Positions 1-64,000 of a DNA stretch of 64,000 nucleotides are shown in pieces. Location of the stretch: positions 489,308-553,307 of the forward strand of contig NZ_PQWO01000001.1 of the NCBI RefSeq assembly GCF_003231495.1, written 5' to 3'. The translations under genes and the position numbers were made by a program. Source of the DNA: Acaryochloris thomasi RCC1774. Lineage in GTDB: Bacteria > Cyanobacteriota > Cyanobacteriia > Thermosynechococcales > Thermosynechococcaceae. How positions within the stretch are numbered: the stretch's first letter is position 1; the number at the start of each line of letters is the position of its first letter. The notes under the pieces were generated by a model. The model searched no databases. It had not been told where the DNA came from and was given only the letters and a program-made list of their open reading frames with translations.

Positions 1-299
1 CCTTGACGCACAAGACCTAATTCAGCCAGCTCCTGTTCATCAAGGACTGCATCCAGCTTTTGACGCTCAACAACTTTGAAGCTGCCTGTTGCAGATAGTT
101 CGTTACTCAATGCATCTGCAAGTTCCCTTGAGGTGCCCCCTCTCCACCACCACCAAGTAGTCTCATTCTTAAATTCTGGCACTGAGATAGTGGGTTTAGT
201 CTGGGCGATAGCTGCTGTCCCAGTGAACCCAGCGCCTATAACAACAAGCGCAACAGCCCCCTGTACGGCGGCAGATTTGAATGTAGAAAATAGTTGCAT
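1..299 (-). CDS. N-terminal part of a CsgG-like (COG1462) lipoprotein. The CDS runs off the window start; the start codon is at 299 on the minus strand.
   Basis: My own minus-strand translation from the ATG at 297-299 gives MQLFSTFKSAAVQGAVALVVIGAGFTG...KPTISVPEFKNETTWWWWRGGTSRELADALSNELSATGSFKVVERQKLDAVLDEQELAELGLVRQ. That is a signal-like N-terminus followed by a motif typical of CsgG/LpoB-type lipoproteins. The ORF track did not list it because it reaches the edge. Confidence 0.4.
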   Translation of the reverse strand, partial: MQLFSTFKSAAVQGAVALVVIGAGFTGTAAIAQTKPTISVPEFKNETTWWWWRGGTSRELADALSNELSATGSFKVVERQKLDAVLDEQELAELGLVRQ

Positions 300-566
300 A
301 GTGATTCTGCTAATAATAAAGACTGGAGAGCGAGAGTATTGCAACGCCGGGATCTATTTCTAATCTCTCTTTCAAGCAATCCATTAGAGTGAATCTGCTT
401 ATAGAACCCCTTAAGCAAGCGACTAGTTTAAGAGCACCAGAAATTGAGCCATTTTTCAGATAGCTCAGAATCGCTCTACATTAAGCCGTTAGCTTTGAAA
501 TAAATGAAAAAAAGACCCCAATAACCCCAAAATCCTAGATTTAGGACACAAGCCTAGCATATAAAA

Positions 567-1229
567 TTATTGATGTGAGAAATGTGAAGCGTTTTCTACA
601 AGACAAGATTGAACGGCCAGAAGTAAGTCATCAGGGGTGTCAATGATCATATCCGGCTGTTGCTGTTCTAAAACAACTCGGCTATTGAAGCCCCAGCTAA
701 CTGCAATTGAGGGAATCTGGACCTGCTGTGCAGCTTCTATATCTCGTGTCTCATCTCCGATATAGATGACTTGAGATGGCTGGAGACGATATCGTTTGAC
801 CAGACGCCGCAGAGTGCCTGCTTTACCCAGAAGGCCACGTCCTGCGTGAACAAAGTCAAATAGAGTATTGAGATCTTGGGTTACCAAGAAGTTTTCCACG
901 GTTGATTGAGCGTTAGACGTCACAATTCCGAGGCAGTAGCCTTCGTTTTTAAGGTCAGTGAGTGCTTCTTTCGCGCCGTCAAATAACTGAATCTGAGTCG
1001 CTAGCTTACTGACTTCTTGGCGCAGACCTTGCAGAAAAAAGGGTAGTCGCCAGCGGGCCACCGGTATTTGTTGAATGAGCGCTCGCGAACTGAGCGCACG
1101 AATCTGAGGAATCTGGCTGGTCTCAATGGGAGAATACCCATACTTTTTGGCAAGACAATTAGTGGCTTCAATAAAAATTTCAAGGGAATCGACGAGGGTG
1201 CCGTCGAAGTCGAAAATAAGGAGTTTCAT
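567..1229 (-). CDS. HAD-superfamily hydrolase (phosphoglycolate-phosphatase-like)
   Basis: HAD motif I MKLLIFDFDGTLVDS and motif IV IYIGDETRDIEAA. The start is taken at the internal Met of MKLLIFD; the track ORF extends to 1262. Confidence 0.75.
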   Translation of the reverse strand: MKLLIFDFDGTLVDSLEIFIEATNCLAKKYGYSPIETSQIPQIRALSSRALIQQIPVARWRLPFFLQGLRQEVSKLATQIQLFDGAKEALTDLKNEGYCLGIVTSNAQSTVENFLVTQDLNTLFDFVHAGRGLLGKAGTLRRLVKRYRLQPSQVIYIGDETRDIEAAQQVQIPSIAVSWGFNSRVVLEQQQPDMIIDTPDDLLLAVQSCLVENASHFSHQ

Positions 1230-1621
1230 GTCTCTTTTGCTTTGACGGCAGGCCACCGCCATTCAATGAGTTTGACAATGGCATACATGAACAAACAGCC
1301 GATGCCGTTGGCAATCATATCTTCGCCAGAGAAATGCCGACCGGGCACCCAATGTTGCCCAATCTCTAAGATGACAGAATATCCAAATAAAGCCATGAGT
1401 AGAGTTCTGTAGCGACCCGCTTGATGAAATGCCAAATATAGCGCCGCAGATAAGACAGCCCAGCACAGGAAATGCACCAGCTTATCTGGAGGGGAATCGA
1501 ATGCGTCAATCGCTTTGGGCGTTAGAGTTTGGTGAGTTGCGACTGCTAACAGCAGCCCAAAAATAAATTTCAACAGCGTTGACACTGGGCCTGAATTCCT
1601 CTTTGAAGCTTGCGATCGCAA
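1226..1621 (-). CDS. VanZ-family membrane protein
   Basis: 131 aa with several TM segments and an ILEIGQHWVPGRHFSGEDMIANGIG motif resembling the VanZ family. It overlaps the downstream HAD gene by 4 bp, which suggests an operon. Confidence 0.55.
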   Translation of the reverse strand: MRSQASKRNSGPVSTLLKFIFGLLLAVATHQTLTPKAIDAFDSPPDKLVHFLCWAVLSAALYLAFHQAGRYRTLLMALFGYSVILEIGQHWVPGRHFSGEDMIANGIGCLFMYAIVKLIEWRWPAVKAKET

Positions 1622-1825
1622 ATACCATCCATTGAGACCCCTCTTCCTCTACTTTTGTGCCCTTACCGAGATGCGACAAAAGTTAGCCTGAGATGGAATA
1701 CCGCAGAAAAAGCCACTCTGCTACTGATATGGCATGTTCTTCGCGGGAAAGGCTTGATAACATTGGCTTTGTGCTTAACTATCCAGTAAGGCTCCTTCAT
1801 TATCTGTAAAAAGGGAAATTCACTA

Positions 1826-3922
1826 GTGCTCAGGAATCTCAGCATTCAGTCCAAGACGACTCTTATGTTGTTGGCCGTGAGCATCAGCTCGATTTTGGTG
1901 ATTGCCCTCATCGGTTATGAGAGCGGCAAAACAGCGCTCAGGCGCAGCATCTTTAATCAGCTCACTAGCCTACGAGAAGCTAAAATCCAGGAACTGCAAG
2001 ATCTCAGTCAACGGACGGATCGGCAGATTCACGTTCTGAGCATAAACCCTACACTGATTCAGGCTGCCCAGGCCTTTAAAGGCAGCTATAACGAGCTGAC
2101 GAAGGCATCCATCCCGCCTCAGTGGAATATAGCCATTAGCCAGTACTACGAAAAAGAGTTCATCCCCAAGCTCGCAGAAAATTCTCAGGGCGAACCCAAC
2201 GCTGCAACCTATCAACCCTCTACCCCACAGGATCGATATCTGCAGTACCAGTACACGATTAAGTCCTCTGACTTTGAGGAAAAGGTATTAATTGATAATC
2301 CCCAAGACGGCAGCACCTTTAGCAAGGTACATCAGCAATTCCATCCTTTTTTACGGGAATATGTTGAAACCTATGAGCTAGAAGACTTATTTATTATCGA
2401 TCCAGAGACAGGCAATGTGGTCTACACCACCTATAAGGGAACTGATTTTGCGACCAATCTGAAGACCGGCCCATTCTCCGAGAGCGTACTTGCAAAGGCC
2501 TTTCGTAAGGTGGTCGAAGAAGGTGAAGATCAGTTCGTTGCGTTTGTCGATTTTGAACCCTATCGCCCCTCTCATAATGATCCAGCCGCGATTCAGGCGA
2601 CGCCGGTTTTTAAGGACGGTAAAATGATTGCAGTGCTTGCTCTTCAGGCGTCTTCTGTGGAGTTGAATAACATTATGACCAGTCGCGCCCGCTGGAAGGA
2701 GGTAGGATTGGGCGATTCAGGTGAGACCTATGTTGTCGGGCCTGATTATTTTATGCGTTCTGACTCGCGCTTTTTGACAGAGGAGCCTGAAAAATATTTC
2801 GCAGCTTTGGAAACACAGGGAGTACCTAAGTCTGAAATTGAGCGTATTCGAGAGCTGGAATCAACGATCTTAAATCAGGAAGTTAAGACCGAAGCTGTAG
2901 AGGCGGCCCTGCAGGGTCAGCGAGGCACTCGCATCGTTGATGATTATCGCGGCATTCCGGTCCTTAGTGCCTATGGGCCACTTGAGGGGGATCATAACTG
3001 GGTCTTGCTGGCTGAAATTGACGAATCAGAAGCATTTGCCCCGATCCAAGCCTTCCAAAGGCGGGTCTTAATTACGACCGTTCTGATTGTTCTGGTCGTG
3101 ACGCTAGCGGCTTTGCTGCTTTCTCATCTGTTCGTGCGGCCCATCCGCCTCTTAAACCAGGGCTTTGATCGGTTCAGCAAGGGCAACACTGACGTCAAGG
3201 TCGAAATTGACTCTAAGGATGAGTTCCACGAGCTGGCGCAGTCTTTCAATCAAATGGTGCAGGTTCTGCAGAAAAAAACGCAGCAACTGCAGGAAACCAG
3301 TCAAGAAAACGAGGAATTATTGCTTAGCATCCTGCCGGGGCCGGTGGCTCAACGCATTAAGAAGGGAGAAGATAAGATTGCCGATAGCTTCCCCAACGTG
3401 ACGGTTCTGTTTGCTGACCTCCTCGGCTTCTCTGACTTCGCAGAAACCGTCTCTGCGGATGAGACGGTGGCTTTGCTCAATGAATTGGTGAGTGCCTTTG
3501 ATGAGGCGGCTGACCGGCACGGTGTTGAGAAAGTGAAGACCATTGGCAGTGGCTATATGGCCGTGAGCGGCCTCTCTGTCCCGAGGCTTGATCACACCAA
3601 GCGCGTTGTCGATTTTGCCACGGAAATGGTGCAGATCGTCCAGCGATTTAATCAAACCCGTCAAACTCAGTTGCAGGCCCGGATTGGCGTTAATTCTGGC
3701 CCCGTGGTCGCTGGAATCGTGGGACGCAGCAAGTTTATCTATGATTTATGGGGCGATACAGTCAACATCGCCCATCATATGCAGACGGAGGGCCAGGGCG
3801 ACTCGATTCAGGTCACGGCCAGCATTCATGATCAGCTCAAAGATTTTTATGAGTTCCGTCATGTCAACGAGACTTCTCTGGGCAAGAAAGAGGGATTAGA
3901 GACTTGGCTAATCAAGGTATAA
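1826..3922 (+). CDS. Membrane-bound class III adenylate/guanylate cyclase with periplasmic sensor and HAMP domain
   Basis: N-terminal TM segment, a large extracytoplasmic region, a second TM (VLITTVLIVLVVTLAALLL) and a HAMP-like linker. The C-terminal cyclase catalytic core is FADLLGFSDF...KTIGSGYMAVSGL...GVNSGPVVAGIVG...YDLWGDTVNIA. Confidence 0.85.
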   Translation: MLRNLSIQSKTTLMLLAVSISSILVIALIGYESGKTALRRSIFNQLTSLREAKIQELQDLSQRTDRQIHVLSINPTLIQAAQAFKGSYNELTKASIPPQWNIAISQYYEKEFIPKLAENSQGEPNAATYQPSTPQDRYLQYQYTIKSSDFEEKVLIDNPQDGSTFSKVHQQFHPFLREYVETYELEDLFIIDPETGNVVYTTYKGTDFATNLKTGPFSESVLAKAFRKVVEEGEDQFVAFVDFEPYRPSHNDPAAIQATPVFKDGKMIAVLALQASSVELNNIMTSRARWKEVGLGDSGETYVVGPDYFMRSDSRFLTEEPEKYFAALETQGVPKSEIERIRELESTILNQEVKTEAVEAALQGQRGTRIVDDYRGIPVLSAYGPLEGDHNWVLLAEIDESEAFAPIQAFQRRVLITTVLIVLVVTLAALLLSHLFVRPIRLLNQGFDRFSKGNTDVKVEIDSKDEFHELAQSFNQMVQVLQKKTQQLQETSQENEELLLSILPGPVAQRIKKGEDKIADSFPNVTVLFADLLGFSDFAETVSADETVALLNELVSAFDEAADRHGVEKVKTIGSGYMAVSGLSVPRLDHTKRVVDFATEMVQIVQRFNQTRQTQLQARIGVNSGPVVAGIVGRSKFIYDLWGDTVNIAHHMQTEGQGDSIQVTASIHDQLKDFYEFRHVNETSLGKKEGLETWLIKV

Positions 3923-3987
3923 CAAGCTAAATCGTCCATCTGCAATGCATTCGGAAGAATACTCTAAACCGATTCAAAACAAGAACA

Positions 3988-5445
3988 ATGATTGAAGCAA
4001 TTCTTCAGCAACCCTGGCTTCTGTGGAGCATTGGGTTGATGGTGGGTTTCCCGCTAGCGATGGTGGGTCTCAACGAGGGGATTTTAAAGCTGCAGCGGCA
4101 GCGCAAAGCGCTCGCTAATACGCTCAAGATTATCCGTAACTGGGTGATGCCGACCCTCGTCCTGTTCTTATTCGTCACTCAGGTGATGGGATTAGATCCC
4201 GATTTAACCCCCATTCGCCTGGTGCAGACGCTGCTGCTGTTAGCCACCATGAATATGGGCCTATCGTTCGTCAACATCATGCTGTTTGTGGAGGCGGGGT
4301 CCAACACATGGCAGGCTCAGGTGCCCAAGCTGCTGCGGGATCTGGTGCGCTTTTTCCTGATTTTGATGGGGACAGCCCTGGTCCTTTCTCTTGTCTGGAA
4401 GACCGATCTAGGGGGCTTGATCACGGCTTTAGGCGTCAGCTCGATCGTTATCGGTCTGGCCCTTCAGGACACGCTGGGCAACTTATTTTCTGGGATTGCG
4501 CTGCTGTTTGGTCGTCCCTTTAAGGTGGGGGACTGGCTGCAGCTTGGCGAGACGGTGGGTAAGGTCAATGAGGTGAACTGGCGAGCGGTGCATCTGATGA
4601 CGCGCGAACAGGAGATGCTGATTATTCCAAACTCTGTACTGGCGAAGGAAATCTTTAAAAACTACAATCAACCGATCAAAATGCATGTGGAACCCGTAGA
4701 TGTCGGTTTTTCATACAACGATCCGCCCAATAAGGTTAAGCGGGTGATGTTGGAGGTGGCACTGGCGACGAAGGGCGTGCTAGAGAAGCCTCCCCCTGTG
4801 ATTCAGACGATTAACTATAACGATTCTTCGATCGATTATCGGGTGCGATTATTCTTGGCTGACTATTCAAAAGTGCCGCAGATTCGCGATGAATTTATGA
4901 CAAGGGTTTGGTATGCCGCCAACCGCTATGGCTTGAATATTCCGTTCCCGATTCGGACTGTGTTTCATCAGCAAATGGAGCCTGCAAATCTCGAAACGGA
5001 ACGCACAAGGATGCTGGAGGAGTTGCGATCGCTTCCTTCCTTTGCCATAGTCGAGTCAGATACCTTGACTGATTTGCTGCCCGATCTGGAAGTCAAAAGC
5101 TTTGGTCAAGGAGAAACAATCATCCGCCAAGGCGATACTGGCGTTAAACTTCACCTCATTCTCAAAGGTCAAGTTAAGGTTAGCGTCAACAATCGGGGCC
5201 TTGAAACGGAAATCGATCGCTTTGCGCGGGGCGAATTTTTTGGCACCCTCACGCTCCTGAGCAACGAACCCACGCCTAACACTGTCATTGCCTTAGATGA
5301 TCTGGAAGTTGTGGTGTTCGAAACCGAGGCACTTCATATTATGTTGGCTCGTACGCCCCGCCTCGCCCAAGAAATGGGAGCTGTCATTGAAGCTCGTCGT
5401 AGCGCCATTGAGTTAGTCCGGCAGCCCTCATCCCGAGTGGGTTAA
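3988..5445 (+). CDS. MscS-family mechanosensitive channel fused to a C-terminal cyclic-nucleotide-binding domain (bCNG-type)
   Basis: TM helices, then the MscS core GDWLQLGETVGKVNEVNWRAVHLMTREQEMLIIPNS. The C-terminal cNMP-binding motifs are FGQGETIIRQGD...GEFFGTLTLL. Confidence 0.8.
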   Translation: MIEAILQQPWLLWSIGLMVGFPLAMVGLNEGILKLQRQRKALANTLKIIRNWVMPTLVLFLFVTQVMGLDPDLTPIRLVQTLLLLATMNMGLSFVNIMLFVEAGSNTWQAQVPKLLRDLVRFFLILMGTALVLSLVWKTDLGGLITALGVSSIVIGLALQDTLGNLFSGIALLFGRPFKVGDWLQLGETVGKVNEVNWRAVHLMTREQEMLIIPNSVLAKEIFKNYNQPIKMHVEPVDVGFSYNDPPNKVKRVMLEVALATKGVLEKPPPVIQTINYNDSSIDYRVRLFLADYSKVPQIRDEFMTRVWYAANRYGLNIPFPIRTVFHQQMEPANLETERTRMLEELRSLPSFAIVESDTLTDLLPDLEVKSFGQGETIIRQGDTGVKLHLILKGQVKVSVNNRGLETEIDRFARGEFFGTLTLLSNEPTPNTVIALDDLEVVVFETEALHIMLARTPRLAQEMGAVIEARRSAIELVRQPSSRVG

Positions 5446-6084
5446 CGAGCGTGATTTGACACATTACTCAACGACAACTCCATCCCTCTTGCTAAGAGCG
5501 TTCTAACAGATTGAATCGTCTCATTTGCGCGTCATCAACCTCACTCTATCTCGCAAACAAGAGGAGAAAAAGCTTGCCCGCGAGCCACCATGCCAGCAAT
5601 GTTGCCGTTGGGGAAGAGGGGAGTTATATTGGGGCAGGGTAGAAAAATAAATACCTTAATATATTTGACTCTAACCACTAAGGTATGAATCAATTGTTGA
5701 CGCTCGGGATGATATTAATCCGTTGAATGTCAGCTTTTTAGGGGGGAATGAGTTCTTTTTACATCAGGAAGCATCATTAGTGGTGTTGACTAACGTGTAA
5801 ATGAACACAGTTGCGATTCGGTATTGGCAGCAATATATTGCTGTAGGGGGAAAACAGTAGATCAATTTAGTTCTACTGGGTTTATTAATATCGCGGATCA
5901 AAACTCTTGTTTTGTTGTTGGATCTTCAAGGTCGGAAGCAGCACTGTAGAAAGCAAAAGCTTTGATGCTGTTTACGCGTGCTACGAAGCGTCATAAATAT
6001 CTAAATTTTAGAGTGCGGTCTTTCTGACAAGACTGCAAGAGATTATTCTGAGTATTTCCAGTTTTATAGTGATTTAAATCATCG

Positions 6085-6984
6085 ATGGTCGCAGACTCTA
6101 AGACTATGCTTGAGTCTAACGCTGCAACATTTGAGCTAAGCCGTTATTTTAATAGTCCGATGCTTCATCAACTAAAACATCAAGCTTTAGGAACAAAGGC
6201 AGGCACTTTGCCAAAGATCAACGTCATTGGTTCGCCCGTCACAGCTTTGCCCTTTGACGACCAGATGAAAGTGATTCTGCATTGGGCAAAGTCTCGCTTG
6301 AGTAAGACGGTCTGCGTTGCCAACACTCATATGCTGGTTGAAGCTTACCGACGCCCTAAATTTCGGGCAGTTTTAAGAAGATCTGATTTGGTCACACCGG
6401 ATGGTATGCCTCTGGTCTGGATGATGAAGGTGATGGGGGCGCTCAGGCAAAACCGGGTGGCGGGGATGGATATTTTCTTGTCTCTTTGTGAGGCAGCACC
6501 ACGTCAAGAGACCAGTATCTTTTTGTTAGGTTCTCAGTCCGCTGTACTTCGGCAGATGCAGATCAAGCTAGAGGATGAGTTCCCTGATTTGCAGATTGCG
6601 GGCATGGAACCTCTACCGTTTCGACCACTCACGACTCTAGAGGATGATGAGCTGATTCAACGCATCAATGCTAGTGGAGCAGGTCTCGTATTTTTGGCGC
6701 TCGGCTGTCCCAAACAAGAGGCGTGGATTGCTCAACATAAGGGCCGTATTCGGGCCGTCATGCTGGGCGTCGGCGGCGTATTTCCGGTCTATGCTGGCAT
6801 CCAAAAAAGAGCGCCCCGCTGGATTCGTGAGTCTGGCTTAGAGTGGCTATATCGCTTAGTGCAGGAGCCAACGCGCCTATGGAAGCGCTATGGAACAACG
6901 ATTCCTTTGTTTGTATACCTAGCACTGAAGCAGGCACTGCAGCATAAGGTTGCCAATGGATATCTAAAGCGATCGCAAGTCTAA
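6085..6984 (+). CDS. WecB/TagA/CpsF-family glycosyltransferase
   Basis: Family-typical segments VTPDGMPLVWMMKVMG, FLLGSQSAVL, LVFLALGCPKQEAWI and SGLEWLYRL. Confidence 0.8.
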   Translation: MVADSKTMLESNAATFELSRYFNSPMLHQLKHQALGTKAGTLPKINVIGSPVTALPFDDQMKVILHWAKSRLSKTVCVANTHMLVEAYRRPKFRAVLRRSDLVTPDGMPLVWMMKVMGALRQNRVAGMDIFLSLCEAAPRQETSIFLLGSQSAVLRQMQIKLEDEFPDLQIAGMEPLPFRPLTTLEDDELIQRINASGAGLVFLALGCPKQEAWIAQHKGRIRAVMLGVGGVFPVYAGIQKRAPRWIRESGLEWLYRLVQEPTRLWKRYGTTIPLFVYLALKQALQHKVANGYLKRSQV

Positions 6985-7148
6985 GTAACTCCGCAACTGC
7001 AATGCATCATTAACGGCACGGACCTAGGCTCAATTATTCCTAATTTAAATCTAAAATCTGGTCGATTTCAGCTCATATTCCGTAAATTCACTCTGAATGA
7101 ACGAGAAAGGTAGCGGTTAGGCTAACAAGGAATCATTTGGGTATTCAT

Positions 7149-7179
7149 CCCCTCATCAAGATTTTGATGAGGGGGTTTT
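7149..7179 (+). terminator. Rho-independent terminator-like hairpin
   Basis: cccctcatca-agatttt-tgatgaggggg followed by tttt. It sits between the wecB-like gene and the thrS-fragment boundary. Confidence 0.5.
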
Positions 7180-7202
7180 CTTGTATAGAGCCATCAGACA
7201 AT

Positions 7203-7436
7203 TTAAAACGCAGAATAGGTTGCGATCGCATCTCCCAATTTCTCCAGCACTTCAGCAATGGGCGTCGCTCCCAGCTCGCCTGACACACGGGTCCGAATAT
7301 TAAGGCTTTCGGCTTCAACTTCCTTATCACCAATCACCGACATCACCGGTATTTTCGCCTTCTCCGCATTGCGAATCTTTTTACCCAAGCGCTCACCGGA
7401 GGTATTCACCTGTGGTGTGTTTTGGTTGTTGCACAC
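7203..7436 (-). pseudogene. thrS: Orphan duplicate of the 3' end (last ~72 codons) of thrS
   Basis: Its translation ...NTSGERLGKKIRNAEKAKIPVMSVIGDKEVEAESLNIRTRVSGELGATPIAEVLEKLGDAIATYSAF is near-identical to the thrS C-terminus at 11118-11340. Nucleotide identity is about 80% by eye over ~225 bp. There is no upstream coding continuation. Confidence 0.8.
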
Positions 7437-8053
7437 AACTTGGAAGGTTGTTTTAAAAGCCTTGCCAAATATAGGCTTCAGAGTACAGACATTTTCATAG
7501 TTTCAACGAGAATGCTGGATTTCAGCCTTATGATTGAACGCTAACCTTCCAAGTCGTGTGTTGCAGTCTGCTCTCGTAGGAAGATTGTCAGTATGAGCCT
7601 GGTATTTCTTTCCCCTCAAGCTTGCAGTGCAGAACGATCAAGCTCACGTTGGTGCTGTGATGCCTGCTCAGGAGTTGCAAGAAAAAGCTTTTGGGATAGG
7701 CAAAAGCGATAACGGCTCATGGATGGCTTATTTGAGCAGGTGGTGGAAGCAGATTTCCAAGATCTGAAAGAATAACCGAAGCAGACAAGGAAGAAGCGCA
7801 TTGTCTGGGCTGAGTAAGGTTGCTAGAGTCAGCAGTATAAATTCGAGTAGTCCAAGAATAATGTCGAGCAGTAGGTAGAGCATGAGTCATCAGGATTCAA
7901 AACGACCCTTTGAGAATCGCTGATATGACGTAAACCCAGGGCTTCTGCACTGTACAACTTGTGTAAACGTACCGTAATAGTTTTGTACGAGATTAAGATA
8001 TCTGGCTTTGAGAACGTTAAATTAAGTCTATTGGTGCTGATTGAAACAAAATC

Positions 8054-10453
8054 ATGAACGATCTCAACCTTATCGCTACGCCTGAAGGAATTCGGCGGGC
8101 TGAGATTGCCCTGATAGAGATGCAGTTAACTAAGACCAAGTTGGCAGAGCGACTGGGATTAACTCGTCCACCAATAAGCAAGTTTTTCAATGGCAAGACG
8201 ATTAGAAATGAGAACTTTGTGACGATTTGCAAGACATTAGGGCTTGACTGGCGGATCGTGTGCGGTCTGCAACAGATTGAGACAGTTACTGATCAAGCAG
8301 CTCAAGCTCCTAAAGATGAAGATTCACTTGAGAAGATTATTCAGAATATTCGAGATGATATTCGGCCAAGAATCACAAGAAATCACGGGAAAATAAAAGT
8401 TTTAAATCTTGAAAAGCCTATTGACTTAGATGATATCTATATCAGCATTAATATCCTGGAAAAGGTAACTAGACGTAAACAACTAGAATTCATCGAAATA
8501 ATGAGGAGAAAGCCATACGACGAAGTCAATCTAACATACGAAAACGTCGAAGTTATGATTCGACAGCCAATATATCCTGATGATGTCGATCGTTTCAGTC
8601 GTGGCCCAATTAAGGAGAAACACGTACCAATTTTAGATGCAGTTAGAGATTACAAGAATCTATTAGTTCTGGGAAAGCCTGGATCTGGAAAAACAACTTT
8701 ACTGAAGTATCTTGCAGTTCAGTGTATTAGAGCAGGAATTAAATCTCAATGCATTCCCATACTCATAACTTTAAAAGAATTTTCTGAAGCCAAGGGTCAG
8801 CCTAGCTTATTAGAATATATACGCCAAGATTTTCTAGATAAAGAGAGAAAATATCTCGAAAAGCTTCTAATCAACGGGAATATATTGATTCTATTAGATG
8901 GATTAGATGAGGTTTATGTTTCTGATATATCTAGAGTGACGACAGAGATAAAGAAATTCTCAGAAAAATACATCGAGAATAGTTGCATAGTTACCTGCCG
9001 TATTGCAGCAGAAGAACACAACCTAAACTTTATAGATATAGAAATTGATGATTTGGAAGATCCAGAGATTAAAGCTTTTGCCACGAAGTGGTTTTGCAGG
9101 AATAAGAGCAAAATCAATGCAGACGATTTTCTGAAGCAATTAAAGAGTAACTCGCAAATTCTAGAGCTTGCGAAAACTCCCAAACTATTAGCATTGCTAT
9201 GCTTGATTTTTGAAGATCTAGGCAAATTCCCACATGATCGCTCAAGACTATACCGTGATGCTGTCAAAACCCTAGTTAAGCAAGAGAAAAGGGAAAAAAA
9301 TGGCAGCACACTTTATACAGAGCTTTCAATAGGACAGAAAGAAAAATTATTTAGCTATATTGCCTACGTATCATTCGTGGAAGAAAAATATTTTTTTGAC
9401 GTTGACTATGCAAAAAAAATAATTAAAAAATTCCTCATAGAATCATCTGTGCCAAATTTAGACAGACTAGATATCGATAGGTTTATGAATTATATCCAAG
9501 CTCAGAATGGGTTAATTGTAGAACGCGCACATGAAGTATATTCATTTTCCCATCTGACTTTTCATGAGTATTTTGTCTCAAGAGAAATCGTCGAAAGCAC
9601 TCACAGAGAATTATTATTACTTAATCTATCTCGAAAAATCTTAGAGAGTCGTTGGAAAGAAGTTATTTTGCTCGTTTCTGAAATGATCCCAGAGATAGAC
9701 ACTTTTTTACTGAATATTAAGCATGTAATTGATAACTCAATATCAGAGGATCAGGATATACAGAAGTTTGTTAAATGGATATATAAAAGAGCAAGTCATG
9801 AAAGTGATTTATATAAGAAAGCAGCGATCCGGGCTTTCTACTGGGGAACGGTAGGTTATGGTTGCTGTTACGCAGAAGAAATAGCTCATGCTTTTGAACT
9901 AAATTATTCTAGTTTTTCTAATTTAGACAGCATACTGATCTTCTTACTGCTTCGTTCAAAAAGTTTAGATACTCAGGGCTTGTGGGATCTTTGGGCTGAA
10001 ACTAACCTTTTCGATTATAACCGTGCTGCTTGGTCCAGGGAGTTAATTCAAGCTATTGATGTAGCCCTTTCACTTTTGTATGACCTTGATTATTCTGTAT
10101 GGAGTGCTTTGCAAAAACTTAGAGAAAATCTAACTGAATTTGAATCGTCAGATAGCGATACAGTATGGGATGAGTGGTGGCAAAGCAATGGTTCGAGTTG
10201 GGTATCTAAATTGAATGTAGCTCTGACTTCATATCTTGAAGCTGATATCTATGGAATTCATAGTGGTTTTAATAATGCCCAAACAAATTCCATAATTAAA
10301 TACTTGGAGGCTAATGCGATCCTTGTTGCTTGTTTAAAAAAATCGTCCGATACTAATTCTACAGTTCGAGAAGAAATTGAAAATACACTGCTGCTACCTA
10401 TTATCGAGATTAAAAGCTATAAATCATTCAAGAAGAAAGATATAAAACAGTAA
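8054..10453 (+). CDS. NACHT-domain NTPase (STAND family) with an N-terminal HTH; a bacterial NACHT-type antiphage candidate
   Basis: HTH-like N-terminus (LAERLGLTRPPISKFFNGKTIRNENFVTICKTLGLDW). Walker A LVLGKPGSGKTTLLKYLAVQC and Walker B ILILLDGLDEV are present. A long C-terminal region of ~400 aa is unassigned. The segment is AT-rich relative to its flanks. Confidence 0.75.
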   Translation: MNDLNLIATPEGIRRAEIALIEMQLTKTKLAERLGLTRPPISKFFNGKTIRNENFVTICKTLGLDWRIVCGLQQIETVTDQAAQAPKDEDSLEKIIQNIRDDIRPRITRNHGKIKVLNLEKPIDLDDIYISINILEKVTRRKQLEFIEIMRRKPYDEVNLTYENVEVMIRQPIYPDDVDRFSRGPIKEKHVPILDAVRDYKNLLVLGKPGSGKTTLLKYLAVQCIRAGIKSQCIPILITLKEFSEAKGQPSLLEYIRQDFLDKERKYLEKLLINGNILILLDGLDEVYVSDISRVTTEIKKFSEKYIENSCIVTCRIAAEEHNLNFIDIEIDDLEDPEIKAFATKWFCRNKSKINADDFLKQLKSNSQILELAKTPKLLALLCLIFEDLGKFPHDRSRLYRDAVKTLVKQEKREKNGSTLYTELSIGQKEKLFSYIAYVSFVEEKYFFDVDYAKKIIKKFLIESSVPNLDRLDIDRFMNYIQAQNGLIVERAHEVYSFSHLTFHEYFVSREIVESTHRELLLLNLSRKILESRWKEVILLVSEMIPEIDTFLLNIKHVIDNSISEDQDIQKFVKWIYKRASHESDLYKKAAIRAFYWGTVGYGCCYAEEIAHAFELNYSSFSNLDSILIFLLLRSKSLDTQGLWDLWAETNLFDYNRAAWSRELIQAIDVALSLLYDLDYSVWSALQKLRENLTEFESSDSDTVWDEWWQSNGSSWVSKLNVALTSYLEADIYGIHSGFNNAQTNSIIKYLEANAILVACLKKSSDTNSTVREEIENTLLLPIIEIKSYKSFKKKDIKQ

Positions 10454-10475
10454 GCTCATTAAAATCTATAAAATC

Positions 10476-10766
10476 ATGAGAAGAGAACAAGTCATTAACA
10501 TCCTGAAGCAATATGAACAGAATATCAAGGACTTCGGCATTAGATCTGTTTCTGTTTTCGGTTCGGTAGCCCGCGATGAAGCTCATCTAGATAGTGATAT
10601 TGATATCCTTGTTGACTTTTTAGAAGCACCTACCTTTGATCGCTATATGGATCTTAAGTTTTACCTCGAAGACTGCTTTGGACAAAGTGTTGACTTAGTG
10701 AGCTACAAAATGCTGAAGCCTCAAATTCGGCAAGCTGTCGAGAAGGAAGCCATTCGTGTCGCGTAG
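10476..10766 (+). CDS. mntA: MntA-type minimal nucleotidyltransferase (antitoxin-like)
   Basis: Nucleotidyltransferase signature FGSVARDEAHLDSDIDILVDF in a 96-aa protein. It overlaps the next gene by 11 bp. Confidence 0.75.
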   Translation: MRREQVINILKQYEQNIKDFGIRSVSVFGSVARDEAHLDSDIDILVDFLEAPTFDRYMDLKFYLEDCFGQSVDLVSYKMLKPQIRQAVEKEAIRVA

Positions 10767-11094
10767 TGTTCAGCTTTACCTTGAAGATATTTGCGCAAGT
10801 TGCACTAAAGTACAGCGCTACACTCTAAATATGACTTTTGAAGGCTTTATAGAAGACGAACGGACTTATGATGCAGTTGTTCGCAACTTACAAATTATCG
10901 GCGAAGCCGTCAAGAAAATTCCTCCTGATATTCGCGAACAGTATCCAACCGTGGAGTGGAGGAAGATTGCTGGTCTTCGCGATATTTTAGCCCATGCCTA
11001 CTTTAGTCTTGAAGACGAGACACTTTGGGATGTTGTGCTGAATAAAGTACCAGAACTATTCGAGCAAATTCAGCTCGTTATCCAAGAAAATTAA
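10756..11094 (+). CDS. hepT: HepT-type HEPN toxin (DUF86)
   Basis: 112 aa with the HEPN Rx4-6H-like motif RDILAHAYF. It is translationally coupled to the upstream nucleotidyltransferase. Confidence 0.7.
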   Translation: MSRSVQLYLEDICASCTKVQRYTLNMTFEGFIEDERTYDAVVRNLQIIGEAVKKIPPDIREQYPTVEWRKIAGLRDILAHAYFSLEDETLWDVVLNKVPELFEQIQLVIQEN

Positions 11095-11117
11095 ACAACA
11101 GATAATCTTGAGGTGAT

Positions 11118-12950
11118 CTAAAACGCCGAATAGGTTGAGATCGCATCCCCCAGTTTCTCCAGCACTTCAGCCATCGGCATCGCCCCTAACTCACCCGACA
11201 CTCGAGTCCGAATATTAAGGCTGTCGGCTTCCACCTCCTTGTCGCCAATCACCGACATCACCGGAATCTTCGCTTTCTCCGCATTACGGATCTTCTTGCC
11301 CAAGCGTTCGCCGGACGTATCCACCTGCGCTCGAATCCCCTGCGCCTGCATTTGCTCCACAGCTTTCTGAGCAAAGGGCAAGTGAACCTCACTCACCGTT
11401 AGCAAACGTACCTGCTCAGGCGCTAGCCACAGCGGAAAGTCCCCAGCATACTCTTCAATCAGAATGCCGATTAAACGCTCTAAAGAACCGAAAGGCGCAC
11501 GATGAATCATGATCGGACGGCTGCGATCGCCCTCTGCATTCACGTACTCCAGCTCAAACCGCTCCGGTAGGTTATAGTCCACCTGCACGGTACCGAGCTG
11601 CCACTCGCGATCCAAAACATCCTGGAAGATAAAGTCCAGCTTGGGGCCGTAGAAAGCGGCTTCACCAATGCCCTCAAAGTAATCCATCCCCAGCGTTTCT
11701 ACTGCGCGGCGGATCGCATTTTGAGACTTCTCCCAGGCTTCATCGGAGCCAATATATTTGTCTGACTCTGGATCTCGAAAGCTCAGTCGGGCCTTAAAGT
11801 TCTTAAGCTGCAGCTTATCGAACACCGACAGAATTAGATCAACGACTTTGAGAAATTCATCATCCAGCTGATCGGGCGTGACAAAGAGGTGCGAGTCATC
11901 AACGGTGAAGCCGCGCACTCTCGTGAGGCCGCCCAGCTCACCGGACTGCTCATAGCGATAGACCGTGCCGAATTCTGCCAGCCGAATCGGCAGATCTCGA
12001 TAGGAACGCAGTTCATTTTTATAGATTTGAATGTGGAATGGGCAGTTCATGGGCTTCATGACAAAGCCATGTTCTGAGGCGCGATCCTCGTCGTTCTCGC
12101 TCATGAGCGGGAACATATCTTCTTGATAGTTTTGCCAGTGACCCGAGATTTTGAACAGGTCCACGCGGGCAATATGGGGCGTCACCACCGGGAGGTAGCC
12201 GCGTTTTGTTTGTTCGCCCTTGAGAAAGTCTTCGAGTTGCGATCGCAACACAGTCCCCTTCGGAGTCCACAGCGGTAGTCCTGCCCCCACTAAATCAGAA
12301 AAGATAAACAGCCCTAGCTCTTTACCCACCTTGCGGTGATCGCGGCGGGCTGCTTCTTCTTTACGCCGCTTGTGCTCGGTTAACTGCTCAGGTGTTTCCC
12401 AAGCTGTGCCATAGATGCGCTGCAGTTGAGCCTTGGTTTCATCACCTCTCCAGTAGGCTCCCGCTACACTTTCGAGAGCGATCGCCCTTGGGTTGAGATC
12501 GCCTGTACTTTCCACATGGGGACCGGCACACAAATCCCACCACTGATCGCCCAGATGATAGAGCGTGATCGGTTCCTGTAAATCAGCGAGGATTTCTAGT
12601 TTGTAAGGTTCCTCTAGAGCCTTGATGCGGGTCTCAGCTTCTTCGCGGCTCACCTCTTCTCGAATCACCGGCAGCTTCTTCTTGATGATCTTCACCATCT
12701 CTTTCTTGATCGCCTTGAGATCTTTTTCGGTAAAGGCTGCAGAGGTATCGAAGTCGTAGTAAAAACCATTCTCGATCCAGGGGCCAATCGTCACCTGCGT
12801 CCCGGGGAACAGCTTTTGCACCGCCATCGCCATCACGTGCGAGGTCGTATGGCGGATCTTTTTGAGATCGTCTGACTCACTGGTGCGAGGCAGATGGATT
12901 TTTTCAGGCTGTTGCTCGGTTTGCTCTGCAGCGGACATGGGCGGCGTCAC
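11118..12950 (-). CDS. thrS: Threonyl-tRNA synthetase
   Basis: 610 aa with class II aaRS catalytic core motifs and an anticodon-binding C-terminus. Typical ThrRS segments are HRAPFGSLERLIGILIEEY and FELEYVNAEG. Confidence 0.95.
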   Translation of the reverse strand: MTPPMSAAEQTEQQPEKIHLPRTSESDDLKKIRHTTSHVMAMAVQKLFPGTQVTIGPWIENGFYYDFDTSAAFTEKDLKAIKKEMVKIIKKKLPVIREEVSREEAETRIKALEEPYKLEILADLQEPITLYHLGDQWWDLCAGPHVESTGDLNPRAIALESVAGAYWRGDETKAQLQRIYGTAWETPEQLTEHKRRKEEAARRDHRKVGKELGLFIFSDLVGAGLPLWTPKGTVLRSQLEDFLKGEQTKRGYLPVVTPHIARVDLFKISGHWQNYQEDMFPLMSENDEDRASEHGFVMKPMNCPFHIQIYKNELRSYRDLPIRLAEFGTVYRYEQSGELGGLTRVRGFTVDDSHLFVTPDQLDDEFLKVVDLILSVFDKLQLKNFKARLSFRDPESDKYIGSDEAWEKSQNAIRRAVETLGMDYFEGIGEAAFYGPKLDFIFQDVLDREWQLGTVQVDYNLPERFELEYVNAEGDRSRPIMIHRAPFGSLERLIGILIEEYAGDFPLWLAPEQVRLLTVSEVHLPFAQKAVEQMQAQGIRAQVDTSGERLGKKIRNAEKAKIPVMSVIGDKEVEADSLNIRTRVSGELGAMPMAEVLEKLGDAISTYSAF

Positions 12951-13255
12951 TTAGACCTATCTCAGGGAACCGTTCTATCTTATCGAACCTGCTGAGCTTT
13001 ATACCTACGAACATTTATCAGTACCTCCACCTGGGTGGAACAACTTAGAAAATTGTTTCAAGGCTGACGGGTCTCGCAGAGAATCATTGGCGTGTGTACA
13101 ACTCAGCTCAACACCTTTCCCTTACTAATCCTGTCTCGATAAAGCCGGTATTGGATAAGCAATGTCCACAGCACAAAATCTTAGCCATGCGTTGCATATC
13201 TTCTGAACAACCAGAGCAATGTGTACTCGTACGTGATCGTCAATGGGAGTTTCAT

Positions 13256-13837
13256 ATGCTTATTTCCACATTTGAACTACTGCTCAAATCTCAATTACCT
13301 GAACCTCCTAAGGGTGTTCCAATCGATCCAAAACTAGAAAAGCTAGGAAGAAAGATAATCCAGGGTTATTTTCTCACATTAGCAAATACGAATAGTTTCA
13401 AGATCGAGCTAGAAGTCATCTTTACTCTTAAACTGCCAAAAGGATTAGGAATCGAAAAATTTATCACCTTTGTCGATCCTGTTGGAAACAGCAAAGATAT
13501 GGCAGGAAGGATAGCTCCTATACAGAACGAAAAAGATCGCTATAAAACTGATAAGTTATCCCTAGCCTCGGGAGACACTATTCTTCTTATCTTGCAGCCT
13601 GATTTTATCAAGGATATGGATCTTCTTACTAAAGCTAACTTCGAGGCAAGAGGCTACGCAGAGCTGCGTCTTGCATCTGATAATACTCCTACAGGGAGGG
13701 CTGATGTTTTGGTCTCTGCCGAGCATCGAGGAACATTTTTCAGAAGTCTAGAAGACGGGAAAGATCTTGATATTGGTCAACTTTCCTACGGTTTAGCCGT
13801 GCAGAATAGTGGCCTTTTAACTCTCAAGACTCAGTAA
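13256..13837 (+). CDS. Hypothetical protein (start uncertain; the track ORF begins at 13094)
   Basis: ORF with no motif I recognise. AT-rich. The N-terminal 54 codons of the track ORF look non-coding. Confidence 0.3.
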   Translation: MLISTFELLLKSQLPEPPKGVPIDPKLEKLGRKIIQGYFLTLANTNSFKIELEVIFTLKLPKGLGIEKFITFVDPVGNSKDMAGRIAPIQNEKDRYKTDKLSLASGDTILLILQPDFIKDMDLLTKANFEARGYAELRLASDNTPTGRADVLVSAEHRGTFFRSLEDGKDLDIGQLSYGLAVQNSGLLTLKTQ

Positions 13838-13859
13838 AAACAAGCTCAGGGGAACTCTC

Positions 13860-14795
13860 ATGCCTAACTTTCGCCCAATTTCTAATAGCTGGGTTGCACG
13901 ACACCCCAGCCCTAAAGGGGTCATTCAATTTATTGGAGGAACACTGGTTGGGAGTTACCCTACTTGGTTCTATAAGAGCTTACTGCAGGATTTATTTGAC
14001 CAGGAATATACAATCGTTGCCCTACCATTTCGCTTTACCTTTCGACACTGGTCGGTTGCCTTAAGCTTACTCAAAGAGCAGCAAGCAATACGTCAAGAAC
14101 TCTGCAAAATCAGTCAATCTGCTGGAGTCTCTGATCAGACAATCGAGCTATATCAAGACCGGACCCAATATAGTTGGGTCGGCCACAGCTTAGGATGCAA
14201 GTATATTGCACTACTAGAATTGCTCATTGAGTGGCAACGCGATCCCCAACATCTCCAAAAATGCATCAATAAACTCACAGCAAATCCGGGTTCTCAGATC
14301 GCACAAATTAAGACAGGCTACCGCTCTTTGATTGAATCAGCGGCTCAAGCCGATGATCAACCTGTAGAGACAATTATCGATCAAGTTTCTATACTGCTGG
14401 CTCCAGTCATCAGTGACACGAAAGATGCGATTCCGCTTCCCTTTCTACCTCAACTTATTGATGGGCTTGGATTGGGGGCTACACCCACTCAAGAAGAGAC
14501 CCTAAAACTGATTGGCGACAACAGCTTATTCAACCTCACTGGATTGATTGATTTTCAGGCCGATACTTGTGCAGGCAATCGTAACAGCAAAGACAAGAAT
14601 CCAAAAACGGTACCTGCTCTACTTTCGATTCTGCAAGATAACAAACCGTTAACATCAAAAAACGTTCTTGCAGGAGGGCACGGTCGGCCTTGGTCGCCTA
14701 AAACAAAGGAGATTGCTGAAATTGTTGTCGCTCAAATTCAAACACTCCGTGCCAAAGCTGAAGCTAAAGAGGTACTCACTTCCTCGGCACCTTAG
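13860..14795 (+). CDS. DUF1350-like alpha/beta-fold protein (cyanobacteria/plant family)
   Basis: N-terminal HPSPKGVIQFIGGTLVGSYPTWFYKSLL...IVALPF pattern and a GHSLG nucleophile-elbow-like motif. Confidence 0.45.
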   Translation: MPNFRPISNSWVARHPSPKGVIQFIGGTLVGSYPTWFYKSLLQDLFDQEYTIVALPFRFTFRHWSVALSLLKEQQAIRQELCKISQSAGVSDQTIELYQDRTQYSWVGHSLGCKYIALLELLIEWQRDPQHLQKCINKLTANPGSQIAQIKTGYRSLIESAAQADDQPVETIIDQVSILLAPVISDTKDAIPLPFLPQLIDGLGLGATPTQEETLKLIGDNSLFNLTGLIDFQADTCAGNRNSKDKNPKTVPALLSILQDNKPLTSKNVLAGGHGRPWSPKTKEIAEIVVAQIQTLRAKAEAKEVLTSSAP

Positions 14796-14852
14796 ACTCA
14801 CCCCCTTGTATTCCGTTACAATCGCCCAGGAATTCTCTAATAGTGAATAACT

Positions 14853-15587
14853 GTGCTCTCATCTCCCAGCTCAATGCCTCACACCATTTTTCTTGATGCC
14901 GTTGGTACGCTATTTGGCATCCGAGGGACCGTTGGTGAAATCTATGGTCGATTTGCTGCTGAGGCCGGAGTGCAGGTCAATGCACAACAACTCAATCAGG
15001 CTTTTATCGAGAGCTTCTTAGCCGCACCGCGAGCCGCATTCCCTGGAGTAAAGCCAGCAGAGATTCCGGCTCGTGAGTTTGCTTGGTGGCAGGCAGTCGC
15101 AGATCAAAGCTTTACGAAGGTGGGTGTCATTGATCAGTTTGCTAACTTTGATGATTTCTTCAAAGTTCTATTTGATCACTTTGCTAAGCCCGATCCCTGG
15201 ATTGTTTATCCCGAAGTTCTGCAAACGCTGCAGCAGTGGAAGCGGCAGGGGATTGAGCTGGGCGTCATTTCTAATTTCGATACTCGGCTGCATTCCGTTC
15301 TAGACGTCCTAGGCTTGGCTCAGTTCTTCACGTCTGTGACGATCTCTACGGCGGTGGGAGCAGCAAAACCTCAGGCGGATATTTTTGAAGTTGCGATCGC
15401 AAAACACAAATGCAGCCCTGAACAAGCCATCCACATTGGCGATAGTTGGTCAGAAGACTATCAAGGGGCCAAAGCTGCGGGTCTGCAGGCCGTTTGGCTC
15501 TACCGTAAAGAAGACTCCATTGAGCCTGAGCGGTCATCGGCAGACAGCATCAAAAGTCTAGCGGAACTGCAGTTTAGCTCTGATTAG
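14853..15587 (+). CDS. HAD-superfamily hydrolase, subfamily IA
   Basis: Motif I IFLDAVGTLFG, motif III-like LGVISNFD, and motif IV IHIGDSWSEDYQGAKAAG. Confidence 0.75.
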   Translation: MLSSPSSMPHTIFLDAVGTLFGIRGTVGEIYGRFAAEAGVQVNAQQLNQAFIESFLAAPRAAFPGVKPAEIPAREFAWWQAVADQSFTKVGVIDQFANFDDFFKVLFDHFAKPDPWIVYPEVLQTLQQWKRQGIELGVISNFDTRLHSVLDVLGLAQFFTSVTISTAVGAAKPQADIFEVAIAKHKCSPEQAIHIGDSWSEDYQGAKAAGLQAVWLYRKEDSIEPERSSADSIKSLAELQFSSD

Positions 15588-15864
15588 CCCGCCAAGCTAA
15601 AGCCACAGACATAATCACGGTAGGACTCAGCACAAGCGCCAAAGCCACGCTACTGGTTGCCGGAAGAGGCAGCAGCGGTCCCAGATACCTAATCGCCACT
15701 GAAATTACGGCTGACAGAACCAAAATCTTGACCAGAAAAATCCAAAGATTAGCGGTGGCGTTAGTCGTCATAATTTACGTTCTTGACTGAATCCCCCACA
15801 GGGGATCGGGACCGGGGCAGAAAACCCTAAAATCATTGTAGTCGCCTGGGCCGATCCGCAAACT

Positions 15865-16581
15865 ATGCACATTCTGCTTGTCGATGATGAAGTAGAGCTG
15901 ACGAAACCCCTCAGCCGCCTCCTGAAGCGGGAGGGCTATAGCGTTGAGATTGCCGATAATGGTGAGACGGCCCTAAAGCTGATCCAAGACCATGAACAGC
16001 AGGGCAGCCCTTACCAGCTACTCATTCTCGACTGGATGCTACCTCACCAGAGTGGTTTAGAGATTTGCCAGCAGTTGCGATCGCAAGCCATTACAACCCC
16101 AGTCCTGTTCTTGACTGCAAAAGATACCCTAGACGATCGCGTCCAGGGTCTTGATGCGGGGGCTGATGACTATCTCGTCAAACCCTTTGAGCTACGGGAA
16201 CTCCTCGCTAGAGTGAGGGCACTGATCCGGCGCACCGAACAGCTAGCAAAATCCATTGAGGAAGACTCAACAACTCAGCGGATTGAGAGCGAAGGCTTAG
16301 AGCTAGATTTAGAGAGTCAGGTTGCCTATCGAGGGGGACTTGCGATCGCACTTTCAGATAAAGAAAGCCGGTTGCTGGCCTATCTAATGGAGCATCCCCA
16401 GCAGCTTTTGACCCATGAAGAGATCTACCAACAGCTCTGGCCTGCAGGAGAGACCCCCAACAGCAACGTCTTAGCCGCGCAAATCAGATTGCTGCGTCGC
16501 AAACTTGGAAGCCCTAAAGCCTCAGCCCTGATCCACACCATCTATGGCAAAGGATATTGGTTTAGCGCCGCAGCCCCCTAA
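15865..16581 (+). CDS. OmpR-family two-component response regulator (orphan; no adjacent kinase)
   Basis: Receiver domain MHILLVDDE...LILDWMLP with a winged-helix output domain (LLRRKLG...IHTIYGKGYWF). Confidence 0.9.
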   Translation: MHILLVDDEVELTKPLSRLLKREGYSVEIADNGETALKLIQDHEQQGSPYQLLILDWMLPHQSGLEICQQLRSQAITTPVLFLTAKDTLDDRVQGLDAGADDYLVKPFELRELLARVRALIRRTEQLAKSIEEDSTTQRIESEGLELDLESQVAYRGGLAIALSDKESRLLAYLMEHPQQLLTHEEIYQQLWPAGETPNSNVLAAQIRLLRRKLGSPKASALIHTIYGKGYWFSAAAP

Positions 16582-16694
16582 CGGATTAATAGCAACGATC
16601 ATCGGCGAAAGCAAAAGCGGCAACAGAACCGAGTGCTGTTTATACTGAGCATCTCGTGCAGTGCTGGAGTCGTTAATATCTTAGTGATACAGCC

Positions 16695-17156
16695 TTATGA
16701 AGAGATAGACCGCCTCTTTCGGGGAGTATTTTTCTCTGCACCATTAAACCCTGCCGCTCCTTTACCCCGTGAAGGATACTTTCCTGTAACCGCCAAATAG
16801 CCAGAGGGCAGCCCCCAGACTAAAAAGCCCATCACTGCTCGAGTAAAATTTTGAGTTTGAAAACTATCAAACACATAAATAACGTAGGCGCTCAAAATCA
16901 ATCCGCCAATAAGACGCAGAGTAACAGGATGACTTTTTGGGAAAAGACAAGCAACGGTGATAATCACATAAACCGCGGCCATTCCATAAAAAACCAAGGC
17001 TCCTGACGGTAAGCCACTGGGGTCAAGGGCTGTCAGAAAAAACATCAAGGCACAAACTAAGGATACGGCTGCGATTACAATGCGTGACCCGAGACTCATT
17101 ACTCCCACTCCACCAATGATGAACCTTCTAGTGCTGCTCTGAAGCCTTCTAAACAA
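16695..17156 (-). CDS. Hypothetical polytopic membrane protein
   Basis: Four predicted TM segments and no recognised motif. Confidence 0.35.
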   Translation of the reverse strand: MFRRLQSSTRRFIIGGVGVMSLGSRIVIAAVSLVCALMFFLTALDPSGLPSGALVFYGMAAVYVIITVACLFPKSHPVTLRLIGGLILSAYVIYVFDSFQTQNFTRAVMGFLVWGLPSGYLAVTGKYPSRGKGAAGFNGAEKNTPRKRRSISS

Positions 17157-17506
17157 GTGTGCCCATCAATATGGACAAAAGCTCAGAGTCCTAATGGAGC
17201 TCCCAACCCTAACTCATTTTTTCTTTTAGTAAATAAAATCTGAATATTCTGCGTAAAAGCTAGAGTCTCTAGCGATAATTAGGTCAGGGGTACACTGCGA
17301 CAGATGGATCTGCTGTGTCATCGGCAGATCCAGACATTTTGGAGAATGAACAATGTGGGAATCTTTTGTGACTCAGTTGTTCAGCTTTTGGGTTATTTGC
17401 TGCGCCTTTGGCTGCTATTTTTCCTTAGAAGTGCAGCAGGGCGATCGCTAAATCTTTCGACAAGCGATCAGCTTTCCCGAGATGCAGAACAGCTAAATTA
17501 AGACGA

Positions 17507-17968
17507 TTATAGGTTCGTGGATATATCCAGTTCTCGAAAACCGGTGTCTGGATCGACTTGTCGCCGGAATCTGACTTCGGGCATCAAGGCAATCACTAAC
17601 TCTAACGTTGTATAAACAAGACAGCCTTCAACAAGATGACCGCCTTTGCACTCGCCCTGTTGATTGGCAACCATCATATGTAAATGTACGCCGTCTACTC
17701 CTATCGTTCCTGATAGAGTCAAGACTTCGTGCTTACCGGGCAATTTTGTAGGCGTCTTGGCGTCAGCAAAACGCAAGTAGACGTGGGATAAACTGCCAAC
17801 GGCACTCAATACGGTACCGGCACTGATTTTTTCTTGCTTTGCGATTTCAAGCAGCTCACGGCGAACATCTGCCCCAGGAGCAAGCCGCAACGCAACAGTT
17901 TCCAGAGAGGCTTGATTTCTTGCAAGGCAACTCACTCTCGGCGAATGTATCATTCTCTGCCTCATCAA
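17507..17968 (-). CDS. PPC/DUF296-domain protein (predicted DNA-binding)
   Basis: The ~150-aa pattern ...GTVLSAVGSLS...LTLSGTIG...HLHMMVANQQG...GHLVEG resembles the PPC (plants and prokaryotes conserved) domain. Confidence 0.5.
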   Translation of the reverse strand: MMRQRMIHSPRVSCLARNQASLETVALRLAPGADVRRELLEIAKQEKISAGTVLSAVGSLSHVYLRFADAKTPTKLPGKHEVLTLSGTIGVDGVHLHMMVANQQGECKGGHLVEGCLVYTTLELVIALMPEVRFRRQVDPDTGFRELDISTNL

Positions 17969-18373
17969 TAGGGCTTATCTGTGTGCAAGCATTTACGGCC
18001 TAAGGGTTGGTGACTACGAACAGAGCCGTTCAACAATCATTCTAGTCCTCTTGATCCTTGACAGAAAGAAAGGCCGCTTCCTCGGTCAGTCGTCGTACTA
18101 CTATCTACTCTTTTTTTGAAATTTAGGCAGAGTTTCTCGCGTCACTCAGTTGCCAAAAACCTACTTTACAGATTTAATATTCTACGACAAGTCGTCGAAC
18201 ACTAAATACTTCATGATTCTCTTATGGAGAGGGGCTTATAGCCAGACAGAATTTCATTTTCTAGTCGCTTTCTTGATCTAAGTATTTAAGATTTAAGATT
18301 GTTTTTCGTTTGACGGTCAGTCATACAAAGCCGAGGAGAGAAGTCTTTCACTTATCATGACTTCATCGGTTTA

Positions 18374-19861
18374 GTGGTTCATTCTTTGAGACAAAATAAC
18401 ATTCGACTCAGCAGGTTCTTTCTAACATTAGTGAGTGGTGGTTTAATTACCCTAGTGTTTCCCAAATTGAGTTGGGCTGAAACACCGTCCTTTCCTCAGC
18501 CTCGCTCAACTTCACCAGAGCCGACGCTAACTTCTACAGCTGAGACGGTTACCTCAACAAGTCCTAACTCAGCCTCGCAGAATGTGCAGGATTTACAGCC
18601 AGCCAATCTAGAAGTGCGTTCGGTGGAGAATATCGCCGATGCTGCTCACCTCTTCGGCTCTGCTCCTCAAGCAATCAATCCTCAGATTCATGCTGAAGAA
18701 ATCAATGCGATAGAGACTCCGGCAATATCTCCAGAGGTTAGCTTCTCGCCCCTAACAATGTCAGGGACGGAGCATCCCTTCAGTGACGCTTCATCAGAAC
18801 GCCGACTTTCTGAAGTGTTGGCCGCAGGGTTCCAAAACGCAACCCTGCTAGCGGATGCCCCTAACGATCCGGAAGGAGACGAAGCCGGAACTCGCAGCAA
18901 CAAATGGGATCCAGGCCGTCCTGACAGTCACGCTCCTATCGGGGTGATGGGCGACCATACCCACAGCAAAAGCGAAGTTATGCTGTCCTATCGCTATATG
19001 CGGATGGGGATGAGCGGGAATCTAGACGGCAGGAATAATCTCACTCCCGAGGAAGTTTTGGCCGACTTTCAGATCACTCCGCTCCGGATGACCACTGAGA
19101 TGCATATGTTCGGGGCCATGTATGCGCCAACGGATGAGCTGACGCTGATGGTGATGGCTCCCTACGTGATCAAAAGCATGGATCACCTCACGCGGATGGG
19201 CACGAACTTTACTACTAACTCTGAAGGGTTTGGTGATATTCGTTTGTCGGGGCTATACAAAGTCTTTGATCGCAGTAATCAACGAATACATTTCAACGCT
19301 GGCATTAGCTTCCCGACTGGCTCCATTAGTGAGAAAGATGCAACGCCTGCTGGCCCAAATCAGGTCTTGCCCTACCCGATGCAGACCGGGTCTGGCACGT
19401 TTAATTTGATGCCTGGTATCACTTATCTCGGTCAAGCTGGCAGTTGGTCTTGGGGTGGTCAGGGAATGGGCACGATTCGTCTGGGCCGCAATGTCCAAGA
19501 GTACCGACTCGGGAACCAGCTTAGCTTGACCGCTTGGGGTGCCCGCAAATGGTCAAAGTCTATCAGTACATCATTACGGCTGAAGGGACGAATCTTAGGC
19601 AATAACGTCGGCGAAGATCCCCGTTTAGCGCCGGGGAACCTATTAGAGCCACCGCTGATTCCTACTATTGATCCAGAGTTGCGGGGTGGTTCTCGGGTTG
19701 ATCTGAGTGTGGGACTCAATTTTCTTGCTCAAAAGGGATTTCTCAAGGGGCATCGCTTTGCTCTGGAAGCAGGACTGCCTATCTTCCAGTCTCTCTCTGG
19801 GCCTCAGCTTGAGAATGATTTTACGATTACGGTGGGCTGGCAAAAGGCTTTTAAGCCCTAG
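18374..19861 (+). CDS. Putative outer-membrane beta-barrel protein with an S/T/P-rich N-terminal extension
   Basis: Signal peptide (LITLVFPKLSWA), a low-complexity region, then alternating amphipathic beta-strand-like segments. The Met/His-rich stretch DHTHSKSEVMLSYRYMRMGM is suggestive of metal binding, which is not established. Confidence 0.4.
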   Translation: MVHSLRQNNIRLSRFFLTLVSGGLITLVFPKLSWAETPSFPQPRSTSPEPTLTSTAETVTSTSPNSASQNVQDLQPANLEVRSVENIADAAHLFGSAPQAINPQIHAEEINAIETPAISPEVSFSPLTMSGTEHPFSDASSERRLSEVLAAGFQNATLLADAPNDPEGDEAGTRSNKWDPGRPDSHAPIGVMGDHTHSKSEVMLSYRYMRMGMSGNLDGRNNLTPEEVLADFQITPLRMTTEMHMFGAMYAPTDELTLMVMAPYVIKSMDHLTRMGTNFTTNSEGFGDIRLSGLYKVFDRSNQRIHFNAGISFPTGSISEKDATPAGPNQVLPYPMQTGSGTFNLMPGITYLGQAGSWSWGGQGMGTIRLGRNVQEYRLGNQLSLTAWGARKWSKSISTSLRLKGRILGNNVGEDPRLAPGNLLEPPLIPTIDPELRGGSRVDLSVGLNFLAQKGFLKGHRFALEAGLPIFQSLSGPQLENDFTITVGWQKAFKP

Positions 19862-19878
19862 ACATGGGAAGCCTTTGT

Positions 19879-20532
19879 CTAGCCGTTGCCCGACAGGTGG
19901 TTGTCATCCTTGATCAGGGGCTTCATCTCAGTCCAGATCTGTTCGAGGGCATCGGTCATGGCGTGGTCAGTTTCAAGGGGGATGAGTCTGGTTCCAGATC
20001 GCTGAACGGCATATTTCTCACTTGCGGTGATTGGAATCGTGGTGTCTTGGGTTCCATGCAGAATCAGGGTGGGGACAGGGCGCTGTAGCTCGTCATCTCG
20101 ATAGGTTGAGAGGTCTTCAAAAAATCGGTAGCTCAGCGGCAAGGCTTGCTGAGCGCTGTGATGATAGACCGCTAAGGTTCCCTGCTCCTGCCACTGCTGC
20201 CGCTGAGCTTCGCCCAGAATCGGGAGCCAGTGATTGAGAAAGCCGAAGGCGGGAGCCAATAGAATAAGCTGCTGCACAGCAGGCTGTCGCTGAGCCACCC
20301 ATGCTGCCGTTAGTCCGCCAAAGCTAGAGCCGATGATTGTCCAGGGGGTTGCTGTATCCAAAATCTGATGAACTTGCTGGATCTGGCGGGAAAGGGTCAG
20401 GTGTAAAAAATCATCCTGATTTAGGTCAGGGATCTGAAGGCTGAAGCCGAGGGATTGGATGCGATCACAAAGATATTGCGCTTTCTGAGACTGCGGCCCC
20501 GAAGCAAAGCCGTGCAAGTACAGATAATTCAT
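19879..20532 (-). CDS. YqiA-like alpha/beta-hydrolase esterase
   Basis: Start taken at MNYLYLHGFASGP; serine nucleophile elbow GSSFGG. The track ORF has a 48-codon upstream extension that I do not trust. Confidence 0.65.
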   Translation of the reverse strand: MNYLYLHGFASGPQSQKAQYLCDRIQSLGFSLQIPDLNQDDFLHLTLSRQIQQVHQILDTATPWTIIGSSFGGLTAAWVAQRQPAVQQLILLAPAFGFLNHWLPILGEAQRQQWQEQGTLAVYHHSAQQALPLSYRFFEDLSTYRDDELQRPVPTLILHGTQDTTIPITASEKYAVQRSGTRLIPLETDHAMTDALEQIWTEMKPLIKDDNHLSGNG

Positions 20533-20614
20533 GGGAACAGCCCAGAAAGGGTCAGTAAAGTCATATTGGCCTTTGAGATTGCTATCTTTAAGAAGCAAAT
20601 GTGTTGGTGTTGCA

Positions 20615-21526
20615 ATGGAGTGGACTGATCTAAAGCAACTTGATAACCTTATTTTGGGAACCAAAGCTCTAGGCACACAGATCGAAGAAATTGGTGTTTC
20701 AGGTGAGGGAAGATCACTCTATGGAGTGACAGTAGGCGATAAACCTGCTACCCGTACAATCGTTATCATTGCAGGCTGTCATGCTGATGAGATTATTGGC
20801 CCACTTGCTGCTGTATCTATGATTCAAGACCTGGTACGACAGCCTCTTCTAGGTGTGAAATTTAAGATCGTACCAGTTGTTGATCCAGATTTTCTACATC
20901 GAAACGCAGAAGCATTACCAGTAACCCCTACTTTGCACGATTTGCTCAGCGTGAATCAAAACCGTGATCTAGAAGGGCACTTTACTGACAAAACTTACCC
21001 TGAATGCGTCGCTATTCGTCAGTGGATTCAACGATCTGCTCAGATTGACGCTTACTTTTCCTTGCACTCAGCAGGTTTAATTTCGCCAGGACTGTTTTTC
21101 TACGTGGGCAGTGGTACTGAGACGCGCTGTGTTGGTCATGTAGCAGATTGCGTTGCTGCTGCGACGCCCGACTACATTCCACTCTTGACTCATGATCCGA
21201 CCGGAGAAACTCAAACAGTTTTGTCTCCAGGATTTCTAGAAGTGGCTATTCCTAATGTCGAAGAGCTAGATCCAGAAAAGCCTAGCAATTCTCTTGCCTT
21301 CATCGCGCATCACTTTCAGCCTCAGTTCATTGGAGTCTCGGAGATACCCTTGGCCGTCTGTCCTGCGCTAAGTAACGTTTCACTATCTGAAATTGATCAA
21401 TGCAATCGTCGATTCAGTCGGACAGGCCATATCGACCATGCATTTCAAGAAATTAGCTTGGATACCCAATTGTTCATCATAAAAACTTTTATTGAATCTG
21501 TTGCTCAGTATATCGTTACCGCATAA
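20615..21526 (+). CDS. Zinc carboxypeptidase-like protein (M14 / succinylglutamate-desuccinylase-aspartoacylase superfamily)
   Basis: Start at MEWTD. The HxxE zinc-binding motif IIAGCHADEIIG is present. The 5' extension in the track overlaps the divergent esterase gene. Confidence 0.4.
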   Translation: MEWTDLKQLDNLILGTKALGTQIEEIGVSGEGRSLYGVTVGDKPATRTIVIIAGCHADEIIGPLAAVSMIQDLVRQPLLGVKFKIVPVVDPDFLHRNAEALPVTPTLHDLLSVNQNRDLEGHFTDKTYPECVAIRQWIQRSAQIDAYFSLHSAGLISPGLFFYVGSGTETRCVGHVADCVAAATPDYIPLLTHDPTGETQTVLSPGFLEVAIPNVEELDPEKPSNSLAFIAHHFQPQFIGVSEIPLAVCPALSNVSLSEIDQCNRRFSRTGHIDHAFQEISLDTQLFIIKTFIESVAQYIVTA

Positions 21527-21653
21527 GCTCACGAATGGTCAGTCAATGTCATCTCTCTTGCTCGGGCGGAGGGCAGGGCTAGATCAGCTTCGGTCAATAG
21601 AAGCGTGTATAGAGTAGCTATTGCCCATGTCCCACGCCCCATTCTCTCCCTGT

Positions 21654-22490
21654 ATGAAAATTGGCATTGTTGGTTTAGGTCTCATCGGTGGTTCCCTCGG
21701 ACTTGATTTCCGTGCTCTAGGCCACCAGGTTTTAGGCGTCAGCCGGAAGCCTCAGACCTGTGAGCTGGCGCTGCAGCGGGGAGCGGTCGATCAAGCTAGC
21801 GACGATCTGTCGCTGTTGTCAACAGCAGACGTTGTTTTTATTTGTACACCGTTGGGATCGATGCGAAACGTTGTTGAGCGGCTTATTCCCTATTTATACA
21901 CCGATGCTATTGTTACCGATGTTGGGTCGGTGAAAGCCTCTGTCGTCGATGCTCTTCATCCCCTATGGCCTCGTTTTTTAGGAGGCCATCCCATGTCTGG
22001 GACTGAGGCGGCAGGCATTGAAGCCGCGCAGTCAAACTTATTTCAGGGTAATTCCTATGTGCTGACACCCGTTGATGAAACACCAGCAGAGATTATCCCC
22101 ATTGTTGAACCCCTTGTCCAAAGCCTCGGGGGAACGGTGTATAAATGTGCCCCCGCAGAACATGATCGCGCGGTGGCCTGGATTTCTCATTTACCTGCGA
22201 TCGCAAGCACAACCCTGATCGCAGCCTGCCTCCAAGAGACTGACTCAGACGTGTTCAAACTCGCTCAAGATCTCGCCAGCTCGGGCTTCCGCGACACCAG
22301 CCGAGTCGGAGGCGGCAACCCCGAACTCACCCGCATGATGGCCGAACACAACCCGGATGCACTGCTGCAATCCTTAAGAGCCTATCGCCAGACCCTAGAC
22401 CAGTTGACCCAGCTCATTGAGCAAGGCGACTGGGACACGCTAGAAGCCCAGTGCATCCAAACACAAAAGATTCGCCCTCAATTCATGTAG
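21654..22490 (+). CDS. tyrA: Arogenate/prephenate dehydrogenase
   Basis: Rossmann motif MKIGIVGLGLIGGSLG plus the TyrA catalytic region (HPMSGTE..., SHLPA). Confidence 0.85.
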   Translation: MKIGIVGLGLIGGSLGLDFRALGHQVLGVSRKPQTCELALQRGAVDQASDDLSLLSTADVVFICTPLGSMRNVVERLIPYLYTDAIVTDVGSVKASVVDALHPLWPRFLGGHPMSGTEAAGIEAAQSNLFQGNSYVLTPVDETPAEIIPIVEPLVQSLGGTVYKCAPAEHDRAVAWISHLPAIASTTLIAACLQETDSDVFKLAQDLASSGFRDTSRVGGGNPELTRMMAEHNPDALLQSLRAYRQTLDQLTQLIEQGDWDTLEAQCIQTQKIRPQFM

Positions 22491-23589
22491 CCGTCGCGGT
22501 TAGAGCATCATGCTGACATCCCAAGGAGCCGAAGCGCTCCCAGCTAAAGGATTCCAGCAAAGGATCTGTCGTTTGCGTTAGAACCAATTCAGCAATCAGC
22601 GCAGCAGTAATTGGAGTGAGTAAAATGCCGTTGCGATAATGTCCGGTTGCAAGCACTAAATTCTCATAGGGACTCGCCCCTAGAATCGGCAGCTCATCCG
22701 GTGTCGTGGGTCGGAAGCCCCACCAAAATTCTTCCATCACGTAGTCGGCAAAACCCGGGAATAGACGAGTCGCCGCCGTCAAAAGCTGCTGAATACCCGC
22801 AGGGGTATTGTGGGGCGCGAAACCCACATCTTCACTCGTGGCCCCCACCACAATCTGGCCCCCCTGGCGCGGCACCAGGTAGATTTCGGAACCGAACAAG
22901 ACCTGATTGAGCCGAACGGCATGGGGTTGTGCCTTGACAGAGAGCAACTGCCCCTTACGCGGAAAAACCGGTACCGGCAGCAGATCTGCAGACCAAGCCC
23001 CGGTAGTCAGCACATAGGTCTGGGCCTGCCAATCGCCAGCCGTTGTCTCAACCTGCGTAATCCGGTGGGCATCATGCTGAATCTTTTTCACCGTTATGCC
23101 ATCAAAAAGCTGAACTCCAAGCTGCTGAGCTGCAGCATAGAGCACCTGCGCCAGCGCTCTGTTGTTCACCTGAGCATCATCTGGGAACCACCAGCCCCCT
23201 TTAACTTCAGCGCTTAACCCCGGCTGCCGCTGATTGAGGGTCTCGGGCTGCAGCCAGTCTGATGCATGGAGCGAGTGACCCGGCGGCGGCTCATACAAGG
23301 GAGATAAAATACCACAGGGCCAGTACCCGGCGTCTAAGCCAGTGAGTTCTTCTAACCCTTGAATCCAGTCGGGGTACATCGACCGGCTTTGCAAGCAAAG
23401 GTCTAGCATAGAGCTAGCAGCTAACCCCTCTGCTTGGGGGGCCAGCATCCCGGCGGCGGCATGAACGGCTGCTTCTTCAAAACTACGGCTAAGGACAGTC
23501 ACCTGTCGGTCTTGACGGGCCAGCTCAATGGCTGTCGCTAACCCCATTGCACCGCCACCGATGATTAGAATATCTGCACTGGAGTTCAT
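22483..23589 (-). CDS. thiO: FAD-dependent glycine oxidase (ThiO-like)
   Basis: FAD-binding ILIIGGGAMGLATAIELA, DAO-family length and C-terminal motif. It overlaps the tyrA stop by 8 bp, convergently. Confidence 0.75.
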   Translation of the reverse strand: MNSSADILIIGGGAMGLATAIELARQDRQVTVLSRSFEEAAVHAAAGMLAPQAEGLAASSMLDLCLQSRSMYPDWIQGLEELTGLDAGYWPCGILSPLYEPPPGHSLHASDWLQPETLNQRQPGLSAEVKGGWWFPDDAQVNNRALAQVLYAAAQQLGVQLFDGITVKKIQHDAHRITQVETTAGDWQAQTYVLTTGAWSADLLPVPVFPRKGQLLSVKAQPHAVRLNQVLFGSEIYLVPRQGGQIVVGATSEDVGFAPHNTPAGIQQLLTAATRLFPGFADYVMEEFWWGFRPTTPDELPILGASPYENLVLATGHYRNGILLTPITAALIAELVLTQTTDPLLESFSWERFGSLGCQHDALTATAT

Positions 23590-23655
23590 TCAGGCTGTGA
23601 CGTATCTATCAAAATAAGGCATCACTTAATTCTATAGTGAATCTCCTGTCTCTCG

Positions 23656-24276
23656 TTGCTCTCCGATAAGGCTATCAACATGACTCAAGTATCCATCGCA
23701 GCGCTCGTTGCGGCCGCTCGCTCTGGTCGGTTGGTGAGTTTTCCCACCGATACGGTCCCGGCGTTGGCAGCCTGTCCCACCGCGACACACGCTATTTATG
23801 CTGCAAAACATCGTCCGGCGGATAAACCTCTAATTTTGATGGCTGCAACACCGGGCGAACTCTGGCCGTTTGTCCAAGGCAGTACAGAAGAACAACGGTG
23901 CTGGCAGCAGATGGCGGCTCGCTCTTGGCCAGGGGCCGTAACGCTGGTTCTACCCGCCAGCGATCGCATCCCGCCAGGACTTGGCTCTCAGGCTAGAACG
24001 ATTGGTTTGAGAGTCCCCCAGTGGACCCTGACCCAAATTATTCTGCAGCAAACGGGCCCACTCGCCACCACCAGCGTCAATGAATCTAATCACCCTCCCC
24101 TGCTATCAGTGGCAGAAATACAAGACCAGTTTCCAGATGTGCTGCTGTCCCAGGACTGGCCGCTTCCGACAGTTCCTGAAGGGCAGCCCCCCATTCCCTC
24201 AACGGTCATGCAGTGGACGGGCGGTTCTGAGTGGAGCGTTCTCCGGCAGGGGGCGGCCAGAGTTGAGATTTTGTGA
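23656..24276 (+). CDS. tsaC: L-threonylcarbamoyladenylate synthase (YrdC/Sua5 family)
   Basis: YrdC-domain motifs SFPTDTVPALAA, KPLILMA and LRVP. Confidence 0.7.
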   Translation: MLSDKAINMTQVSIAALVAAARSGRLVSFPTDTVPALAACPTATHAIYAAKHRPADKPLILMAATPGELWPFVQGSTEEQRCWQQMAARSWPGAVTLVLPASDRIPPGLGSQARTIGLRVPQWTLTQIILQQTGPLATTSVNESNHPPLLSVAEIQDQFPDVLLSQDWPLPTVPEGQPPIPSTVMQWTGGSEWSVLRQGAARVEIL

Positions 24277-24663
24277 TCCGGTAAAGGAGAGCACCACAAA
24301 CTGATTGGCAATGCCCAAGACCTTCAAGGAATGTAGGGGCAGCTCCGTTGTATATAAGCTAAACAGCCAGAGATTCTGGCGCTGGGTGTTGTAAGTCACA
24401 AACTGCTGAATATCAGCAGCGCTGTCCACGGATAAGGTTTTGCAACTATTTCCCCACAGCTTTTCGAGTACATCAGATTGCTGCTGGTTGGCCTGACAAA
24501 TATCACGCAGCAGCAAGTCCACTGTTTGCTGCGTTGCAAATTCGCTGTAGGCCGACTCACCAGGATTGGAAAGCACTAACAGCGCACTCATGCCCGTTAC
24601 AACAACTGCACTGAGGTACTGAATGCTTTTAGTGGCTATGGCCGCCATAGAATCTGTCGCCAT
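24199..24663 (-). CDS. Hypothetical protein
   Basis: ORF only. Its 5' end overlaps the tsaC 3' end, so the real start is probably internal. Confidence 0.25.
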   Translation of the reverse strand: MATDSMAAIATKSIQYLSAVVVTGMSALLVLSNPGESAYSEFATQQTVDLLLRDICQANQQQSDVLEKLWGNSCKTLSVDSAADIQQFVTYNTQRQNLWLFSLYTTELPLHSLKVLGIANQFVVLSFTGSQNLNSGRPLPENAPLRTARPLHDR

Positions 24664-24752
24664 TTCACAGATGATATTTCATTAAGGCTGGAAATAAAGC
24701 TACACACCTTTACCCCATTTTAACGGTCACTCATGACTCTGAGTATCGGACT

Positions 24753-25526
24753 CTAGGTTGTTTTAAGCAGTTGTTCCATGACTGCAGGATTGAGGGGTAA
24801 ATCTAGCACTTGACCGTCCAGTACAAAAAATGGGGTGCGGTCAATGCCGATCTGTTCTCCGAGTGTGACATCTGCTTGGATGGCGGCTGCGGCTGCAGGA
24901 CTGTTGCGATCGCGATTAAATTGCTCCATTTTCAGCTCAAGCCGTTGGGCAATCTCGATATACAACGTTTCCCCAAGTTCTTCTTGCTGAGCGAACAGTG
25001 CATCATGGTACTCCCAGAATTTATTCTGCTGTTGGGCCGCCCACGAGGCTTGAGCTGCAGCTTGGGCTTGGTCATGAATCGTTGTGAGCGGGAAGTGCTT
25101 ATAGACCAGGGTCACCTGCTCGGAATGCTCCTCGACAAACTGGCGGACTGCTGGAGCCGACATCGCGCAAAAGGGACATTCAAAGTCTGAGAACTCTAGC
25201 AGTAGCGCTTGATCTTGTGCGCCTTTAGTGGGGGATGCACCCGTCAGAACTTGAGGCTGGTTCGCCAGCTCTTTTAGAACCCCCTGCTGCTGTTGTCGCT
25301 GCGCCTGCCGTTTTTGCGCCTCATAGTTTTGAACTGATTCCAAGATCACTTCCGGGTGATCGCGGATAATTTGGAGAACCTGCTCTTCTAAAGAGGCCGC
25401 TGCCACCCCCAACGGATGAAAGGCAAACAGAAACAGCAAAGTAAGAATGATAGCGATTGTACGCAAGGGATTATTCTCCAAAACAGGATCAGGATAGATC
25501 AAACGCAAGCCGATCTGCAGGGGCAA
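24753..25526 (-). CDS. DsbA-like thiol:disulfide oxidoreductase (thioredoxin fold)
   Basis: Signal/TM N-terminus and the CxxC active site FECPFCAMSAP. Confidence 0.75.
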   Translation of the reverse strand: MPLQIGLRLIYPDPVLENNPLRTIAIILTLLFLFAFHPLGVAAASLEEQVLQIIRDHPEVILESVQNYEAQKRQAQRQQQQGVLKELANQPQVLTGASPTKGAQDQALLLEFSDFECPFCAMSAPAVRQFVEEHSEQVTLVYKHFPLTTIHDQAQAAAQASWAAQQQNKFWEYHDALFAQQEELGETLYIEIAQRLELKMEQFNRDRNSPAAAAAIQADVTLGEQIGIDRTPFFVLDGQVLDLPLNPAVMEQLLKTT

Positions 25527-25636
25527 TCGATGCAGATTCTTCTGATCAATGATGCAGATATCCGTGCAAATTCAGTCTAAATCAATATTGATCAGGCATA
25601 ATGACCCCAACTATCCAACAGATTGGAGAACATATC

Positions 25637-26110
25637 ATGGACCGTCGAACGTTTATGTCTTGGGTTGGGTTAGGGTTCGTCGCCACGAGCTTGCCCGTTG
25701 CGATCGCAGCTTGCTCTTCTGACACAGCTGAATCCCCGACTGCGGATGCACCCGCCGATGCCCCACCACCGCCACCACCAGGAGCGCCCGCCCGGGAAGA
25801 TGGTTTTGTTGAGGTCGGTACCGTTGCTGATCTAGACGCCAATGGTGCGATTGCAGATAAAGACTTTAGCGCCGGTCCTTTGTCTGTTTTTCGTGACCCT
25901 GCCAACAGTGAAGCGCTGATTGCGGTGAATGCCACCTGTGCCCACCAGGGCTGTGTCGCAGACTGGAGCAAAGATGCCAGTCTGCTCATCTGTCCCTGTC
26001 ACGGTTCTAAATTCAATCCCGACGGCAGCATTGACACCGGCCCTGTCGAAAAGCCCCTTGATGTCTTTGAAGCCAAAATTGATGGAGAGGCTGTGTTAGT
26101 CAAGGCTTAA
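25637..26110 (+). CDS. Small Rieske [2Fe-2S] protein with Tat signal and lipobox (PetC3-like)
   Basis: Twin-arginine motif MDRRTFMSW and the lipobox-like IAACSSD. A Pro/Ala-rich linker follows. Rieske boxes are CAHQGC and CPCHGS. Confidence 0.8.
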   Translation: MDRRTFMSWVGLGFVATSLPVAIAACSSDTAESPTADAPADAPPPPPPGAPAREDGFVEVGTVADLDANGAIADKDFSAGPLSVFRDPANSEALIAVNATCAHQGCVADWSKDASLLICPCHGSKFNPDGSIDTGPVEKPLDVFEAKIDGEAVLVKA

Positions 26111-26737
26111 CTTTAGATGAGGGGCGATTAGTATCGCCCCCAATCGATTCATCTGGAGGTGGATGTAGTCCAGCTTGAATCCAAAAGCGTCTTGCACTCT
26201 GAATAGAGTCATTCTCTGGATAGCGAGTATCGTTAAGATCAAGGCGGTTACAAGTCGCTCGCCCTATAGGAGAAAGCCCCTCAATCAAGATCCCGGCTGC
26301 CTCCCATAGCAGTATTCACATAGGTAGTTGGCTCTTTCTCGCACAAACTGCCAATCTATTTCATTAATCGGCATTCTGGGCCGCAGTCATCGCGTTAATG
26401 TGCGTAAAAATTCGGTCTAGTTCACCAATGGACTGGAGTTCTGTCTCTTCTTCCAAAGTCAATAGATCCGCCTTCCGTTTTTCTAAAAGCTTCTCCATCC
26501 GATCTTGCAAAGATTCGCTGAACTTGAACAGGTTCAAGTGCCCCACTTGTTCCATACGGATTTCATGGATAAGAGAAGACGGTTGAGTTAATACAGTAAC
26601 CACATTGCCTCCTTGCTCCCGCAAATTATAACAATTGCCCTATTGCCTCCCCCGTCTGTGCTTAGAAGCAAACAGGATCGGGGGAAGGACAACATGAGCA
26701 AGAACAAATGGCTGATCAAGCCAGTGAAGCTTTAGAT

Positions 26738-28168
26738 CTAGCCCCTGGGCGCTTCAGTAATGGTGGTCCATTCTGTGTGGAAGCTACCGTCTTTATCGAC
26801 GCGCTCGTAGGTGTGGGCACCAAAGAAGTCGCGCTGAGCCTGCGTCAGGTTCTGAGGCAAATGCTCACGCCGATAGGAATCAAAGTAATCAAGGGAGGCG
26901 CTAAAGGCAGGCACCGGCACCCCGATCTTGGCAGCGGTTGCCATCACTTCTCGCCACGCTTCTTGGCGATCTAAAATCGTCTGCTTAAACTCAGGTGCAA
27001 GCAGCAGATTGGAGAGGTTCGGATCATCAGAGAACGCTTTCTTGATCTTGTCTAGAAAGCCCGCTCGAATAATGCAGCCGCCTTTCCAAATGCGGGAAAT
27101 CTCGCCCAGATCGAGATTAAAGCCAAACTCCTTAGAAGCCGCGCCCATCAGCGCCATGCCCTGAGCGTAGGAGCAAATCTTAGAGCAGTACAGCGCATCC
27201 CGAACCTGATTGACAAAGGTCTGCTGATCGCCGTCATATTTCGCTGTGGGGCCTGACAGAATCTTCGAGGCTGCAATGCGCTCATCTTTGTAAGACGAAG
27301 CAATGCGCGCATTCACCGCTGCCGTAATGGTGGGAATGGGCACGCCCAGCTCTAGGGCGCTCATCACGGTCCAGCGGCCTGTGCCCTTTTGACCGGCTTT
27401 ATCCATAATCACGTCCACCAATGGCTTTTTGGTGTCAGGATCAATGTAGGTGAAGATCTCGGTTGTGATTTCAATCAAGAATGAATTTAGCTCATCCGTC
27501 TTGTTCCAGTCGGCAAAGACATCGTGCAGCTGAGCCGCCGTCAGCCCCACAGATCGGAGTAAATCGTAGGCTTCAGCAATGAGCTGCATGTCGCCATATT
27601 CAATGCCGTTGTGAACCATCTTGACGTAGTGACCTGCGCCCCCTGGACCGATATAGGTCACACAGGGACCGTCATCAACTTGAGCAGCAATCTTGGTCAG
27701 AATCGGCTCAAGATCGGTATAGGCTTCTTGAGTACCACCCGGCATTAGACTGGGGCCATTAAGTGCTCCTTCTTCGCCACCGCTGACGCCCATGCCAATA
27801 AACCGTAGGCCGTCTGCCTCTAACTCTTTGGTGCGACGAACCGTATCTTCGTAGAGAGAGTTACCGCCGTCAATGAGGGCATCGCCAGGCGAAAGCAGGG
27901 GCTTGAGCTGTTGAATAACGGCATCAACCGGGCCACCGGCTTTGACCATGATTACAATTCGGCGAGGCTGCGCGAGGGATTCCACCAATTCTTCTGGGGA
28001 ATAGGTGGGCTTGATATTTCGACCCGCAGCGCGCTCTTTCATAAACTCGTCGGTCCGAGAGGCGGTGCGGTTGTACACGGCGACGGGGAAGCCATTGCGT
28101 TCCACGTTGAGAGCGAGATTTTCACCCATCACGGCAAGGCCGATCAGACCAAATTGTTGCTGAGACAT
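26738..28168 (-). CDS. gnd: 6-phosphogluconate dehydrogenase (decarboxylating)
   Basis: GLIGLAVMGENLALN NADP-binding motif and full-length conservation (476 aa). Confidence 0.95.
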   Translation of the reverse strand: MSQQQFGLIGLAVMGENLALNVERNGFPVAVYNRTASRTDEFMKERAAGRNIKPTYSPEELVESLAQPRRIVIMVKAGGPVDAVIQQLKPLLSPGDALIDGGNSLYEDTVRRTKELEADGLRFIGMGVSGGEEGALNGPSLMPGGTQEAYTDLEPILTKIAAQVDDGPCVTYIGPGGAGHYVKMVHNGIEYGDMQLIAEAYDLLRSVGLTAAQLHDVFADWNKTDELNSFLIEITTEIFTYIDPDTKKPLVDVIMDKAGQKGTGRWTVMSALELGVPIPTITAAVNARIASSYKDERIAASKILSGPTAKYDGDQQTFVNQVRDALYCSKICSYAQGMALMGAASKEFGFNLDLGEISRIWKGGCIIRAGFLDKIKKAFSDDPNLSNLLLAPEFKQTILDRQEAWREVMATAAKIGVPVPAFSASLDYFDSYRREHLPQNLTQAQRDFFGAHTYERVDKDGSFHTEWTTITEAPRG

Positions 28169-28274
28169 CGGTGGACTTCCTTCGGAACACGTTCGCCTTC
28201 AGCCTAGCTTGATCCCCTTGGTGGCTGATGGGTGTGAGATTAAAACACTCTTGAGATTTCCTGAAATATTGCGG

Positions 28275-28968
28275 CTAAGGCTCTTTAAGTGCCTGCTTAA
28301 GCTGCGGTAGAGTTCTGTCGTATTTTTGTAATCTTGCTCGATCCTGAACCGTGGGTGCTGCAATGCGGCTGAGATCCATGTTGTCTGTCATATCGACAAT
28401 TTTGACGCGTAGCGCCATCTGATTGGCAATCACGCGCTGTAAGTAGTCGTCCCTGAAAAACCTCATTAGCCCATATATCACCAGCCTTTCAGGCACTAAA
28501 ATGTGGATCTAAATTGCAAGTAAATTCGCTGCCCCTTGCAAAAACTGGTGAAATGGCGCTTTTCTTAATTGCTTGAAGCCCCCAATCCATGTGTTTGCAC
28601 AAATCTATGTGCTCCAAATCGGGTCTCCAGAAGCTCTGATATACAGGGGCCGCAGCAAAATACCTTCAAAATGCAAGGGGTTTTTCAGGGACGACTAAGT
28701 AGGTTTCGTAGGCTTCAGCTTCTCGTTTCGTGATCGCATCAATGGCCGCAACGATGCGATCAGGGAAGCCGGCCCGTCGTAGCTCAGTCAACGTTAATTC
28801 AGAGTCTTCTACAGCATCGTGGAGAACGCCCACAATTTTGTCAGGGGTTGTGGACAATTGCTGCATGACTCTTAAGGGATGGCTGATATAAGGCTGTCCG
28901 GCTTTATCAACTTGACCTGCGTGGGCTTGGTGGGCGAGGTTAATAGCCGTCTGCAACAGATCAACCAT
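28275..28968 (-). pseudogene. Small HD-domain ((p)ppGpp-hydrolase/SpoT-HD-like) gene split by an inserted inverted-repeat element
   Basis: The upstream piece (28666-28968) carries ...PYISHPLRV...VLHDAVED...LTKREAEAYETYL and then runs 9 codons into the insert to a stop. The downstream piece (28275-28496) resumes inside the insert and then reads ...QRVIANQMALRVKIVDMTDNMDL, matching the conserved KLADRLHNM region. Confidence 0.55.
28444..28700. mobile_element. MITE-like insertion bounded by 19-bp perfect terminal inverted repeats (TAGTCGTCCCTGAAAAACC)
   Basis: The IR is at 28444-28462 and its exact reverse complement at 28682-28700. The ~219-bp AT-rich interior has no ORF. It interrupts the HD-domain reading frame. 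Confidence 0.5.
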
Positions 28969-29737
28969 GATCGAAGGACTGCATCAGCTCAGGCGTGAGG
29001 TCTTGAACGTTATTGAGAGTTGCGATCGCACCCACTTCCTTCAACTTCTGCGCATACTCTGGCGAATCTTGAGCATGGGGCGGCAGCACACCTACACCGA
29101 TCCAGTTGATGTTGGGATATTGCGATCGCGCATTAATCACCGTTTGAATATCTGCCACCGTGTCGCCCACATAAAAAACAGTCAGTGACAGATTAGAATC
29201 CTGCCCCTCTCGCAGAGTCTCGACAGTCGCCATCAGCCCTGTAGGATCGGGTTTGCCGGGAGCATCCTCCATTGCCACCAGTACCGGAGACTCTAGCTCT
29301 AGCCGATGCTCTAAAACATAGGAAGCAGAACCACGCGTCGCTCCACTAAAAAAACCCCAGGCAATATTCGCTTGCGTGAGCTGTTCTAAATAGGCACGGG
29401 TCATGAGCAGCGGTTCATTTTGGATGTAGCCGGAGAAATCCTGCCCCCGATAGCGGCTTTGAAAAAAATCAACCAGGGCAGAGTAGTCAATCGTGGGTCG
29501 CTCTAAATTTTGGGCTTTGCAAAAACGATAAACTAGCTCTTCAGAAGCCTTCCAGTCATTGTTCCAGCAGCCTTCTGCCTTGAGTGCATCAATCTCTGCC
29601 ATCGTGGGCCGGTACTGACCTTGGGTAAATTGTTCGACGGTGTCAGCCAATGCTCGCCGATAGGAGCCTGCAACATCGCGCACAACACCATCAATATCAA
29701 AAACGACCATTAGTGCCCGAGATTGAGAATCCTGCAT
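28961..29737 (-). CDS. HAD-superfamily hydrolase
   Basis: Motif I MVVFDIDGVVRDV and motif IV FYVGDTVADI. Confidence 0.7.
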   Translation of the reverse strand: MQDSQSRALMVVFDIDGVVRDVAGSYRRALADTVEQFTQGQYRPTMAEIDALKAEGCWNNDWKASEELVYRFCKAQNLERPTIDYSALVDFFQSRYRGQDFSGYIQNEPLLMTRAYLEQLTQANIAWGFFSGATRGSASYVLEHRLELESPVLVAMEDAPGKPDPTGLMATVETLREGQDSNLSLTVFYVGDTVADIQTVINARSQYPNINWIGVGVLPPHAQDSPEYAQKLKEVGAIATLNNVQDLTPELMQSFDHG

Positions 29738-29859
29738 GTTAATGATTAAGAACAGATCGCCATCATGCTACATCACTGACGTTTTCTCGTAGTCGAGACA
29801 CCCTGAATGCGTTAAAATTGATGTCGTTCAATACGCAGTTTTAAGTTCTGGAGGTTTGA

Positions 29860-30159
29860 TTGGCCAAGTTTATTTTAAAGGCACTGTGGCTCGACGATAA
29901 CGTTGCCCTCGCCGTGGATCAAGTTGTAGGCAACGGCAGCAGCCCCTTGACCTCTTATTTTTTCTGGCCTCGTGCTGATGCTTGGGAAGAGCTGAAGACA
30001 GAAATGGAAAAAAAGAGCTGGATCAACGAAGTCGATAGAGTCGAACTGTTGAACCAAGCGACAGAAGTGATTAACTACTGGCAAGAAGAAGGCCGCCGCC
30101 GTCCGCTGGAAGAAGCTCAGGGTAGGTTCCCTGACGTTATGTTCACCGGTACAACCTAA
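29860..30159 (+). CDS. ycf65: Ycf65 / PSRP-3-like ribosome-associated protein
   Basis: 99 aa; [20 protein letters not shown] and [13 protein letters not shown] match my recollection of the PSRP-3 family. Confidence 0.55.
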
Positions 30160-30257
30160 GGGTTGAGAGTCTTAACCTAGGTCACTAGATAAAGTAGAAG
30201 ACTTGACGTCGGTTTGTGAGACAGGGTTCTGAGAACAAATGGGACCGTTAACAGCGC

Positions 30258-30292
30258 AAAATGGGGAGCACAGCCTTGTACTCCCCATTTTG
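30258..30292 (-). terminator. Rho-independent terminator downstream of rpmF
   Basis: On the minus strand: aaaatggggag-tacaaggctgtg-ctcccc followed by atttt. Confidence 0.5.
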
Positions 30293-30317
30293 ATGAATTC
30301 GAGCGTGAGACGCTAAT

Positions 30318-30494
30318 TTACTTTTCGTCGTCTTCGTCTTCCTTAACAGGGTAGTAGAACCCTTTCGCACGTCCGCTTAGGATCGATTTCCCGGTGGACA
30401 TGGCTCGCTGAGCGGCAAGATTAGCCTTACGATTCCAGTGAGCTCTGCGGGAGTTGCGCTTGGAGTTAGAAGTCTTCTTCTTGGGGACGGCCAT
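30318..30494 (-). CDS. rpmF: 50S ribosomal protein L32
   Basis: My own translation gives [58 protein letters not shown] (58 aa), which is below the ORF-track length cutoff. MAVPKKKTS is the canonical L32 N-terminus. Confidence 0.8.
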
Positions 30495-30580
30495 GAATCT
30501 ATACGTACATTGATTAATAAGTTCACTATTGTAGCATTGCTGAAGAGTGCTGCTTGAAGCATTTGATGTGCAAGTGTTCT

Positions 30581-31003
30581 TTATCCCTGAGCCTTTAAGA
30601 TTGCCAGATCTTGTTTAAGGCGCTCAATACCAGCCTGAGTTTTGTGCTGTTCGTATGCATCACTGGCTTTTAATAAGCTGCGGACGGCTTTGTCGTTGTC
30701 CCCAACGTTTGCGTATGCTAGGCCGATATTGTGCCAAGCTTCAGCACAGCTTGGTTCTTGCTCTACCACTGGCATCATTTGCGAGATCGCGTCTTGGTAG
30801 TTACCCGTTTTGTATGTAGCCACCGAACTTACGAAGTCTGCCATCACGGCGTCTGATATGGAGATAGCAGGCAAATCGATGACGGTATCAGGAAAAGGTA
30901 GTACCGCAATCGGTGTGCGAAAGGCTCTTACCATGGAGACAATGGCGAACCCCGCGATGCCGAACACGACGACAGCCCAGATTAAAAAATTAGGAGTTTC
31001 CAT
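30581..31003 (-). CDS. Membrane-anchored TPR-repeat protein
   Basis: Start taken at METPNF. One TM helix is followed by TPR-like repeats ([27 protein letters not shown]). Confidence 0.55.
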
Positions 31004-31237
31004 ATTTGTAGATAGCCGTAAGTAATAGAAGAGACGTGGAGATGACAGGAAAAGCATTAAACGGCTCAGTGTAGCCTATCAGTCGTTAGATGGGGCTAGG
31101 GGGGGGCTTGAGTGCTAAGCAAGATTATCGATCGTTTCTCACGTCACTACAGCCCCACAATGGATCGAAATATTGCAATATGCCCGGAATTAAATGAGTC
31201 CTCTTAAAGTTGTCGATATCATCTGCAAACACTTCGC

Positions 31238-32764
31238 ATGTTTAAGTCGTTTTATATCAAGCCTCATGAACGGGGAATGCTCTTTTATCGCAGCAACTTT
31301 CAGCAAGTGCTGCAGCCTGGAATCCACCGCCGCATAGGGTGGCATTGGAATGTGAGAACGTTTGACCTCAACCAGCCAGAGGCTCAGCTTGAAAATCTTG
31401 AGCTGCTGCTGCAGTCTCACGCCGATCAGCTCAATGAGCATTTCACGGTGGTTCGTACGACCTTTAGCAGCGCGGCGCTAGTGCGTCTGGGACAGCGATG
31501 GTGTACGGTGGGGCCGGATCAGTTGCGGGTGTTTTGGCGCGGTTTTATTGAGGTTGAGGTCCACTTTTTCAATTTGGATGAGGATTTCGAGCTACCAACG
31601 GCTTTTGTGCAGCAGCTACGGGAGCAAGTGCTGCCGGGGCTGACGCTTGTTCAGATCTCTGAATCACAGGTGGGAATGCTCTATGAGCGGGATAACTTTG
31701 TGCGCCCGCTGGAGTCGGGGGAGTATGGGTTTTGGACATTCAATCGTAAGGTTCAGATTCCTGTTTTTGACTGCACACACCCTGCCCCCAGTTTCCCCAA
31801 TGAAGAGGTGCTCTTTGAGCAGCATCCCGAATTTGTGGCGACCTACTGTGAGGCGGTGCAGTTAGGGGGACAAGAGGTTGCGATCGCACGTCACAAGAAC
31901 AAGGTCATCGCCGTCCTGCCACCCTGCAGCCGCAAGCTGTTCTGGAAAGGGGTCACGGTCGAGGTGATCGATATTAGTTCTAACGCCAAGCTCCCGGCAG
32001 CACTGGTGGCTGAGTTGATTTCGGGTCTACCTGAGGTCTTAGATCTCGCTTACGGATCGCTGCATGTCTTGGAGGTGCCGTCCCAGCATTTAGGTCTGCT
32101 CTACAACGAAGGTGCTTTTCAAGAACCCCTGGCACCGGGCTATCACGGCTGGTGGATCTATGGGCGATCGCTGACCACTGAAGTCATTGATTTGCGGCTA
32201 CAGACTCTGGAGGTCTCCGGCCAGGAAATTCTCTCGAAAGATAAGGTACCGCTGCGCCTAAACTTAACGGCGGGCTATCGGATCGAAGATCCGGTGAAGG
32301 CGAAAACGGGGCTGGCGGATATTGAAGGGTTTGTCTATAAGGAACTCCAGTTTGCGCTGCGGGGAGCGGTGGGCACGAAAACGCTGGATGCCCTATTAGA
32401 AGATAAGGGGGCTATCGATAATTCAGTGGCCGAACACATGCTGCCCAAGGTGGAAGAGTATGGCATTAATCTAGAGTCGGTGGGCGTCAAGGATATTATC
32501 TTGCCGGGTGAGATCAAGGCGATTTTGTGTCAGGTGGTGGAAGCGGAGAAATCAGCGCAGGCCAATGTGATTCGACGGCGGGAAGAAACGGCGGCGACCC
32601 GCAGCATGCTGAATACGGCGAAGGTGATGGAGAACAATCCGGTGGCTTTGCGGTTAAAGGAGCTGGAGTTGCTGGAGCGGATCGCGGACAAGATCGAGAA
32701 GATTAACGTTAACGGCAGTTTGGACAGTATTCTCACAGATATTATCCAAATTGAGCGTCAGTAG
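31238..32764 (+). CDS. SPFH/band-7 domain protein with a triplicated N-terminal module
   Basis: C-terminal band-7 core (VPLRLNLTAGYRIEDP...VGVKDIILPGEIK...AEKSAQANVIRRRE). Upstream are three repeats of a ~35-aa GxLY/FxxxxFQxxLxPGxHxxW motif. Confidence 0.75.
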   Translation: MFKSFYIKPHERGMLFYRSNFQQVLQPGIHRRIGWHWNVRTFDLNQPEAQLENLELLLQSHADQLNEHFTVVRTTFSSAALVRLGQRWCTVGPDQLRVFWRGFIEVEVHFFNLDEDFELPTAFVQQLREQVLPGLTLVQISESQVGMLYERDNFVRPLESGEYGFWTFNRKVQIPVFDCTHPAPSFPNEEVLFEQHPEFVATYCEAVQLGGQEVAIARHKNKVIAVLPPCSRKLFWKGVTVEVIDISSNAKLPAALVAELISGLPEVLDLAYGSLHVLEVPSQHLGLLYNEGAFQEPLAPGYHGWWIYGRSLTTEVIDLRLQTLEVSGQEILSKDKVPLRLNLTAGYRIEDPVKAKTGLADIEGFVYKELQFALRGAVGTKTLDALLEDKGAIDNSVAEHMLPKVEEYGINLESVGVKDIILPGEIKAILCQVVEAEKSAQANVIRRREETAATRSMLNTAKVMENNPVALRLKELELLERIADKIEKINVNGSLDSILTDIIQIERQ

Positions 32765-32813
32765 TGTTTAGCGATTCGTTCCGTCCGAAGGTTTCTTGGA
32801 AATTATGATAGCT

Positions 32814-32852
32814 CTGCATTGGCCCCCCCGGCCCCCAAATTCTGGGGGGAGA
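32814..32852. repeat. GC-homopolymer palindromic repeat, copy 1 (ctgcatt-G/C-ccccccggccccc-aattctgggggga)
   Basis: Shares about 35 of 39 positions with the copy at 34014-34052 in the same orientation. It is internally near-palindromic (CCCCCC...AATTCT...GGGGGG). Confidence 0.7.
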
Positions 32853-32959
32853 GATATACCTGTGACGTTCAAACCGGTAAGTTCTGCATTGTTGAGGTCT
32901 TGCCGATGTTCATGGAACTCCTTTAGAGTTCTGTCGTTGCAGCCTTCAGGTGTTGGGGG

Positions 32960-33718
32960 ATGAGTCAGAGTGCAAACATCTCGCCTATTCATCTTTGGTG
33001 TTTGCACGGTAATTTACAGCAGCCTAGCGTTTGGGAAACGGCTCTGAGAGATCTTTGGCGAGACCCAGCGATCAGGGTTATTCCGGTGGATTTGTGGTCA
33101 ACGACGGCTCAGGATTTTTGGGGTTGGGCAGAGCAGTTCTGTGAACGGGTGGTGGCTGAGGGAGCCAGTCGCAATGTAGTGTTGGGCTACTCTTTGGGTG
33201 GACGGTTGGCCCTCCATGCAGTGCTGCAAAATCCGGGGTTGTGGAAGGGTGCGATCGCAACCAGCACATCCCCTGGTCTCTCTAGTTTTAAGGACCGTCA
33301 GGCCTGTCTTCAGCGCGATCGAATCTGGGGCCAACGCTTTAGAACAGAACCGTGGCAAGCGCTCCTAAATGAGTGGGATAACCTACCCGTTTTTAATGGC
33401 ATTCCCTGCAACATTGAGCGAAAGGAAAGTCAGTTTTCTCGACAGCGGATTGCGCGACTGTTCGATATTTTTTCCCAGGGCCGTCAAGAGGATTTGCTAC
33501 TTCGATTAAAAGCGCTGGAGAACCCGCCAATCTTGTATATTTCTGGGGAGCTTGATCGAAAATACTGCGCGATGGGTCGTCGTTTGGCTGAGGCGTGTCG
33601 TGGGGTGGAGTGGGTTGCGATCGCAAATGCAGGCCATCGAGTCCCGTGGGAGAACACGCCTGTATTTACGCAGGTGGTTGAACAGTGGTTGCGTCAGCTC
33701 CCAGATCAAACAAATTGA
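32960..33718 (+). CDS. Alpha/beta hydrolase, MenH (SHCHC synthase)-like
   Basis: LWCLHGNLQQPSVWE and the nucleophile elbow GYSLGGRLAL. The overall length and pattern match the MenH-type family. Confidence 0.5.
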   Translation: MSQSANISPIHLWCLHGNLQQPSVWETALRDLWRDPAIRVIPVDLWSTTAQDFWGWAEQFCERVVAEGASRNVVLGYSLGGRLALHAVLQNPGLWKGAIATSTSPGLSSFKDRQACLQRDRIWGQRFRTEPWQALLNEWDNLPVFNGIPCNIERKESQFSRQRIARLFDIFSQGRQEDLLLRLKALENPPILYISGELDRKYCAMGRRLAEACRGVEWVAIANAGHRVPWENTPVFTQVVEQWLRQLPDQTN

Positions 33719-34013
33719 GTTGTTTAGAGCGAACCTGGGTCAACACCCAGCTTTCGCAAATGCTCCGCTAATTGTTCTGCCCTTTCGTGTTCTTGGTCTG
33801 CTCGTTGATGCTCTTGGTCTAGCTGTTGGGTTAACTCAACTGGTATCGTAGGGGGAGTGGGTTGCGATCGCACAGAGAAGATGAGCCTGCTTTTGTTTAG
33901 GTGGTCAGCCGTTTGTTTGGTCAGTTTTGAATGCTTATTAATGGAGCACTGTAAATAGACAAGTCTTGTTGGCAAACGCACACTTGCTCGTATCGTGAGA
34001 TTTAGCAACACGA

Positions 34014-34052
34014 CTGCATTCGCCCCCCGGCCCCCCAATTCTGGGGGGAGAA
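34014..34052. repeat. GC-homopolymer palindromic repeat, copy 2
   Basis: ctgcattcgccccccggccccccaattctggggggagaa. It is in direct orientation to copy 1 and inverted relative to copy 3, which lies 145 bp downstream. Confidence 0.7.
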
Positions 34053-34194
34053 CAGCTTTATCTTGTTATCTCTTTGCGTTCAATTGTGGCTGTGAATCAG
34101 CTTATTGTTAACCCATTTGATTTCAATAGTTGTCTACTCAAGTGGTGGTGAGAGCAACTCTCTAAATATTGGTACCACAATGAAAACTCTCAAA

Positions 34195-34235
34195 ACTCTC
34201 CCCCCAGAATTGGGGGACTGGGGGGCAGTGCAAGA
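34195..34235. repeat. GC-homopolymer palindromic repeat, copy 3 (inverted)
   Basis: ctcccccccagaattgggggactggggggcagtgcaag, the reverse-complement orientation of copies 1 and 2. Together with copy 2 it frames a ~220-bp hairpin-capable element. Confidence 0.65.
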
Positions 34236-34744
34236 CGCTAATTGAAAGAAGGCAGCTTGAAATCATAGCGGTATACGCAAAAAGTCTTGTGTATACGTTT
34301 GCCATGCAGGCATTGCAGGGCTAATGATGATTTTCTAGCAACCCAACAGCTTATTTGGGGTGTGTATAGTCACCTGCGACAAAATGAGTACGGTGAAAAC
34401 ACGTATAAATTAGTGTTTGTTTTATTTTGAAAATGGTTGATTTCCCTGATAGCTAACGATTTTGGCTGGGCATACTTGGATACAGAGAGCCAATCATCTG
34501 CAGTATTTAAGGGGTTCAAAAAAGATAGAGCGTTCACAACAAAGGCTTTTATCTCTGGGCTGAAAAATAATTTTATTTTTCTGTCACCCAGTCAACACTC
34601 AATCTGTCTTTCTTGCCACTTGTATTGATGAAGTGACTGTTTTACAGCGGAGCTTGTTTCTAGGCCGCTGCGGTTTACTGCTGCTCTAACTTCAGTTGTG
34701 GTTCTTTCTACAAGGAGAAGCACTCTGACATTTGTGGGATCTGT

Positions 34745-34839
34745 CTCAAGCGGGGGAGTCCCAGTAGTTTTACCTTGACCTCAGCGCGGGTGAAGGAATC
34801 CAATCTGTCTGTTGTTATTTAATTTAGTTGAGACGATTT
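34745..34839 (+). promoter_or_regulatory. Conserved leader / upstream block shared by both FG-GAP–RTX paralogs
   Basis: gggggagtccca...ccttgacctc...ggtgaaggaatccaatctg...ttagttgagacgatttATG. It is conserved at 42965-43069, including a hairpin (ccttcacctc/ggtgaagg) and an identical ttgagacgatt motif ahead of the ATG. Confidence 0.45.
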
Positions 34840-37257
34840 ATGCCCTCTTTTAACGAGCAAACTGGCACCAATAATCCCTTTGACGGCATTGATGCGGGGA
34901 TTGAGGGTGATCCTACTTTGGTAGACGTAGATGGCGACGGCGACTTTGATCTGGTAGCGGGGGATAGCGACGGTGCGCTCAGATACTTTGAAAATACAGG
35001 CGGTGCCACCACCCCTAGCTATAGCGAACAAACCGGCACCAACAATCCTTTTAACGGGATTGATGTGGGAGACGATAGCTCTCCTGCTTTTGCTGATATT
35101 GATGGCGACAGCGACCTTGATCTACTAGTTGGAGGAAATAATGGTGGCGTTCAACTAGAGTATTTTGAGAATATAGGTAGTGCCACTAACCCTAGCTTCA
35201 GCGCACAGACCGGCACCAATAACCCCTTGGGCAGGCTTTCTGTGGGATATGACAACTCACCTACCTTTGCTGATATCGATGGCGATGGCGACTTTGATCT
35301 AGTGGTGGGAGATGATACCAATCAGCTCAGTTACTTTGAGAATACAGGTAGTGCCACCAGCCCAAGTTTCAGCCAGATCACCGGTACTAATAACCCATTT
35401 GAAGGTATTGGCCAGGGAATTAACAGCTCCCCCACATTGGTCGATGTGGATGGAGATGGCGACCTTGACCTAGTGGTGGGCAATGGTAACTATACACTCA
35501 GTTACTTTGAGAATATAGGTAGTGCCACTAACCCTAGCTTCAGCGCACAGACCGGCACCAATAACCCCTTTGACGGGCTTAACTTCGGAAGTGCTTTTGG
35601 CTCCGTTACACCTACTTTTGCCGATGTCGATGGTGATGGCAACCTCGATCTAGTCTCTGGCACAGGGCAATTAAGCTTCTTCGTCAGCAATGAACCAGCG
35701 ATCATTACTGGCGATATTTCAGGTGCAGTTACTGAAGACACTACCACTACAACTGCCACTGGCACACTAAACGCAACCGATGTTGACTCCAGCGCTGACT
35801 TCACTGTGCAAACTGATACTGCTGGTACATACGGCACCTTCTCTATCGATGCAGCTGGAGTCTGGACTTACACGCTCGACAACGCTGATGCTGATACCGA
35901 TGCTCTAGAAGCAGATGAAATGATCACGGATGTCTTCACTGTCGCCACAGCTGATGGCACAACTCAAGAGGTCACCGTCACTGTCACAGGTGCTAATGAT
36001 GCAGCTATCATCGCCGGCACAACAACAGGTGCAGTCACTGAAGATGACGCTATTACGACTGCGATGGGTAGCCTAATGGCCACCGATGTCGATTCCAGCA
36101 CTGACTTCGCAGTGCAAACCGATGCAGCGGGCACCTACGGCACATTCTCCATTGACGCATCCGGCAACTGGACCTACACCCTCGATAACAGTGATGCTGA
36201 TACAGAAGCTTTGGGTTCTAGTGACACTGTTACAGATGTGATCACCGTTGCTACTGCCGATGGCACGACTCAAGATATCACCATCACCATCGATGGCAAT
36301 AGTGATACCGTTCAAATCGGTACTCCTGGCCCCGATCTAATTGTGGGAACCCCCCTCGACGATACTCTAGAAGGCTTAGATGGCAACGATCGCATCCGTG
36401 GCCTTAACGGCAACGACCTCATCTTGGGCGGCAACCACAGTGACACCCTCTTTGGCGACGGCGGCAACGATTCCCTCTTCGGCGGCAACGGCATCGACCG
36501 ACTGTTTGGCGGCAACGGCAACGATTCCCTCAACGGTGGCAACAACAACGACACCCTCTCAGGCCAAGGTGGCGACGATACGCTCTTGGGCGGCAGCGGC
36601 AACGATATTCTCATCGGTGCTGCAGGCAATGACCTCCTGCAAGGCGGACTCGATAACGATCGCCTCGTCGGTGGCAGCAATGACGACAGGCTGTTTGGCC
36701 AAGCAGGTAACGATACTCTGATCGGAGCTAGCGGCCTCGATTCTCTGGTCGGCTCCGCAGGCAATGACCTTCTACAAGGGGGCACTGGCAATGATTCCCT
36801 CAACGGCGGCAACGACAACGATGTGCTCGAAGGTCAAGGTGGCTTCGATATCTTAATCGGTGCCAGCGGCGACGACCTGCTCGTAGGTGGTTCTAACGAT
36901 GACACACTCACAGGCGGCACTGGGTCTGATACATTCCGATTTGACGTTGGCTTCAACAGCCTCGGCCTTGATACGATTACAGACTTCGCTAGCAATGATG
37001 TACTGGAGTTAAGCCAGTCTGTCTTTGGGCTGATGGGTGCCATCGGTGGCGTCATCGATGTGAGTGACTTTGCAAGCGTTAGCTCTTTTGCTGAGGCCGA
37101 AAGCAGTGGCGCAGCGATTGCTTACAACAGTAATGACGGTAGCCTCTATTTCGATGCCAACGGCGCTGCAGCCGGATTTGGCAACGGCGGCGGTCAGTTC
37201 GCTCAGCTAGAGAACGCCTTCGACCTCCAAGCCAACCAGATTGAATTGATTGCCTAA
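34840..37257 (+). CDS. Secreted-type repeat protein: 5 FG-GAP/VCBS-like propeller repeats, 2 VCBS (TIGR01965-like) domains and RTX nonapeptide Ca-binding repeats (T1SS-substrate architecture)
   Basis: No N-terminal signal peptide. There are five ~57-aa repeats (NPFDGI...FADIDGDGDLDLVVG...YFENTGSAT.PS). Two ~100-aa modules follow (GAVTED...DVDSS.DF.VQTD.AGTYGTFSID.AG.WTYTLDN). Then come many GGxGNDxL-type repeats (GGNGNDSLNGGNNNDTLSGQGGDDTLLGGSGND) and an acidic Gly-rich C-terminus ending ...QIELIA. The start is taken at the ATG at 34840; the track used an upstream TTG. Confidence 0.85.
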   Translation: MPSFNEQTGTNNPFDGIDAGIEGDPTLVDVDGDGDFDLVAGDSDGALRYFENTGGATTPSYSEQTGTNNPFNGIDVGDDSSPAFADIDGDSDLDLLVGGNNGGVQLEYFENIGSATNPSFSAQTGTNNPLGRLSVGYDNSPTFADIDGDGDFDLVVGDDTNQLSYFENTGSATSPSFSQITGTNNPFEGIGQGINSSPTLVDVDGDGDLDLVVGNGNYTLSYFENIGSATNPSFSAQTGTNNPFDGLNFGSAFGSVTPTFADVDGDGNLDLVSGTGQLSFFVSNEPAIITGDISGAVTEDTTTTTATGTLNATDVDSSADFTVQTDTAGTYGTFSIDAAGVWTYTLDNADADTDALEADEMITDVFTVATADGTTQEVTVTVTGANDAAIIAGTTTGAVTEDDAITTAMGSLMATDVDSSTDFAVQTDAAGTYGTFSIDASGNWTYTLDNSDADTEALGSSDTVTDVITVATADGTTQDITITIDGNSDTVQIGTPGPDLIVGTPLDDTLEGLDGNDRIRGLNGNDLILGGNHSDTLFGDGGNDSLFGGNGIDRLFGGNGNDSLNGGNNNDTLSGQGGDDTLLGGSGNDILIGAAGNDLLQGGLDNDRLVGGSNDDRLFGQAGNDTLIGASGLDSLVGSAGNDLLQGGTGNDSLNGGNDNDVLEGQGGFDILIGASGDDLLVGGSNDDTLTGGTGSDTFRFDVGFNSLGLDTITDFASNDVLELSQSVFGLMGAIGGVIDVSDFASVSSFAEAESSGAAIAYNSNDGSLYFDANGAAAGFGNGGGQFAQLENAFDLQANQIELIA
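35164..35228. repeat. Intragenic ~65-bp exact DNA repeat (second copy at 35507-35571)
   Basis: tttgagaatataggtagtgccactaaccctagcttcagcgcacagaccggcaccaataacccctt occurs twice inside the FG-GAP repeat region. Confidence 0.7.
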
Positions 37258-37294
37258 ACTACTGGTAACAAGTCAACTGAATAGATAAGCAAAA

Positions 37295-37324
37295 GCCAGC
37301 CGATCATGATCGGCTGGCTTTTTT
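37295..37324 (+). terminator. Rho-independent terminator after the FG-GAP–RTX gene
   Basis: Perfect palindrome gccagccgatca/tgatcggctggc followed by tttttt. Confidence 0.7.
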
Positions 37325-37538
37325 GCCTGACAAGTATCGGCTCATCTGATCCGGTAAAACCAACCGCACGATTGCGATATGGCGTAGATTTATATTTTGA
37401 CTGGGCACACTGAAAGCAAAAGAGTGAGCGCATTTTATAGAAAAGTTTGAGGCTAGCGTTCCCCTCTCATGATCAGGACATGGCTGCTTTCTATAACCTT
37501 TGACCCGCAATGACTTTATTGTTACCCCAGATTGATAC

Positions 37539-40500
37539 ATGACCGCTTCTTTGAATGAGCCACGTTTATCGAGTACTCCTGGCGGTGACGCAGGTGTCGC
37601 CGCGCCAACGTTAGAGGCTACCCATTCTGAAGGGTTCGGCCATTGGCTGCAGCAACAGCAGCTCAGTCTAGCCTTTACGACCTACCAAACGAATCGCTTA
37701 TTTTGTCTGGGCACGACACAGGCAGGGAAAATGGCGCTACATGAACGCTTGTTTGATAAGCCAATGGGCCTGTTCGCCCAGGACAATCGCCTCTACATGA
37801 GTACCCGCTATCAAATATGGCAGCTCGATAATCTGCTAAGACCCGGAGAACTGCGTCAGGGTTGCGATCTCATCTACACCCCAAAACTAGCGCACACAAC
37901 CGGCGACCTCAACGTTCACGACGTGGTTATCGACGCATCCGGCGAACTTCTGTTTGTGAATACCGACTTCAACTGTTTAGCCCGTCTCAGCCCTGACTAT
38001 AGCTTTGTACCGCAATGGCGACCGCCCTTTATCTCGAAATGGGTCGCCGAAGATCGCTGTCACCTCAACGGCCTCGCCCTGCGAGAGGGCAAACCGGCCT
38101 ACATGACCGCCTGTAGCAGCACCAATACAGCCGCCAGTTGGCGTCACCACCGGGTTGACGGCGGCGTCGTGATGGATATCCAAGCCAACGAAGTGATCGC
38201 CACGGGCCTCTCAATGCCCCACTCGCCACGCTGGTATCGCGGCAAGCTCTGGTTGCTCAATTCAGGGACCGGTGAACTCGGTCACATCGACTTCGACAGC
38301 GGTGCCTTTGTCCCGCTCACCTTCTGCCCCGGCTTCGTGCGGGGAATGACCTTTTGCGGCAACGTCGCCGTGATCGGTCTATCAAAATTGAGGTCAAAAT
38401 CTTTCACCGGTCTAGCGCTGGAAAAACGACTAACGGCAGCGGGAGATCGCCCCCACTGTGGCTTGATGGTTGTTGACCTAGAGACCGGCAACGTTTTGCA
38501 TTGGCTGCGTTTAGAGGGAGTCGTTGAAGAGCTTTTTGATGTGGTGGTGCTACCCAACGTCCGCCAGCCGCAATCTCTAGGGTTCCAGTCTGATGAAATT
38601 GAGCGGCTAGTCACCTTCCCAGAGGCTGAAGGGATTGTGGTCACAAAACCCACGGTCAAGCGCCCGAGTTTGGCAGGCAAAGCCCCCGTTGCTGGCGTAC
38701 CCCGCACCGTCTGGGATGGGCAGTCAAGCTCCTCAACGGCTTCAGTCCCGTCGATCGCTGCCGCTTTAGACTCCCTTAAGTTTCAGCACGTTTACCATCT
38801 GACACCAGAAAATCTGGCAGACTACGACGATTTCACGTTTCCGCGTCTACGGCAGCGCTGGTCACAGCAGCCTCAGCGCGGCGAGATGCTCGGCGTATCA
38901 GCGTCGGTAGAGGGCGACATGGTGGCCTTCGGTGTGGCTGAGCTGCTGCCCGATCAGTCGGCTGAGGTGATCTCGCTTTGGGTGACCCCAGAGTACCGGC
39001 AACAAAGGATCGGACAGCGGTTGATGGCAATTCTGGAGCAGAAAGTCTGCCAAGAGGGCTGCACTAAACTGTTAATCGCCTACGAGGCCACTGCCCTTAC
39101 CCAGATAGAGCCTTTATTGAAAAACTTGGGCTGGCAAGCCCTCTCTCAGAACCACACCCAGCATAGATGGCACAAAAATTTCGCACCGCAGCTTGAGAAA
39201 GAGGCACCACACCCCTTTGAGCAGGGCAAAGCCTTTGCTAAGCAAGGAGATCTAGACGCAGCCATCGCTTGCTTTACTGAGGCCCTTCGCCAACGCCCCG
39301 ACCACCTCGCCGCCTATAACCAACTGGGCAATGCCTATCAGCAGTTGGGGCAAACAGAAGATGCGATCGCAACCTATCAAGCCCTCTTAGAACGCAATCC
39401 CAACGTCGCGCAGGCCCACGCCAACCTAGGGGCGATCTGGCAGATTCAGGGGAAAACGGGAGATGCGATCGCATCCTATCAAACCGCCATTGCCCTCAAG
39501 CCCGACTTAACCGTAGCCCATCTCAATCTAGCCAAGCTGCACGCAACAGCAGGCCAGCAAAAAAACGCTGCAGTGCATTATCAAGCGGCCCTTGCAGCCG
39601 ATCCCCAACAAGTAGAAGCCCACTACGGCCTTGCCAAGGTATCGCTGACTCAGGACCATTTAGAGCAGGCAAACGCCTGTTTTCGGCAGGTTTTAAAGCT
39701 CCAGCCGGAACACTCAGCCGCTCTATTAGAGCTAGGCTTTTTGTCTGAGGCCCAAGGGCAACTAGCGGTTGCTCGTGCCTGCTACCAGAAGCTATTTAAT
39801 ACCTGCCTAGAGTGGCAGCATTTAGCCGCTTACCAGCTTAGCTATGTGCGGCGGCAGCTTTGCAACTGGCAGCACGACGATGCGCGTATGACAGAGCTAC
39901 TGCAGCGCCTTGAGACGCACATTGCTCAGACCGACAGTCCTGCCCTCGCCCCCTTGAGCCTGAGCGTTTTCCCCGCATCGCCAGCATTGCATCGGGCCGT
40001 GAACGAACACCACGCAGCGCAGATTCAGCGACGCATGGCCGAGACTAAAGAACGATGTCATTTCCAGCATCCTCAGGGGCCTGTCGATAAACTGCGGATT
40101 GGCTACGTCTCGCCTGATTTCCGCAATCATCCGGTGGGCTGGCTGATGCAAGATTTGTTTCAGTACCACGACCGCGATCGCTTTGAAATCTTTGCCTATA
40201 GCCTCCGCCATGCCGAAGATTCAGTGCAGGCCAACATTGAGGCCGGGTGCGATCATTTTATCGACTGCTCCCAGCTATTGCCGGAAGAGAGTGCTCACCG
40301 CATTCATGCTGATGGCATTCATATTTTGATTGATCTAGCGGGTTACACCACCTATTCTCGACCTGAGATTTTTGCGCTGCGTCCCGCACCAATTCAGTGC
40401 AGCTATTTAGGCTATCCCGATACCACCGGTTCAGAGAGTATCGATTATCTGATCACCGATGAGTGGGTCGTGCCGCCTGCATTGGCAGCTCACTGTACTG

Positions 40501-41198
40501 AGCAGGTGGTCTACCTACCGCATCAGTTTGTGGTATCGCCAACATTCGCAGAGTCTTGTTTGCCAAAGGCCGAGATAGATCAAGAGGTACTAAAACAAGG
40601 GAATTTAAAGCAGACCCGCCAGGACTATGGTTTACCTGCAAAGGGGTTTGTGTTCTGTTGTTTTAATCTCCATCGCAAGATCGAACCGACGGTGTTTTCG
40701 GTGTGGATGAAGATTTTGCAGCAGGTACCAAACTCAGTGCTTTGGCTCTCAGATGGGCCAGACCCGGTCAAGGTGAATCTGCGTCAGGCCGCCCAGGCTC
40801 ATGGGGTTGCGGCAGAGCGATTGATTTTTGCCCCTCGGCTCCCCTTTGACGAATACTTAGCCCGCTATCAATTTGCTGATTTGTTTCTGGATACCTTCTC
40901 CTATGGAGCGGGTTCGACCGCAATCTGCGCGCTCTCTGCAGGAGTACCTTTGTTGACCCATCCAGGCGAGACCAATGCCTCACGGATGGGGGCCAGCATT
41001 TGCGCGGCAGCGGGCTTAGAAGACTTGCTGATTTGCGACAGCATATTGACCTACGAACAAAGGGCTGTGCATCTTGCAACTCACGCAGAAGAGATGGCGA
41101 CCCTACGGCAGAAGTTACGCGGCAATCGCAGCAATTTACCGCTGTTTCAACCCCAGCAATGGATCTCTCACTGGGAAGAAACGCTAGAGAAACTCTGA
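37539..41198 (+). CDS. Multidomain O-GlcNAc-transferase-like (GT41) protein: N-terminal beta-propeller-like domain (DUF4915/TIGR03032-like by recollection), then GNAT acetyltransferase, TPR repeats and a GT41 catalytic domain
   Basis: The GT41 region aligns strikingly with eukaryotic OGT as I recall it. Our LRIGYVSPDFRNHPVGWLMQ matches OGT [20 protein letters not shown]; our VPNSVLWL is identical; our PGETNASRMGAS matches PGETLASRVAAS. TPR repeats run (AAYNQLGNAYQQLGQTEDAIATYQ...) x~6. A GNAT core (Q/RxxGxG/A-like RIGQRLMAILEQ) lies at ~aa 450-520. The N-terminal ~380 aa have repeated strand-rich blades. Confidence 0.85.
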   Translation: MTASLNEPRLSSTPGGDAGVAAPTLEATHSEGFGHWLQQQQLSLAFTTYQTNRLFCLGTTQAGKMALHERLFDKPMGLFAQDNRLYMSTRYQIWQLDNLLRPGELRQGCDLIYTPKLAHTTGDLNVHDVVIDASGELLFVNTDFNCLARLSPDYSFVPQWRPPFISKWVAEDRCHLNGLALREGKPAYMTACSSTNTAASWRHHRVDGGVVMDIQANEVIATGLSMPHSPRWYRGKLWLLNSGTGELGHIDFDSGAFVPLTFCPGFVRGMTFCGNVAVIGLSKLRSKSFTGLALEKRLTAAGDRPHCGLMVVDLETGNVLHWLRLEGVVEELFDVVVLPNVRQPQSLGFQSDEIERLVTFPEAEGIVVTKPTVKRPSLAGKAPVAGVPRTVWDGQSSSSTASVPSIAAALDSLKFQHVYHLTPENLADYDDFTFPRLRQRWSQQPQRGEMLGVSASVEGDMVAFGVAELLPDQSAEVISLWVTPEYRQQRIGQRLMAILEQKVCQEGCTKLLIAYEATALTQIEPLLKNLGWQALSQNHTQHRWHKNFAPQLEKEAPHPFEQGKAFAKQGDLDAAIACFTEALRQRPDHLAAYNQLGNAYQQLGQTEDAIATYQALLERNPNVAQAHANLGAIWQIQGKTGDAIASYQTAIALKPDLTVAHLNLAKLHATAGQQKNAAVHYQAALAADPQQVEAHYGLAKVSLTQDHLEQANACFRQVLKLQPEHSAALLELGFLSEAQGQLAVARACYQKLFNTCLEWQHLAAYQLSYVRRQLCNWQHDDARMTELLQRLETHIAQTDSPALAPLSLSVFPASPALHRAVNEHHAAQIQRRMAETKERCHFQHPQGPVDKLRIGYVSPDFRNHPVGWLMQDLFQYHDRDRFEIFAYSLRHAEDSVQANIEAGCDHFIDCSQLLPEESAHRIHADGIHILIDLAGYTTYSRPEIFALRPAPIQCSYLGYPDTTGSESIDYLITDEWVVPPALAAHCTEQVVYLPHQFVVSPTFAESCLPKAEIDQEVLKQGNLKQTRQDYGLPAKGFVFCCFNLHRKIEPTVFSVWMKILQQVPNSVLWLSDGPDPVKVNLRQAAQAHGVAAERLIFAPRLPFDEYLARYQFADLFLDTFSYGAGSTAICALSAGVPLLTHPGETNASRMGASICAAAGLEDLLICDSILTYEQRAVHLATHAEEMATLRQKLRGNRSNLPLFQPQQWISHWEETLEKL

Positions 41199-42058
41199 GA
41201 TCTGTTCTAAGACAGGAAAGTCCCCATCGTGCTGCCTTCATCTTTTTGGGCCGCTTCACGGAGAATGCGGCCCATCTTAATTGAGGGGAATTGAAGAATG
41301 GAGACGGTTGCGATCGCATCGATCAACCGCTGTCTCTCTCATCAAGAACAGGCCTACTCTCACATAGATTATCCCGCAATGTCTTCATTTGCTTAGACCG
41401 CACAGCTCCAGATCAGTAAGCTATCAAGCCTGCGATATGACATCAAAAGAAATCAGCCGTCCGTCAGACACGATCAGGCGACAAGAAACTTAAAACGATA
41501 GCCATTGCGTTTTTGAAGATTGCACCACGAGGCTGAAACGCTTACCCCAAGCCACAAAAAGCAAAACAGAAGCTGTACCAGCAGAAAACAGCTTGGAGAA
41601 ATCCTGTATGTTTTTAAGTCTTATTTTATTGAGCTATAAACACTCAGTTATTATCATCCTAAATACTAGGTATAACGCTGTAACCCTTGCTCTACAAAAG
41701 TGATAGTTAACGCTCGAATATTTCTGCTCCAGAAATTCAGGTTTTTTTGTATGCTTTGATGTTCTACTTTGTTGGTTTCAAAAACAACTTTCGCATGATG
41801 TTGGCATACCTCAGAATCACATCTAGGCAATAAAAACGTGTCTAAAAACAATAGAAGCATGATGAGATGGAGTTCTACAAAAAATATTTCCAGAGAAATT
41901 TTGTATATTTTCGCGTTTGTTTTTGCTTACCGCTACGTGTTGAATTCCATTGTTATACAAAGTTTTTAGCTGGGTACACTCAATTTCAGACAGCTTAATA
42001 ATTTAAATTTCAAAATTCTATATAGACTTCTTCTTCTGCCAGTTGCTCGGATTTATTT

Positions 42059-42980
42059 ATGATTGCGTCTTTGAACCCGCAACGTTTACTGAACGTTGTG
42101 AAATTCTCCGCTGACGATAAAAATTTCGAACCCCCAGCTATAGCCTCCCAGCTAAAAGTGACTCATTCTGAAGGGTTACCCAATGGGTTACAGCATCAAG
42201 ACCTGAATGTAGCTTTTACCACTCATCAAACCAACCGTCTTTTCTGCGTGAGTCTCGTCCAGAAGGACGTATAAACAATGCGTGAACGCTTGGTTGACAA
42301 GCCGATGGGTCAATTTGCCCAGAATAATTGCCTCTGCATGAGTACTCGCCATCAGAAGTGGCAGCTCGATCATTTGCTAAGGGCACGAGGGTTGCGTCAG
42401 AGTTGCGATCGCATCTATATCCCTGAACTGGCTTACACGACCGATAACCTCAAAATCCGTGAAGTGGTTCCATCTGAGTCTGTCGAACAACAGATGTTGC
42501 GGCAGGTTCCGGGAGCAGCGCTATTGCTCTTTGATAGGACAAACTCAGTCAAGGTCAACGTGCGCCAAGCCGCACGCGCCCAGGAGCTTGATCCTGACCA
42601 ACTGATCTTTGCTCCTCAGCTACCCTTTAACGAATATTTAACCCGCTATCGCTGTTCGGATCTGCTCCTAGACGCCTGCACCTACAGGGTCGGTTCGACG
42701 GCGATTGCACTCTCAGCCTGGTTGCCGTTGCTCACCCATCCTGATGCATCACAAACGGAAGCCAGTATCTGCGCAGCGGCGGGTTTCAAAGATTTGCTCA
42801 TTTGTGACAGTGCTGTTGCTTATGAGCAAAAGACAGTCCATCCTGCCACTCATGCAGGTGGGATGGCTGCCATATAGCGGAGATTATGCGAAAACTGCAG
42901 CAGGTTTACCGCTATTCCAACCCCAGTCGTGGATTTTCTACTTGGAAGAGTCTCCTGGGAAGCTCTGGGATCTGTCTTAG
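42059..42980 (+). pseudogene. Decayed, internally deleted copy of the GT41 multidomain gene (N-terminal ~130 codons and C-terminal ~170 codons remain, in frameshifted pieces)
   Basis: MIASLNPQRL...VTHSEGLPNGLQHQDLNVAFTTHQTNRLFC matches MTASLNEPRL...ATHSEGFGHWLQQQQLSLAFTTYQTNRLFC. ...LIFAPQLPFNEYLTRYRCSDLLLDACTYRVGSTAI...ICAAAGFKDLLICDS... matches the GT41 C-terminus. Three short ORFs lie in different frames. Confidence 0.75.
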
Positions 42981-43069
42981 GACGGGGGAGTCCCATCGCT
43001 TTTCCTTCACCTCAACATAGGTGAAGGAATTCAATCTGTTCTTCATTAAATTATTAGTTGAGACGATTA
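42965..43069 (+). promoter_or_regulatory. Conserved leader / upstream block, copy 2 (see 34745-34839)
   Basis: gacgggggagtcccatcgcttttccttcacctcaacataggtgaaggaattcaatctg...ttagttgagacgattaATG. Confidence 0.45.
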
Positions 43070-44863
43070 ATGCCCACCTTTAACGAACAAACCGGCACCA
43101 ATAACCCCTTTGATGGGATTAATGTTGGAAGTGACAGCCACCCTACCTTTGCCGATATTGATGACGATGGGGATCTTGATCTACTGATCGGGGACTTTTC
43201 CGATGGCATTCTAAACTTCTTTGAGAATACGGGTAGTGCCTCTAGCCCCAGCTATGTTGAACAAACCGGCACCAATAACCCTTTCGACGGTATTTCTAGA
43301 AGTGAAAGCACCCCCACCTTTGCCGACATTGATGGCGATGATGATCTTGATCTGGTTATTGGACAATCCTTCGGTGGCCTGAGTTTCTTTGAAAATACAG
43401 GCAGTGCCACTAGCCCTAGCTACATCGAACAAACTGGCACTGATAATCCTTTCCCTAGCGTTGGTTCAAACGATAGCAACTCTCCCTTCTTTGCCGATCT
43501 TGATGGCGACGGTGATCTCGATCTAGTCACGGGAGATGGCAATGGCACGATAAACTACGTTGAGAACACGGGCAGTGCCACTAGCCCCAGCTACATCGAG
43601 CAAACCGGCACTAACAATCCCTTCGATGGGTTTAATGTAGGCTTTGAAAGCCAACCGGTCTTGGCTGATGTTGATGGTGATGGCGACCTTGATCTAGTTG
43701 TTGGGGCTGGCAGTGGCACAATCAATTTCTTTGAGAACACAGGCAGTACAACCAGTCCCAACTACATCGAGCAAACCGGCACTAGCAATCCCTTCGATGG
43801 GTTTAATGTGGGGGGTGAAAGCCAACCTGTCTTGGCTGATGTTGATGGTGATGGCGACCTCGATCTAGTTGTTGGAAATGGCCCTGGCACAATCAATTTC
43901 TTTGAGAATGCCGGGAGTCCCAATGGCGCGACCCCTGGTCCAGATCGCCTTTCAGGAACCCCTGATGACGACACTTTAGAAGGCTTAGATGGTCGAGATC
44001 GTCTCAATGGCCGAAATGGCAATGATCGCATCGTAGGCGGCAATGGTAGTGACACCCTCCTGGGTGAAGGTGGTAACGATACCCTCTTCGGCGGCAGCGG
44101 TATCGACCTCCTCTTTGGCGGTAACGGCAATGACTTTCTTAATGGGGGCAACAATAACGACACGCTGCAGGGCCAAGCGGGAGACGATACTCTTCAAGGC
44201 GGCAGCGGCAACGATATATTGATTGGCTCAACAGGAAGCGACCTGCTTCAAGGGGGACTCGACAACGACTTCCTGAGTGGGGGGAGCGACAACGACACGC
44301 TGGTCGGCCAAGCCGGAGATGATACTCTCCTAGGCGGAAACGGACTCGATCGTCTGATCGGCACTGCAGGTGATGACCAACTAAGGGGTGGCTTCGGCAA
44401 CGATACACTTAACGGCGGCAACGACAACGATGTGCTCGAAGGTCAAGCTGGTTCTGATCGCTTGATTGGCGGCGGCGGTGACGACATTCTCGTCGGTGGC
44501 TCCAGCGATGACACACTTGTAGGTGGAGTCGGGTCTGATACGTTCCGATTTGGCGGTGGCTTCAACAGCCTCGGCACCGATACGATCATAGACCTTACCA
44601 GCGATGATGTAATGGAGTTGAGTCTGTCTGTCTTTGGTCTGACAGGTGCCATCGGTGACATCATCGATATGAGCGAGTTCGCCAGCGTCAGCTCTCTGGC
44701 TGACGCCGAAAGCAGTGGTGCATCCATCGCTTACAACAGCAATGATGGTAGCCTCTACTTCAATGCCAATGGCGCTGCAGCAGGCTTCGGTACTGGCGGT
44801 CAGTTCGCTCAGCTCAACAATACCTTTGACCTCCAAGCCAGTCAGATTGAGTTGATTGCCTAA
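43070..44863 (+). CDS. Paralogous FG-GAP/VCBS-like propeller + RTX repeat protein (lacks the two VCBS modules of the first copy)
   Basis: Five FG-GAP-like repeats then RTX nonapeptides (GGNGSDTLLGEGGNDTLFGGSGID...). The C-terminal ~110 aa are near-identical to the first paralog, ending QIELIA. There is no signal peptide. Confidence 0.85.
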   Translation: MPTFNEQTGTNNPFDGINVGSDSHPTFADIDDDGDLDLLIGDFSDGILNFFENTGSASSPSYVEQTGTNNPFDGISRSESTPTFADIDGDDDLDLVIGQSFGGLSFFENTGSATSPSYIEQTGTDNPFPSVGSNDSNSPFFADLDGDGDLDLVTGDGNGTINYVENTGSATSPSYIEQTGTNNPFDGFNVGFESQPVLADVDGDGDLDLVVGAGSGTINFFENTGSTTSPNYIEQTGTSNPFDGFNVGGESQPVLADVDGDGDLDLVVGNGPGTINFFENAGSPNGATPGPDRLSGTPDDDTLEGLDGRDRLNGRNGNDRIVGGNGSDTLLGEGGNDTLFGGSGIDLLFGGNGNDFLNGGNNNDTLQGQAGDDTLQGGSGNDILIGSTGSDLLQGGLDNDFLSGGSDNDTLVGQAGDDTLLGGNGLDRLIGTAGDDQLRGGFGNDTLNGGNDNDVLEGQAGSDRLIGGGGDDILVGGSSDDTLVGGVGSDTFRFGGGFNSLGTDTIIDLTSDDVMELSLSVFGLTGAIGDIIDMSEFASVSSLADAESSGASIAYNSNDGSLYFNANGAAAGFGTGGQFAQLNNTFDLQASQIELIA

Positions 44864-44900
44864 ACCATTTGCAATTGAGTCAATTGAATAAATAAAACTA

Positions 44901-44936
44901 GGCCAACAGATTAACGATGAATCTGTTGGCCTTTTT
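44901..44936 (+). terminator. Rho-independent terminator after the RTX paralog 2
   Basis: ggccaacagatt-aacgatg-aatctgttggcc followed by ttttt. Confidence 0.7.
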
Positions 44937-45078
44937 GTACTACATCGAGAGCCGCTCTTTTGCCTAGATTCAACCAGTAGAAGGGAGTCACTTGCAATGA
45001 GCAATTTTTAGAGCAGCGGAAAACGAAAGGCAAGAATCAAATTATAAAAGCGTTCTGAAGCTGGATTCAGGAGCTGAC

Positions 45079-45687
45079 TTAAGATGGCTCGCGCGCCCAC
45101 ACAGCTAAGCCACCCCCTCGCCCCCGAGCGGCCAGCACCGTATCGCAGATCAAGAAATAGGCAAAGAACGCCTGTTGCCCCACCTTCCGCTGATAGAACT
45201 TCGCTTCACTGGCTTCACCCTTGCGGATAAAACTGTCGAACAGCTTCACGCCATAAACCCTGACCGCCATGCGCGTAAAATCAAAGGCCATAATGTTCTG
45301 AGGTGACAAAAACTTCGCGGGGCCTGAAACGGATAGGTGAATGCCCAGAAACTTGATGTCGTTGGCGATTGTACCCGCCGTAAATTTTTCTCCTGAGTTC
45401 TCCGCTGGCTGTTCTCTGGGCGTGTAGGACAGAGAAATAGAGGCCAGCTTCGGTAAATATCGACCGGCCCCCATCACTGGCCCTGCTTTCTTCTGCGTTT
45501 TTTTCGTGCCGGTGATAAAGCAAAGTCGCCAGTCCCCGACTAGTTGATCAAAGCCATGACTCTCCCTGGAATGTCTGCTTATGTTCTCGGCCTCAAGACA
45601 AGCTTCTCGTACAGCGTCAGGGGCAGGTCGCTCCGCAGCATTGAATGCCTTTTGAGCGGCCTGTTCTAGAATCTCAACCGGTGACAT
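45079..45687 (-). CDS. PAP/fibrillin-family protein (putative)
   Basis: About 200 aa. LVGDWRLCFITG resembles the fibrillin L.GKWRLVYT motif, and the C-terminal ...AARGRGGGLAVW resembles the fibrillin C-terminal RISRG..G.LFVL motif. Confidence 0.4.
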   Translation of the reverse strand: MSPVEILEQAAQKAFNAAERPAPDAVREACLEAENISRHSRESHGFDQLVGDWRLCFITGTKKTQKKAGPVMGAGRYLPKLASISLSYTPREQPAENSGEKFTAGTIANDIKFLGIHLSVSGPAKFLSPQNIMAFDFTRMAVRVYGVKLFDSFIRKGEASEAKFYQRKVGQQAFFAYFLICDTVLAARGRGGGLAVWAREPS

Positions 45688-45842
45688 GATTCACTCCTTC
45701 TGCTGCTTTTACCCTCAACCCCAGTGTCAGGCTTAAGGGGCATCTTCCGCTAGTGCTAAAGGCTTGTGTGTGGGACTCTTCGTGCTGTAATTGTGAAGCA
45801 GCGACAATTCCGCTGTCTTGCAGTCCTTCGCTTAGAGCCGTT

Positions 45843-46898
45843 ATGAAGCATCGTCCGTTTTTCCGTCGAGCCGTGGTGACCGGTCTTTTCTGTCTCAGCA
45901 CGCTAACCGGCTGTCTTCCTAGCCTGGACTCTTCCGGTTCATCCTCTTCTGGGAGGCTGCAGGCCATTTTAGAGCGAGGGCAGCTCAACTGCGGTATCAG
46001 CGGCGAGCTGCCGGGATTTAGCTTTGTCAATCCTGAGGGCGAGTATTCGGGACTGGATGTTGATTTTTGTCGTGCGATCGCATCTGCTCTTTTCGACGAT
46101 CCCAACGCCGTCAACTACCGCCGCCTCAACGCCAAAGAACGGTTCACCGCTGTACAAACCGGCGAGATCGACGTCCTCAGCCGCAACACCACCTGGACCC
46201 TCAGCCGTGACGGATCGAACCGGATGGCCTTTGCCCCCGTGGTTTTCTATGACGGCCAGGGCATGATGGTGCGCAAAAGCAGCGGTATCAAAACCCTCAA
46301 AGACTTTGCCGGGAAATCAGTCTGCACCCAGACCGGCACCACCAATGAACAAAACCTCTCAGATCAGATGCGGAAGCTGGGGGTTGACTACACTCCTGTT
46401 GTCTACGAAGACATCAACGCCGCCTACAAAGCCTATGCCGAAGATCGGTGCCAGGGCGTCACTTCAGATCGGTCTCAGCTCCTCTCGCGCCGCAGTGCCT
46501 TCCCGCAACAGGACGATCACGTCATTCTTGAAGAGGTTATGTCCAAAGAGCCCCTTGCGCCAGCCGTCGCTGATGGTGATTCTCAATGGTTAGATGTAGT
46601 CACATGGGTCATTTACAGCACCATAGAAGCCGAAGATCTAGACATTCGCTCCGATAATCTCGATCAGTTTGCTGATAGCGACGATCCTGTTATTCAGAGA
46701 TTTCTCGGCAAAGAAGATAACCTGGGGACCGGTATCGGTCTCCCTGATGACTTCGCCGTCCGCGTGATCAAAAACGTTGGTAATTACGCTGAAATTTACG
46801 ATCGCAACCTCGGCCCCAACACAAAGCTCAACCTACCCCGAGGCCAAAATAAGCTAGCGCAGGATGGTGGATTACTGTACGCCCCTCCATTCCGCTAA
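45843..46898 (+). CDS. General L-amino-acid ABC transporter substrate-binding lipoprotein (AapJ/BztA-like)
   Basis: Lipoprotein signal (FCLSTLTGC) and an SBP type-3 domain with LDVDFCRAIASALF and FTAVQTGEIDVLSRNTTWTLSRD. Confidence 0.7.
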   Translation: MKHRPFFRRAVVTGLFCLSTLTGCLPSLDSSGSSSSGRLQAILERGQLNCGISGELPGFSFVNPEGEYSGLDVDFCRAIASALFDDPNAVNYRRLNAKERFTAVQTGEIDVLSRNTTWTLSRDGSNRMAFAPVVFYDGQGMMVRKSSGIKTLKDFAGKSVCTQTGTTNEQNLSDQMRKLGVDYTPVVYEDINAAYKAYAEDRCQGVTSDRSQLLSRRSAFPQQDDHVILEEVMSKEPLAPAVADGDSQWLDVVTWVIYSTIEAEDLDIRSDNLDQFADSDDPVIQRFLGKEDNLGTGIGLPDDFAVRVIKNVGNYAEIYDRNLGPNTKLNLPRGQNKLAQDGGLLYAPPFR

Positions 46899-47003
46899 TG
46901 TTGTTGCCAAGACAGATGATGGATGCCGTGAGCGGCTTCATGAGTAGAGCCTTTAAGACCTTGATGACTGCTAGCATAGAAGCAAAATTGCTAGGTTAGC
47001 TGT

Positions 47004-47693
47004 ATGTCAGTTGCGATTACAGAAGCCATCACCACACTCGCAGAGGCAGAGCAGCGATTTCAATTGACTCGTACAGAGGATGAAGCGTTCTTCTGTGAAT
47101 GGTCTCAGAGCCTACCTAGCCTGACAGAAAAAGAGAAGACAGACTTAACGGCCATGCGTCGTCGGTATCTCTACCAGCGATCTGAAGGACACTTGCTCGA
47201 AGGAACAATCACGCTCCTGTTTGCTTCTCCTTTGCTGACAATCGCGGGATTTTACGATCCGCCCTTCAGGGTTCGTGCAGAAAAAGCAGTACAGCTCAAC
47301 CTCGAAGACAGTGAAGAGGTCTTGCAGGGCCGTTTAGACGTGTTGGTCCTTAAGAACCAACTTTGGGTGGTCATTTTAGAGTCAAAAAAAACAGCGCTTT
47401 CTATCTGGTCAGCCTTACCTCAAACACTTGCCGACCTAATGACAAATCCCCACCCCAAACTGCCAAGATTTGGCATGATGACCAATGGCGACGATTCAGT
47501 CTTTGTAAAGCTTGCTCCCTCTGACACGCAAAGGCAGTACAATTTTTCACGCGTCTTCGCAGCATTAACCTCTGACCAAGAAACCTACCGAATCTTGCAA
47601 ATTTTGCAGCACATTGCTCGAATTACAGGAAAAGCAGAGCAGAAACAACCCGCATTGCCTGATGGATACTGTCCGCTCAGAAAGGGGAAATAA
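47004..47693 (+). CDS. Hypothetical protein with a PD-(D/E)xK-nuclease-like motif
   Basis: GRLDVLVLKNQLWVVILESKK fits a D...E.K restriction-endonuclease-fold signature. No other motif recognised. Confidence 0.3.
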   Translation: MSVAITEAITTLAEAEQRFQLTRTEDEAFFCEWSQSLPSLTEKEKTDLTAMRRRYLYQRSEGHLLEGTITLLFASPLLTIAGFYDPPFRVRAEKAVQLNLEDSEEVLQGRLDVLVLKNQLWVVILESKKTALSIWSALPQTLADLMTNPHPKLPRFGMMTNGDDSVFVKLAPSDTQRQYNFSRVFAALTSDQETYRILQILQHIARITGKAEQKQPALPDGYCPLRKGK

Positions 47694-47816
47694 AGGTATT
47701 TGTAATCTTCGATACAAGGTAGAACCCCTCATACCTCCCATAGTGGTTCGCAAAAGTGAATTGTTGTCTTGCAATCTTTGAGATCTCGCAATTACAGCAG
47801 TCGCAGGAGTGAATTC

Positions 47817-48389
47817 ATGAGTTTTGTCTGTCGCAGCGTTCCTTCACGAACGTCATCCCGCTTGGGAATATCCCTAAAATTAGGGCTAATGGCCTGTTCA
47901 TTAGCCTACGGATGTTTGCAGCCCGCCCTCCCTAGTGCGGCTTCAACAACTTCTTACCGGATAGCTAAGCAAACGTCTCAGTCACCCAACATTGCCACAA
48001 TGGAGCAACAGCTTCTGCGGCAGGTGAATCATCAACGGCAGCGATATGGACTGCCCGCCCTCAGGCGAAACCCCAGACTCAGCCAGGTTGCGCGCACCTA
48101 CAGTCAACAAATGGCTGCCTACAATATCTACGGACACATCGGCCCCTCAGGAGAGACCCATCGACAACGCGTTGAAGCCGCCGGTCTGCGCGCAGCTTTA
48201 ATTGGTGAAAACTTGATGAAGGTTGGTTACAACAGACATCCTGTCGCTTTGTCAGTCAACGGCTGGATGAACAGTGCAGGACATCGTAAAAATATTTTGC
48301 TTCCCCAAATGACTGAAACGGGCGTGGGTATTTGGCAGCGCGGTTCAACCTATTATGTGACCCAGCTCTATATTGAACCCAAGCGTTAA
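47817..48389 (+). CDS. CAP/SCP/PR1-domain (YkwD-like) secreted protein
   Basis: Signal-like N-terminus, then CAP-domain motifs LLRQVNHQRQRYGLPAL, GHIGPSGET, NSAGHRKNIL and YYVTQLY. Confidence 0.65.
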   Translation: MSFVCRSVPSRTSSRLGISLKLGLMACSLAYGCLQPALPSAASTTSYRIAKQTSQSPNIATMEQQLLRQVNHQRQRYGLPALRRNPRLSQVARTYSQQMAAYNIYGHIGPSGETHRQRVEAAGLRAALIGENLMKVGYNRHPVALSVNGWMNSAGHRKNILLPQMTETGVGIWQRGSTYYVTQLYIEPKR

Positions 48390-48417
48390 TCGCGACGGAG
48401 CTGATTATCTGAAAAGA

Positions 48418-49218
48418 TTAGGATGCAGTGGGCACAACCGTTTCAGACTGAGACTCCATAGATAAGAACTCTAGTGGACGGCTCATGTTGGCAGCGAAGC
48501 CGAGAATGTTGCGATCGCAAAACTCATACACCAGCTCTCCATTCTCAAACAAAAACGTCCCGCCTCGCTGCGTAATGTGAGCTGCATCAGGAACGTAGGT
48601 GCCCCAGTTGCCCAACACCTCCGCCATATTCCGCAGCCTCAGCGTCGCTAGCTCAAAGGGCCGCTGAAAACCTTTGCCCCCTACATTCTTGAACAGTTCA
48701 CCTTTTACGGGTGGCAGTGGTGTCGCCTTGACCACTTCATCATCAGCAATCAACTGAGGCGCGTTGCGATCGCCCTTGTATCCGCGAAAAACCTCCGTTA
48801 ACGTTCCCGGACTGCCAATCCCTGCACACATGAGCAGCAAACTGAAATAGGCATTTTGAGCGACTGAGCAGCCCGGAACCTTAAGCCTTAGGCCAGGGTA
48901 GAGATCGAGCTGTTGATGGAGTTCTGCTTTGGGATCGACGTATAAACAGTCTGCGGGGAACCCTGTATATTCGCAAAACTTTTTGCCGGAGTTGCGATCG
49001 CCAATCCCCACCGCCCGGAAGACAATACCTTGCTCTTGAAGTAACTCAGCCTCTCGCCGCAGCCACCAGGCATATTCAAGACTATCAAAGTCACCTAACT
49101 GGGGCCACACCATCACTAGCAAGCGACGAGCTGACTCGCAGCCGCTGAGGATTGGCGCTATTTCACCATCATTCACGCGCTGAAATTGAGATTGCTTAAA
49201 AGTATTGAAGGTATTCAT
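48418..49218 (-). CDS. Hypothetical protein, possibly a thioredoxin-fold AhpC/TSA_2-like protein
   Basis: The ORF is well conserved in appearance, but I do not see a CxxC. The family assignment comes from overall pattern only. Confidence 0.3.
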   Translation of the reverse strand: MNTFNTFKQSQFQRVNDGEIAPILSGCESARRLLVMVWPQLGDFDSLEYAWWLRREAELLQEQGIVFRAVGIGDRNSGKKFCEYTGFPADCLYVDPKAELHQQLDLYPGLRLKVPGCSVAQNAYFSLLLMCAGIGSPGTLTEVFRGYKGDRNAPQLIADDEVVKATPLPPVKGELFKNVGGKGFQRPFELATLRLRNMAEVLGNWGTYVPDAAHITQRGGTFLFENGELVYEFCDRNILGFAANMSRPLEFLSMESQSETVVPTAS

Positions 49219-49448
49219 GTACTAATTGTATTGATATTGCTCAGCTTTGCAGCCAAAATTCATTACCTAGTATTCACTTCGATTCATAGGACGCTCCGTT
49301 ATGGCTTACACCGTACAACCGTGAACTGAATTGAAGACTAAAATTATGAATGAGAAAAGCGTCATAATTAGCAACAATCTCTCAGATCTATACCATTCGG
49401 GCCGCACAGGCTGATACAATACTTAACTTAAGCAGTTGGAGTCTTCGA

Positions 49449-49643
49449 ATGAAAATAGGTCAGAAAGTCCGCGTTGCTCGCATCCTCGATCGCCTCTCGG
49501 GTGATGCTAGCGATAAAGTGGGTCAAATGGGGGTTGTAAAAGACTACAAAATGACGGACGGTAGCGGCGTGGGCGTTGTAGTAGCCTTCAACGATAACAG
49601 CAGCAGTTGGTTTTTTGAAGATGAACTCGAAGGTCGTCGATAA
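49449..49643 (+). CDS. petP: PetP-like small protein (cytochrome b6f-associated, SH3/KOW-like)
   Basis: 64 aa; MKIGQKVRVARILDRLS...GVVKDYKMTDGSGVGVVVAFNDNSSSWFFEDELE resembles my recollection of ssr2998-family PetP. Confidence 0.4.
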   Translation: MKIGQKVRVARILDRLSGDASDKVGQMGVVKDYKMTDGSGVGVVVAFNDNSSSWFFEDELEGRR

Positions 49644-49646
49644 ATC

Positions 49647-50750
49647 ATGAGCTTTATTCTCACGTTTTTGGGCAAGGGGGGGACAGGACGCACGACGGTT
49701 GCGATCGCAGCCGCCAAGCAATATGCCAGCCAAGGTAAGCGCGTCCTGCTGACCACTCAAGATCCAGGCCCAGTCTTTGAAATGCTGCTGGGCAAACCAG
49801 TCGGCGCTGAGCCTCAAACAGTAGAGCCAAACTTAAACGCTGTGCAATTTCAAACAGCCGCTCTTCTCGAAAAAAGTTGGGAACAGGTCAAACAGCTTGA
49901 AGCTGAGTATGTGCGTACCCCCTTCTTCAAAAACGTGTACGGCCAAGAACTAGGGGTGCTCCCTGGCCTAGAAAGTGCACTCTCCCTCAACGCCATTCGT
50001 GAATATGACGCCAGTGGAGACTACGACGTCATTATTGTTGACGGTCCTGGCGACCAAACCACACTGCGAATGCTGGGCATGCCAGAAGTCTTAAGCTGGT
50101 ACATTCGCCGCTTTCGGCAGGTCTTTGCAGACTCTGATCTTGGCCGCACGCTATCTCCCTTTATCCAGCCCATTTCCAGTGCCGTACTGACGGTCAATTG
50201 GTCGGGTGATAACTTTGCCGAGCCGACCCAGCAGGTCAACAACCAACTTGATGAAGGCAAAAATGCTGTAGCCGATCCTCGTAGAGTCGCCGCTTATTTA
50301 GTGACCACAAGTGATGAAACGGCCATCGCAACAGCCCGCTATCTGTGGGGCAGCGCCCAACAAGTGGGCTTAACCGTTGGTGGCGTTCTTTTAAATCAGC
50401 CCAGCTTGAGCATGAAGACCGCCACCATTGAAGAGCAGTTTGCTCCCCTGCCCATTCAATCGATTCCATTTCGCAGCGGTGAACATTGGCAGCCCCTCAT
50501 GTCAGCCCTGCCCAGCTTCACGGAAGCCGAACAGGCCCCCCAGCCCATTACAATCGACCTCGCGCAGCAGCAGGTCAAGCTGTTTTTACCTGGCTTTGAT
50601 AAAAAACAGGTTAAGTTGACACAATATGGCCCCGAAGTCACCATCGAAGCTGGAGACCAACGGCGTAACATTTTTCTACCCTCAGAGTTGCGTGGGAAAC
50701 CTGTTAAAGGCGCTAAGTTTCAAGGTAGCTCACTCATTATTTCCTTTTAA
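49647..50750 (+). CDS. ArsA/GET3-family P-loop ATPase
   Basis: Deviant Walker A FLGKGGTGRTTVAIAAA and a DTAP-like TTQDPG motif. The start codon is 4 bp after the petP-like stop. Confidence 0.75.
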   Translation: MSFILTFLGKGGTGRTTVAIAAAKQYASQGKRVLLTTQDPGPVFEMLLGKPVGAEPQTVEPNLNAVQFQTAALLEKSWEQVKQLEAEYVRTPFFKNVYGQELGVLPGLESALSLNAIREYDASGDYDVIIVDGPGDQTTLRMLGMPEVLSWYIRRFRQVFADSDLGRTLSPFIQPISSAVLTVNWSGDNFAEPTQQVNNQLDEGKNAVADPRRVAAYLVTTSDETAIATARYLWGSAQQVGLTVGGVLLNQPSLSMKTATIEEQFAPLPIQSIPFRSGEHWQPLMSALPSFTEAEQAPQPITIDLAQQQVKLFLPGFDKKQVKLTQYGPEVTIEAGDQRRNIFLPSELRGKPVKGAKFQGSSLIISF

Positions 50751-51332
50751 CCCAACAAAATCGCTCAAGACTTGAACCATTGAGTCTATAAATAAAATCT
50801 AAATATACTTGCCGTTCCAGGACTAATAGCGATACTGTATCCTTAGCTATCTGTTCGATAGACGTATAAGGTGCTGGAACATGCTTTCAGTCCTGAATGT
50901 CATTGAGCAATAGGATTACCTTAAAGAAATTAAGCTTTAAGGGTTGAGGGTGTTATCTGAGACATTATCAGCATCAATGACTGGCATACAGTTGGGGGTA
51001 TGGCAATTAGTCATTGTCTTCAAATAGGGGTGTTACCAAGTTATTTAAGCTAATCCAACGTCCAAGTGGATAAGGCAGTTGAGCAGTCTCTCAATCTGCT
51101 TTTTACACAGATGGTTCAAGTTTTATAAGCATAGCTACACAGCAGGCAGTCTTATTCCTGCTGTCTTGACCAGGAGAACTTATTGCTGTTCTCCTCGGTT
51201 CCTTTATTCTTGTGCACTGACTTAAGGTTGATGCGCGTAGGCTCTGCTGTCCACAGGCTGAAAAGTATGGGGGTGAAGAGCCTACGCGGCAGAATTTCAT
51301 GCTGTGAGTTTTTTCTATCGAGGTCTAAGTTA

Positions 51333-53768
51333 ATGACTGACATATTCAGTTCTGATTTATTTGACTCTGCTCCCAAGAGCATCATGGGGCAGAGCAACTT
51401 AAGCGCAGAAACAGTTGAGGTAGAAGAAGCCTCTTCAGGTCTAGAGTTTCGCTCCATCAACGGTTCTGACAATAATGATACAAATACAGGCGTCACCGGC
51501 GAGCAACTTTTGCGCCTCTTCACGAATGCTTTTGAAGACGGTATCAGTACACCACGTGGGGGAGACTTTCCCAATCCCTTCGATCCCTCAAGTCCGCCTT
51601 CATCCCTTCCCAATCCTCGTACTATCAGTAATACAATCGCTGCTCAATCAGAGTCAGTCTCTAATTTTCTGAATGCCAGTGATTGGATATGGCAGTGGGC
51701 ACAATTCATCGATCATGACCTCGATTTAAACGAGTCAACCGCAGACAACCCTGGTGAATTCACACCCATTGTGGTTCCAAATGGCGATCCCACATTCTCT
51801 GATGGAACATTTCTGCCCTTTTTGAGAGTAGGGGCTTCAGAAGGAACCGGCATCAATAATCCCCGCCAGGCCGACAATCTAATTACCAGCTTTATTGATG
51901 CTTCCAGTGTGTATGGCTCTGATGAAGAGCGGGGCGACTTTTTACGTTCCTTTGCAAATGGGCAGCTCAAATTCTCAGAAACCAACAATGGCGAAGTCCT
52001 CTTGCCAGAGAATCCTGATGAAGGAACGGGAGAAAGGCAAGAAAATGCCACAGGTGGAACCCTCGGTGACTTCCAGTATGTTGCCGGAGATATTCGAGCG
52101 AATGAGCAAATTGGCTTAACAGCAGTTCACACCTTGTTCGTGCGTGAACATAATCGTCTTGCGGCAGATCTTCTTGACCGCCTAGAAGCAGGTGAAGCAG
52201 CATTAGTCGAAAAGTTTGAGCAGTTCACAGAGACCAGCGACGAAACAGATAGCGATGCTCTGCAGGATGAGTTTATTTACCAAGCAGCCCGCAAGGTTGT
52301 AGGGGCCAAGATCCAGCAAATTACCTATGATGAATTCCTACCTCTGTTGATTGGTGAAGGAACAACAGCAGAGTACGACGGCTATAAATCTGATGTGCTG
52401 GCATCCATCAGTACAGAGTTTGCTAATGCAGCCTACCGTGTGGGTCACACCTTACTATCGGATCAAATACAGCGCCTGAGTACAAATGGCCTCAGCGAGA
52501 TTGCGTTAGGCGATGCTTTCTTTATCCCCGAACAAATCAAAGACGAGGGCGTTGATTCAACCCTACGCGGTTTAATCCTCCAAGCTTCACAAGAGGCAGA
52601 TAATCTTGTCATTGATGGGGTGCGGAACTTCCTATTCGAGGCAGGGACCGGAGGGCTTGATCTAGCCTCTGTAAATATTGCAAGAGGGCGTGATACCGGC
52701 TTACCTGGCTATGTTGAAGTCTATGAAGCCCTTTTCGGCACCAGCATCGATAGCTTTGATGATCTCGGATCTTCGGGCCTAGGGCTCATAGCAGATGATG
52801 TCGTTGCTCTCTTTGAAGAAGCTTATGAAACAGTCGACCAAATTGACCTCTGGATTGCAGGCATCTCTGAGCAGGCGGATGATCATGGTGGTCTTCTTGG
52901 CCCAACCTTTAGCGCTATCATTGCTGAGCAGTTTGCTCGAACGCGTGATAGCGATCGATTCTTCTATCTCAATGAGCTAGAAGACATCCAGTTATTAGAT
53001 CCTGATTTCGCCAATACCAGTCTTTCTGAGGTACTGCGTGGCAACACTGAAGAGGGCTATCTCATTCAAGACAATGCCTTTGACGTTCCCTATGAAAATT
53101 CAGTCGTCGGGAATGAATCGAATAATATTTTGTTAGGAACTAACGTTGCTGATTTAATCGATGGCAAAGAGGGACGCGATTTTATCATTGGTCGTCGGGG
53201 TGACGACATTCTCTTAGGCGATGCCGGTAATGACGTGCTCATGGGCGGTCAAGGAAATGACACCGTTCTAGGCGGACTTGGACAAGATCGTATCCTCGGT
53301 AGCCTCGGTAACGATGTGCTTCTGGGGGGGGATGATAAGGACATCATCAGTGGTGGCTCCGGGAACGACACTGTTTCAGGAGGTAACGGTAATGATCGGC
53401 TATTGGGCATTCGAGGGAATGACTTGATTCTAGGTAATGCTGGCAACGACTTACTTGCAGGTGGCGGGGGGGCTGATTCCCTGGAAGGTGGAGTTGGTAG
53501 CGACACTCTTCGGGGTGGAGCAGCATCCGACACCTTCATATTCAGTGATGATATCCTCAATGATGGCGTATCTGATACAGACACAATCTGGGGTTTCCAG
53601 CGCTTTGATAGCTTTGATTTTACCGAGTATAGTGGCTCCATTGACTTTAATCGAGTAAGCAGACGACTGCTAGAGATTGAACTCAATGGTGGTGAAGATA
53701 CCATCAATATATTTGGCAGTCGCGCTGGATTGAATGCAGCACAGACGCAACTTTCAGAGCGAGCCTAG
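51333..53768 (+). CDS. Animal-heme-peroxidase-family (peroxidase-cyclooxygenase superfamily) enzyme fused to C-terminal RTX Ca-binding repeats ('peroxicin'-type), paralog 1
   Basis: Distal His region WQWAQFIDHDLDL and proximal region RANEQIGLTAVHTLFVREHNRLA. The C-terminus has GDDILLGDAGNDVLMGGQGNDTVLGG... repeats and ends ...LLEIELNGGEDTINIFG. There is no signal peptide. Start taken at the ATG at 51333. Confidence 0.85.
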   Translation: MTDIFSSDLFDSAPKSIMGQSNLSAETVEVEEASSGLEFRSINGSDNNDTNTGVTGEQLLRLFTNAFEDGISTPRGGDFPNPFDPSSPPSSLPNPRTISNTIAAQSESVSNFLNASDWIWQWAQFIDHDLDLNESTADNPGEFTPIVVPNGDPTFSDGTFLPFLRVGASEGTGINNPRQADNLITSFIDASSVYGSDEERGDFLRSFANGQLKFSETNNGEVLLPENPDEGTGERQENATGGTLGDFQYVAGDIRANEQIGLTAVHTLFVREHNRLAADLLDRLEAGEAALVEKFEQFTETSDETDSDALQDEFIYQAARKVVGAKIQQITYDEFLPLLIGEGTTAEYDGYKSDVLASISTEFANAAYRVGHTLLSDQIQRLSTNGLSEIALGDAFFIPEQIKDEGVDSTLRGLILQASQEADNLVIDGVRNFLFEAGTGGLDLASVNIARGRDTGLPGYVEVYEALFGTSIDSFDDLGSSGLGLIADDVVALFEEAYETVDQIDLWIAGISEQADDHGGLLGPTFSAIIAEQFARTRDSDRFFYLNELEDIQLLDPDFANTSLSEVLRGNTEEGYLIQDNAFDVPYENSVVGNESNNILLGTNVADLIDGKEGRDFIIGRRGDDILLGDAGNDVLMGGQGNDTVLGGLGQDRILGSLGNDVLLGGDDKDIISGGSGNDTVSGGNGNDRLLGIRGNDLILGNAGNDLLAGGGGADSLEGGVGSDTLRGGAASDTFIFSDDILNDGVSDTDTIWGFQRFDSFDFTEYSGSIDFNRVSRRLLEIELNGGEDTINIFGSRAGLNAAQTQLSERA

Positions 53769-54717
53769 ACTAAAGAGCTTCAGCAAGCCCTTTAATCTAT
53801 CTGAAGCTCGTCTTTTAAGACTACTCTTTTTAAGAAGCCTCAAAGCCTATCTCTTTGAGGCTTCTCGCATATGTCAATCATGCAAAACCAATTCTATACA
53901 TCACAGAAACAGAGAGTTGAAGCGCAGAATAGATTAAACAAGTGCCTAATCGCTAGTTTTGAAGTTCATGTTTACTCAATTTTGCCTTTAATTATTGATA
54001 GAGATTAACCTCAGCTTGACTTGAGCTGTTTGAAGTTCCATTTACACTAAACTCTGGGACTATCTACAGAAGGTATTCAGACGCTGGGATTTCACCAAGA
54101 CTGACAATATAGGATTGCCTAAGTAAGGCTCCCTCCTTGCTCTCTCAGTAAAGTTCAGGATGAAGCCAAGCCTGAACAAGCAGTCAGTCACAACAAAATC
54201 TAAATTTACTTGCCGTTCCAGGGTTGATGAGGTTAAGCTAATTTTAGATTCAAGCTAAAGTACAAAACAGTATTGGAACTCTTTTCCATTTTTTGCAGTC
54301 TTTAGGACTACTGCTGCTTTGAATTCTAAGGGTGTTATCTGACAGACCATTCATATCCATGGTGGTTTATCAATTGGGGATATGGCTACTAGCCATTTGT
54401 TTTTCCAGTGTTATTTCAAAGCTGTTGAAGCTAGCCTTCAGGCACAGCATCTGAGATTTACGGGGGTTATCTCAGCTTGCTTCTGAAAGCAAAGTTTAAA
54501 TTTTTACAAACGTAACTTAAGCAGAATACTAACTTTTGGTTAGTGATTTGCTGATGCGGGAAGAACCTATCGGTGTTCTTTTCATGTCTTTACTTTTGCG
54601 AGTTGATGCCAAGTAAGTGCATCTAAATCTTGCTGTCTGAGTTTTGAAAACTCTGGACGGAGAGTTTGACTCGTTTATTCCGTGTTGTGAGTTCTTTATC
54701 TTTTGAGGTTTAAATTA

Positions 54718-57045
54718 ATGAGTGATCAGCTAGGTTCTAATTTACTAGATTCTGCTCCTGGGAGTATCATGGGTCAGCAGAATTTGACTGTAGAAACAGT
54801 TGAGGTAGAAGAAGCAACTGCTGGGCTAGAGGGACTAGAATTCCGCTCCATTGACGGTTCCGGCAACAATATTGACGACTCCGAATTGGGTACCCCCCAT
54901 ACCCAGCTTCGACGTTTAAGCGATGCAGACTATGACGACGGGATTTCGACTCCTCGTAGTATTGCTTCTGATAACAGTACTGAGTTGCCAAGTGCTCGCG
55001 CTATTAGCAACAGCGTCGCTTCTCAATCCGGCTCAGTGTTGAACTCTCTGGGTCTCAGCGATTGGTTTTGGCAATGGGGGCAATTCCTCGATCACGATAT
55101 TGACCTAACAGAAGGTGGGGAGGTTGCAGAACCCTTCAATATTAGTGTGCCCATGGGTGACCAACACTTCGACCCATTCAATACCGGAACAGCACAAATT
55201 GAGCTTAACCGGTCTGTCTTCGACGAGCATACGGGTACAGAAAATCCACGCCAACAGATCAACGAGATCACAACCTATATCGATGGTTCGATGGTCTATG
55301 GTTCAGATCAAGAACGTGCCGATGCACTACGTTCTAACGACGGCACCGGACGTCTTAAGACATCTGAAGGCGATTTACTGCCGTTTAACGAAGGTGGCTT
55401 TGGCAATGCAGGTGGCGATAGCGCTGACCTATTTTTAGCCGGTGATATCCGCGCCAATGAACAAATTGGCCTGACATCAGTACACACGTTGTTCGTACGT
55501 GAGCACAATCGCATTGCAGATAGTCTTCTAGAAAGAATCGAAAGTGGTGACAGCACCGTTGTACAAAAGCTAAATGCTTTCTTATCTGAGAATGCAGAGG
55601 CAACTGAAGGTGACTTTGTCTACGAATCTGCCCGCAAGCTCATTGGCGCTAAGATTCAGATGATTACCTATAACGAGTTTCTACCCCTCATGCTGGGTGG
55701 ACCACTCGCTGCCTATGGCGGCTATGACTCCAGCGTAGATCCCAGCATTGCCAATGAGTTCTCAACGGCAGCATTCCGCTTCGGCCACACGATGCTGTCC
55801 CCTCAACTGCAGCAGTACGATGCCAATGGTAGCCTGGGCAGTACCGCACTACAGGATGCTTTCTTTCGACCCACTCTGGCTCAAGATGGCGGTGTAGAAT
55901 CCTTCCTCTTAGGACTGGGTCTGCAGCAGGCTCAAGAAGTCGATACGCTAGTAATTGACGATGTCCGTAACTTCCTGTTTGGGCCTCCTGGAGCCGGTGG
56001 CTTTGATCTTGTTTCTCTCAACATTCAGCGAGGACGGGATCACGGTTTACCTGCCCTTAATGATGTTCGCGACAGCTTGGGTCTCTCTACGTACGATAGC
56101 TTCCTTGATTTGGCCGGTGGCGATGCAGACCTTGCCGCTAAATTCGAAAGTGTTTACGCCTCGGTCGATGACGTTGATCTATGGATCGGTGGACTAGGTG
56201 AACAGCACGTCAATGGCGGTGTATTGGGCGAGACCTTCAACACTATCGTGGCGGATCAGTTTACGCGGCTACGAGATGGCGATCGCTTTTTCTACGCCAA
56301 CGATTTAGAAAGTCTCGAGTGGCTAGATGCCGACATCGCTGACACGACCTTTGCTGACATCATCCGGGACAACACCGAGAGTTCCCTTCTCGTTCAAGAT
56401 AATCCCTTTCAAGTTCCTTACAAAAACACAATTTCCGGCGATGAGTCACGCAATGCCTTAGTCGGCACTAATCAGCATGATCTCGTTGATGGTGAAGCTG
56501 GAAGTGACAATATCAATGGCTTTTGGGGGAATGATATTGTCCTGGGTGGTAACGGAGCTGATGTGCTCTTTGGTAGTTACGGCAACGACACCCTCGTCGG
56601 TGGTTTAGGTGCTGATACAATCTCTGGCAGCTGGGGTTCTGATGCCCTTATGGGAGGCGATGCCAATGATCTCCTCCGCGGTGGCGCTGGATATGACACC
56701 CTCGTCGGCGGGATCGGTAAAGACATTCTCTCAGGCGGCAATGGTGTAGATCACCTTGAAGGTGAGGCCGGTAGCGACACCCTATATGGCGGTCGTGGTG
56801 CAGATCTGTTCATCTTCAGTGATGCTCTCCTTGAAGATGGCTTTTCAGATACTGATGTCATTATTGGCTTCCAGAAAATTGATACTTTTGATTTCAGTGA
56901 CTACAGTGGCTCAATTGATGTCAATCGAGTCAGCCACGGTTTACTTGAAATTGAACTCAACGGTGGCGAAGATACGATTAACGTTTTCGGAAATCGTGCT
57001 GCTATCAACGTGGCTCAGGCGCAGCTTTCAGATCTATTAGCCTAG
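54718..57045 (+). CDS. Heme peroxidase + RTX repeats, paralog 2
   Basis: WQWGQFLDHDIDL and RANEQIGLTSVHTLFVREHNRIA. The C-terminal RTX repeats and the tail ...LLEIELNGGEDTINVFG are homologous to paralog 1. Start at the ATG at 54718 in the same ttaATGA context as paralog 1. Confidence 0.85.
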   Translation: MSDQLGSNLLDSAPGSIMGQQNLTVETVEVEEATAGLEGLEFRSIDGSGNNIDDSELGTPHTQLRRLSDADYDDGISTPRSIASDNSTELPSARAISNSVASQSGSVLNSLGLSDWFWQWGQFLDHDIDLTEGGEVAEPFNISVPMGDQHFDPFNTGTAQIELNRSVFDEHTGTENPRQQINEITTYIDGSMVYGSDQERADALRSNDGTGRLKTSEGDLLPFNEGGFGNAGGDSADLFLAGDIRANEQIGLTSVHTLFVREHNRIADSLLERIESGDSTVVQKLNAFLSENAEATEGDFVYESARKLIGAKIQMITYNEFLPLMLGGPLAAYGGYDSSVDPSIANEFSTAAFRFGHTMLSPQLQQYDANGSLGSTALQDAFFRPTLAQDGGVESFLLGLGLQQAQEVDTLVIDDVRNFLFGPPGAGGFDLVSLNIQRGRDHGLPALNDVRDSLGLSTYDSFLDLAGGDADLAAKFESVYASVDDVDLWIGGLGEQHVNGGVLGETFNTIVADQFTRLRDGDRFFYANDLESLEWLDADIADTTFADIIRDNTESSLLVQDNPFQVPYKNTISGDESRNALVGTNQHDLVDGEAGSDNINGFWGNDIVLGGNGADVLFGSYGNDTLVGGLGADTISGSWGSDALMGGDANDLLRGGAGYDTLVGGIGKDILSGGNGVDHLEGEAGSDTLYGGRGADLFIFSDALLEDGFSDTDVIIGFQKIDTFDFSDYSGSIDVNRVSHGLLEIELNGGEDTINVFGNRAAINVAQAQLSDLLA

Positions 57046-57208
57046 AAGGCTCTGCTTCAAGGTGTTTCAAATCTATCTTGAAGTTGCTTTCTACGCTGTG
57101 ACTTGAGATTCAAGATTATTCAAAGACGACTCAGGGGGCATCCCTCTGAGTCGTCTTTATTGTGAACGTGGCACCAATCTCACGCTAATATGGCGTTTAT
57201 AGAGGCAT

Positions 57209-57282
57209 GGGGCTGTGGCTCAGATGGATAGAGCAAGCGCCTCCTAAGCGCTAGGTCGGCGGTTCGAATCCGCCCAGTCCCG
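57209..57282 (+). tRNA. tRNA-Arg (anticodon CCU)
   Basis: I folded this 74-nt sequence by hand into a cloverleaf. The acceptor GGGGCUG/CAGUCCC has one G-U pair. D-stem is GCUC/GAGC. The anticodon stem AGCGC/GCGCU carries loop CUCCUAA. T-arm is GGCGG-UUCGAAU-CCGCC. The discriminator is G, and no CCA is encoded. Confidence 0.85.
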
Positions 57283-57580
57283 TTTTTAGGCTTGATGTAA
57301 TGCTGGTCCTCCATTTGCGAGCGGCTCTCTTCGACGAATGGAGTCAGTCGCCGTATTGCAAAGCAGCGATTCAGAAAACTAAAACCAACCTTTGCAGGAG
57401 AATCGGTTGTTCAGTATCGTTTGCTGACTTTGAGCGTCTAGGAATAGGCTCACGTTTCCCGACTTTAAGAAAAAATTCGATATTTATATCCCATTTTTGA
57501 GTAGAATCGGCTACACTTGCCAACGAACTGAGTCCGCTTGACAAGAAATCTGAAGTGTGAGGGATCGGGGTTAAAACAGC

Positions 57581-58606
57581 ATGATGGATCTAACGTTTTT
57601 AATACAGAAGGCGGGCGACCGAGAATGGTTGCCTTTAGAATCTCCTACCGTTGAAGTGTTGGAGGGAAGATATCATTTAATAGCCCATGCGACTCAACTT
57701 GATCAGCCCCTAGATATTCAGATTCGCCATCGTTATGAAAACAACGGTGTTCTCCAGGAAGAGCGTCAACAGCATCGGCAGAAACCCGACGTCCATGGCA
57801 ATCTGAGCCTTTTACCAGATGCTTACTTGGGACATGGTCTTTGGACTTTAACCTGTACCTTTTTGGCGGACCAGACTAACGAGTACAGTCAGTCTATTAA
57901 TCTTCAAGTGCTGGCAGAGGACTGTGATGCGATATCTGATTGGGAGTTTGTGGAAGCCACTCAAAATAGCTGGCCGCAGGTGCAAGAGATAGACGCTACT
58001 GTCATGAGTGAGATTGCCAACCAGATTAATGCAGAAAAGAATTTCGTGGCTACCGGTGCAACAAAAAACGTTGGGTCACAAGCTGCTGACTGTGATCTGA
58101 TAGATGTAGCGGACATTGTGCAAAGTGATATGGAGGAGAAGAGTAATGTTTCTTTCTCTATAGATTATTGCGAGGCAAGCCTCGTCGATACCCATCATTT
58201 CCCTGCGATGGAGATAGACGAGGTCTCTGAACACCAGGACTTAGACGCTGTGAGTTTACCTGTTCTACCTCGGCAAAAACAGACTATTCAGTGTCAGCCG
58301 TCTCAAGGGACAACATTGCCGCCTCAGCTTTCTGCACATCAGATTACAGAACAGGACAAACGACCTTTAGACCTACCGGCATTCCCACGCGATGTTCATT
58401 GGCGCTATATTCCCCTCAATAAGCTATCGGTGGGTATGCATCACAGGCAATTGATTCATCAAGCTCACTGCAACGACATTGAGCAAGCGTTTACAGCCCT
58501 AGAGCTTCAGCAACGTTTCTGGCGGACAATGCATCAATTGATTGATCCTAGGGCTGCTCAAACTAACTCTGAGCCTGTATCTGTGTTCACGCGCACGGCT
58601 GACTAA
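57581..58606 (+). CDS. Hypothetical protein
   Basis: 341-aa ORF with no motif recognised. Confidence 0.35.
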   Translation: MMDLTFLIQKAGDREWLPLESPTVEVLEGRYHLIAHATQLDQPLDIQIRHRYENNGVLQEERQQHRQKPDVHGNLSLLPDAYLGHGLWTLTCTFLADQTNEYSQSINLQVLAEDCDAISDWEFVEATQNSWPQVQEIDATVMSEIANQINAEKNFVATGATKNVGSQAADCDLIDVADIVQSDMEEKSNVSFSIDYCEASLVDTHHFPAMEIDEVSEHQDLDAVSLPVLPRQKQTIQCQPSQGTTLPPQLSAHQITEQDKRPLDLPAFPRDVHWRYIPLNKLSVGMHHRQLIHQAHCNDIEQAFTALELQQRFWRTMHQLIDPRAAQTNSEPVSVFTRTAD

Positions 58607-58969
58607 ATTGACATGAAGGTATGGCTCACTAGTTTTATTGTGCTGTTGGCTTTGGTTGAAAGCAGTAAGTGGCTTCAGCAGATTGCACTGCCTTGGCCAG
58701 CCCTACTAATAGGAGGAGCGGCGTTAGCCGTAATCTCTAACGGGTCTGTTTTATTCACTCAGTCTGATCTCATGCTGCGGTCGATGCCTGAAAAGATGAT
58801 TGAGAAGAAACGCTCTGCATCGGAGTAAGAAGATCTGTGAACAGCAGGGCAGATAGCAAGCTTGTGCTTGCTTTCCAGTCTTCTAAAATTGGCAAACTGT
58901 GAAGACTGCGAAGTTTTTGATAAGAACAAAGCGAAGAAGAACTAGATAGAGCTAGGCCTGTCTTCTTTG

Positions 58970-59563
58970 TTAGCGTCCCATTTTCCGTTTTAATTGATCG
59001 AGTTCATCATCCATTTCCCAGCGCTGGAACTGCTCTTCTAGAGGGTCGGAGGCTCCTCCGGAGGACGTTTTCTGATACCAGCCGGTCGTCTGGGCGGTGC
59101 GGGCGGTTTGCTGTTTAGGTGCCTGACGAATCTTCGCCTGAACTTCTTGCCGGCGGACCTGAATTTTTTGATGAAGCTCTTTGGTTTGAGCAACGCGCTC
59201 TTTGATAATTTCAAGCTGCCCCCACTGCTGGTTGCCCTGGCGCAGGAGTGCAGCTTCTCGCTGCTCCGCTGCCGTTGCTAAATCTTTGCGACCAGCCTGC
59301 TGTGCTTTTTTGATACGCTGATGCCAGCGCTGAATTTCATTGGCCGTCTCTAGAATGGCTTTTTGCTGCTGTTGTTCTTCGGCCTGAAGTTGGGCCAGTA
59401 GTTTTGCGGTATCTGCGGCTTGATCACGAAGCTTATCATCAAGAACCTGTAGCTCTAAATGAGGATGGGCACGTAGATATTCCTCAAGGCGCTCTTCTAG
59501 GAAGCGGCTAACATCGTCGAATACACTCATCGGGCAATTTCCATCAAGATTGATTGGTCCCAC
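58970..59563 (-). CDS. Hypothetical coiled-coil protein (Q/E/K/R-rich)
   Basis: Heptad-like charged repeats throughout and a C-terminus ending DPLEEQFQRWEMDDELDQLKRKMG. No confident family assignment. Confidence 0.35.
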   Translation of the reverse strand: MGPINLDGNCPMSVFDDVSRFLEERLEEYLRAHPHLELQVLDDKLRDQAADTAKLLAQLQAEEQQQQKAILETANEIQRWHQRIKKAQQAGRKDLATAAEQREAALLRQGNQQWGQLEIIKERVAQTKELHQKIQVRRQEVQAKIRQAPKQQTARTAQTTGWYQKTSSGGASDPLEEQFQRWEMDDELDQLKRKMGR

Positions 59564-59950
59564 TTATTAAAGTGTGTCATATTTCTTTATTCCGACTTCA
59601 ATCTTTGACCGATTCATGCAAAAAAGCCGTTTTGTATCCGTCAATCGTTCATCTATCCGCTCAATAGCGTTGAGGTTTAAAGCCAGACCAATGATGAATA
59701 TCTTCTCATACAGGATGAGAGGTTTCTTACTGCGGCACCACTTCTGTTTCAAGCTGGCTATCTACGGTTAAGGTGTGGAAATCAAAAGGAGATAGCGTAT
59801 AGGCGGCCTTGAGTCGATGTTTAATTTATACATCGATGTATAAATAGGCTGCTCATAGGAACTAGCCATTAGGGGAATACGCTCACGAGTTGCTCACATC
59901 TGTCATAACTAGAGAGGCGCTAACGAACAGTAAGCAAGACTCTACAAAAG

Positions 59951-61489
59951 ATGGTGATTTCAAAAATAAGGCAGCTCATACTGTTGCTTTTCGCGGGTCT
60001 TTTCATCGTCCTGTCTTGGTGGGGCATCTATTCAGCACAGATAGGAGTGACGAGTCGTTCCCTAACGGTTGAGGACATTCCGATGCAGTTGATGACTCCG
60101 CAGACAGCAGGGCAGCATCCTGGTGTCTTAATTGCCCACGGTTTCTCTGGCTCCAAACAGCTGATGCTTGGGTATGCCTATGTGCTGGTTCACAACGGCT
60201 ACGGTGTGCTGCTCTGGGATTTGCCAGGGCACGGGGCCAACACACAGCCCTTTGTCTATGAGTCTCTACAGCATAGTTTTGACGTATCGCTCTCGACCTT
60301 GGAACAACAGCCAGAGATTGATCCTCAGAGACTCGCTGCGTTAGGGCATTCAATGGGTGGGGGGGTTGCCCTAAGGGGCGGCATTGAGCATGGTGATCAG
60401 CTTGATGCGGTGGTGGCGATTTCATCTACTGATGCCCCGGTCACGCCGGAGCTACCTAAAAATTTGAATCTCCAGATTGGTCAGTGGGAATCTTATCTTG
60501 CTCCCTATGCAGAGCGATTGTTGGACCAAGCGGGGGGTGCCAGTCTAGATGTGTCGCAGGGGCGAGGGCGGTCCTTCAAAATTATTCCTGCCGTGGAGCA
60601 TGCCACGATTTTGTTTAGCGATGTCAGCCATCAAGAGTCGCTTAACTGGCTCAACCAAACCTTTGGCTTGACCTCTATGAGTACCTATAAAGATCGACGA
60701 ATGGCTTGGTATGGTTTGCACCTGCTAGGGTGGGTGGTTGCGATCGCATCTGCTCTACCGACAGTCATCAAACCACCTTCCCCTCCCTCAAAATCCTGGG
60801 ATTCCATGCCTTCCCCCGCGTCTCCTGTCCCGGGACCATCACAACCACTCCAGAGAAAAGCGACTGCGGCCCGATGGAGCTGGGGCGGCCTTTTGTTCGC
60901 TCCGGTCATCCCCATCGCATTCCTTAAGCTGCTTAACCGACAAACCCCCATCGATAATTTAGGTGGCTTGCTGATTGGGGGTGCCCTTGGCGTTTGGATG
61001 CTGCTCGCCGGGTTAGTGTGGTTGGGCACGGTCACTGCTGGGGGCCGAGCTGCGATTAGAAAACCCACAATCAAAGATCTGAAGGTGGGTGCGGTTGGCT
61101 TTGCAATGTTGTGGCTGGGGCTGGGGGCCTTGGCACAATGGGTCTGGCTGCCCTGGTTTCTTGTGCCGACTCGGCTGCTCCTGTGGGTTGCGATCTCGGT
61201 CGCCTGCATTCCCTGGTTCCTGGCGTCTAGCCTCGTGCAGCATCAGGCAAAACGGCGACGCCGTCTAGCGTGGTGGCTGGGACAAAGCCTTGTCTTCTTG
61301 GTGGGATTAACCGGCACGATTGCACTGTTGCCTTCTTTGGGATTCTTGGCGATCATGCTGCCTGTTTTCCCGCTTTTGGTCGCTCTGTTTTCACTGGTTA
61401 CTGCTAAGGCTGCCTCACCCTGGGGTGCTTGCCTTGCCTGTGCGCCCATTTTTAGTTGGCTAATTGTGACACCCTTTCCGTTGGTTTAG
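59951..61489 (+). CDS. Membrane protein: N-terminal alpha/beta hydrolase (dienelactone-hydrolase-like) domain fused to a polytopic C-terminal membrane domain
   Basis: N-terminal TM, then HGFSGSKQ and the nucleophile elbow GHSMGGG. About 8 predicted TM helices fill the last 250 aa. Confidence 0.55.
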   Translation: MVISKIRQLILLLFAGLFIVLSWWGIYSAQIGVTSRSLTVEDIPMQLMTPQTAGQHPGVLIAHGFSGSKQLMLGYAYVLVHNGYGVLLWDLPGHGANTQPFVYESLQHSFDVSLSTLEQQPEIDPQRLAALGHSMGGGVALRGGIEHGDQLDAVVAISSTDAPVTPELPKNLNLQIGQWESYLAPYAERLLDQAGGASLDVSQGRGRSFKIIPAVEHATILFSDVSHQESLNWLNQTFGLTSMSTYKDRRMAWYGLHLLGWVVAIASALPTVIKPPSPPSKSWDSMPSPASPVPGPSQPLQRKATAARWSWGGLLFAPVIPIAFLKLLNRQTPIDNLGGLLIGGALGVWMLLAGLVWLGTVTAGGRAAIRKPTIKDLKVGAVGFAMLWLGLGALAQWVWLPWFLVPTRLLLWVAISVACIPWFLASSLVQHQAKRRRRLAWWLGQSLVFLVGLTGTIALLPSLGFLAIMLPVFPLLVALFSLVTAKAASPWGACLACAPIFSWLIVTPFPLV

Positions 61490-61904
61490 ATCCCTCTCAA
61501 CAATCTGAGATCTTGCCTGTCTTGATCTATCTTGGTTTGACTTGTATCGATTACGGTTCCAATTGCGATCGCAATCTTAAATTTTTCTGCTCTCCCTTGC
61601 CATTCAAAAAATGCATTCTAGTCATGCATTACTCAATATTTTTGCCAGTTGAGAGCATTAAGGGGTAATTGAGGATACTAAACTCTGGAGAGAAACTCAG
61701 TACGTTGTGAGAATGATTTAACTTTATCTTTTATCTATTTTTGTAGCCTAAAAGACAAATCTAAAGCATCGAAATATTTGCCCTTAATGCTACTTCAACA
61801 CAACCAAATTTGGCTTTAAATACCCTCATTTTTTGGCTTTACGAAGAAGACTTTTGCCGCGAACTTTCAAGATTAGATACTTGTGAAGCACTTCAGGAGA
61901 CCGA

Positions 61905-63332
61905 TTGCTTATGCTTCAAGTACCGGAAAGCGATCAAGCTGAGACAGAAAAGGAAGCGCAATCCTCTGATCAGCCTCGTCAACTGACCTACACTCAGCTT
62001 GTTTTATGCGCCGCGCTGATTGGTGCCGTCGGTGGTCTCGTCGCCACAATTTATTACTTTGTTCTAGAGTTCATGATGCATGGGATGTGGCACACTACCC
62101 CAGACTTTCTAGAGCCGTATTTCCCGAGCTGGTTGCCGACCCAGAACTATGTGTGGATCGCTACTACCGTGGGCGGCTTTTGCGTCGGTCTAGTCCTCTA
62201 CTTTATGGGTCTACCTGGGGAGATGGCTCAGGTCGTAGACAACATCCACAGCCCCGGCAAGATTGATGTCCGTAAAACCCCGGCGATGATTATTGCCTCT
62301 TTGGTTGCCATCACCTCTGGCGGCAGTGCCGGCCCTGAAGCACCTCTTGTACAGGTGAACGGCAGCTTTGGTAGTTGGCTGGGAGAAAAGCTAAAACTCT
62401 CAGGTGAGTCCGTGCGGGTCCTCACGTTTTGCGGCATGAGTGCGGCCCTCGGTGCTTTTTTCGGTGCCCCCATTGGCGCAGCTTTGTTTGCTTTAGAGAT
62501 TCCCCATCGCAAGGGTCTGGAGTATTACGAAGCGATCGCACCTGCCATCGTCTCGGCCATCCTGTCCTTTGCCGTCTTTCGCATCAATACCGGCATCACC
62601 ATCGGCGGGTTCTACCACTTTGAAACCGTTCCGGCCCTAACGCCAATGAATCTATTTGAAGGATTAGTTTTGGGCGTGATCGGTGCAGGCATAGCCGTAA
62701 TGTTTATCGGGGTCTTTCGCCTCATTGGTCAACTGTTAGAGCCATTAGAGCACTACCGGATTGCCTTAGCCACATTGGGCGGTCTCTCCATTGGCTTAAT
62801 TGCGTTTGCCTTTCCTCAGACGCTATTTTTCAGTGAAGAGCAGATTCATACTGTGATTGAAACCGGCGCAACGCTGGGCATTAGCTTTTTGCTGATGATT
62901 GCTGTCGCCAAAATGTTTGCCATTAGCTTTACGCTGCATTCAGGTTTCCTGGGTGGATTTATCTTCCCGCTGTTTTTTATTGGAGCTAATGTCGGTCTGG
63001 CAATTTCTCTCGCGGTGCCGCAGGTTCATCCCACAGTTGGCATGGTTTGTCTAATGGCGGCGGTGAATGTGGCCGTGACTAAAACGCCAGTAAGCAGCAG
63101 CATTATTCTCAGCGTTTTGTCGGGGACTGCGATGCTGCCGGTGATCGTCATCGCTAGCTTTACGAGCTTTTTACTCACCAGCAAGGTAACGATGATTGGG
63201 ACTCAGCGATCGCGTAGTACAGAAAGTTTGGTCATAAGTGCGATGTCTGCTCAGCCCGATTTGGTTGCAAGCCTGCAGCAGGTTGCCGGTCCGCCGCCCC
63301 CTGCTCTGCGGCTCAACGAGCCACTGAGTTGA
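61905..63332 (+). CDS. ClC-family chloride channel/transporter
   Basis: ClC selectivity motifs GSGGSAGPEAP (GxEGP-like) and GGFIFPLFFIG (GxFxP), with about 10 TM helices. Confidence 0.75.
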   Translation: MLMLQVPESDQAETEKEAQSSDQPRQLTYTQLVLCAALIGAVGGLVATIYYFVLEFMMHGMWHTTPDFLEPYFPSWLPTQNYVWIATTVGGFCVGLVLYFMGLPGEMAQVVDNIHSPGKIDVRKTPAMIIASLVAITSGGSAGPEAPLVQVNGSFGSWLGEKLKLSGESVRVLTFCGMSAALGAFFGAPIGAALFALEIPHRKGLEYYEAIAPAIVSAILSFAVFRINTGITIGGFYHFETVPALTPMNLFEGLVLGVIGAGIAVMFIGVFRLIGQLLEPLEHYRIALATLGGLSIGLIAFAFPQTLFFSEEQIHTVIETGATLGISFLLMIAVAKMFAISFTLHSGFLGGFIFPLFFIGANVGLAISLAVPQVHPTVGMVCLMAAVNVAVTKTPVSSSIILSVLSGTAMLPVIVIASFTSFLLTSKVTMIGTQRSRSTESLVISAMSAQPDLVASLQQVAGPPPPALRLNEPLS

Positions 63333-63960
63333 CTAGGACAAAGCCACGGCTCTTACCTGACGTTGAATCCAAGGTATTGATCGCCTTCCATAACGCCTCT
63401 GCTTCAACCCAGAGGGGTTCATACCTGTAGCGAGCAACATCGAGGATCAAAAATCGATCTGATTCTGCGTTGTAGGCAGCAATTGGCGAGATATGACCGC
63501 CACCTTTTTGCCCAAGGCTGCGCCGCAAATAGTTAACAGCGACGAAGTTCTTGGGTTGTTGAAGGTTTTGCACAACGGAGTTTCGGAACTGATCTAAACT
63601 CACTTCTTGACCATGAAAAACCTGCACATCCAAAGGATAGCTTTGAAACAGTCCTCCAAGCTCCTGTAGAGTCATGCCCTGCTTTTTGATGGTCTCGGGC
63701 TTGATGACGGTGTGAGTGTTCTCGTTTTCAAACACATTCTCTTGCGTGAAAAAGCGATAGGAGACCAATCCTGGAACGGTATGGCTGACAACTTCTGGTG
63801 CATCAACCTCTAAAGCATTGAGAATCATGACGATGGTGGCAACGCCGCAGTAGGCAAGATGATTCTGAGTCAGAAACTCCGAGGACAGCGGTAGATAGTC
63901 CCGTCGAGCTTGACTTGTAAACAACAACTGTTCGCCCGCTTGTGAGTCGAGGTCTACCAA
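63313..63960 (-). CDS. Phytochelatin-synthase-like (C83 papain-fold) protein. The annotated start at 63960 may not be the true N-terminus.
   Basis: Catalytic Cys context LAYCGVATIVMILNAL plus His/Asp-bearing downstream segments typical of the PCS N-domain. The upstream in-frame sequence near the window end was not assessed. Confidence 0.6.
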   Translation of the reverse strand: MVDLDSQAGEQLLFTSQARRDYLPLSSEFLTQNHLAYCGVATIVMILNALEVDAPEVVSHTVPGLVSYRFFTQENVFENENTHTVIKPETIKKQGMTLQELGGLFQSYPLDVQVFHGQEVSLDQFRNSVVQNLQQPKNFVAVNYLRRSLGQKGGGHISPIAAYNAESDRFLILDVARYRYEPLWVEAEALWKAINTLDSTSGKSRGFVLVNSVAR

Positions 63961-64000
63961 AGCTTTCGTTTTAGAGATTTCCTGCGCAGCGCTGGAACCA

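Follow-up and report, generated by a model that had tools for sequence, protein, structure and literature searches.

Recurrent pairing of DUF4915 enzyme genes with FG-GAP exoprotein genes at a tandem locus of Acaryochloris thomasi and in other bacteria

The window, a 64,000-nucleotide stretch of the Acaryochloris thomasi RCC1774 genome, contains three tandem units built on the order enzyme gene, spacer of ~105 nt, FG-GAP gene (Table 1). Two of the three enzyme copies have decayed, and the intact one, GT1, has no downstream partner of its own.

Table 1. Features of the tandem locus, with positions in the window
Feature	Position	Strand	Description
psiGT-A	34560..34745	+	Probable decayed 3' remnant of a GT41 enzyme gene, upstream of RTX1
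Spacer/5' leader	34746..34839	+	Enzyme stop codon to FG-GAP start codon; conserved, aligns with 42966-43069 upstream of RTX2
RTX1	34840..37257	+	805 aa; ATG at 34840; exact match to PZD74996.1
Hairpin after RTX1	37291..37322	+	Intrinsic-terminator-like; 14-bp G+C-rich stem, then T-run
GT1	37539..41198	+	Intact ORF, 1219 aa, multidomain enzyme; PZD74981.1/WP_110984467.1, "TIGR03032 family protein"
DUF4915/TIGR03032 domain of GT1	37614..38615	+	aa 26-359; six-bladed beta-propeller
GNAT acetyltransferase domain of GT1	38766..39152	+	aa ~410-538; acetyl-CoA loop R-x-x-R-x-G
TPR region of GT1	39201..39818	+	aa ~555-760; multiple TPR Pfam models; aligns with human OGT TPRs
OGT-type GT41 catalytic domain of GT1	39858..41177	+	aa 774-1213; no metazoan intervening domain
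AT-rich noncoding stretch	41199..42058	.	Expected place of GT1's own downstream FG-GAP gene
psiGT-C	42059..42965	+	Pseudogene of a second enzyme paralogue (tblastn); keeps the parts equivalent to GT1 aa 1-136 and 1017-1219
RTX2	43070..44863	+	597 aa; five FG-GAP_3 repeats plus RTX; no signal peptide; exact match to PZD75027.1
Hairpin after RTX2	44900..44932	+	Terminator-like; 13-bp stem, then TTTTGT

The psiGT-A remnant is recognizable over its last ~60 to 190 nt only, and its tblastn match was not significant. It aligns colinearly with the 3' ends of GT1 and psiGT-C in a three-way alignment, and the psiGT-C 3' end plus spacer matches positions 34672-34860 by blastn (74.6% over 193 nt, E = 1e-27). 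The spacer that follows holds an imperfect hairpin, CCTTGACC...GGTGAAGG. Position 34745, from which the original prediction counted the RTX gene region, is no gene start: 34745-34839 is spacer, and RTX1 begins after it. The psiGT-C pseudogene has ~50% identity to GT1, an internal deletion of ~2.6 kb and frame changes, and its DUF4915 and GT41 fragments lie inside a single 199-aa ORF (Pfam). Beyond the GT1 stop codon, homology to the spacer continues for ~60 nt and is then lost; a tblastn search of the AT-rich stretch for FG-GAP or RTX remnants found none, and the closest relative has an identical layout.

The ancestral unit is an enzyme gene upstream and an FG-GAP gene downstream, and RTX1 goes with the decayed enzyme copy on its 5' side. 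The pairing of RTX1 with GT1 that had been proposed is not confirmed, since a strong terminator-like hairpin separates the two genes. This element, in the 281-nt gap, was listed on the minus strand by the scan; it is palindromic, and TTTTTTG follows on the plus strand. Because of the hairpin and T-run, RTX1 and GT1 are probably not cotranscribed. The region may well represent a two-gene module, widespread elsewhere, that has been triplicated here and has partly decayed. The locus is also rearranged, with pseudogenes and a MITE-like repeat nearby.

A search of GT1 for a signal peptide or transmembrane segment found neither (maximum KD19, 1.49). All four domains that had been read from its sequence, including the TPRs, are present. 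The N-terminal propeller scores 446 and 469 bits against the DUF4915 and TIGR03032 models (Pfam and NCBIfam), making GT1 a full-score member of TIGR03032 (cutoff, 251.5 bits). This is a catalogued family of ~2,400 cluster representatives without an assigned function, and a literature search for DUF4915 or TIGR03032 found no paper mentioning either. Its invariant polar residues include TYQ, HD, D-x-CHLNG, MPHSPR, RG, E and D, and His, Cys, Asp, Arg and Glu residues remain invariant across clades at 33% identity, the pattern expected for an active site. The nearest folds are the ligand-binding YWTD and NHL propellers. The GNAT domain is of the Acetyltransf_1 type (aa 429-513, 39 bits versus a cutoff of 20.7, Pfam), with RimI-like or acyl-CoA N-acyltransferases as closest PDB relatives, and the first Gly position of its motif A is occupied by Arg in GT1 and by Gly in 38 of 41 homologues.

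The C-terminal domain scores 321 bits against Glyco_transf_41 (Pfam) and contains the OGT-like motifs originally quoted: LRIGYVSPDF at 852-861, VPNSVLWL at 1063-1070 and HPGETNASRMGAS at 1141-1153. Human OGT (hOGT) is the top solved relative (E = 1.7e-147 over the full length and 1.1e-83 for the catalytic part), ahead of XcOGT (4.5e-62), SPINDLY (4e-38) and NGT (3e-6), the last three for the catalytic domain. Like the GT41 OGTs (human OGT, Xanthomonas XcOGT, S. elongatus Ogt and Nostoc punctiforme OgtA), GT1 is cytoplasmic, places TPRs before a GT-B GT41 catalytic domain and retains equivalents of hOGT D554, H558 and K842 (D860, H864 and K1047), of which the catalytic His and Lys are invariant across its family. 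It differs from them in its additional N-terminal DUF4915 propeller and GNAT domain, from metazoan OGT in having no intervening domain, and in several residues that contact UDP-GlcNAc in hOGT (H498 to L806, Q839 to L, K898 to F, H901 to Y and H920 to G), replacements that leave the sugar donor, and even activity, uncertain. Contrary to what had been supposed, the architecture is not unique: the DUF4915-GNAT-TPR-GT41 order occurs in dozens of cyanobacteria, at 40 to 78% identity in Calothrix, Nostoc, Anabaena, Cyanobium, Synechocystis and others.

RTX1 is, as predicted, an RTX/VCBS protein without a hydrophobic N terminus or signal peptide. It comprises four to five FG-GAP_3 repeats (aa 1-280), two VCBS/Cadherin_4 modules (aa ~284-488), ten RTX repeats (aa ~493-727) and a C-terminal segment of ~80 aa (Pfam, NCBIfam). 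RTX2 is its paralogue (60 to 74% identity) and has no VCBS modules. RTX1 is highly acidic (131 D+E versus 8 K+R) and contains no cysteine, and lysine is absent from both proteins, ruling out classical N-epsilon acetylation of either.

Linkage of the two genes is strongly conserved in other genomes. An FG-GAP_3 gene adjoins 11 of 12 DUF4915-GNAT loci and 4 of 67 other loci (Fisher P = 1.7e-9). With classical FG-GAP queries added to FG-GAP_3, an FG-GAP gene lies within 5 kb at 35 of 80 DUF4915 loci, on the same strand in 34 of the 35; about half of the 80 have no FG-GAP neighbor at the threshold used, and 519 kb of more distal flank contained no independent FG-GAP gene. The linkage extends over cyanobacteria, Nitrosomonas, methanotrophs, planctomycetes, Myxococcota and Desulfocapsa. 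Same-strand cassettes, with genes 12 to 280 nt apart or overlapping, occur in Dapis, Chroococcus, Dolichospermum, Cyanobium, Synechocystis salina, N. punctiforme, Nitrosomonas (twice), Methylocucumis, Massilia and one JGI metagenome contig, and Nostoc calcicola has two tandem units, like this window. Searching in reverse from the FG-GAP region of RTX1, DUF4915 was present in all of the best 5 metagenomic loci. The remaining neighbors are unrelated, so the module consists of exactly two genes. Each of three DUF4915 clades is paired with its own FG-GAP repeat subtype, indicating that the two have codiversified, and in one case a single ORF fuses DUF4915 to FG-GAP repeats.

These cassettes always combine DUF4915 with FG-GAP repeats; GNAT, TPR-GT41 and RTX may be missing. 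Most proteobacterial cassettes have an enzyme gene without GT41, and some consist of DUF4915 alone (~355 aa) followed by the FG-GAP gene, with no recognizable transferase. Several partner proteins have no RTX repeats, and FG-GAP repeats are present in every conserved partner. Since many cassettes do without GT41 and GNAT, glycosylation cannot be the core function of the module. DUF4915 is fused to members of the GT41, GT2, sulfotransferase and fucosyltransferase Pfam families, and these repeated fusions suggest a role in a modification pathway.

The recurrent pairing points to an unstudied system that probably modifies FG-GAP/RTX proteins before export. GT1 is most likely a dedicated maturase for neighboring FG-GAP proteins (probability about 0.5). 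The first gene of the module codes for a cytoplasmic protein with the DUF4915 propeller as its constant part, joined in this clade to GNAT and, in many cyanobacteria, to TPRs and an OGT-type GT41 as well; the second, usually directly downstream on the same strand, codes for a signal-peptide-less FG-GAP protein, usually with RTX repeats at its end, whose export presumably depends on a type I system with genes elsewhere (the window contains no T1SS ABC or MFP gene). GT1 would modify RTX1 and RTX2 before export, while they are still unfolded in the cytoplasm, the one intact enzyme serving both paralogues in trans. The propeller, the TPRs or both may recognize the FG-GAP region, GT41 may add an O-linked sugar to Ser/Thr, GNAT may acetylate a non-lysine target (a sugar amine or the N terminus), and DUF4915 may contribute a further catalytic step. 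Counting against this model are the terminator between RTX1 and GT1, the missing partner downstream of GT1, the dispensability of GT41 and GNAT, the replaced UDP-GlcNAc contacts, the Arg in GNAT motif A, the absence of lysine from RTX1 and RTX2, the DUF4915 loci that showed no FG-GAP neighbor and the absence of T1SS genes from the window. The original prediction is partly supported: its core, a cytoplasmic modifying enzyme functionally coupled to a nonclassically secreted repeat protein, passes the two computational tests proposed with it (conserved linkage and catalytic Lys/His equivalents), and its gene order, conserved partners and type of GT41 need revising.

To our knowledge, the only well-known enzymes dedicated to modifying type I secreted RTX proteins in the cytoplasm are the toxin-activating acyltransferases of RTX toxins, HlyC, CyaC and ApxC, which are encoded beside their substrates, have a GNAT-like fold and acylate internal lysines from acyl-ACP. 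RTX1 and RTX2 offer no such lysines, the GT1 GNAT is instead of the Acetyltransf_1 type and is missing from many cassettes, and no HlyC-family match was found (Pfam). The arrangement had been thought undescribed for RTX proteins, but the cyanobacterial Ca2+-binding nonapeptide-repeat exoproteins oscillin (Phormidium) and SwmA (Synechococcus WH8102) are reported to be glycosylated (PMC3034196). Substrates of such a kind therefore exist; what is undescribed is the enzyme responsible and DUF4915 itself, and the systematic pairing of DUF4915 with FG-GAP exoproteins is apparently unreported. We know of no glycosyltransferase assigned to oscillin or SwmA, nor of FG-GAP repeats in either.

Foremost among the alternatives, though unlikely, is that enzyme and FG-GAP protein share a cell surface process in which the latter is not the substrate, with GT1 glycosylating pilin or other proteins or building a glycoconjugate as ligand for the secreted FG-GAP protein. 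TPR-OGTs are typically multisubstrate, FG-GAP propellers are ligand-binding modules, and GT1 is probably a transcription unit of its own. Known cyanobacterial GT41 enzymes modify PilA: in S. elongatus, ogt adjoins pilA and is needed for PilA glycosylation (PMC9306852). There, too, the enzyme gene lies beside that of an exported substrate, which is also a precedent for the maturase model, but the gene linked to GT1-type enzymes encodes an FG-GAP/RTX protein and no pilin. Against this alternative, the linkage is tight, on one strand, often overlapping and independent of other glycan synthesis genes, and codiversification together with the fusion protein argues for a direct protein-protein relationship.

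Next in probability, and also doubtful, DUF4915 could be a noncatalytic chaperone or export adaptor, dedicated to holding the Ca2+-dependent FG-GAP propeller unfolded in the cytoplasm or handing it to the type I exporter, with GNAT and GT41 as opportunistic additions having other or minor targets. Cassettes with DUF4915 alone, the physical interaction suggested by the fusion, the kinship to ligand-binding propellers and the clade-specific pairing would all suit a binder, the last as well as it suits an enzyme. However, the motifs invariant in very divergent clades (D-x-C-H-L-N-G, M-P-H-S-P-R, H-D, E and D) resemble an active site more than a binding surface, and the repeated transferase fusions suggest involvement in a modification pathway.

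The model first proposed, HMW1C-like N-glycosylation of N-x-S/T in the RTX nonapeptides with acetylation of the RTX protein, is very improbable. HMW1C and HMW1 resemble GT1 in logic, as a dedicated cytoplasmic glycosyltransferase (likewise GT41) beside a large, nonclassically handled surface protein modified before export; HMW1, however, is two-partner secreted. NGTs glycosylate Asn in N-x-S/T and have no TPRs. The GT41 domain of GT1 lies far from their branch, with 285 bits to OGT versus 30 to 35 bits over ~105 aa to NGT structures; with the NGT/HMW1C model (NCBIfam) it reaches 34 bits, where the cutoff is 1,000. Being OGT-like, it leaves the sequon argument unsupported. RTX1 has 10 sequons, 6 of them within the RTX block, but its density of 1.24 per 100 aa is ordinary, on a par with an unlinked peroxidase-RTX protein in the window (1.16). 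GNDT and GNDS are ordinary RTX consensus. RTX repeats are, in addition, absent from several conserved partners and FG-GAP repeats from none, and there are no lysines to acetylate.

Meaningless adjacency, through chance or hitchhiking within a duplicated island, would fit the rearranged state of this locus but is strongly disfavored by the neighborhood statistics, with 35 loci having a proximal FG-GAP gene and 0 an independent distal one, a nearly uniform strand orientation, and pairing in many phyla and unrelated genomic contexts.

Genes encoding DUF4915 (TIGR03032) domains and genes encoding FG-GAP proteins without a signal peptide form a conserved pair. We put at roughly one in two (0.5) the probability that GT1, the intact enzyme of the window, is a maturase that modifies the paralogous FG-GAP/RTX exoproteins RTX1 and RTX2 in the cytoplasm before export. 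The genes concerned and the domains of GT1 are listed in the table.

Genes of the locus and domains of GT1 (nucleotide positions in the window; aa, residues of GT1)
Feature	Position	Strand	Description
RTX1	34840-37257	+	805 aa; exact match PZD74996.1
GT1	37539-41198	+	1219 aa; exact match PZD74981.1
GT1 DUF4915/TIGR03032 domain	aa 26-359		profile match
GT1 GNAT domain	about aa 410-538		profile match
GT1 TPR region	about aa 555-760		TPR models; aligns with the TPRs of human OGT
GT1 GT41 domain	aa 774-1213		Pfam Glyco_transf_41, two stretches
psiGT-C	42059-42965		dead second enzyme gene; tblastn of GT1 against the window
RTX2	43070-44863	+	exact match PZD75027.1; 60-74% identical to RTX1

DUF4915 motifs, used as seeds against the GTDB species representatives, returned 80 loci. 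A module was defined as a DUF4915 gene at most 5 kb from, and on the same strand as, the gene for an FG-GAP protein lacking a signal peptide. When both FG-GAP types were used as queries, 35 of the 80 loci proved to have an FG-GAP gene no more than 5 kb from the DUF4915 domain (26 of the 51 in which both flanks reach 3 kb or more). Of these 35 genes, 34 share the strand of the DUF4915 gene and 23 lie downstream of it, bearing out the expectation that the linkage is conserved in other genomes. No independent FG-GAP gene was present more than 5 kb away in any locus (519 kb of distal flank). The FG-GAP_3 subtype adjoins 11 of the 12 DUF4915-GNAT loci with usable flanks, as opposed to 4 of the 67 other loci (P = 1.7e-9, Fisher exact test). 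Among the immediate neighbours of standalone DUF4915 genes, classical FG-GAP (PF01839) repeat proteins are the single large cluster (Pfam); RTX repeats are present in 6 of the 7 examined, and the N-termini inspected have no leader.

Gene maps show same-strand cassettes, with genes 12-250 nt apart or overlapping, in Nostoc calcicola (two tandem units, as in the window), Dapis, Chroococcus, Dolichospermum, two Nitrosomonas, Methylocucumis, Massilia and one cyanobacterial MAG, with the gene order inverted in Gomphosphaeria and Desulfocapsa. The enzyme in the proteobacterial cassettes consists of DUF4915-GNAT only (~490-520 aa), without TPR or GT41. Exact-protein look-ups recovered further cassettes in Synechocystis salina, in Nostoc punctiforme (39-nt gap), on a JGI metagenome contig and in Cyanobium sp. 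CZS 48M, where the FG-GAP gene (L081 188-1693) and the enzyme gene share 4 nt and the former encodes a Hint_2 (intein-like) domain in place of RTX repeats. The module is present in 4 of 5 further loci looked up (L081, L083, L084 and L166, the exception being L165, from the closest relative), and its hosts include cyanobacteria, Nitrosomonas, methanotrophs, planctomycetes, Myxococcota and others. Additional conserved neighbours, sought in the Nitrosomonas, Desulfocapsa, Massilia and Synechocystis cassettes, proved to be unrelated genes of glycogen metabolism, MoxR or unknown function.

The reverse test, a metagenome scan seeded with the FG-GAP region of RTX1, yielded 80 loci, with DUF4915 beside all five of the best and in 12 overall; one more locus has TPR-GT41 genes only, raising the loci with an enzyme-domain match to 13 of 80. 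Variants among them include DUF4915-only cassettes, separate TPR-GT41 genes beside an FG-GAP gene, and a single ORF (L086 4202-6548, contig Ga0272444_10014024) in which a DUF4915 domain is followed by FG-GAP repeats, a fusion that could be natural or an artefact of assembly or frameshift. In a neighbour-joining tree, 97 DUF4915 domains fall into three clades, each with its own FG-GAP repeat subtype. The partner proteins have only the FG-GAP repeats in common, RTX repeats being absent from 4 of the 8 examined. What is conserved is the pairing of DUF4915 with a signal-peptide-less FG-GAP protein, to which particular lineages have added GNAT, TPR-GT41 and other transferases as accessories.

The window itself, from Acaryochloris thomasi RCC1774, contains the module more than once. 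The original prediction joined RTX1 and GT1 as one pair, but the locus comprises three tandem units: a probable decayed 3' remnant of an enzyme gene (psiGT-A) followed by RTX1, GT1 in the middle, and the pseudogene psiGT-C directly upstream of RTX2. psiGT-C retains residues 1-136 and 1017-1219 of GT1 at ~50% identity; its interior is partly deleted and its frame changes. A conserved spacer of ~105 nt separates the enzyme stop from the FG-GAP start in the RTX1 unit (34746-34839) and the RTX2 unit (42966-43069), and upstream of RTX1 it is preceded by the decayed enzyme 3' end (74.6% over 193 nt, E 1e-27). The spacer has no Rfam family match and contains a short hairpin (CCTTCACC...GGTGAAGG) that may be a leader or processing element. 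Spacer homology extends ~60 nt past the GT1 stop; the next 860 nt are AT-rich and non-coding, and no FG-GAP gene remnant was found downstream of GT1. Co-transcription of RTX1 and GT1 is improbable, given a strong terminator in the 281-nt gap between them, a 14-bp G+C-rich hairpin with a T-run 3' of RTX1 (37291-37322); RTX2 has its own terminator downstream.

The shared spacer, the enzyme remnants and the placement of the partners show the ancestral unit to be enzyme gene, spacer, FG-GAP gene and terminator. RTX1 is the partner of a lost upstream enzyme copy, and GT1 is the sole intact enzyme of the window, its own FG-GAP partner having been lost. The closest relative (77% protein identity) lacks the RTX1 unit and has the same order of enzyme gene, AT-rich stretch, enzyme remnant and next gene, indicating that the state of the GT1 locus is not a recent accident. 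Upstream, between a hydrolase gene and the decayed enzyme remnant, is a MITE-like element: the 18-nt palindromic G/C-run motif CCCCCCAATTCTGGGGGG occurs three times (32832, 34031 and 34200), with none expected by chance, and two copies form a 30-nt inverted repeat (34022-34051 and 34197-34226, 93% complementary) flanking a 145-nt segment.

The C-terminal half of GT1 is OGT-like, as originally proposed. Glyco_transf_41 scores 321.5 bits (cutoff 25; Pfam), and human OGT is matched at E 1.7e-147 by the full-length protein and at 1.1e-83 by its catalytic half, which also matches XcOGT (4.5e-62), Thermobaculum OGT (1e-44) and SPINDLY (4e-38). The TPR superhelix is N-terminal to the catalytic domain, as in the OGT type, and GT1 lacks the metazoan intervening domain. 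Human residues were numbered by adding 308 to the index in chain 3pe3_A, consistent with the known human OGT strings D554-F-G-N-H558 and Q839-L-Y-K842. On this numbering, D860 and H864 (within DFRNHP) and K1047 (within NLHRKIEP) align with D554, H558 and K842, so that equivalents of the catalytic or UDP-binding Lys and of the His are present as anticipated, and H864 and K1047 do not vary in 22 full-length homologues. Several UDP-GlcNAc contacts of the human enzyme are replaced (H498 by L806, Q839 by L1044, K898 by F, H901 by Y and H920 by G), T921/T922 become S/T, and R904 is kept; because of these differences the donor cannot be taken to be UDP-GlcNAc. By membership GT1 is assigned to the OGT type of GT41, and protein glycosyltransferase activity is predicted.

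The N-terminal domain matches TIGR03032 over model positions 2-334 of 335 (469.3 bits, cutoff 251.5) and PF16261 (DUF4915) at 446 bits. The family numbers about 2,400 sequence clusters; we found no solved or characterised relative, and a literature search returned no paper mentioning it. Clades just 33% identical share invariant polar residues (T-Y-Q, H-D, D-x-C-H-L-N-G, M-P-H-S-P-R, R-G, E and D), a pattern that looks like an active site. DUF4915 is fused elsewhere to GT2, sulfotransferase (PF00685), NodZ-like and GT11 fucosyltransferase, and GT1-like domains (protein matches such as P0013, P0043, P0077, P0084 and P0086), and this variety suggests that the propeller is a recurring part of modification enzymes. 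Contrary to what had been supposed, the architecture of GT1 is not unique: dozens of cyanobacterial proteins have it at 40-78% identity, and in variants GT2, sulfotransferase or fucosyltransferase domains are added or substituted.

Acetyltransf_1 matches the GNAT domain of GT1 at 39.2 bits (cutoff 20.7; Pfam), and the predicted structure has an alpha/beta GNAT-like domain at residues 413-530 (pLDDT 80-95). Motif A (residues 483-488, window 38985-39002) reads R-Q-Q-R-I-G against the acetyl-CoA pyrophosphate loop pattern Q/R-x-x-G-x-G/A. The first Gly position, the fourth residue, is Gly in 38 of 41 aligned homologues and Arg in GT1, so acetyltransferase activity may be impaired in A. thomasi.

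The candidate substrates have the features of RTX type I substrates: both carry tandem Ca2+-binding nonapeptides towards the C-terminus and lack an N-terminal signal peptide. RTX1 begins with five FG-GAP_3 repeats (~58 aa each) at its very start, followed by two VCBS/Cadherin_4 modules, ~24 RTX nonapeptides and a tail of 80 aa. The HemolysinCabind score is 148 bits for RTX1 (10 stretches) and 227 bits for RTX2 (12 stretches). Both N-termini are hydrophilic, without a hydrophobic leader. RTX1 is strongly acidic (131 D+E versus 8 K+R) and contains no Cys, and neither protein contains Lys. Both are presumably exported by a type I route; the large ORFs examined in the window include none for an ABC transporter, a membrane-fusion protein or TolC.

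Two known systems also encode a dedicated cytoplasmic modifier beside a secreted substrate, HlyC with HlyA and HMW1C with HMW1, and GT1 resembles both by analogy. A HlyC-type system, or any lysine acetylation or acylation, is excluded by the complete lack of Lys in RTX1 and RTX2, and GT1 has no HlyC-family Pfam match. HMW1C-like N-glycosylation of RTX sequons is rejected on the domain scores and on ordinary sequon density. The GT41 domain is remote from the HMW1C/NGT branch, with 30-35 bits over ~105 residues: the NGT equivalog model NF049992 has a cutoff of 1000 bits and reaches 34.2, and the NGT structures 3q3e, 8j30 and 8p0o match only ~105 C-terminal residues (E 3e-6 to 6e-8), leaving GT1 outside the NGTs. 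RTX1, described as dense in N-x-S/T, has 1.24 sequons per 100 aa and 6 in the RTX block, close to the 1.16 found for one of the window's peroxidase-RTX proteins, which is unlinked. A third likeness is to the GT41 enzyme Ogt of S. elongatus, needed for PilA glycosylation and encoded beside pilA (PMC9306852).

For GT1 as a maturase, the absence of a signal peptide or membrane segment, together with the cytoplasmic cofactors that GNAT and GT41 need, means that any action on the FG-GAP protein must precede export. We infer that the FG-GAP protein is the substrate. In this model GT1 acts on RTX1 and RTX2 in the cytoplasm, recognising and modifying their FG-GAP region: the GT41 domain would O-glycosylate it, and acetylation of an acceptor other than lysine would fall to the GNAT domain and an additional step to DUF4915. 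The original observation is thus partly confirmed, and its interpretation, that the enzyme modifies the adjacent RTX protein, partly supported. The broader proposal, that DUF4915/TIGR03032 is a new enzyme or dedicated chaperone on which all FG-GAP beta-propeller exoproteins lacking a signal peptide depend for cytoplasmic maturation in the host groups named above, is more tentative, and we regard it as somewhat doubtful.

We know of no maturation enzyme for FG-GAP/RTX exoproteins, including the glycosylated RTX surface proteins, and the two-gene module supplies a directly testable candidate while giving a biological context to an orphan family. The claim that such modification is undescribed for RTX proteins is only partly right, since SwmA and oscillin are glycosylated cyanobacterial RTX proteins (PMC3034196); what is new is the candidate enzyme and the general DUF4915/FG-GAP module, with a realistic chance of a new enzyme family. 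Literature searches for GT41 combined with type I secretion gave nothing specific, and those for the swmA gene neighbourhood nothing informative. Cyanobacterial gliding and swimming depend on glycosylated RTX surface proteins (PMC3034196), and few cyanobacterial exoproteins are more abundant than FG-GAP/RTX proteins, which have been tied to plant symbiosis, as with Npun_R6586 (PMC5702739; PMC9620832). A TIGR03032 neighbour of Npun_R6586 was sought in the literature, where no paper naming its neighbour genes was found; the cassette is present in a different N. punctiforme assembly. If the broader proposal is correct, type I secreted proteins would have a second dedicated pre-export modification system after HlyC-type acylation, and RTX-type exoproteins would for the first time have protein glycosyltransferases assigned to them, in the form of GT41 fusions like GT1, which might explain the long-known glycosylation of such surface proteins in cyanobacteria. 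The module would also take OGT-type bacterial protein glycosylation beyond pilins. The module may also bear on secreted-protein engineering in cyanobacteria and on how type I substrates are readied for export.

Elsewhere in the window, two paralogous proteins (51183-53768 and 54703-57045, both +) combine an animal-type haem peroxidase domain (440 and 497 bits) with C-terminal RTX repeats and are presumably type I secreted peroxidases. A NACHT/STAND NTPase gene (8054-10453, +) lies in a low-G+C patch (36% versus about 49% elsewhere) and may have been horizontally acquired. A HAMP-adenylate/guanylate cyclase gene precedes one encoding an MscS-type channel that carries a cyclic-nucleotide-binding domain (1826-5445, +); the two may constitute a cNMP signalling pair. 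The only Rfam match in the window is one tRNA gene (57209-57282, +).

Follow-up and report, generated by a model that had tools for sequence, protein, structure and literature searches.

The GT41–RTX region of Acaryochloris thomasi RCC1774 raises the question of why the genes of one enzyme family have decayed beside secreted protein genes that persist, and what has been kept in the non-coding DNA between them. Within the window, the whole stretch of 64,000 nucleotides that was analysed, three GT41-derived segments and two RTX genes lie in tandem, all on the + strand. Only fragments are left of two of the three enzyme genes; both RTX genes and their structured leaders are retained. The region is a set of old tandem duplicates of a two-gene unit, in which a gene for a large OGT-like glycosyltransferase precedes a leader and a gene for a secreted RTX protein.

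Organization of the region

Three arrangements follow one another: the relic psi0 (130 nt of a 3' end), leader A, RTX_A and a terminator; the intact GT41_A, a leader-like stub of 45 nt and a 0.8-kb spacer; and psiGT41_B, leader B, RTX_B and a terminator. The features, with evidence for each, are as follows.

34605-34734, + strand: psi0, remnant of a GT41 3' end, ~130 nt (Smith-Waterman local alignment)
34735-34839, + strand: leader A (folding, alignments, covariance-model match of 110.7 bits)
34840-37257, + strand: RTX_A, 805 aa, public record PZD74996.1 (Pfam, NCBIfam, exact look-up)
37291-37322, + strand: intrinsic terminator 3' of RTX_A, a 14-16 bp stem then a T-run (terminator scan)
37539-41198, + strand: GT41_A, 1219 aa, the sole intact enzyme gene (Pfam, NCBIfam, structure homology)
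41199-41245, + strand: leader-like stub directly 3' of the GT41_A stop codon (alignments)
41246-42058, no strand: AT-rich spacer, GC 0.43 (relaxed tblastn, Pfam)
42059-42469, + strand: N-terminal fragment of psiGT41_B, codons ~1-131 (tblastn, E 3e-32; junction mapping)
42492-42980, + strand: C-terminal fragment of psiGT41_B, codons ~1058-1219, with the original stop at 42978-42980 (tblastn, E 5e-40)
42966-43069, + strand: leader B (fold z-score -3.5; covariance-model match of 112.3 bits)
43070-44863, + strand: RTX_B, 597 aa, public record PZD75027.1 (blastn, Pfam, NCBIfam)
44900-44932, + strand: intrinsic terminator 3' of RTX_B, a 13-bp stem then a T-run (terminator scan)

Two blocks in the same orientation, 34605-37257 and 42492-44863, are collinear from a GT41 3' end through the leader to an RTX gene, non-coding DNA included, as in a tandem segmental duplication. 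A sequence-only reading of this DNA had reported the unit of GT41 gene, leader and RTX gene as present twice. The paralogous unit is real, but its first copy is ordered differently: RTX_A and its terminator come before GT41_A, and the neighbour upstream of leader A is a third, nearly erased GT41 3' remnant (34605-34734) where an intact gene had been supposed.

Related uncultured cyanobacteria, designated L001 and L002 (the latter a metagenome contig), were used for comparison, as was L003. The psi0 remnant aligns with the 3' ends of psiGT41_B (local alignment score 30, z=17) and of the L002 GT41 gene (score 34, z=19), scores that none of 500 dinucleotide shuffles equalled; its alignment to GT41_A reaches z=5.4, and the remainder of that GT41 copy is gone. 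Over ~45 nt the stub resembles the start of the leader, after which the likeness stops abruptly. Its match to leader B is weak taken alone (z=3.1, 5/500 shuffles as good), and the leader covariance model did not detect it. Relaxed tblastn found neither an RTX nor a GT41 remnant in the spacer, in which a 64-aa antisense ORF has no Pfam match.

The intact glycosyltransferase and its neighbourhood in relatives

GT41_A, which is 100% identical to a public A. thomasi RCC1774 protein, combines a DUF4915/TIGR03032 region, a GNAT domain, TPRs and an OGT-like GT41 catalytic domain. The catalytic domain is matched by PF13844 (Glyco_transf_41) at 321.5 bits against a Pfam gathering cut-off of 25, and several TPR families are found N-terminal to it at residues 555-770. 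Comparison with solved structures returns human OGT (7yeh_B, E 1.7e-147), XcOGT (E 1e-70) and SPINDLY (E 1e-68); on these similarities, the protein is a member of GT41, the family of OGT/SPINDLY-like glycosyltransferases. TIGR03032 matches over its full length (469 bits, curated cut-off 251.5), as PF16261 does with 446 bits, and the DUF4915 region is predicted to fold as a generic 6-bladed beta-propeller (pLDDT 87.7). The DUF4915 family is large and a literature search returned no paper naming TIGR03032 or DUF4915; a defined candidate substrate would therefore be a useful foothold.

The canonical unit in the relatives comprises a GT41 enzyme, a structured leader of ~70-105 nt and a secreted FG-GAP/VCBS/RTX protein. 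In L002 it consists of a GT41 gene (488-4246), a leader of 68 nt and an RTX gene that encodes two VCBS modules, and in L003 a GT41 gene is followed by one for an FG-GAP/cadherin protein. The L001 GT41 gene is fused to an RTX C-terminus remnant (aa 717-805, E 1e-6); ~1 kb beyond it lies a GT41 relic with the first ~13 codons (z=5.3) and the last ~107 codons (E 1e-19), followed by a leader. More widely, 9 of 41 loci have an FG-GAP gene near the DUF4915 gene and in the same orientation, among them loci in Marichromatium and in an Anaerolineae genome, and the linkage is also seen in Cyanobium and Dapis. FG-GAP proteins of this kind also abound in genomes and phyla in which no such link to DUF4915 was seen, a point against the RTX proteins being substrates of the enzyme.

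The pseudogene psiGT41_B

The ORFs at 42059-42980 had been read as a GT41 pseudogene, and tblastn gives homology to both termini of the GT41 protein: residues 1-136 at E 3e-32, residues 1046-1219 at E 5e-40. Survival of the first ~130 and last ~170 codons, as proposed, holds; the proposed shift of frames does not, since the N- and C-terminal fragments share a frame and a +1 insertion near 42903 displaces only the last 22 codons. The frame is broken by two in-frame stops, TAA at 42272-42274 and TAG at 42875-42877. An internal deletion of ~2.8 kb (about 926 codons) has its breakpoints at ~42469 and ~42492, with the 22 nt between them assigned to neither side. Besides this homology and broken reading frame, constraint is relaxed: codon positions 1 and 2 differ about twice as often as in intact orthologues (chi-square p=0.019), and dN/dS against GT41_A is 0.16-0.18, versus 0.08-0.15 among the intact orthologues. 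The overall dN/dS of 0.16-0.21 is nevertheless low, and psiGT41_B was therefore probably functional for most of its history and inactivated late.

Both ORFs are annotated in GenBank and RefSeq as hypothetical proteins (C1752_00502 and C1752_00503), and, compared with intact genes, their overall dN/dS remains under 0.25, as might be seen if 42059-42274 and 42278-42877 encoded genuine small proteins. This is extremely unlikely in view of the stops, the frameshift and the doubled substitutions at codon positions 1 and 2; the 199-aa ORF would fuse ~65 residues from a beta-propeller blade with the final third of a GT-B fold, lacking the GNAT domain, the TPRs and the N-terminal catalytic lobe, and each ORF forms a singleton cluster among ~15 billion proteins. 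The two annotated proteins are pieces of one dead glycosyltransferase gene.

In amino-acid identity, psiGT41_B is 53-56% identical to GT41_A, no closer than to the L001 and L002 genes. A neighbour-joining tree groups it with L002 (93% bootstrap) and hardly ever with GT41_A (1.6%) inside a four-gene clade (98%), and its variable N-terminal stretch resembles L002, not GT41_A. By this placement, the relic is the counterpart of a gene still intact in L002, contrary to its earlier description as a degraded copy of the intact neighbour, and the divergence of the GT41 paralogues predates the separation of this lineage from the two related uncultured cyanobacteria.

The RTX paralogues

RTX_A and RTX_B are 78% identical over 951 nt by blastn (E 2e-170), with several further N-terminal matches. 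RTX_A carries FG-GAP repeats, two VCBS domains (TIGR01965, two stretches totalling 168 bits) and RTX nonapeptide repeats; RTX_B has the FG-GAP and RTX repeats and no TIGR01965 match. The nonapeptide family PF00353 (GGxGxDxUx) scores 148 bits in RTX_A and 227 bits in RTX_B. The second paralogue is intact at 597 aa and has lost two VCBS modules, both as originally described, and the loss is supported as the derived state because the intact relative L002 has two such modules. The dN/dS comparison that had been proposed for the pair gave 0.14-0.16 at dS 1.0-2.0, a ratio by which both genes are under purifying selection.

The public names of these genes, "Leukotoxin" and "Hemolysin", are unjustified, as the RTX family hemolysin model NF033943 scores 131 bits in RTX_A and 127 in RTX_B, far below its cut-off of 1000, and matches the repeat region alone. 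Among the larger ORFs scanned in the 64-kb window, no type I secretion genes (ABC transporter, membrane-fusion protein, TolC-type) were found, which likewise lends no support to a substrate role; they may be elsewhere in the genome.

The leader

The two leaders (~105 nt) align at 34735-34842 versus 42966-43072. Positions -105 to -1 are 71-86% identical (about 80%), compared with 53-70% for the adjacent GT41 relic upstream of RTX_A. Because this identity persists although the synonymous sites of the copies are saturated, constraint on the leader is supported, in agreement with what had been suggested for the non-coding elements. The identical start context noted earlier is also borne out: the box AGTTGAGACGATT is the same at 34826-34838 and 43056-43068, and the window contains no other exact copy.

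Two local hairpins can be drawn, P1 (34735-34763 in leader A, 42966-42995 in leader B) and P2. The latter has a perfect 11-bp stem in leader B (43002-43029), and two mismatches leave 9 of 11 positions paired in leader A (34771-34798); a conserved hairpin is therefore present in both leaders, as had been claimed, its stem not being the uniform 9 bp given for it. The fold z-score is -3.5 for leader B and -0.5, no better than shuffles, for leader A. P2 is predicted in all four available leaders, which come from three organisms, with one C-G to U-A change, and its G·U pairs work solely in + strand RNA. In the consensus structure 93% of cells are paired, versus 39-59% when partners are slid; three pairs are changed on both sides, a number equalled in 14 of 500 shuffles, and covariation is thinly supported in so small a set of leaders. 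A covariance model of the leader returned no copies beyond these four, and Rfam 15 returned no match to leader A or B at E up to 1.

The box 5' of the RTX AUG can also pair with GGAUCUGUCUCA at the GT41 stop region, giving a 12-bp long-range helix predicted to compete with P1. The duplex has a predicted energy of -9.8 to -13.6 kcal/mol, which 0.1-2.8% of shuffles equal, and predicted structures containing the helix come within 0-4 kcal/mol of the minimum free energy. This pairing suggests that translation of the two genes may be coupled.

P2 might instead be a transcription terminator or attenuator, uncoupling GT41 from RTX transcription with no role in translation or RNA stability. Cyanobacteria depend on intrinsic terminators, and P2, a stable and conserved hairpin of 11 bp, lies 20-40 nt 3' of the GT41 stop codon. 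However, its stem is followed by AAUCCAAUCUGU or AAUUCAAUCUGU and no U-run, so that it is not a canonical terminator; the scan that found T-run terminators after both RTX genes did not list it, and the 68-nt intergenic space of the intact L002 unit leaves no room for a post-terminator promoter. A terminator is accordingly an unlikely role for P2. That the leaders resemble each other through recent gene conversion between the RTX loci, rather than through constraint, is highly improbable. Conversion is hinted at in the RTX-repeat halves, where RTX_A and RTX_B share 77% amino-acid identity and either shares 70-72% with L002. Yet leader A is as similar to the L002 leader (81%) as it is to leader B (72%), identity falls to 52-62% in the first 150 nt of the RTX genes, directly after the conserved start, the leaders differ by changes that preserve base pairs, and a sharp block of near-identity private to A and B was not observed in them.

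History of the tandem units

The duplication had been read as a recent segmental one within the genome, copying GT41_A with RTX_A and leaving the second GT41 gene as a degraded copy of its neighbour. Two copies of each gene type do lie on one strand within 10 kb, with strong blastn and tblastn similarity, but the synonymous sites are saturated (dS about 1-2, making any timing rough) and the duplication is old. The order RTX_A–GT41_A versus psiGT41_B–RTX_B is unlike that of a tandem copy, a third relic lies upstream of RTX_A, and both the tree and the N-terminal stretch ally psiGT41_B with L002; a recent origin is hence very unlikely. What was said of birth and death of the module is upheld by the differing decay states in L001 and L002.

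The number of ancestral units is a finer question. There may have been two only, psi0–RTX_A and psiGT41_B–RTX_B, with GT41_A and a short downstream piece inserted or retained separately and never accompanied here by an RTX gene of its own. The empty spacer, the weakly leader-like stub and the closer likeness of psi0 to B-type 3' ends than to that of GT41_A would fit such a history, and the reading of three units leans on the parallel in L001. There, the terminator and 5' UTR upstream of GT41_A are conserved at its positional orthologue (37258-37538, comprising the RTX_A terminator and the GT41_A upstream region, aligns with the upstream region of the L001 gene at z=43), and this orthologue is directly followed by the RTX C-terminus remnant, showing that an RTX gene once followed this paralogue. 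A two-unit origin is on balance rather unlikely.

The preferred account, that of old tandem units, late loss of psiGT41_B, GT41_A acting in trans and a leader acting as + strand RNA, is considered likely as a whole. After duplication, the enzyme copies would have become redundant, so that GT41_A could now serve both RTX paralogues in trans, with the substrate genes kept and diverging. The end of each dead enzyme gene would have escaped deletion because RTX expression depends on the leader and possibly on upstream signals; each GT41 relic retains the part adjoining its downstream leader. In an intact unit, ribosomes finishing GT41 would open the long-range helix and free the RTX start, linking enzyme and substrate translation. 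Against such coupling, both leaders here follow untranslated relics, where a purely inhibitory helix would silence both RTX genes, yet these are under purifying selection; the mismatched P2 and poor z-score of leader A count against the account of the leader.

Comparison with known systems

In HMW1C/HMW1 loci, a GT41-family glycosyltransferase gene lies beside that of the secreted adhesin it modifies, and hmw1 and hmw2 are duplicated in Haemophilus influenzae. The present region is similar in that a GT41 gene lies beside a gene for a large, secreted, repeat-rich surface protein on the same strand, in more than one copy per genome. Unlike HMW1C, the enzyme belongs to the OGT/SPINDLY type and carries TPRs, a DUF4915 beta-propeller and GNAT, and it scores just 34 bits against the NGT model NF049992 (cut-off 1000); it is paired with an RTX-repeat protein that presumably leaves the cell by type I secretion, whereas HMW1 is a two-partner-secretion adhesin. 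HMW1 is modified by its enzyme; GT41_A is a candidate for glycosylating the adjacent RTX proteins. A broader proposal, tentative and at present doubtful, is that DUF4915–GNAT–TPR–GT41 enzymes and adjacent FG-GAP/VCBS/RTX proteins form a conserved enzyme–substrate module in cyanobacteria, Chromatiales and Anaerolineae, the substrate being glycosylated (perhaps acetylated) in the cytoplasm before export, with leader-coupled translation in the Acaryochloris-related clade.

Another enzyme for comparison is Ogt of Synechococcus elongatus, a cyanobacterial GT41 protein described in its abstract as needed for PilA pilin glycosylation (bioRxiv 10.1101/2021.07.06.449578, PMC9306852). It is likewise an OGT homologue and, by that abstract, acts on a surface-exposed protein; the abstract draws no link to an FG-GAP or RTX neighbour.

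Long-range mRNA pairing couples translation in the phage MS2 coat–replicase and E. coli rpmI–rplT systems. As in these, the end of the upstream cistron could pair with the downstream start region and upstream translation would open the helix; here the arrangement is deduced from four sequences alone, and as the upstream cistrons are dead in this genome, coupling cannot currently operate. Two hypotheses follow: the OGT-like enzyme may modify the adjacent FG-GAP/RTX proteins, and the conserved box ahead of the RTX start codon may form one side of a regulatory helix. Confirming either would leave current understanding in place.

The region otherwise resembles tandem birth-and-death with unitary pseudogenes, in which old duplicates undergo redundancy-driven loss by deletion, stops and frameshift, with decay varying between lineages. 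It amounts to ordinary birth-and-death of an enzyme–substrate gene pair, in which the leader and the cross-phylum DUF4915/GT41–FG-GAP link are the sole leads of moderate novelty. It nonetheless offers a clean example of a duplicated pair whose enzyme copies decay as the substrate copies and a cis-acting leader persist, differing in nothing essential from ordinary bacterial birth-and-death, the sole notable point being that the relics keep the part that adjoins the leader.

Organization of the region

The duplicated GT41–leader–RTX unit claimed by the sequence-only reading, with its second GT41 copy as a pseudogene, is a real observation, but its architecture and history were misdescribed. A homologue search matched GT41_A, the intact DUF4915–GNAT–TPR–GT41 gene, to an Acaryochloris thomasi RCC1774 protein at 100% identity, and the annotation of this strain agrees exactly with the short ORFs and both RTX genes in the layout below.

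Gene layout of the region
32960-33718, + strand: alpha/beta-hydrolase gene, followed by ~0.9 kb of non-coding DNA
34840 (ATG)-37257, + strand: RTX_A, 805 aa, with FG-GAP repeats, two VCBS/TIGR01965 domains and RTX nonapeptide repeats
37291-37322, + strand: strong intrinsic terminator after RTX_A
37539-41198, + strand: GT41_A, 1219 aa, with DUF4915/TIGR03032, GNAT, TPR and an OGT-like GT41 catalytic domain
41199-42058, + strand: AT-rich spacer between GT41_A and the short ORFs
42059-42980, + strand: three short ORFs
43070 (ATG)-44863, + strand: RTX_B, 597 aa, without VCBS
44900-44932, + strand: second strong terminator, after RTX_B

The public names of the two secreted RTX paralogues, 'Leukotoxin' and 'Hemolysin, chromosomal' (34840-37257 and 43070-44863), have RTX repeats as their sole basis, and the scores of both proteins against RTX-toxin models lie far under the cut-offs. 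A second duplicated RTX-type pair is present in the window, in which tandem paralogues (51183-53768 and 54703-57045) carry animal-haem-peroxidase domains fused to RTX repeats. Elsewhere, the stretch with a NACHT/STAND NTPase gene (8054-10453) has 35-38% GC against ~50% in the rest and may be a foreign island.

Relics and remnants of the GT41 gene

The short ORFs at 42059-42980 match GT41_A residues 1-136 (E 3e-32) and 1046-1219 (E 5e-40), bearing out their proposed homology to the GT41 termini. Fine mapping of this relic, psiGT41_B, places the left breakpoint at ~42469 (codon ~131) and the right at ~42492 (codon ~1058), with 22 nt of no assignable origin between them. The surviving ends had been described as lying in shifted frames; the two fragments in fact share one common reading frame, interrupted by TAA at 42272, TAG at 42875 and a +1 insertion near 42903 that displaces the final 22 codons only. 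The GNAT domain and the TPRs are absent, as are the N-terminal catalytic lobe and most of the beta-propeller; given these losses together with the lesions, the gene is dead.

A further GT41 3'-end remnant, psi0 (34605-34734), adjoins leader A, the ~105-nt conserved non-coding stretch before RTX_A, on its upstream side. It was recognized by three-way junction alignment and shuffle-controlled local alignments, with z-scores of 17 for psiGT41_B and 19 for the GT41 3' end from a relative, levels that none of 500 shuffles reached. Past the GT41_A stop codon, a stub of ~45 nt is weakly like the start of the leader (z = 3.1; 5 of 500 shuffles as good), and no RTX remnant was found in the spacer at 41246-42058. 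The window thus contains two RTX genes along with three segments derived from GT41. The first copy is thus not ordered GT41–leader–RTX as had been proposed; physically RTX_A lies upstream of GT41_A, and it is psi0 that precedes leader A.

GT41 N-terminal remnants were sought in 33719-34604 and none was found. A candidate GT41 5'-UTR remnant at 34083-34121 was rejected (z = 2.2; 11 of 200 shuffles as good); it lies within a MITE-like element of ~205 bp between the hydrolase gene and psi0, bounded by a 30-nt inverted repeat (34022-34051 and 34197-34226, 93% complementary, 145 nt apart), whose core CCCCCAGAATTGGGGG recurs with one mismatch at 32833-32848. No alignment was obtained between the spacer upstream of psiGT41_B and the sequence preceding either GT41_A or the GT41 gene of the relative L001. 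At 41303-41312, ~104 nt past the GT41_A stop codon, GGAGACGGTT is similar to the leader box TTGAGACGATT and stands at about the distance expected for it; similarity between the stop codon and this site is not significant.

Arrangement in relatives

An intact canonical unit is found in L002, the JGI metagenome contig Ga0654435_0011839, which has a GT41 gene 77% identical to GT41_A. There GT41 is followed by a 68-nt leader, sharing 78-81% identity with leaders A and B, and then by an RTX gene that carries two VCBS modules. In L003 (GT41 57% identical) the enzyme gene is followed by an FG-GAP/cadherin protein and no leader is alignable. L001, on MAG contig CALFCG010000390, carries both an intact GT41 gene (77% identical) and a GT41 relic, in the order hydrolase, terminator/5' UTR, GT41, RTX remnant, ~1 kb spacer, GT41 relic, leader and a different gene; this order therefore parallels the GT41_A – spacer – psiGT41_B – leader arrangement of the window. 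The two spacers do not align. An RTX C-terminus remnant (aa 717-805, E 1e-6) is fused to the GT41 3' end in L001, which shows that the GT41_A-type gene formerly had an RTX gene behind it. The relic there retains just the first ~13 codons (z = 5.3) and the last ~107 codons (E 1e-19).

The L001 terminator and 5' UTR (1404-1660) are homologous to window positions 37258-37538 (z = 43), so that the RTX_A terminator and GT41_A 5' UTR have been kept as a block; the terminator hairpin is maintained despite a differing stem sequence, and no RTX gene lies upstream of it there. At 7024-7184 of L001 the leader keeps its hairpin, with the box altered to AGTTGAGACAAACC, ahead of a different gene starting MPNDNFADRIILSGNNVTT; the leader is therefore attachable to another downstream gene. 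A genome scan with GT41_A returned 37 loci, the one close relative among them being the same contig as L001. When the FG-GAP half of RTX_A was searched against proteins, the relatives returned were all at most 60% identical and spread over many phyla, and the leader was absent among them.

Age and history of the paralogues

The paralogy of RTX_A with RTX_B (78% identity over 951 nt, E 2e-170, with several further FG-GAP matches), as the sequence-only reading had it, and that of GT41_A with its relic are both far past chance. The dN/dS check which that reading proposed for the RTX genes gave 0.14-0.16 with a saturated dS of ~1.0-2.0; by these values the two genes are old, and purifying selection acts on each. 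The loss of VCBS modules from RTX_B also stands, as L002 keeps both modules and their absence is thus a derived loss. The grouping of RTX_B with the RTX gene of L002 is weak (71% of four-point bootstraps). In the FG-GAP halves RTX_B is nearer to L002 than to RTX_A; across the RTX-repeat/C-terminal halves (36300-37257 and 43955-44863), RTX_A and RTX_B share 77% aa identity and either shares 70-72% with L002. Gene conversion may have occurred in the repeat half.

The relic is 53-56% aa-identical to GT41_A, which itself is 76-83% identical to the L001 and L002 genes over the same segments, and it is no nearer to GT41_A than to these foreign genes. A neighbour-joining tree built on the 293 retained codons joins the relic with the L002 GT41 at 93% bootstrap as against 1.6% for the relic with GT41_A; GT41_A pairs with the L001 GT41 at 59%, and the clade of all four sequences receives 98%. 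The variable N-terminal stretch agrees with the tree (relic MIASLNPQRLLNVVKFSADDKNFE, L002 MIAFLNKQRLSNIAEFSNDSENAK). The dN/dS of the relic is just 0.16-0.21, and at codon positions 1 and 2 it differs about twice as often as intact genes do from one another (p = 0.019). The simplest reading is that the relic is a paralogue older than these lineages, which was functional for most of that time and inactivated late.

The leader RNA

From -105 to -1, leaders A, B and that of L002 share 71-86% identity and match the opening 50 nt of the RTX genes in conservation. In the GT41 relic a little way upstream of RTX_A identity is only 53-70%, and 55-70% of synonymous sites are different. The leader is evidently under constraint, since its identity exceeds that of the adjacent relic and synonymous sites are far diverged. 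The proposed likeness of the leaders and their start context is confirmed, as the leaders align and a 13-nt box, AGTTGAGACGATT, is identical before both RTX ATGs, with no other exact occurrence in the window.

Folding predicts two local hairpins. P1 pairs UGGGA…UCCCA (GGAA/UUCC in L002), and P2 is an 11-bp hairpin that is perfect in leader B, preserved in L002 through one C-G to U-A change and one U·G pair, preserved in L001 as 13 bp with G·U pairs, and broken in leader A by two mismatches. The G·U pairs imply that P2 would work as an RNA of the + strand. Its stem lacks a following U-run, and the terminator scan did not report it; Rfam gave no match for the leader.

RNAalifold further proposes a long-range 12-bp helix, in which GGAUCUGUCUCA at the leader 5' end, at or adjoining the GT41 stop codon, pairs with the invariant box UUGAGACGAUU just before the AUG. 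On an unfitted MAFFT alignment 93% of cells pair, versus 39-59% with the partners slid, and three pairs show changes on both sides (14 of 500 shuffles reach the same value). The duplex is worth -9.8 to -13.6 kcal/mol, a value that 0.1-2.8% of shuffles match, and folds that include it come to within 0-4 kcal/mol of the minimum. This helix would account for the invariant start context before the RTX ATG and suggests, from four sequences, that RTX translation may be coupled to GT41 through it; the upstream cistrons of both leaders are dead in this genome.

A direct repeat, ATCTGTCT, lies in each leader (34739-34746 and 34803-34810; 42970-42977 and 43034-43040), and either copy is able to pair with the box ahead of the ATG, much more strongly for the distal one, at -9.8 to -13.6 kcal/mol, than for the other, at -3.1 to -6.4 kcal/mol. 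A local helix of the proximal AAUCUGU with the box (P3; weak at -3 to -6 kcal/mol and inconsistent between leaders) was dropped for the long-range one. A covariance model from the four leaders found no further copies in 20 sources. In a metagenome scan, the pattern AATCTGTN{10,40}TGAGACGATT was too permissive: of at least 120 loci listed none had leader, GT41 or RTX similarity, and the matches listed are due to chance.

Linkage of DUF4915–GT41 with FG-GAP proteins

Structure prediction gives the DUF4915 domain a confident fold (pLDDT 87.7), that of a generic six-bladed beta-propeller, and the catalytic part of GT41_A is, judged by its sequence, clearly OGT-like. Of 41 fetched loci, 9 have an FG-GAP gene close to the DUF4915 gene and in the same orientation, with Marichromatium and an Anaerolineae genome among them; a tally of the same table puts this at 8 of the 11 loci whose propeller is at least 59% identical. 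Outside the Acaryochloris clade, DUF4915/GT41 genes stand beside same-strand FG-GAP-repeat genes in L008, L009 (Marichromatium), L014 (Anaerolineae), L161 (Cyanobium) and L162 (Dapis), the FG-GAP gene preceding the enzyme gene in the last two. In Cyanobium the partner includes a Hint domain, and its gene ends in a stop codon that overlaps the enzyme gene's start. This neighbourhood pattern supports a functional link, most simply as enzyme and putative substrate; similar FG-GAP proteins are widespread where no DUF4915 link is seen. In the literature, TIGR03032/DUF4915 is mentioned in no paper and nothing ties GT41 to FG-GAP neighbours.

Modest interest attaches to the leader RNA with its possible coupling helix, to the segment adjoining the leader that every relic has kept, and to the uncharacterised DUF4915–GT41/FG-GAP link. 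The phenomenon itself is ordinary, being one of old tandem paralogues in which redundant enzyme copies were lost and the putative substrate genes and their leader kept.
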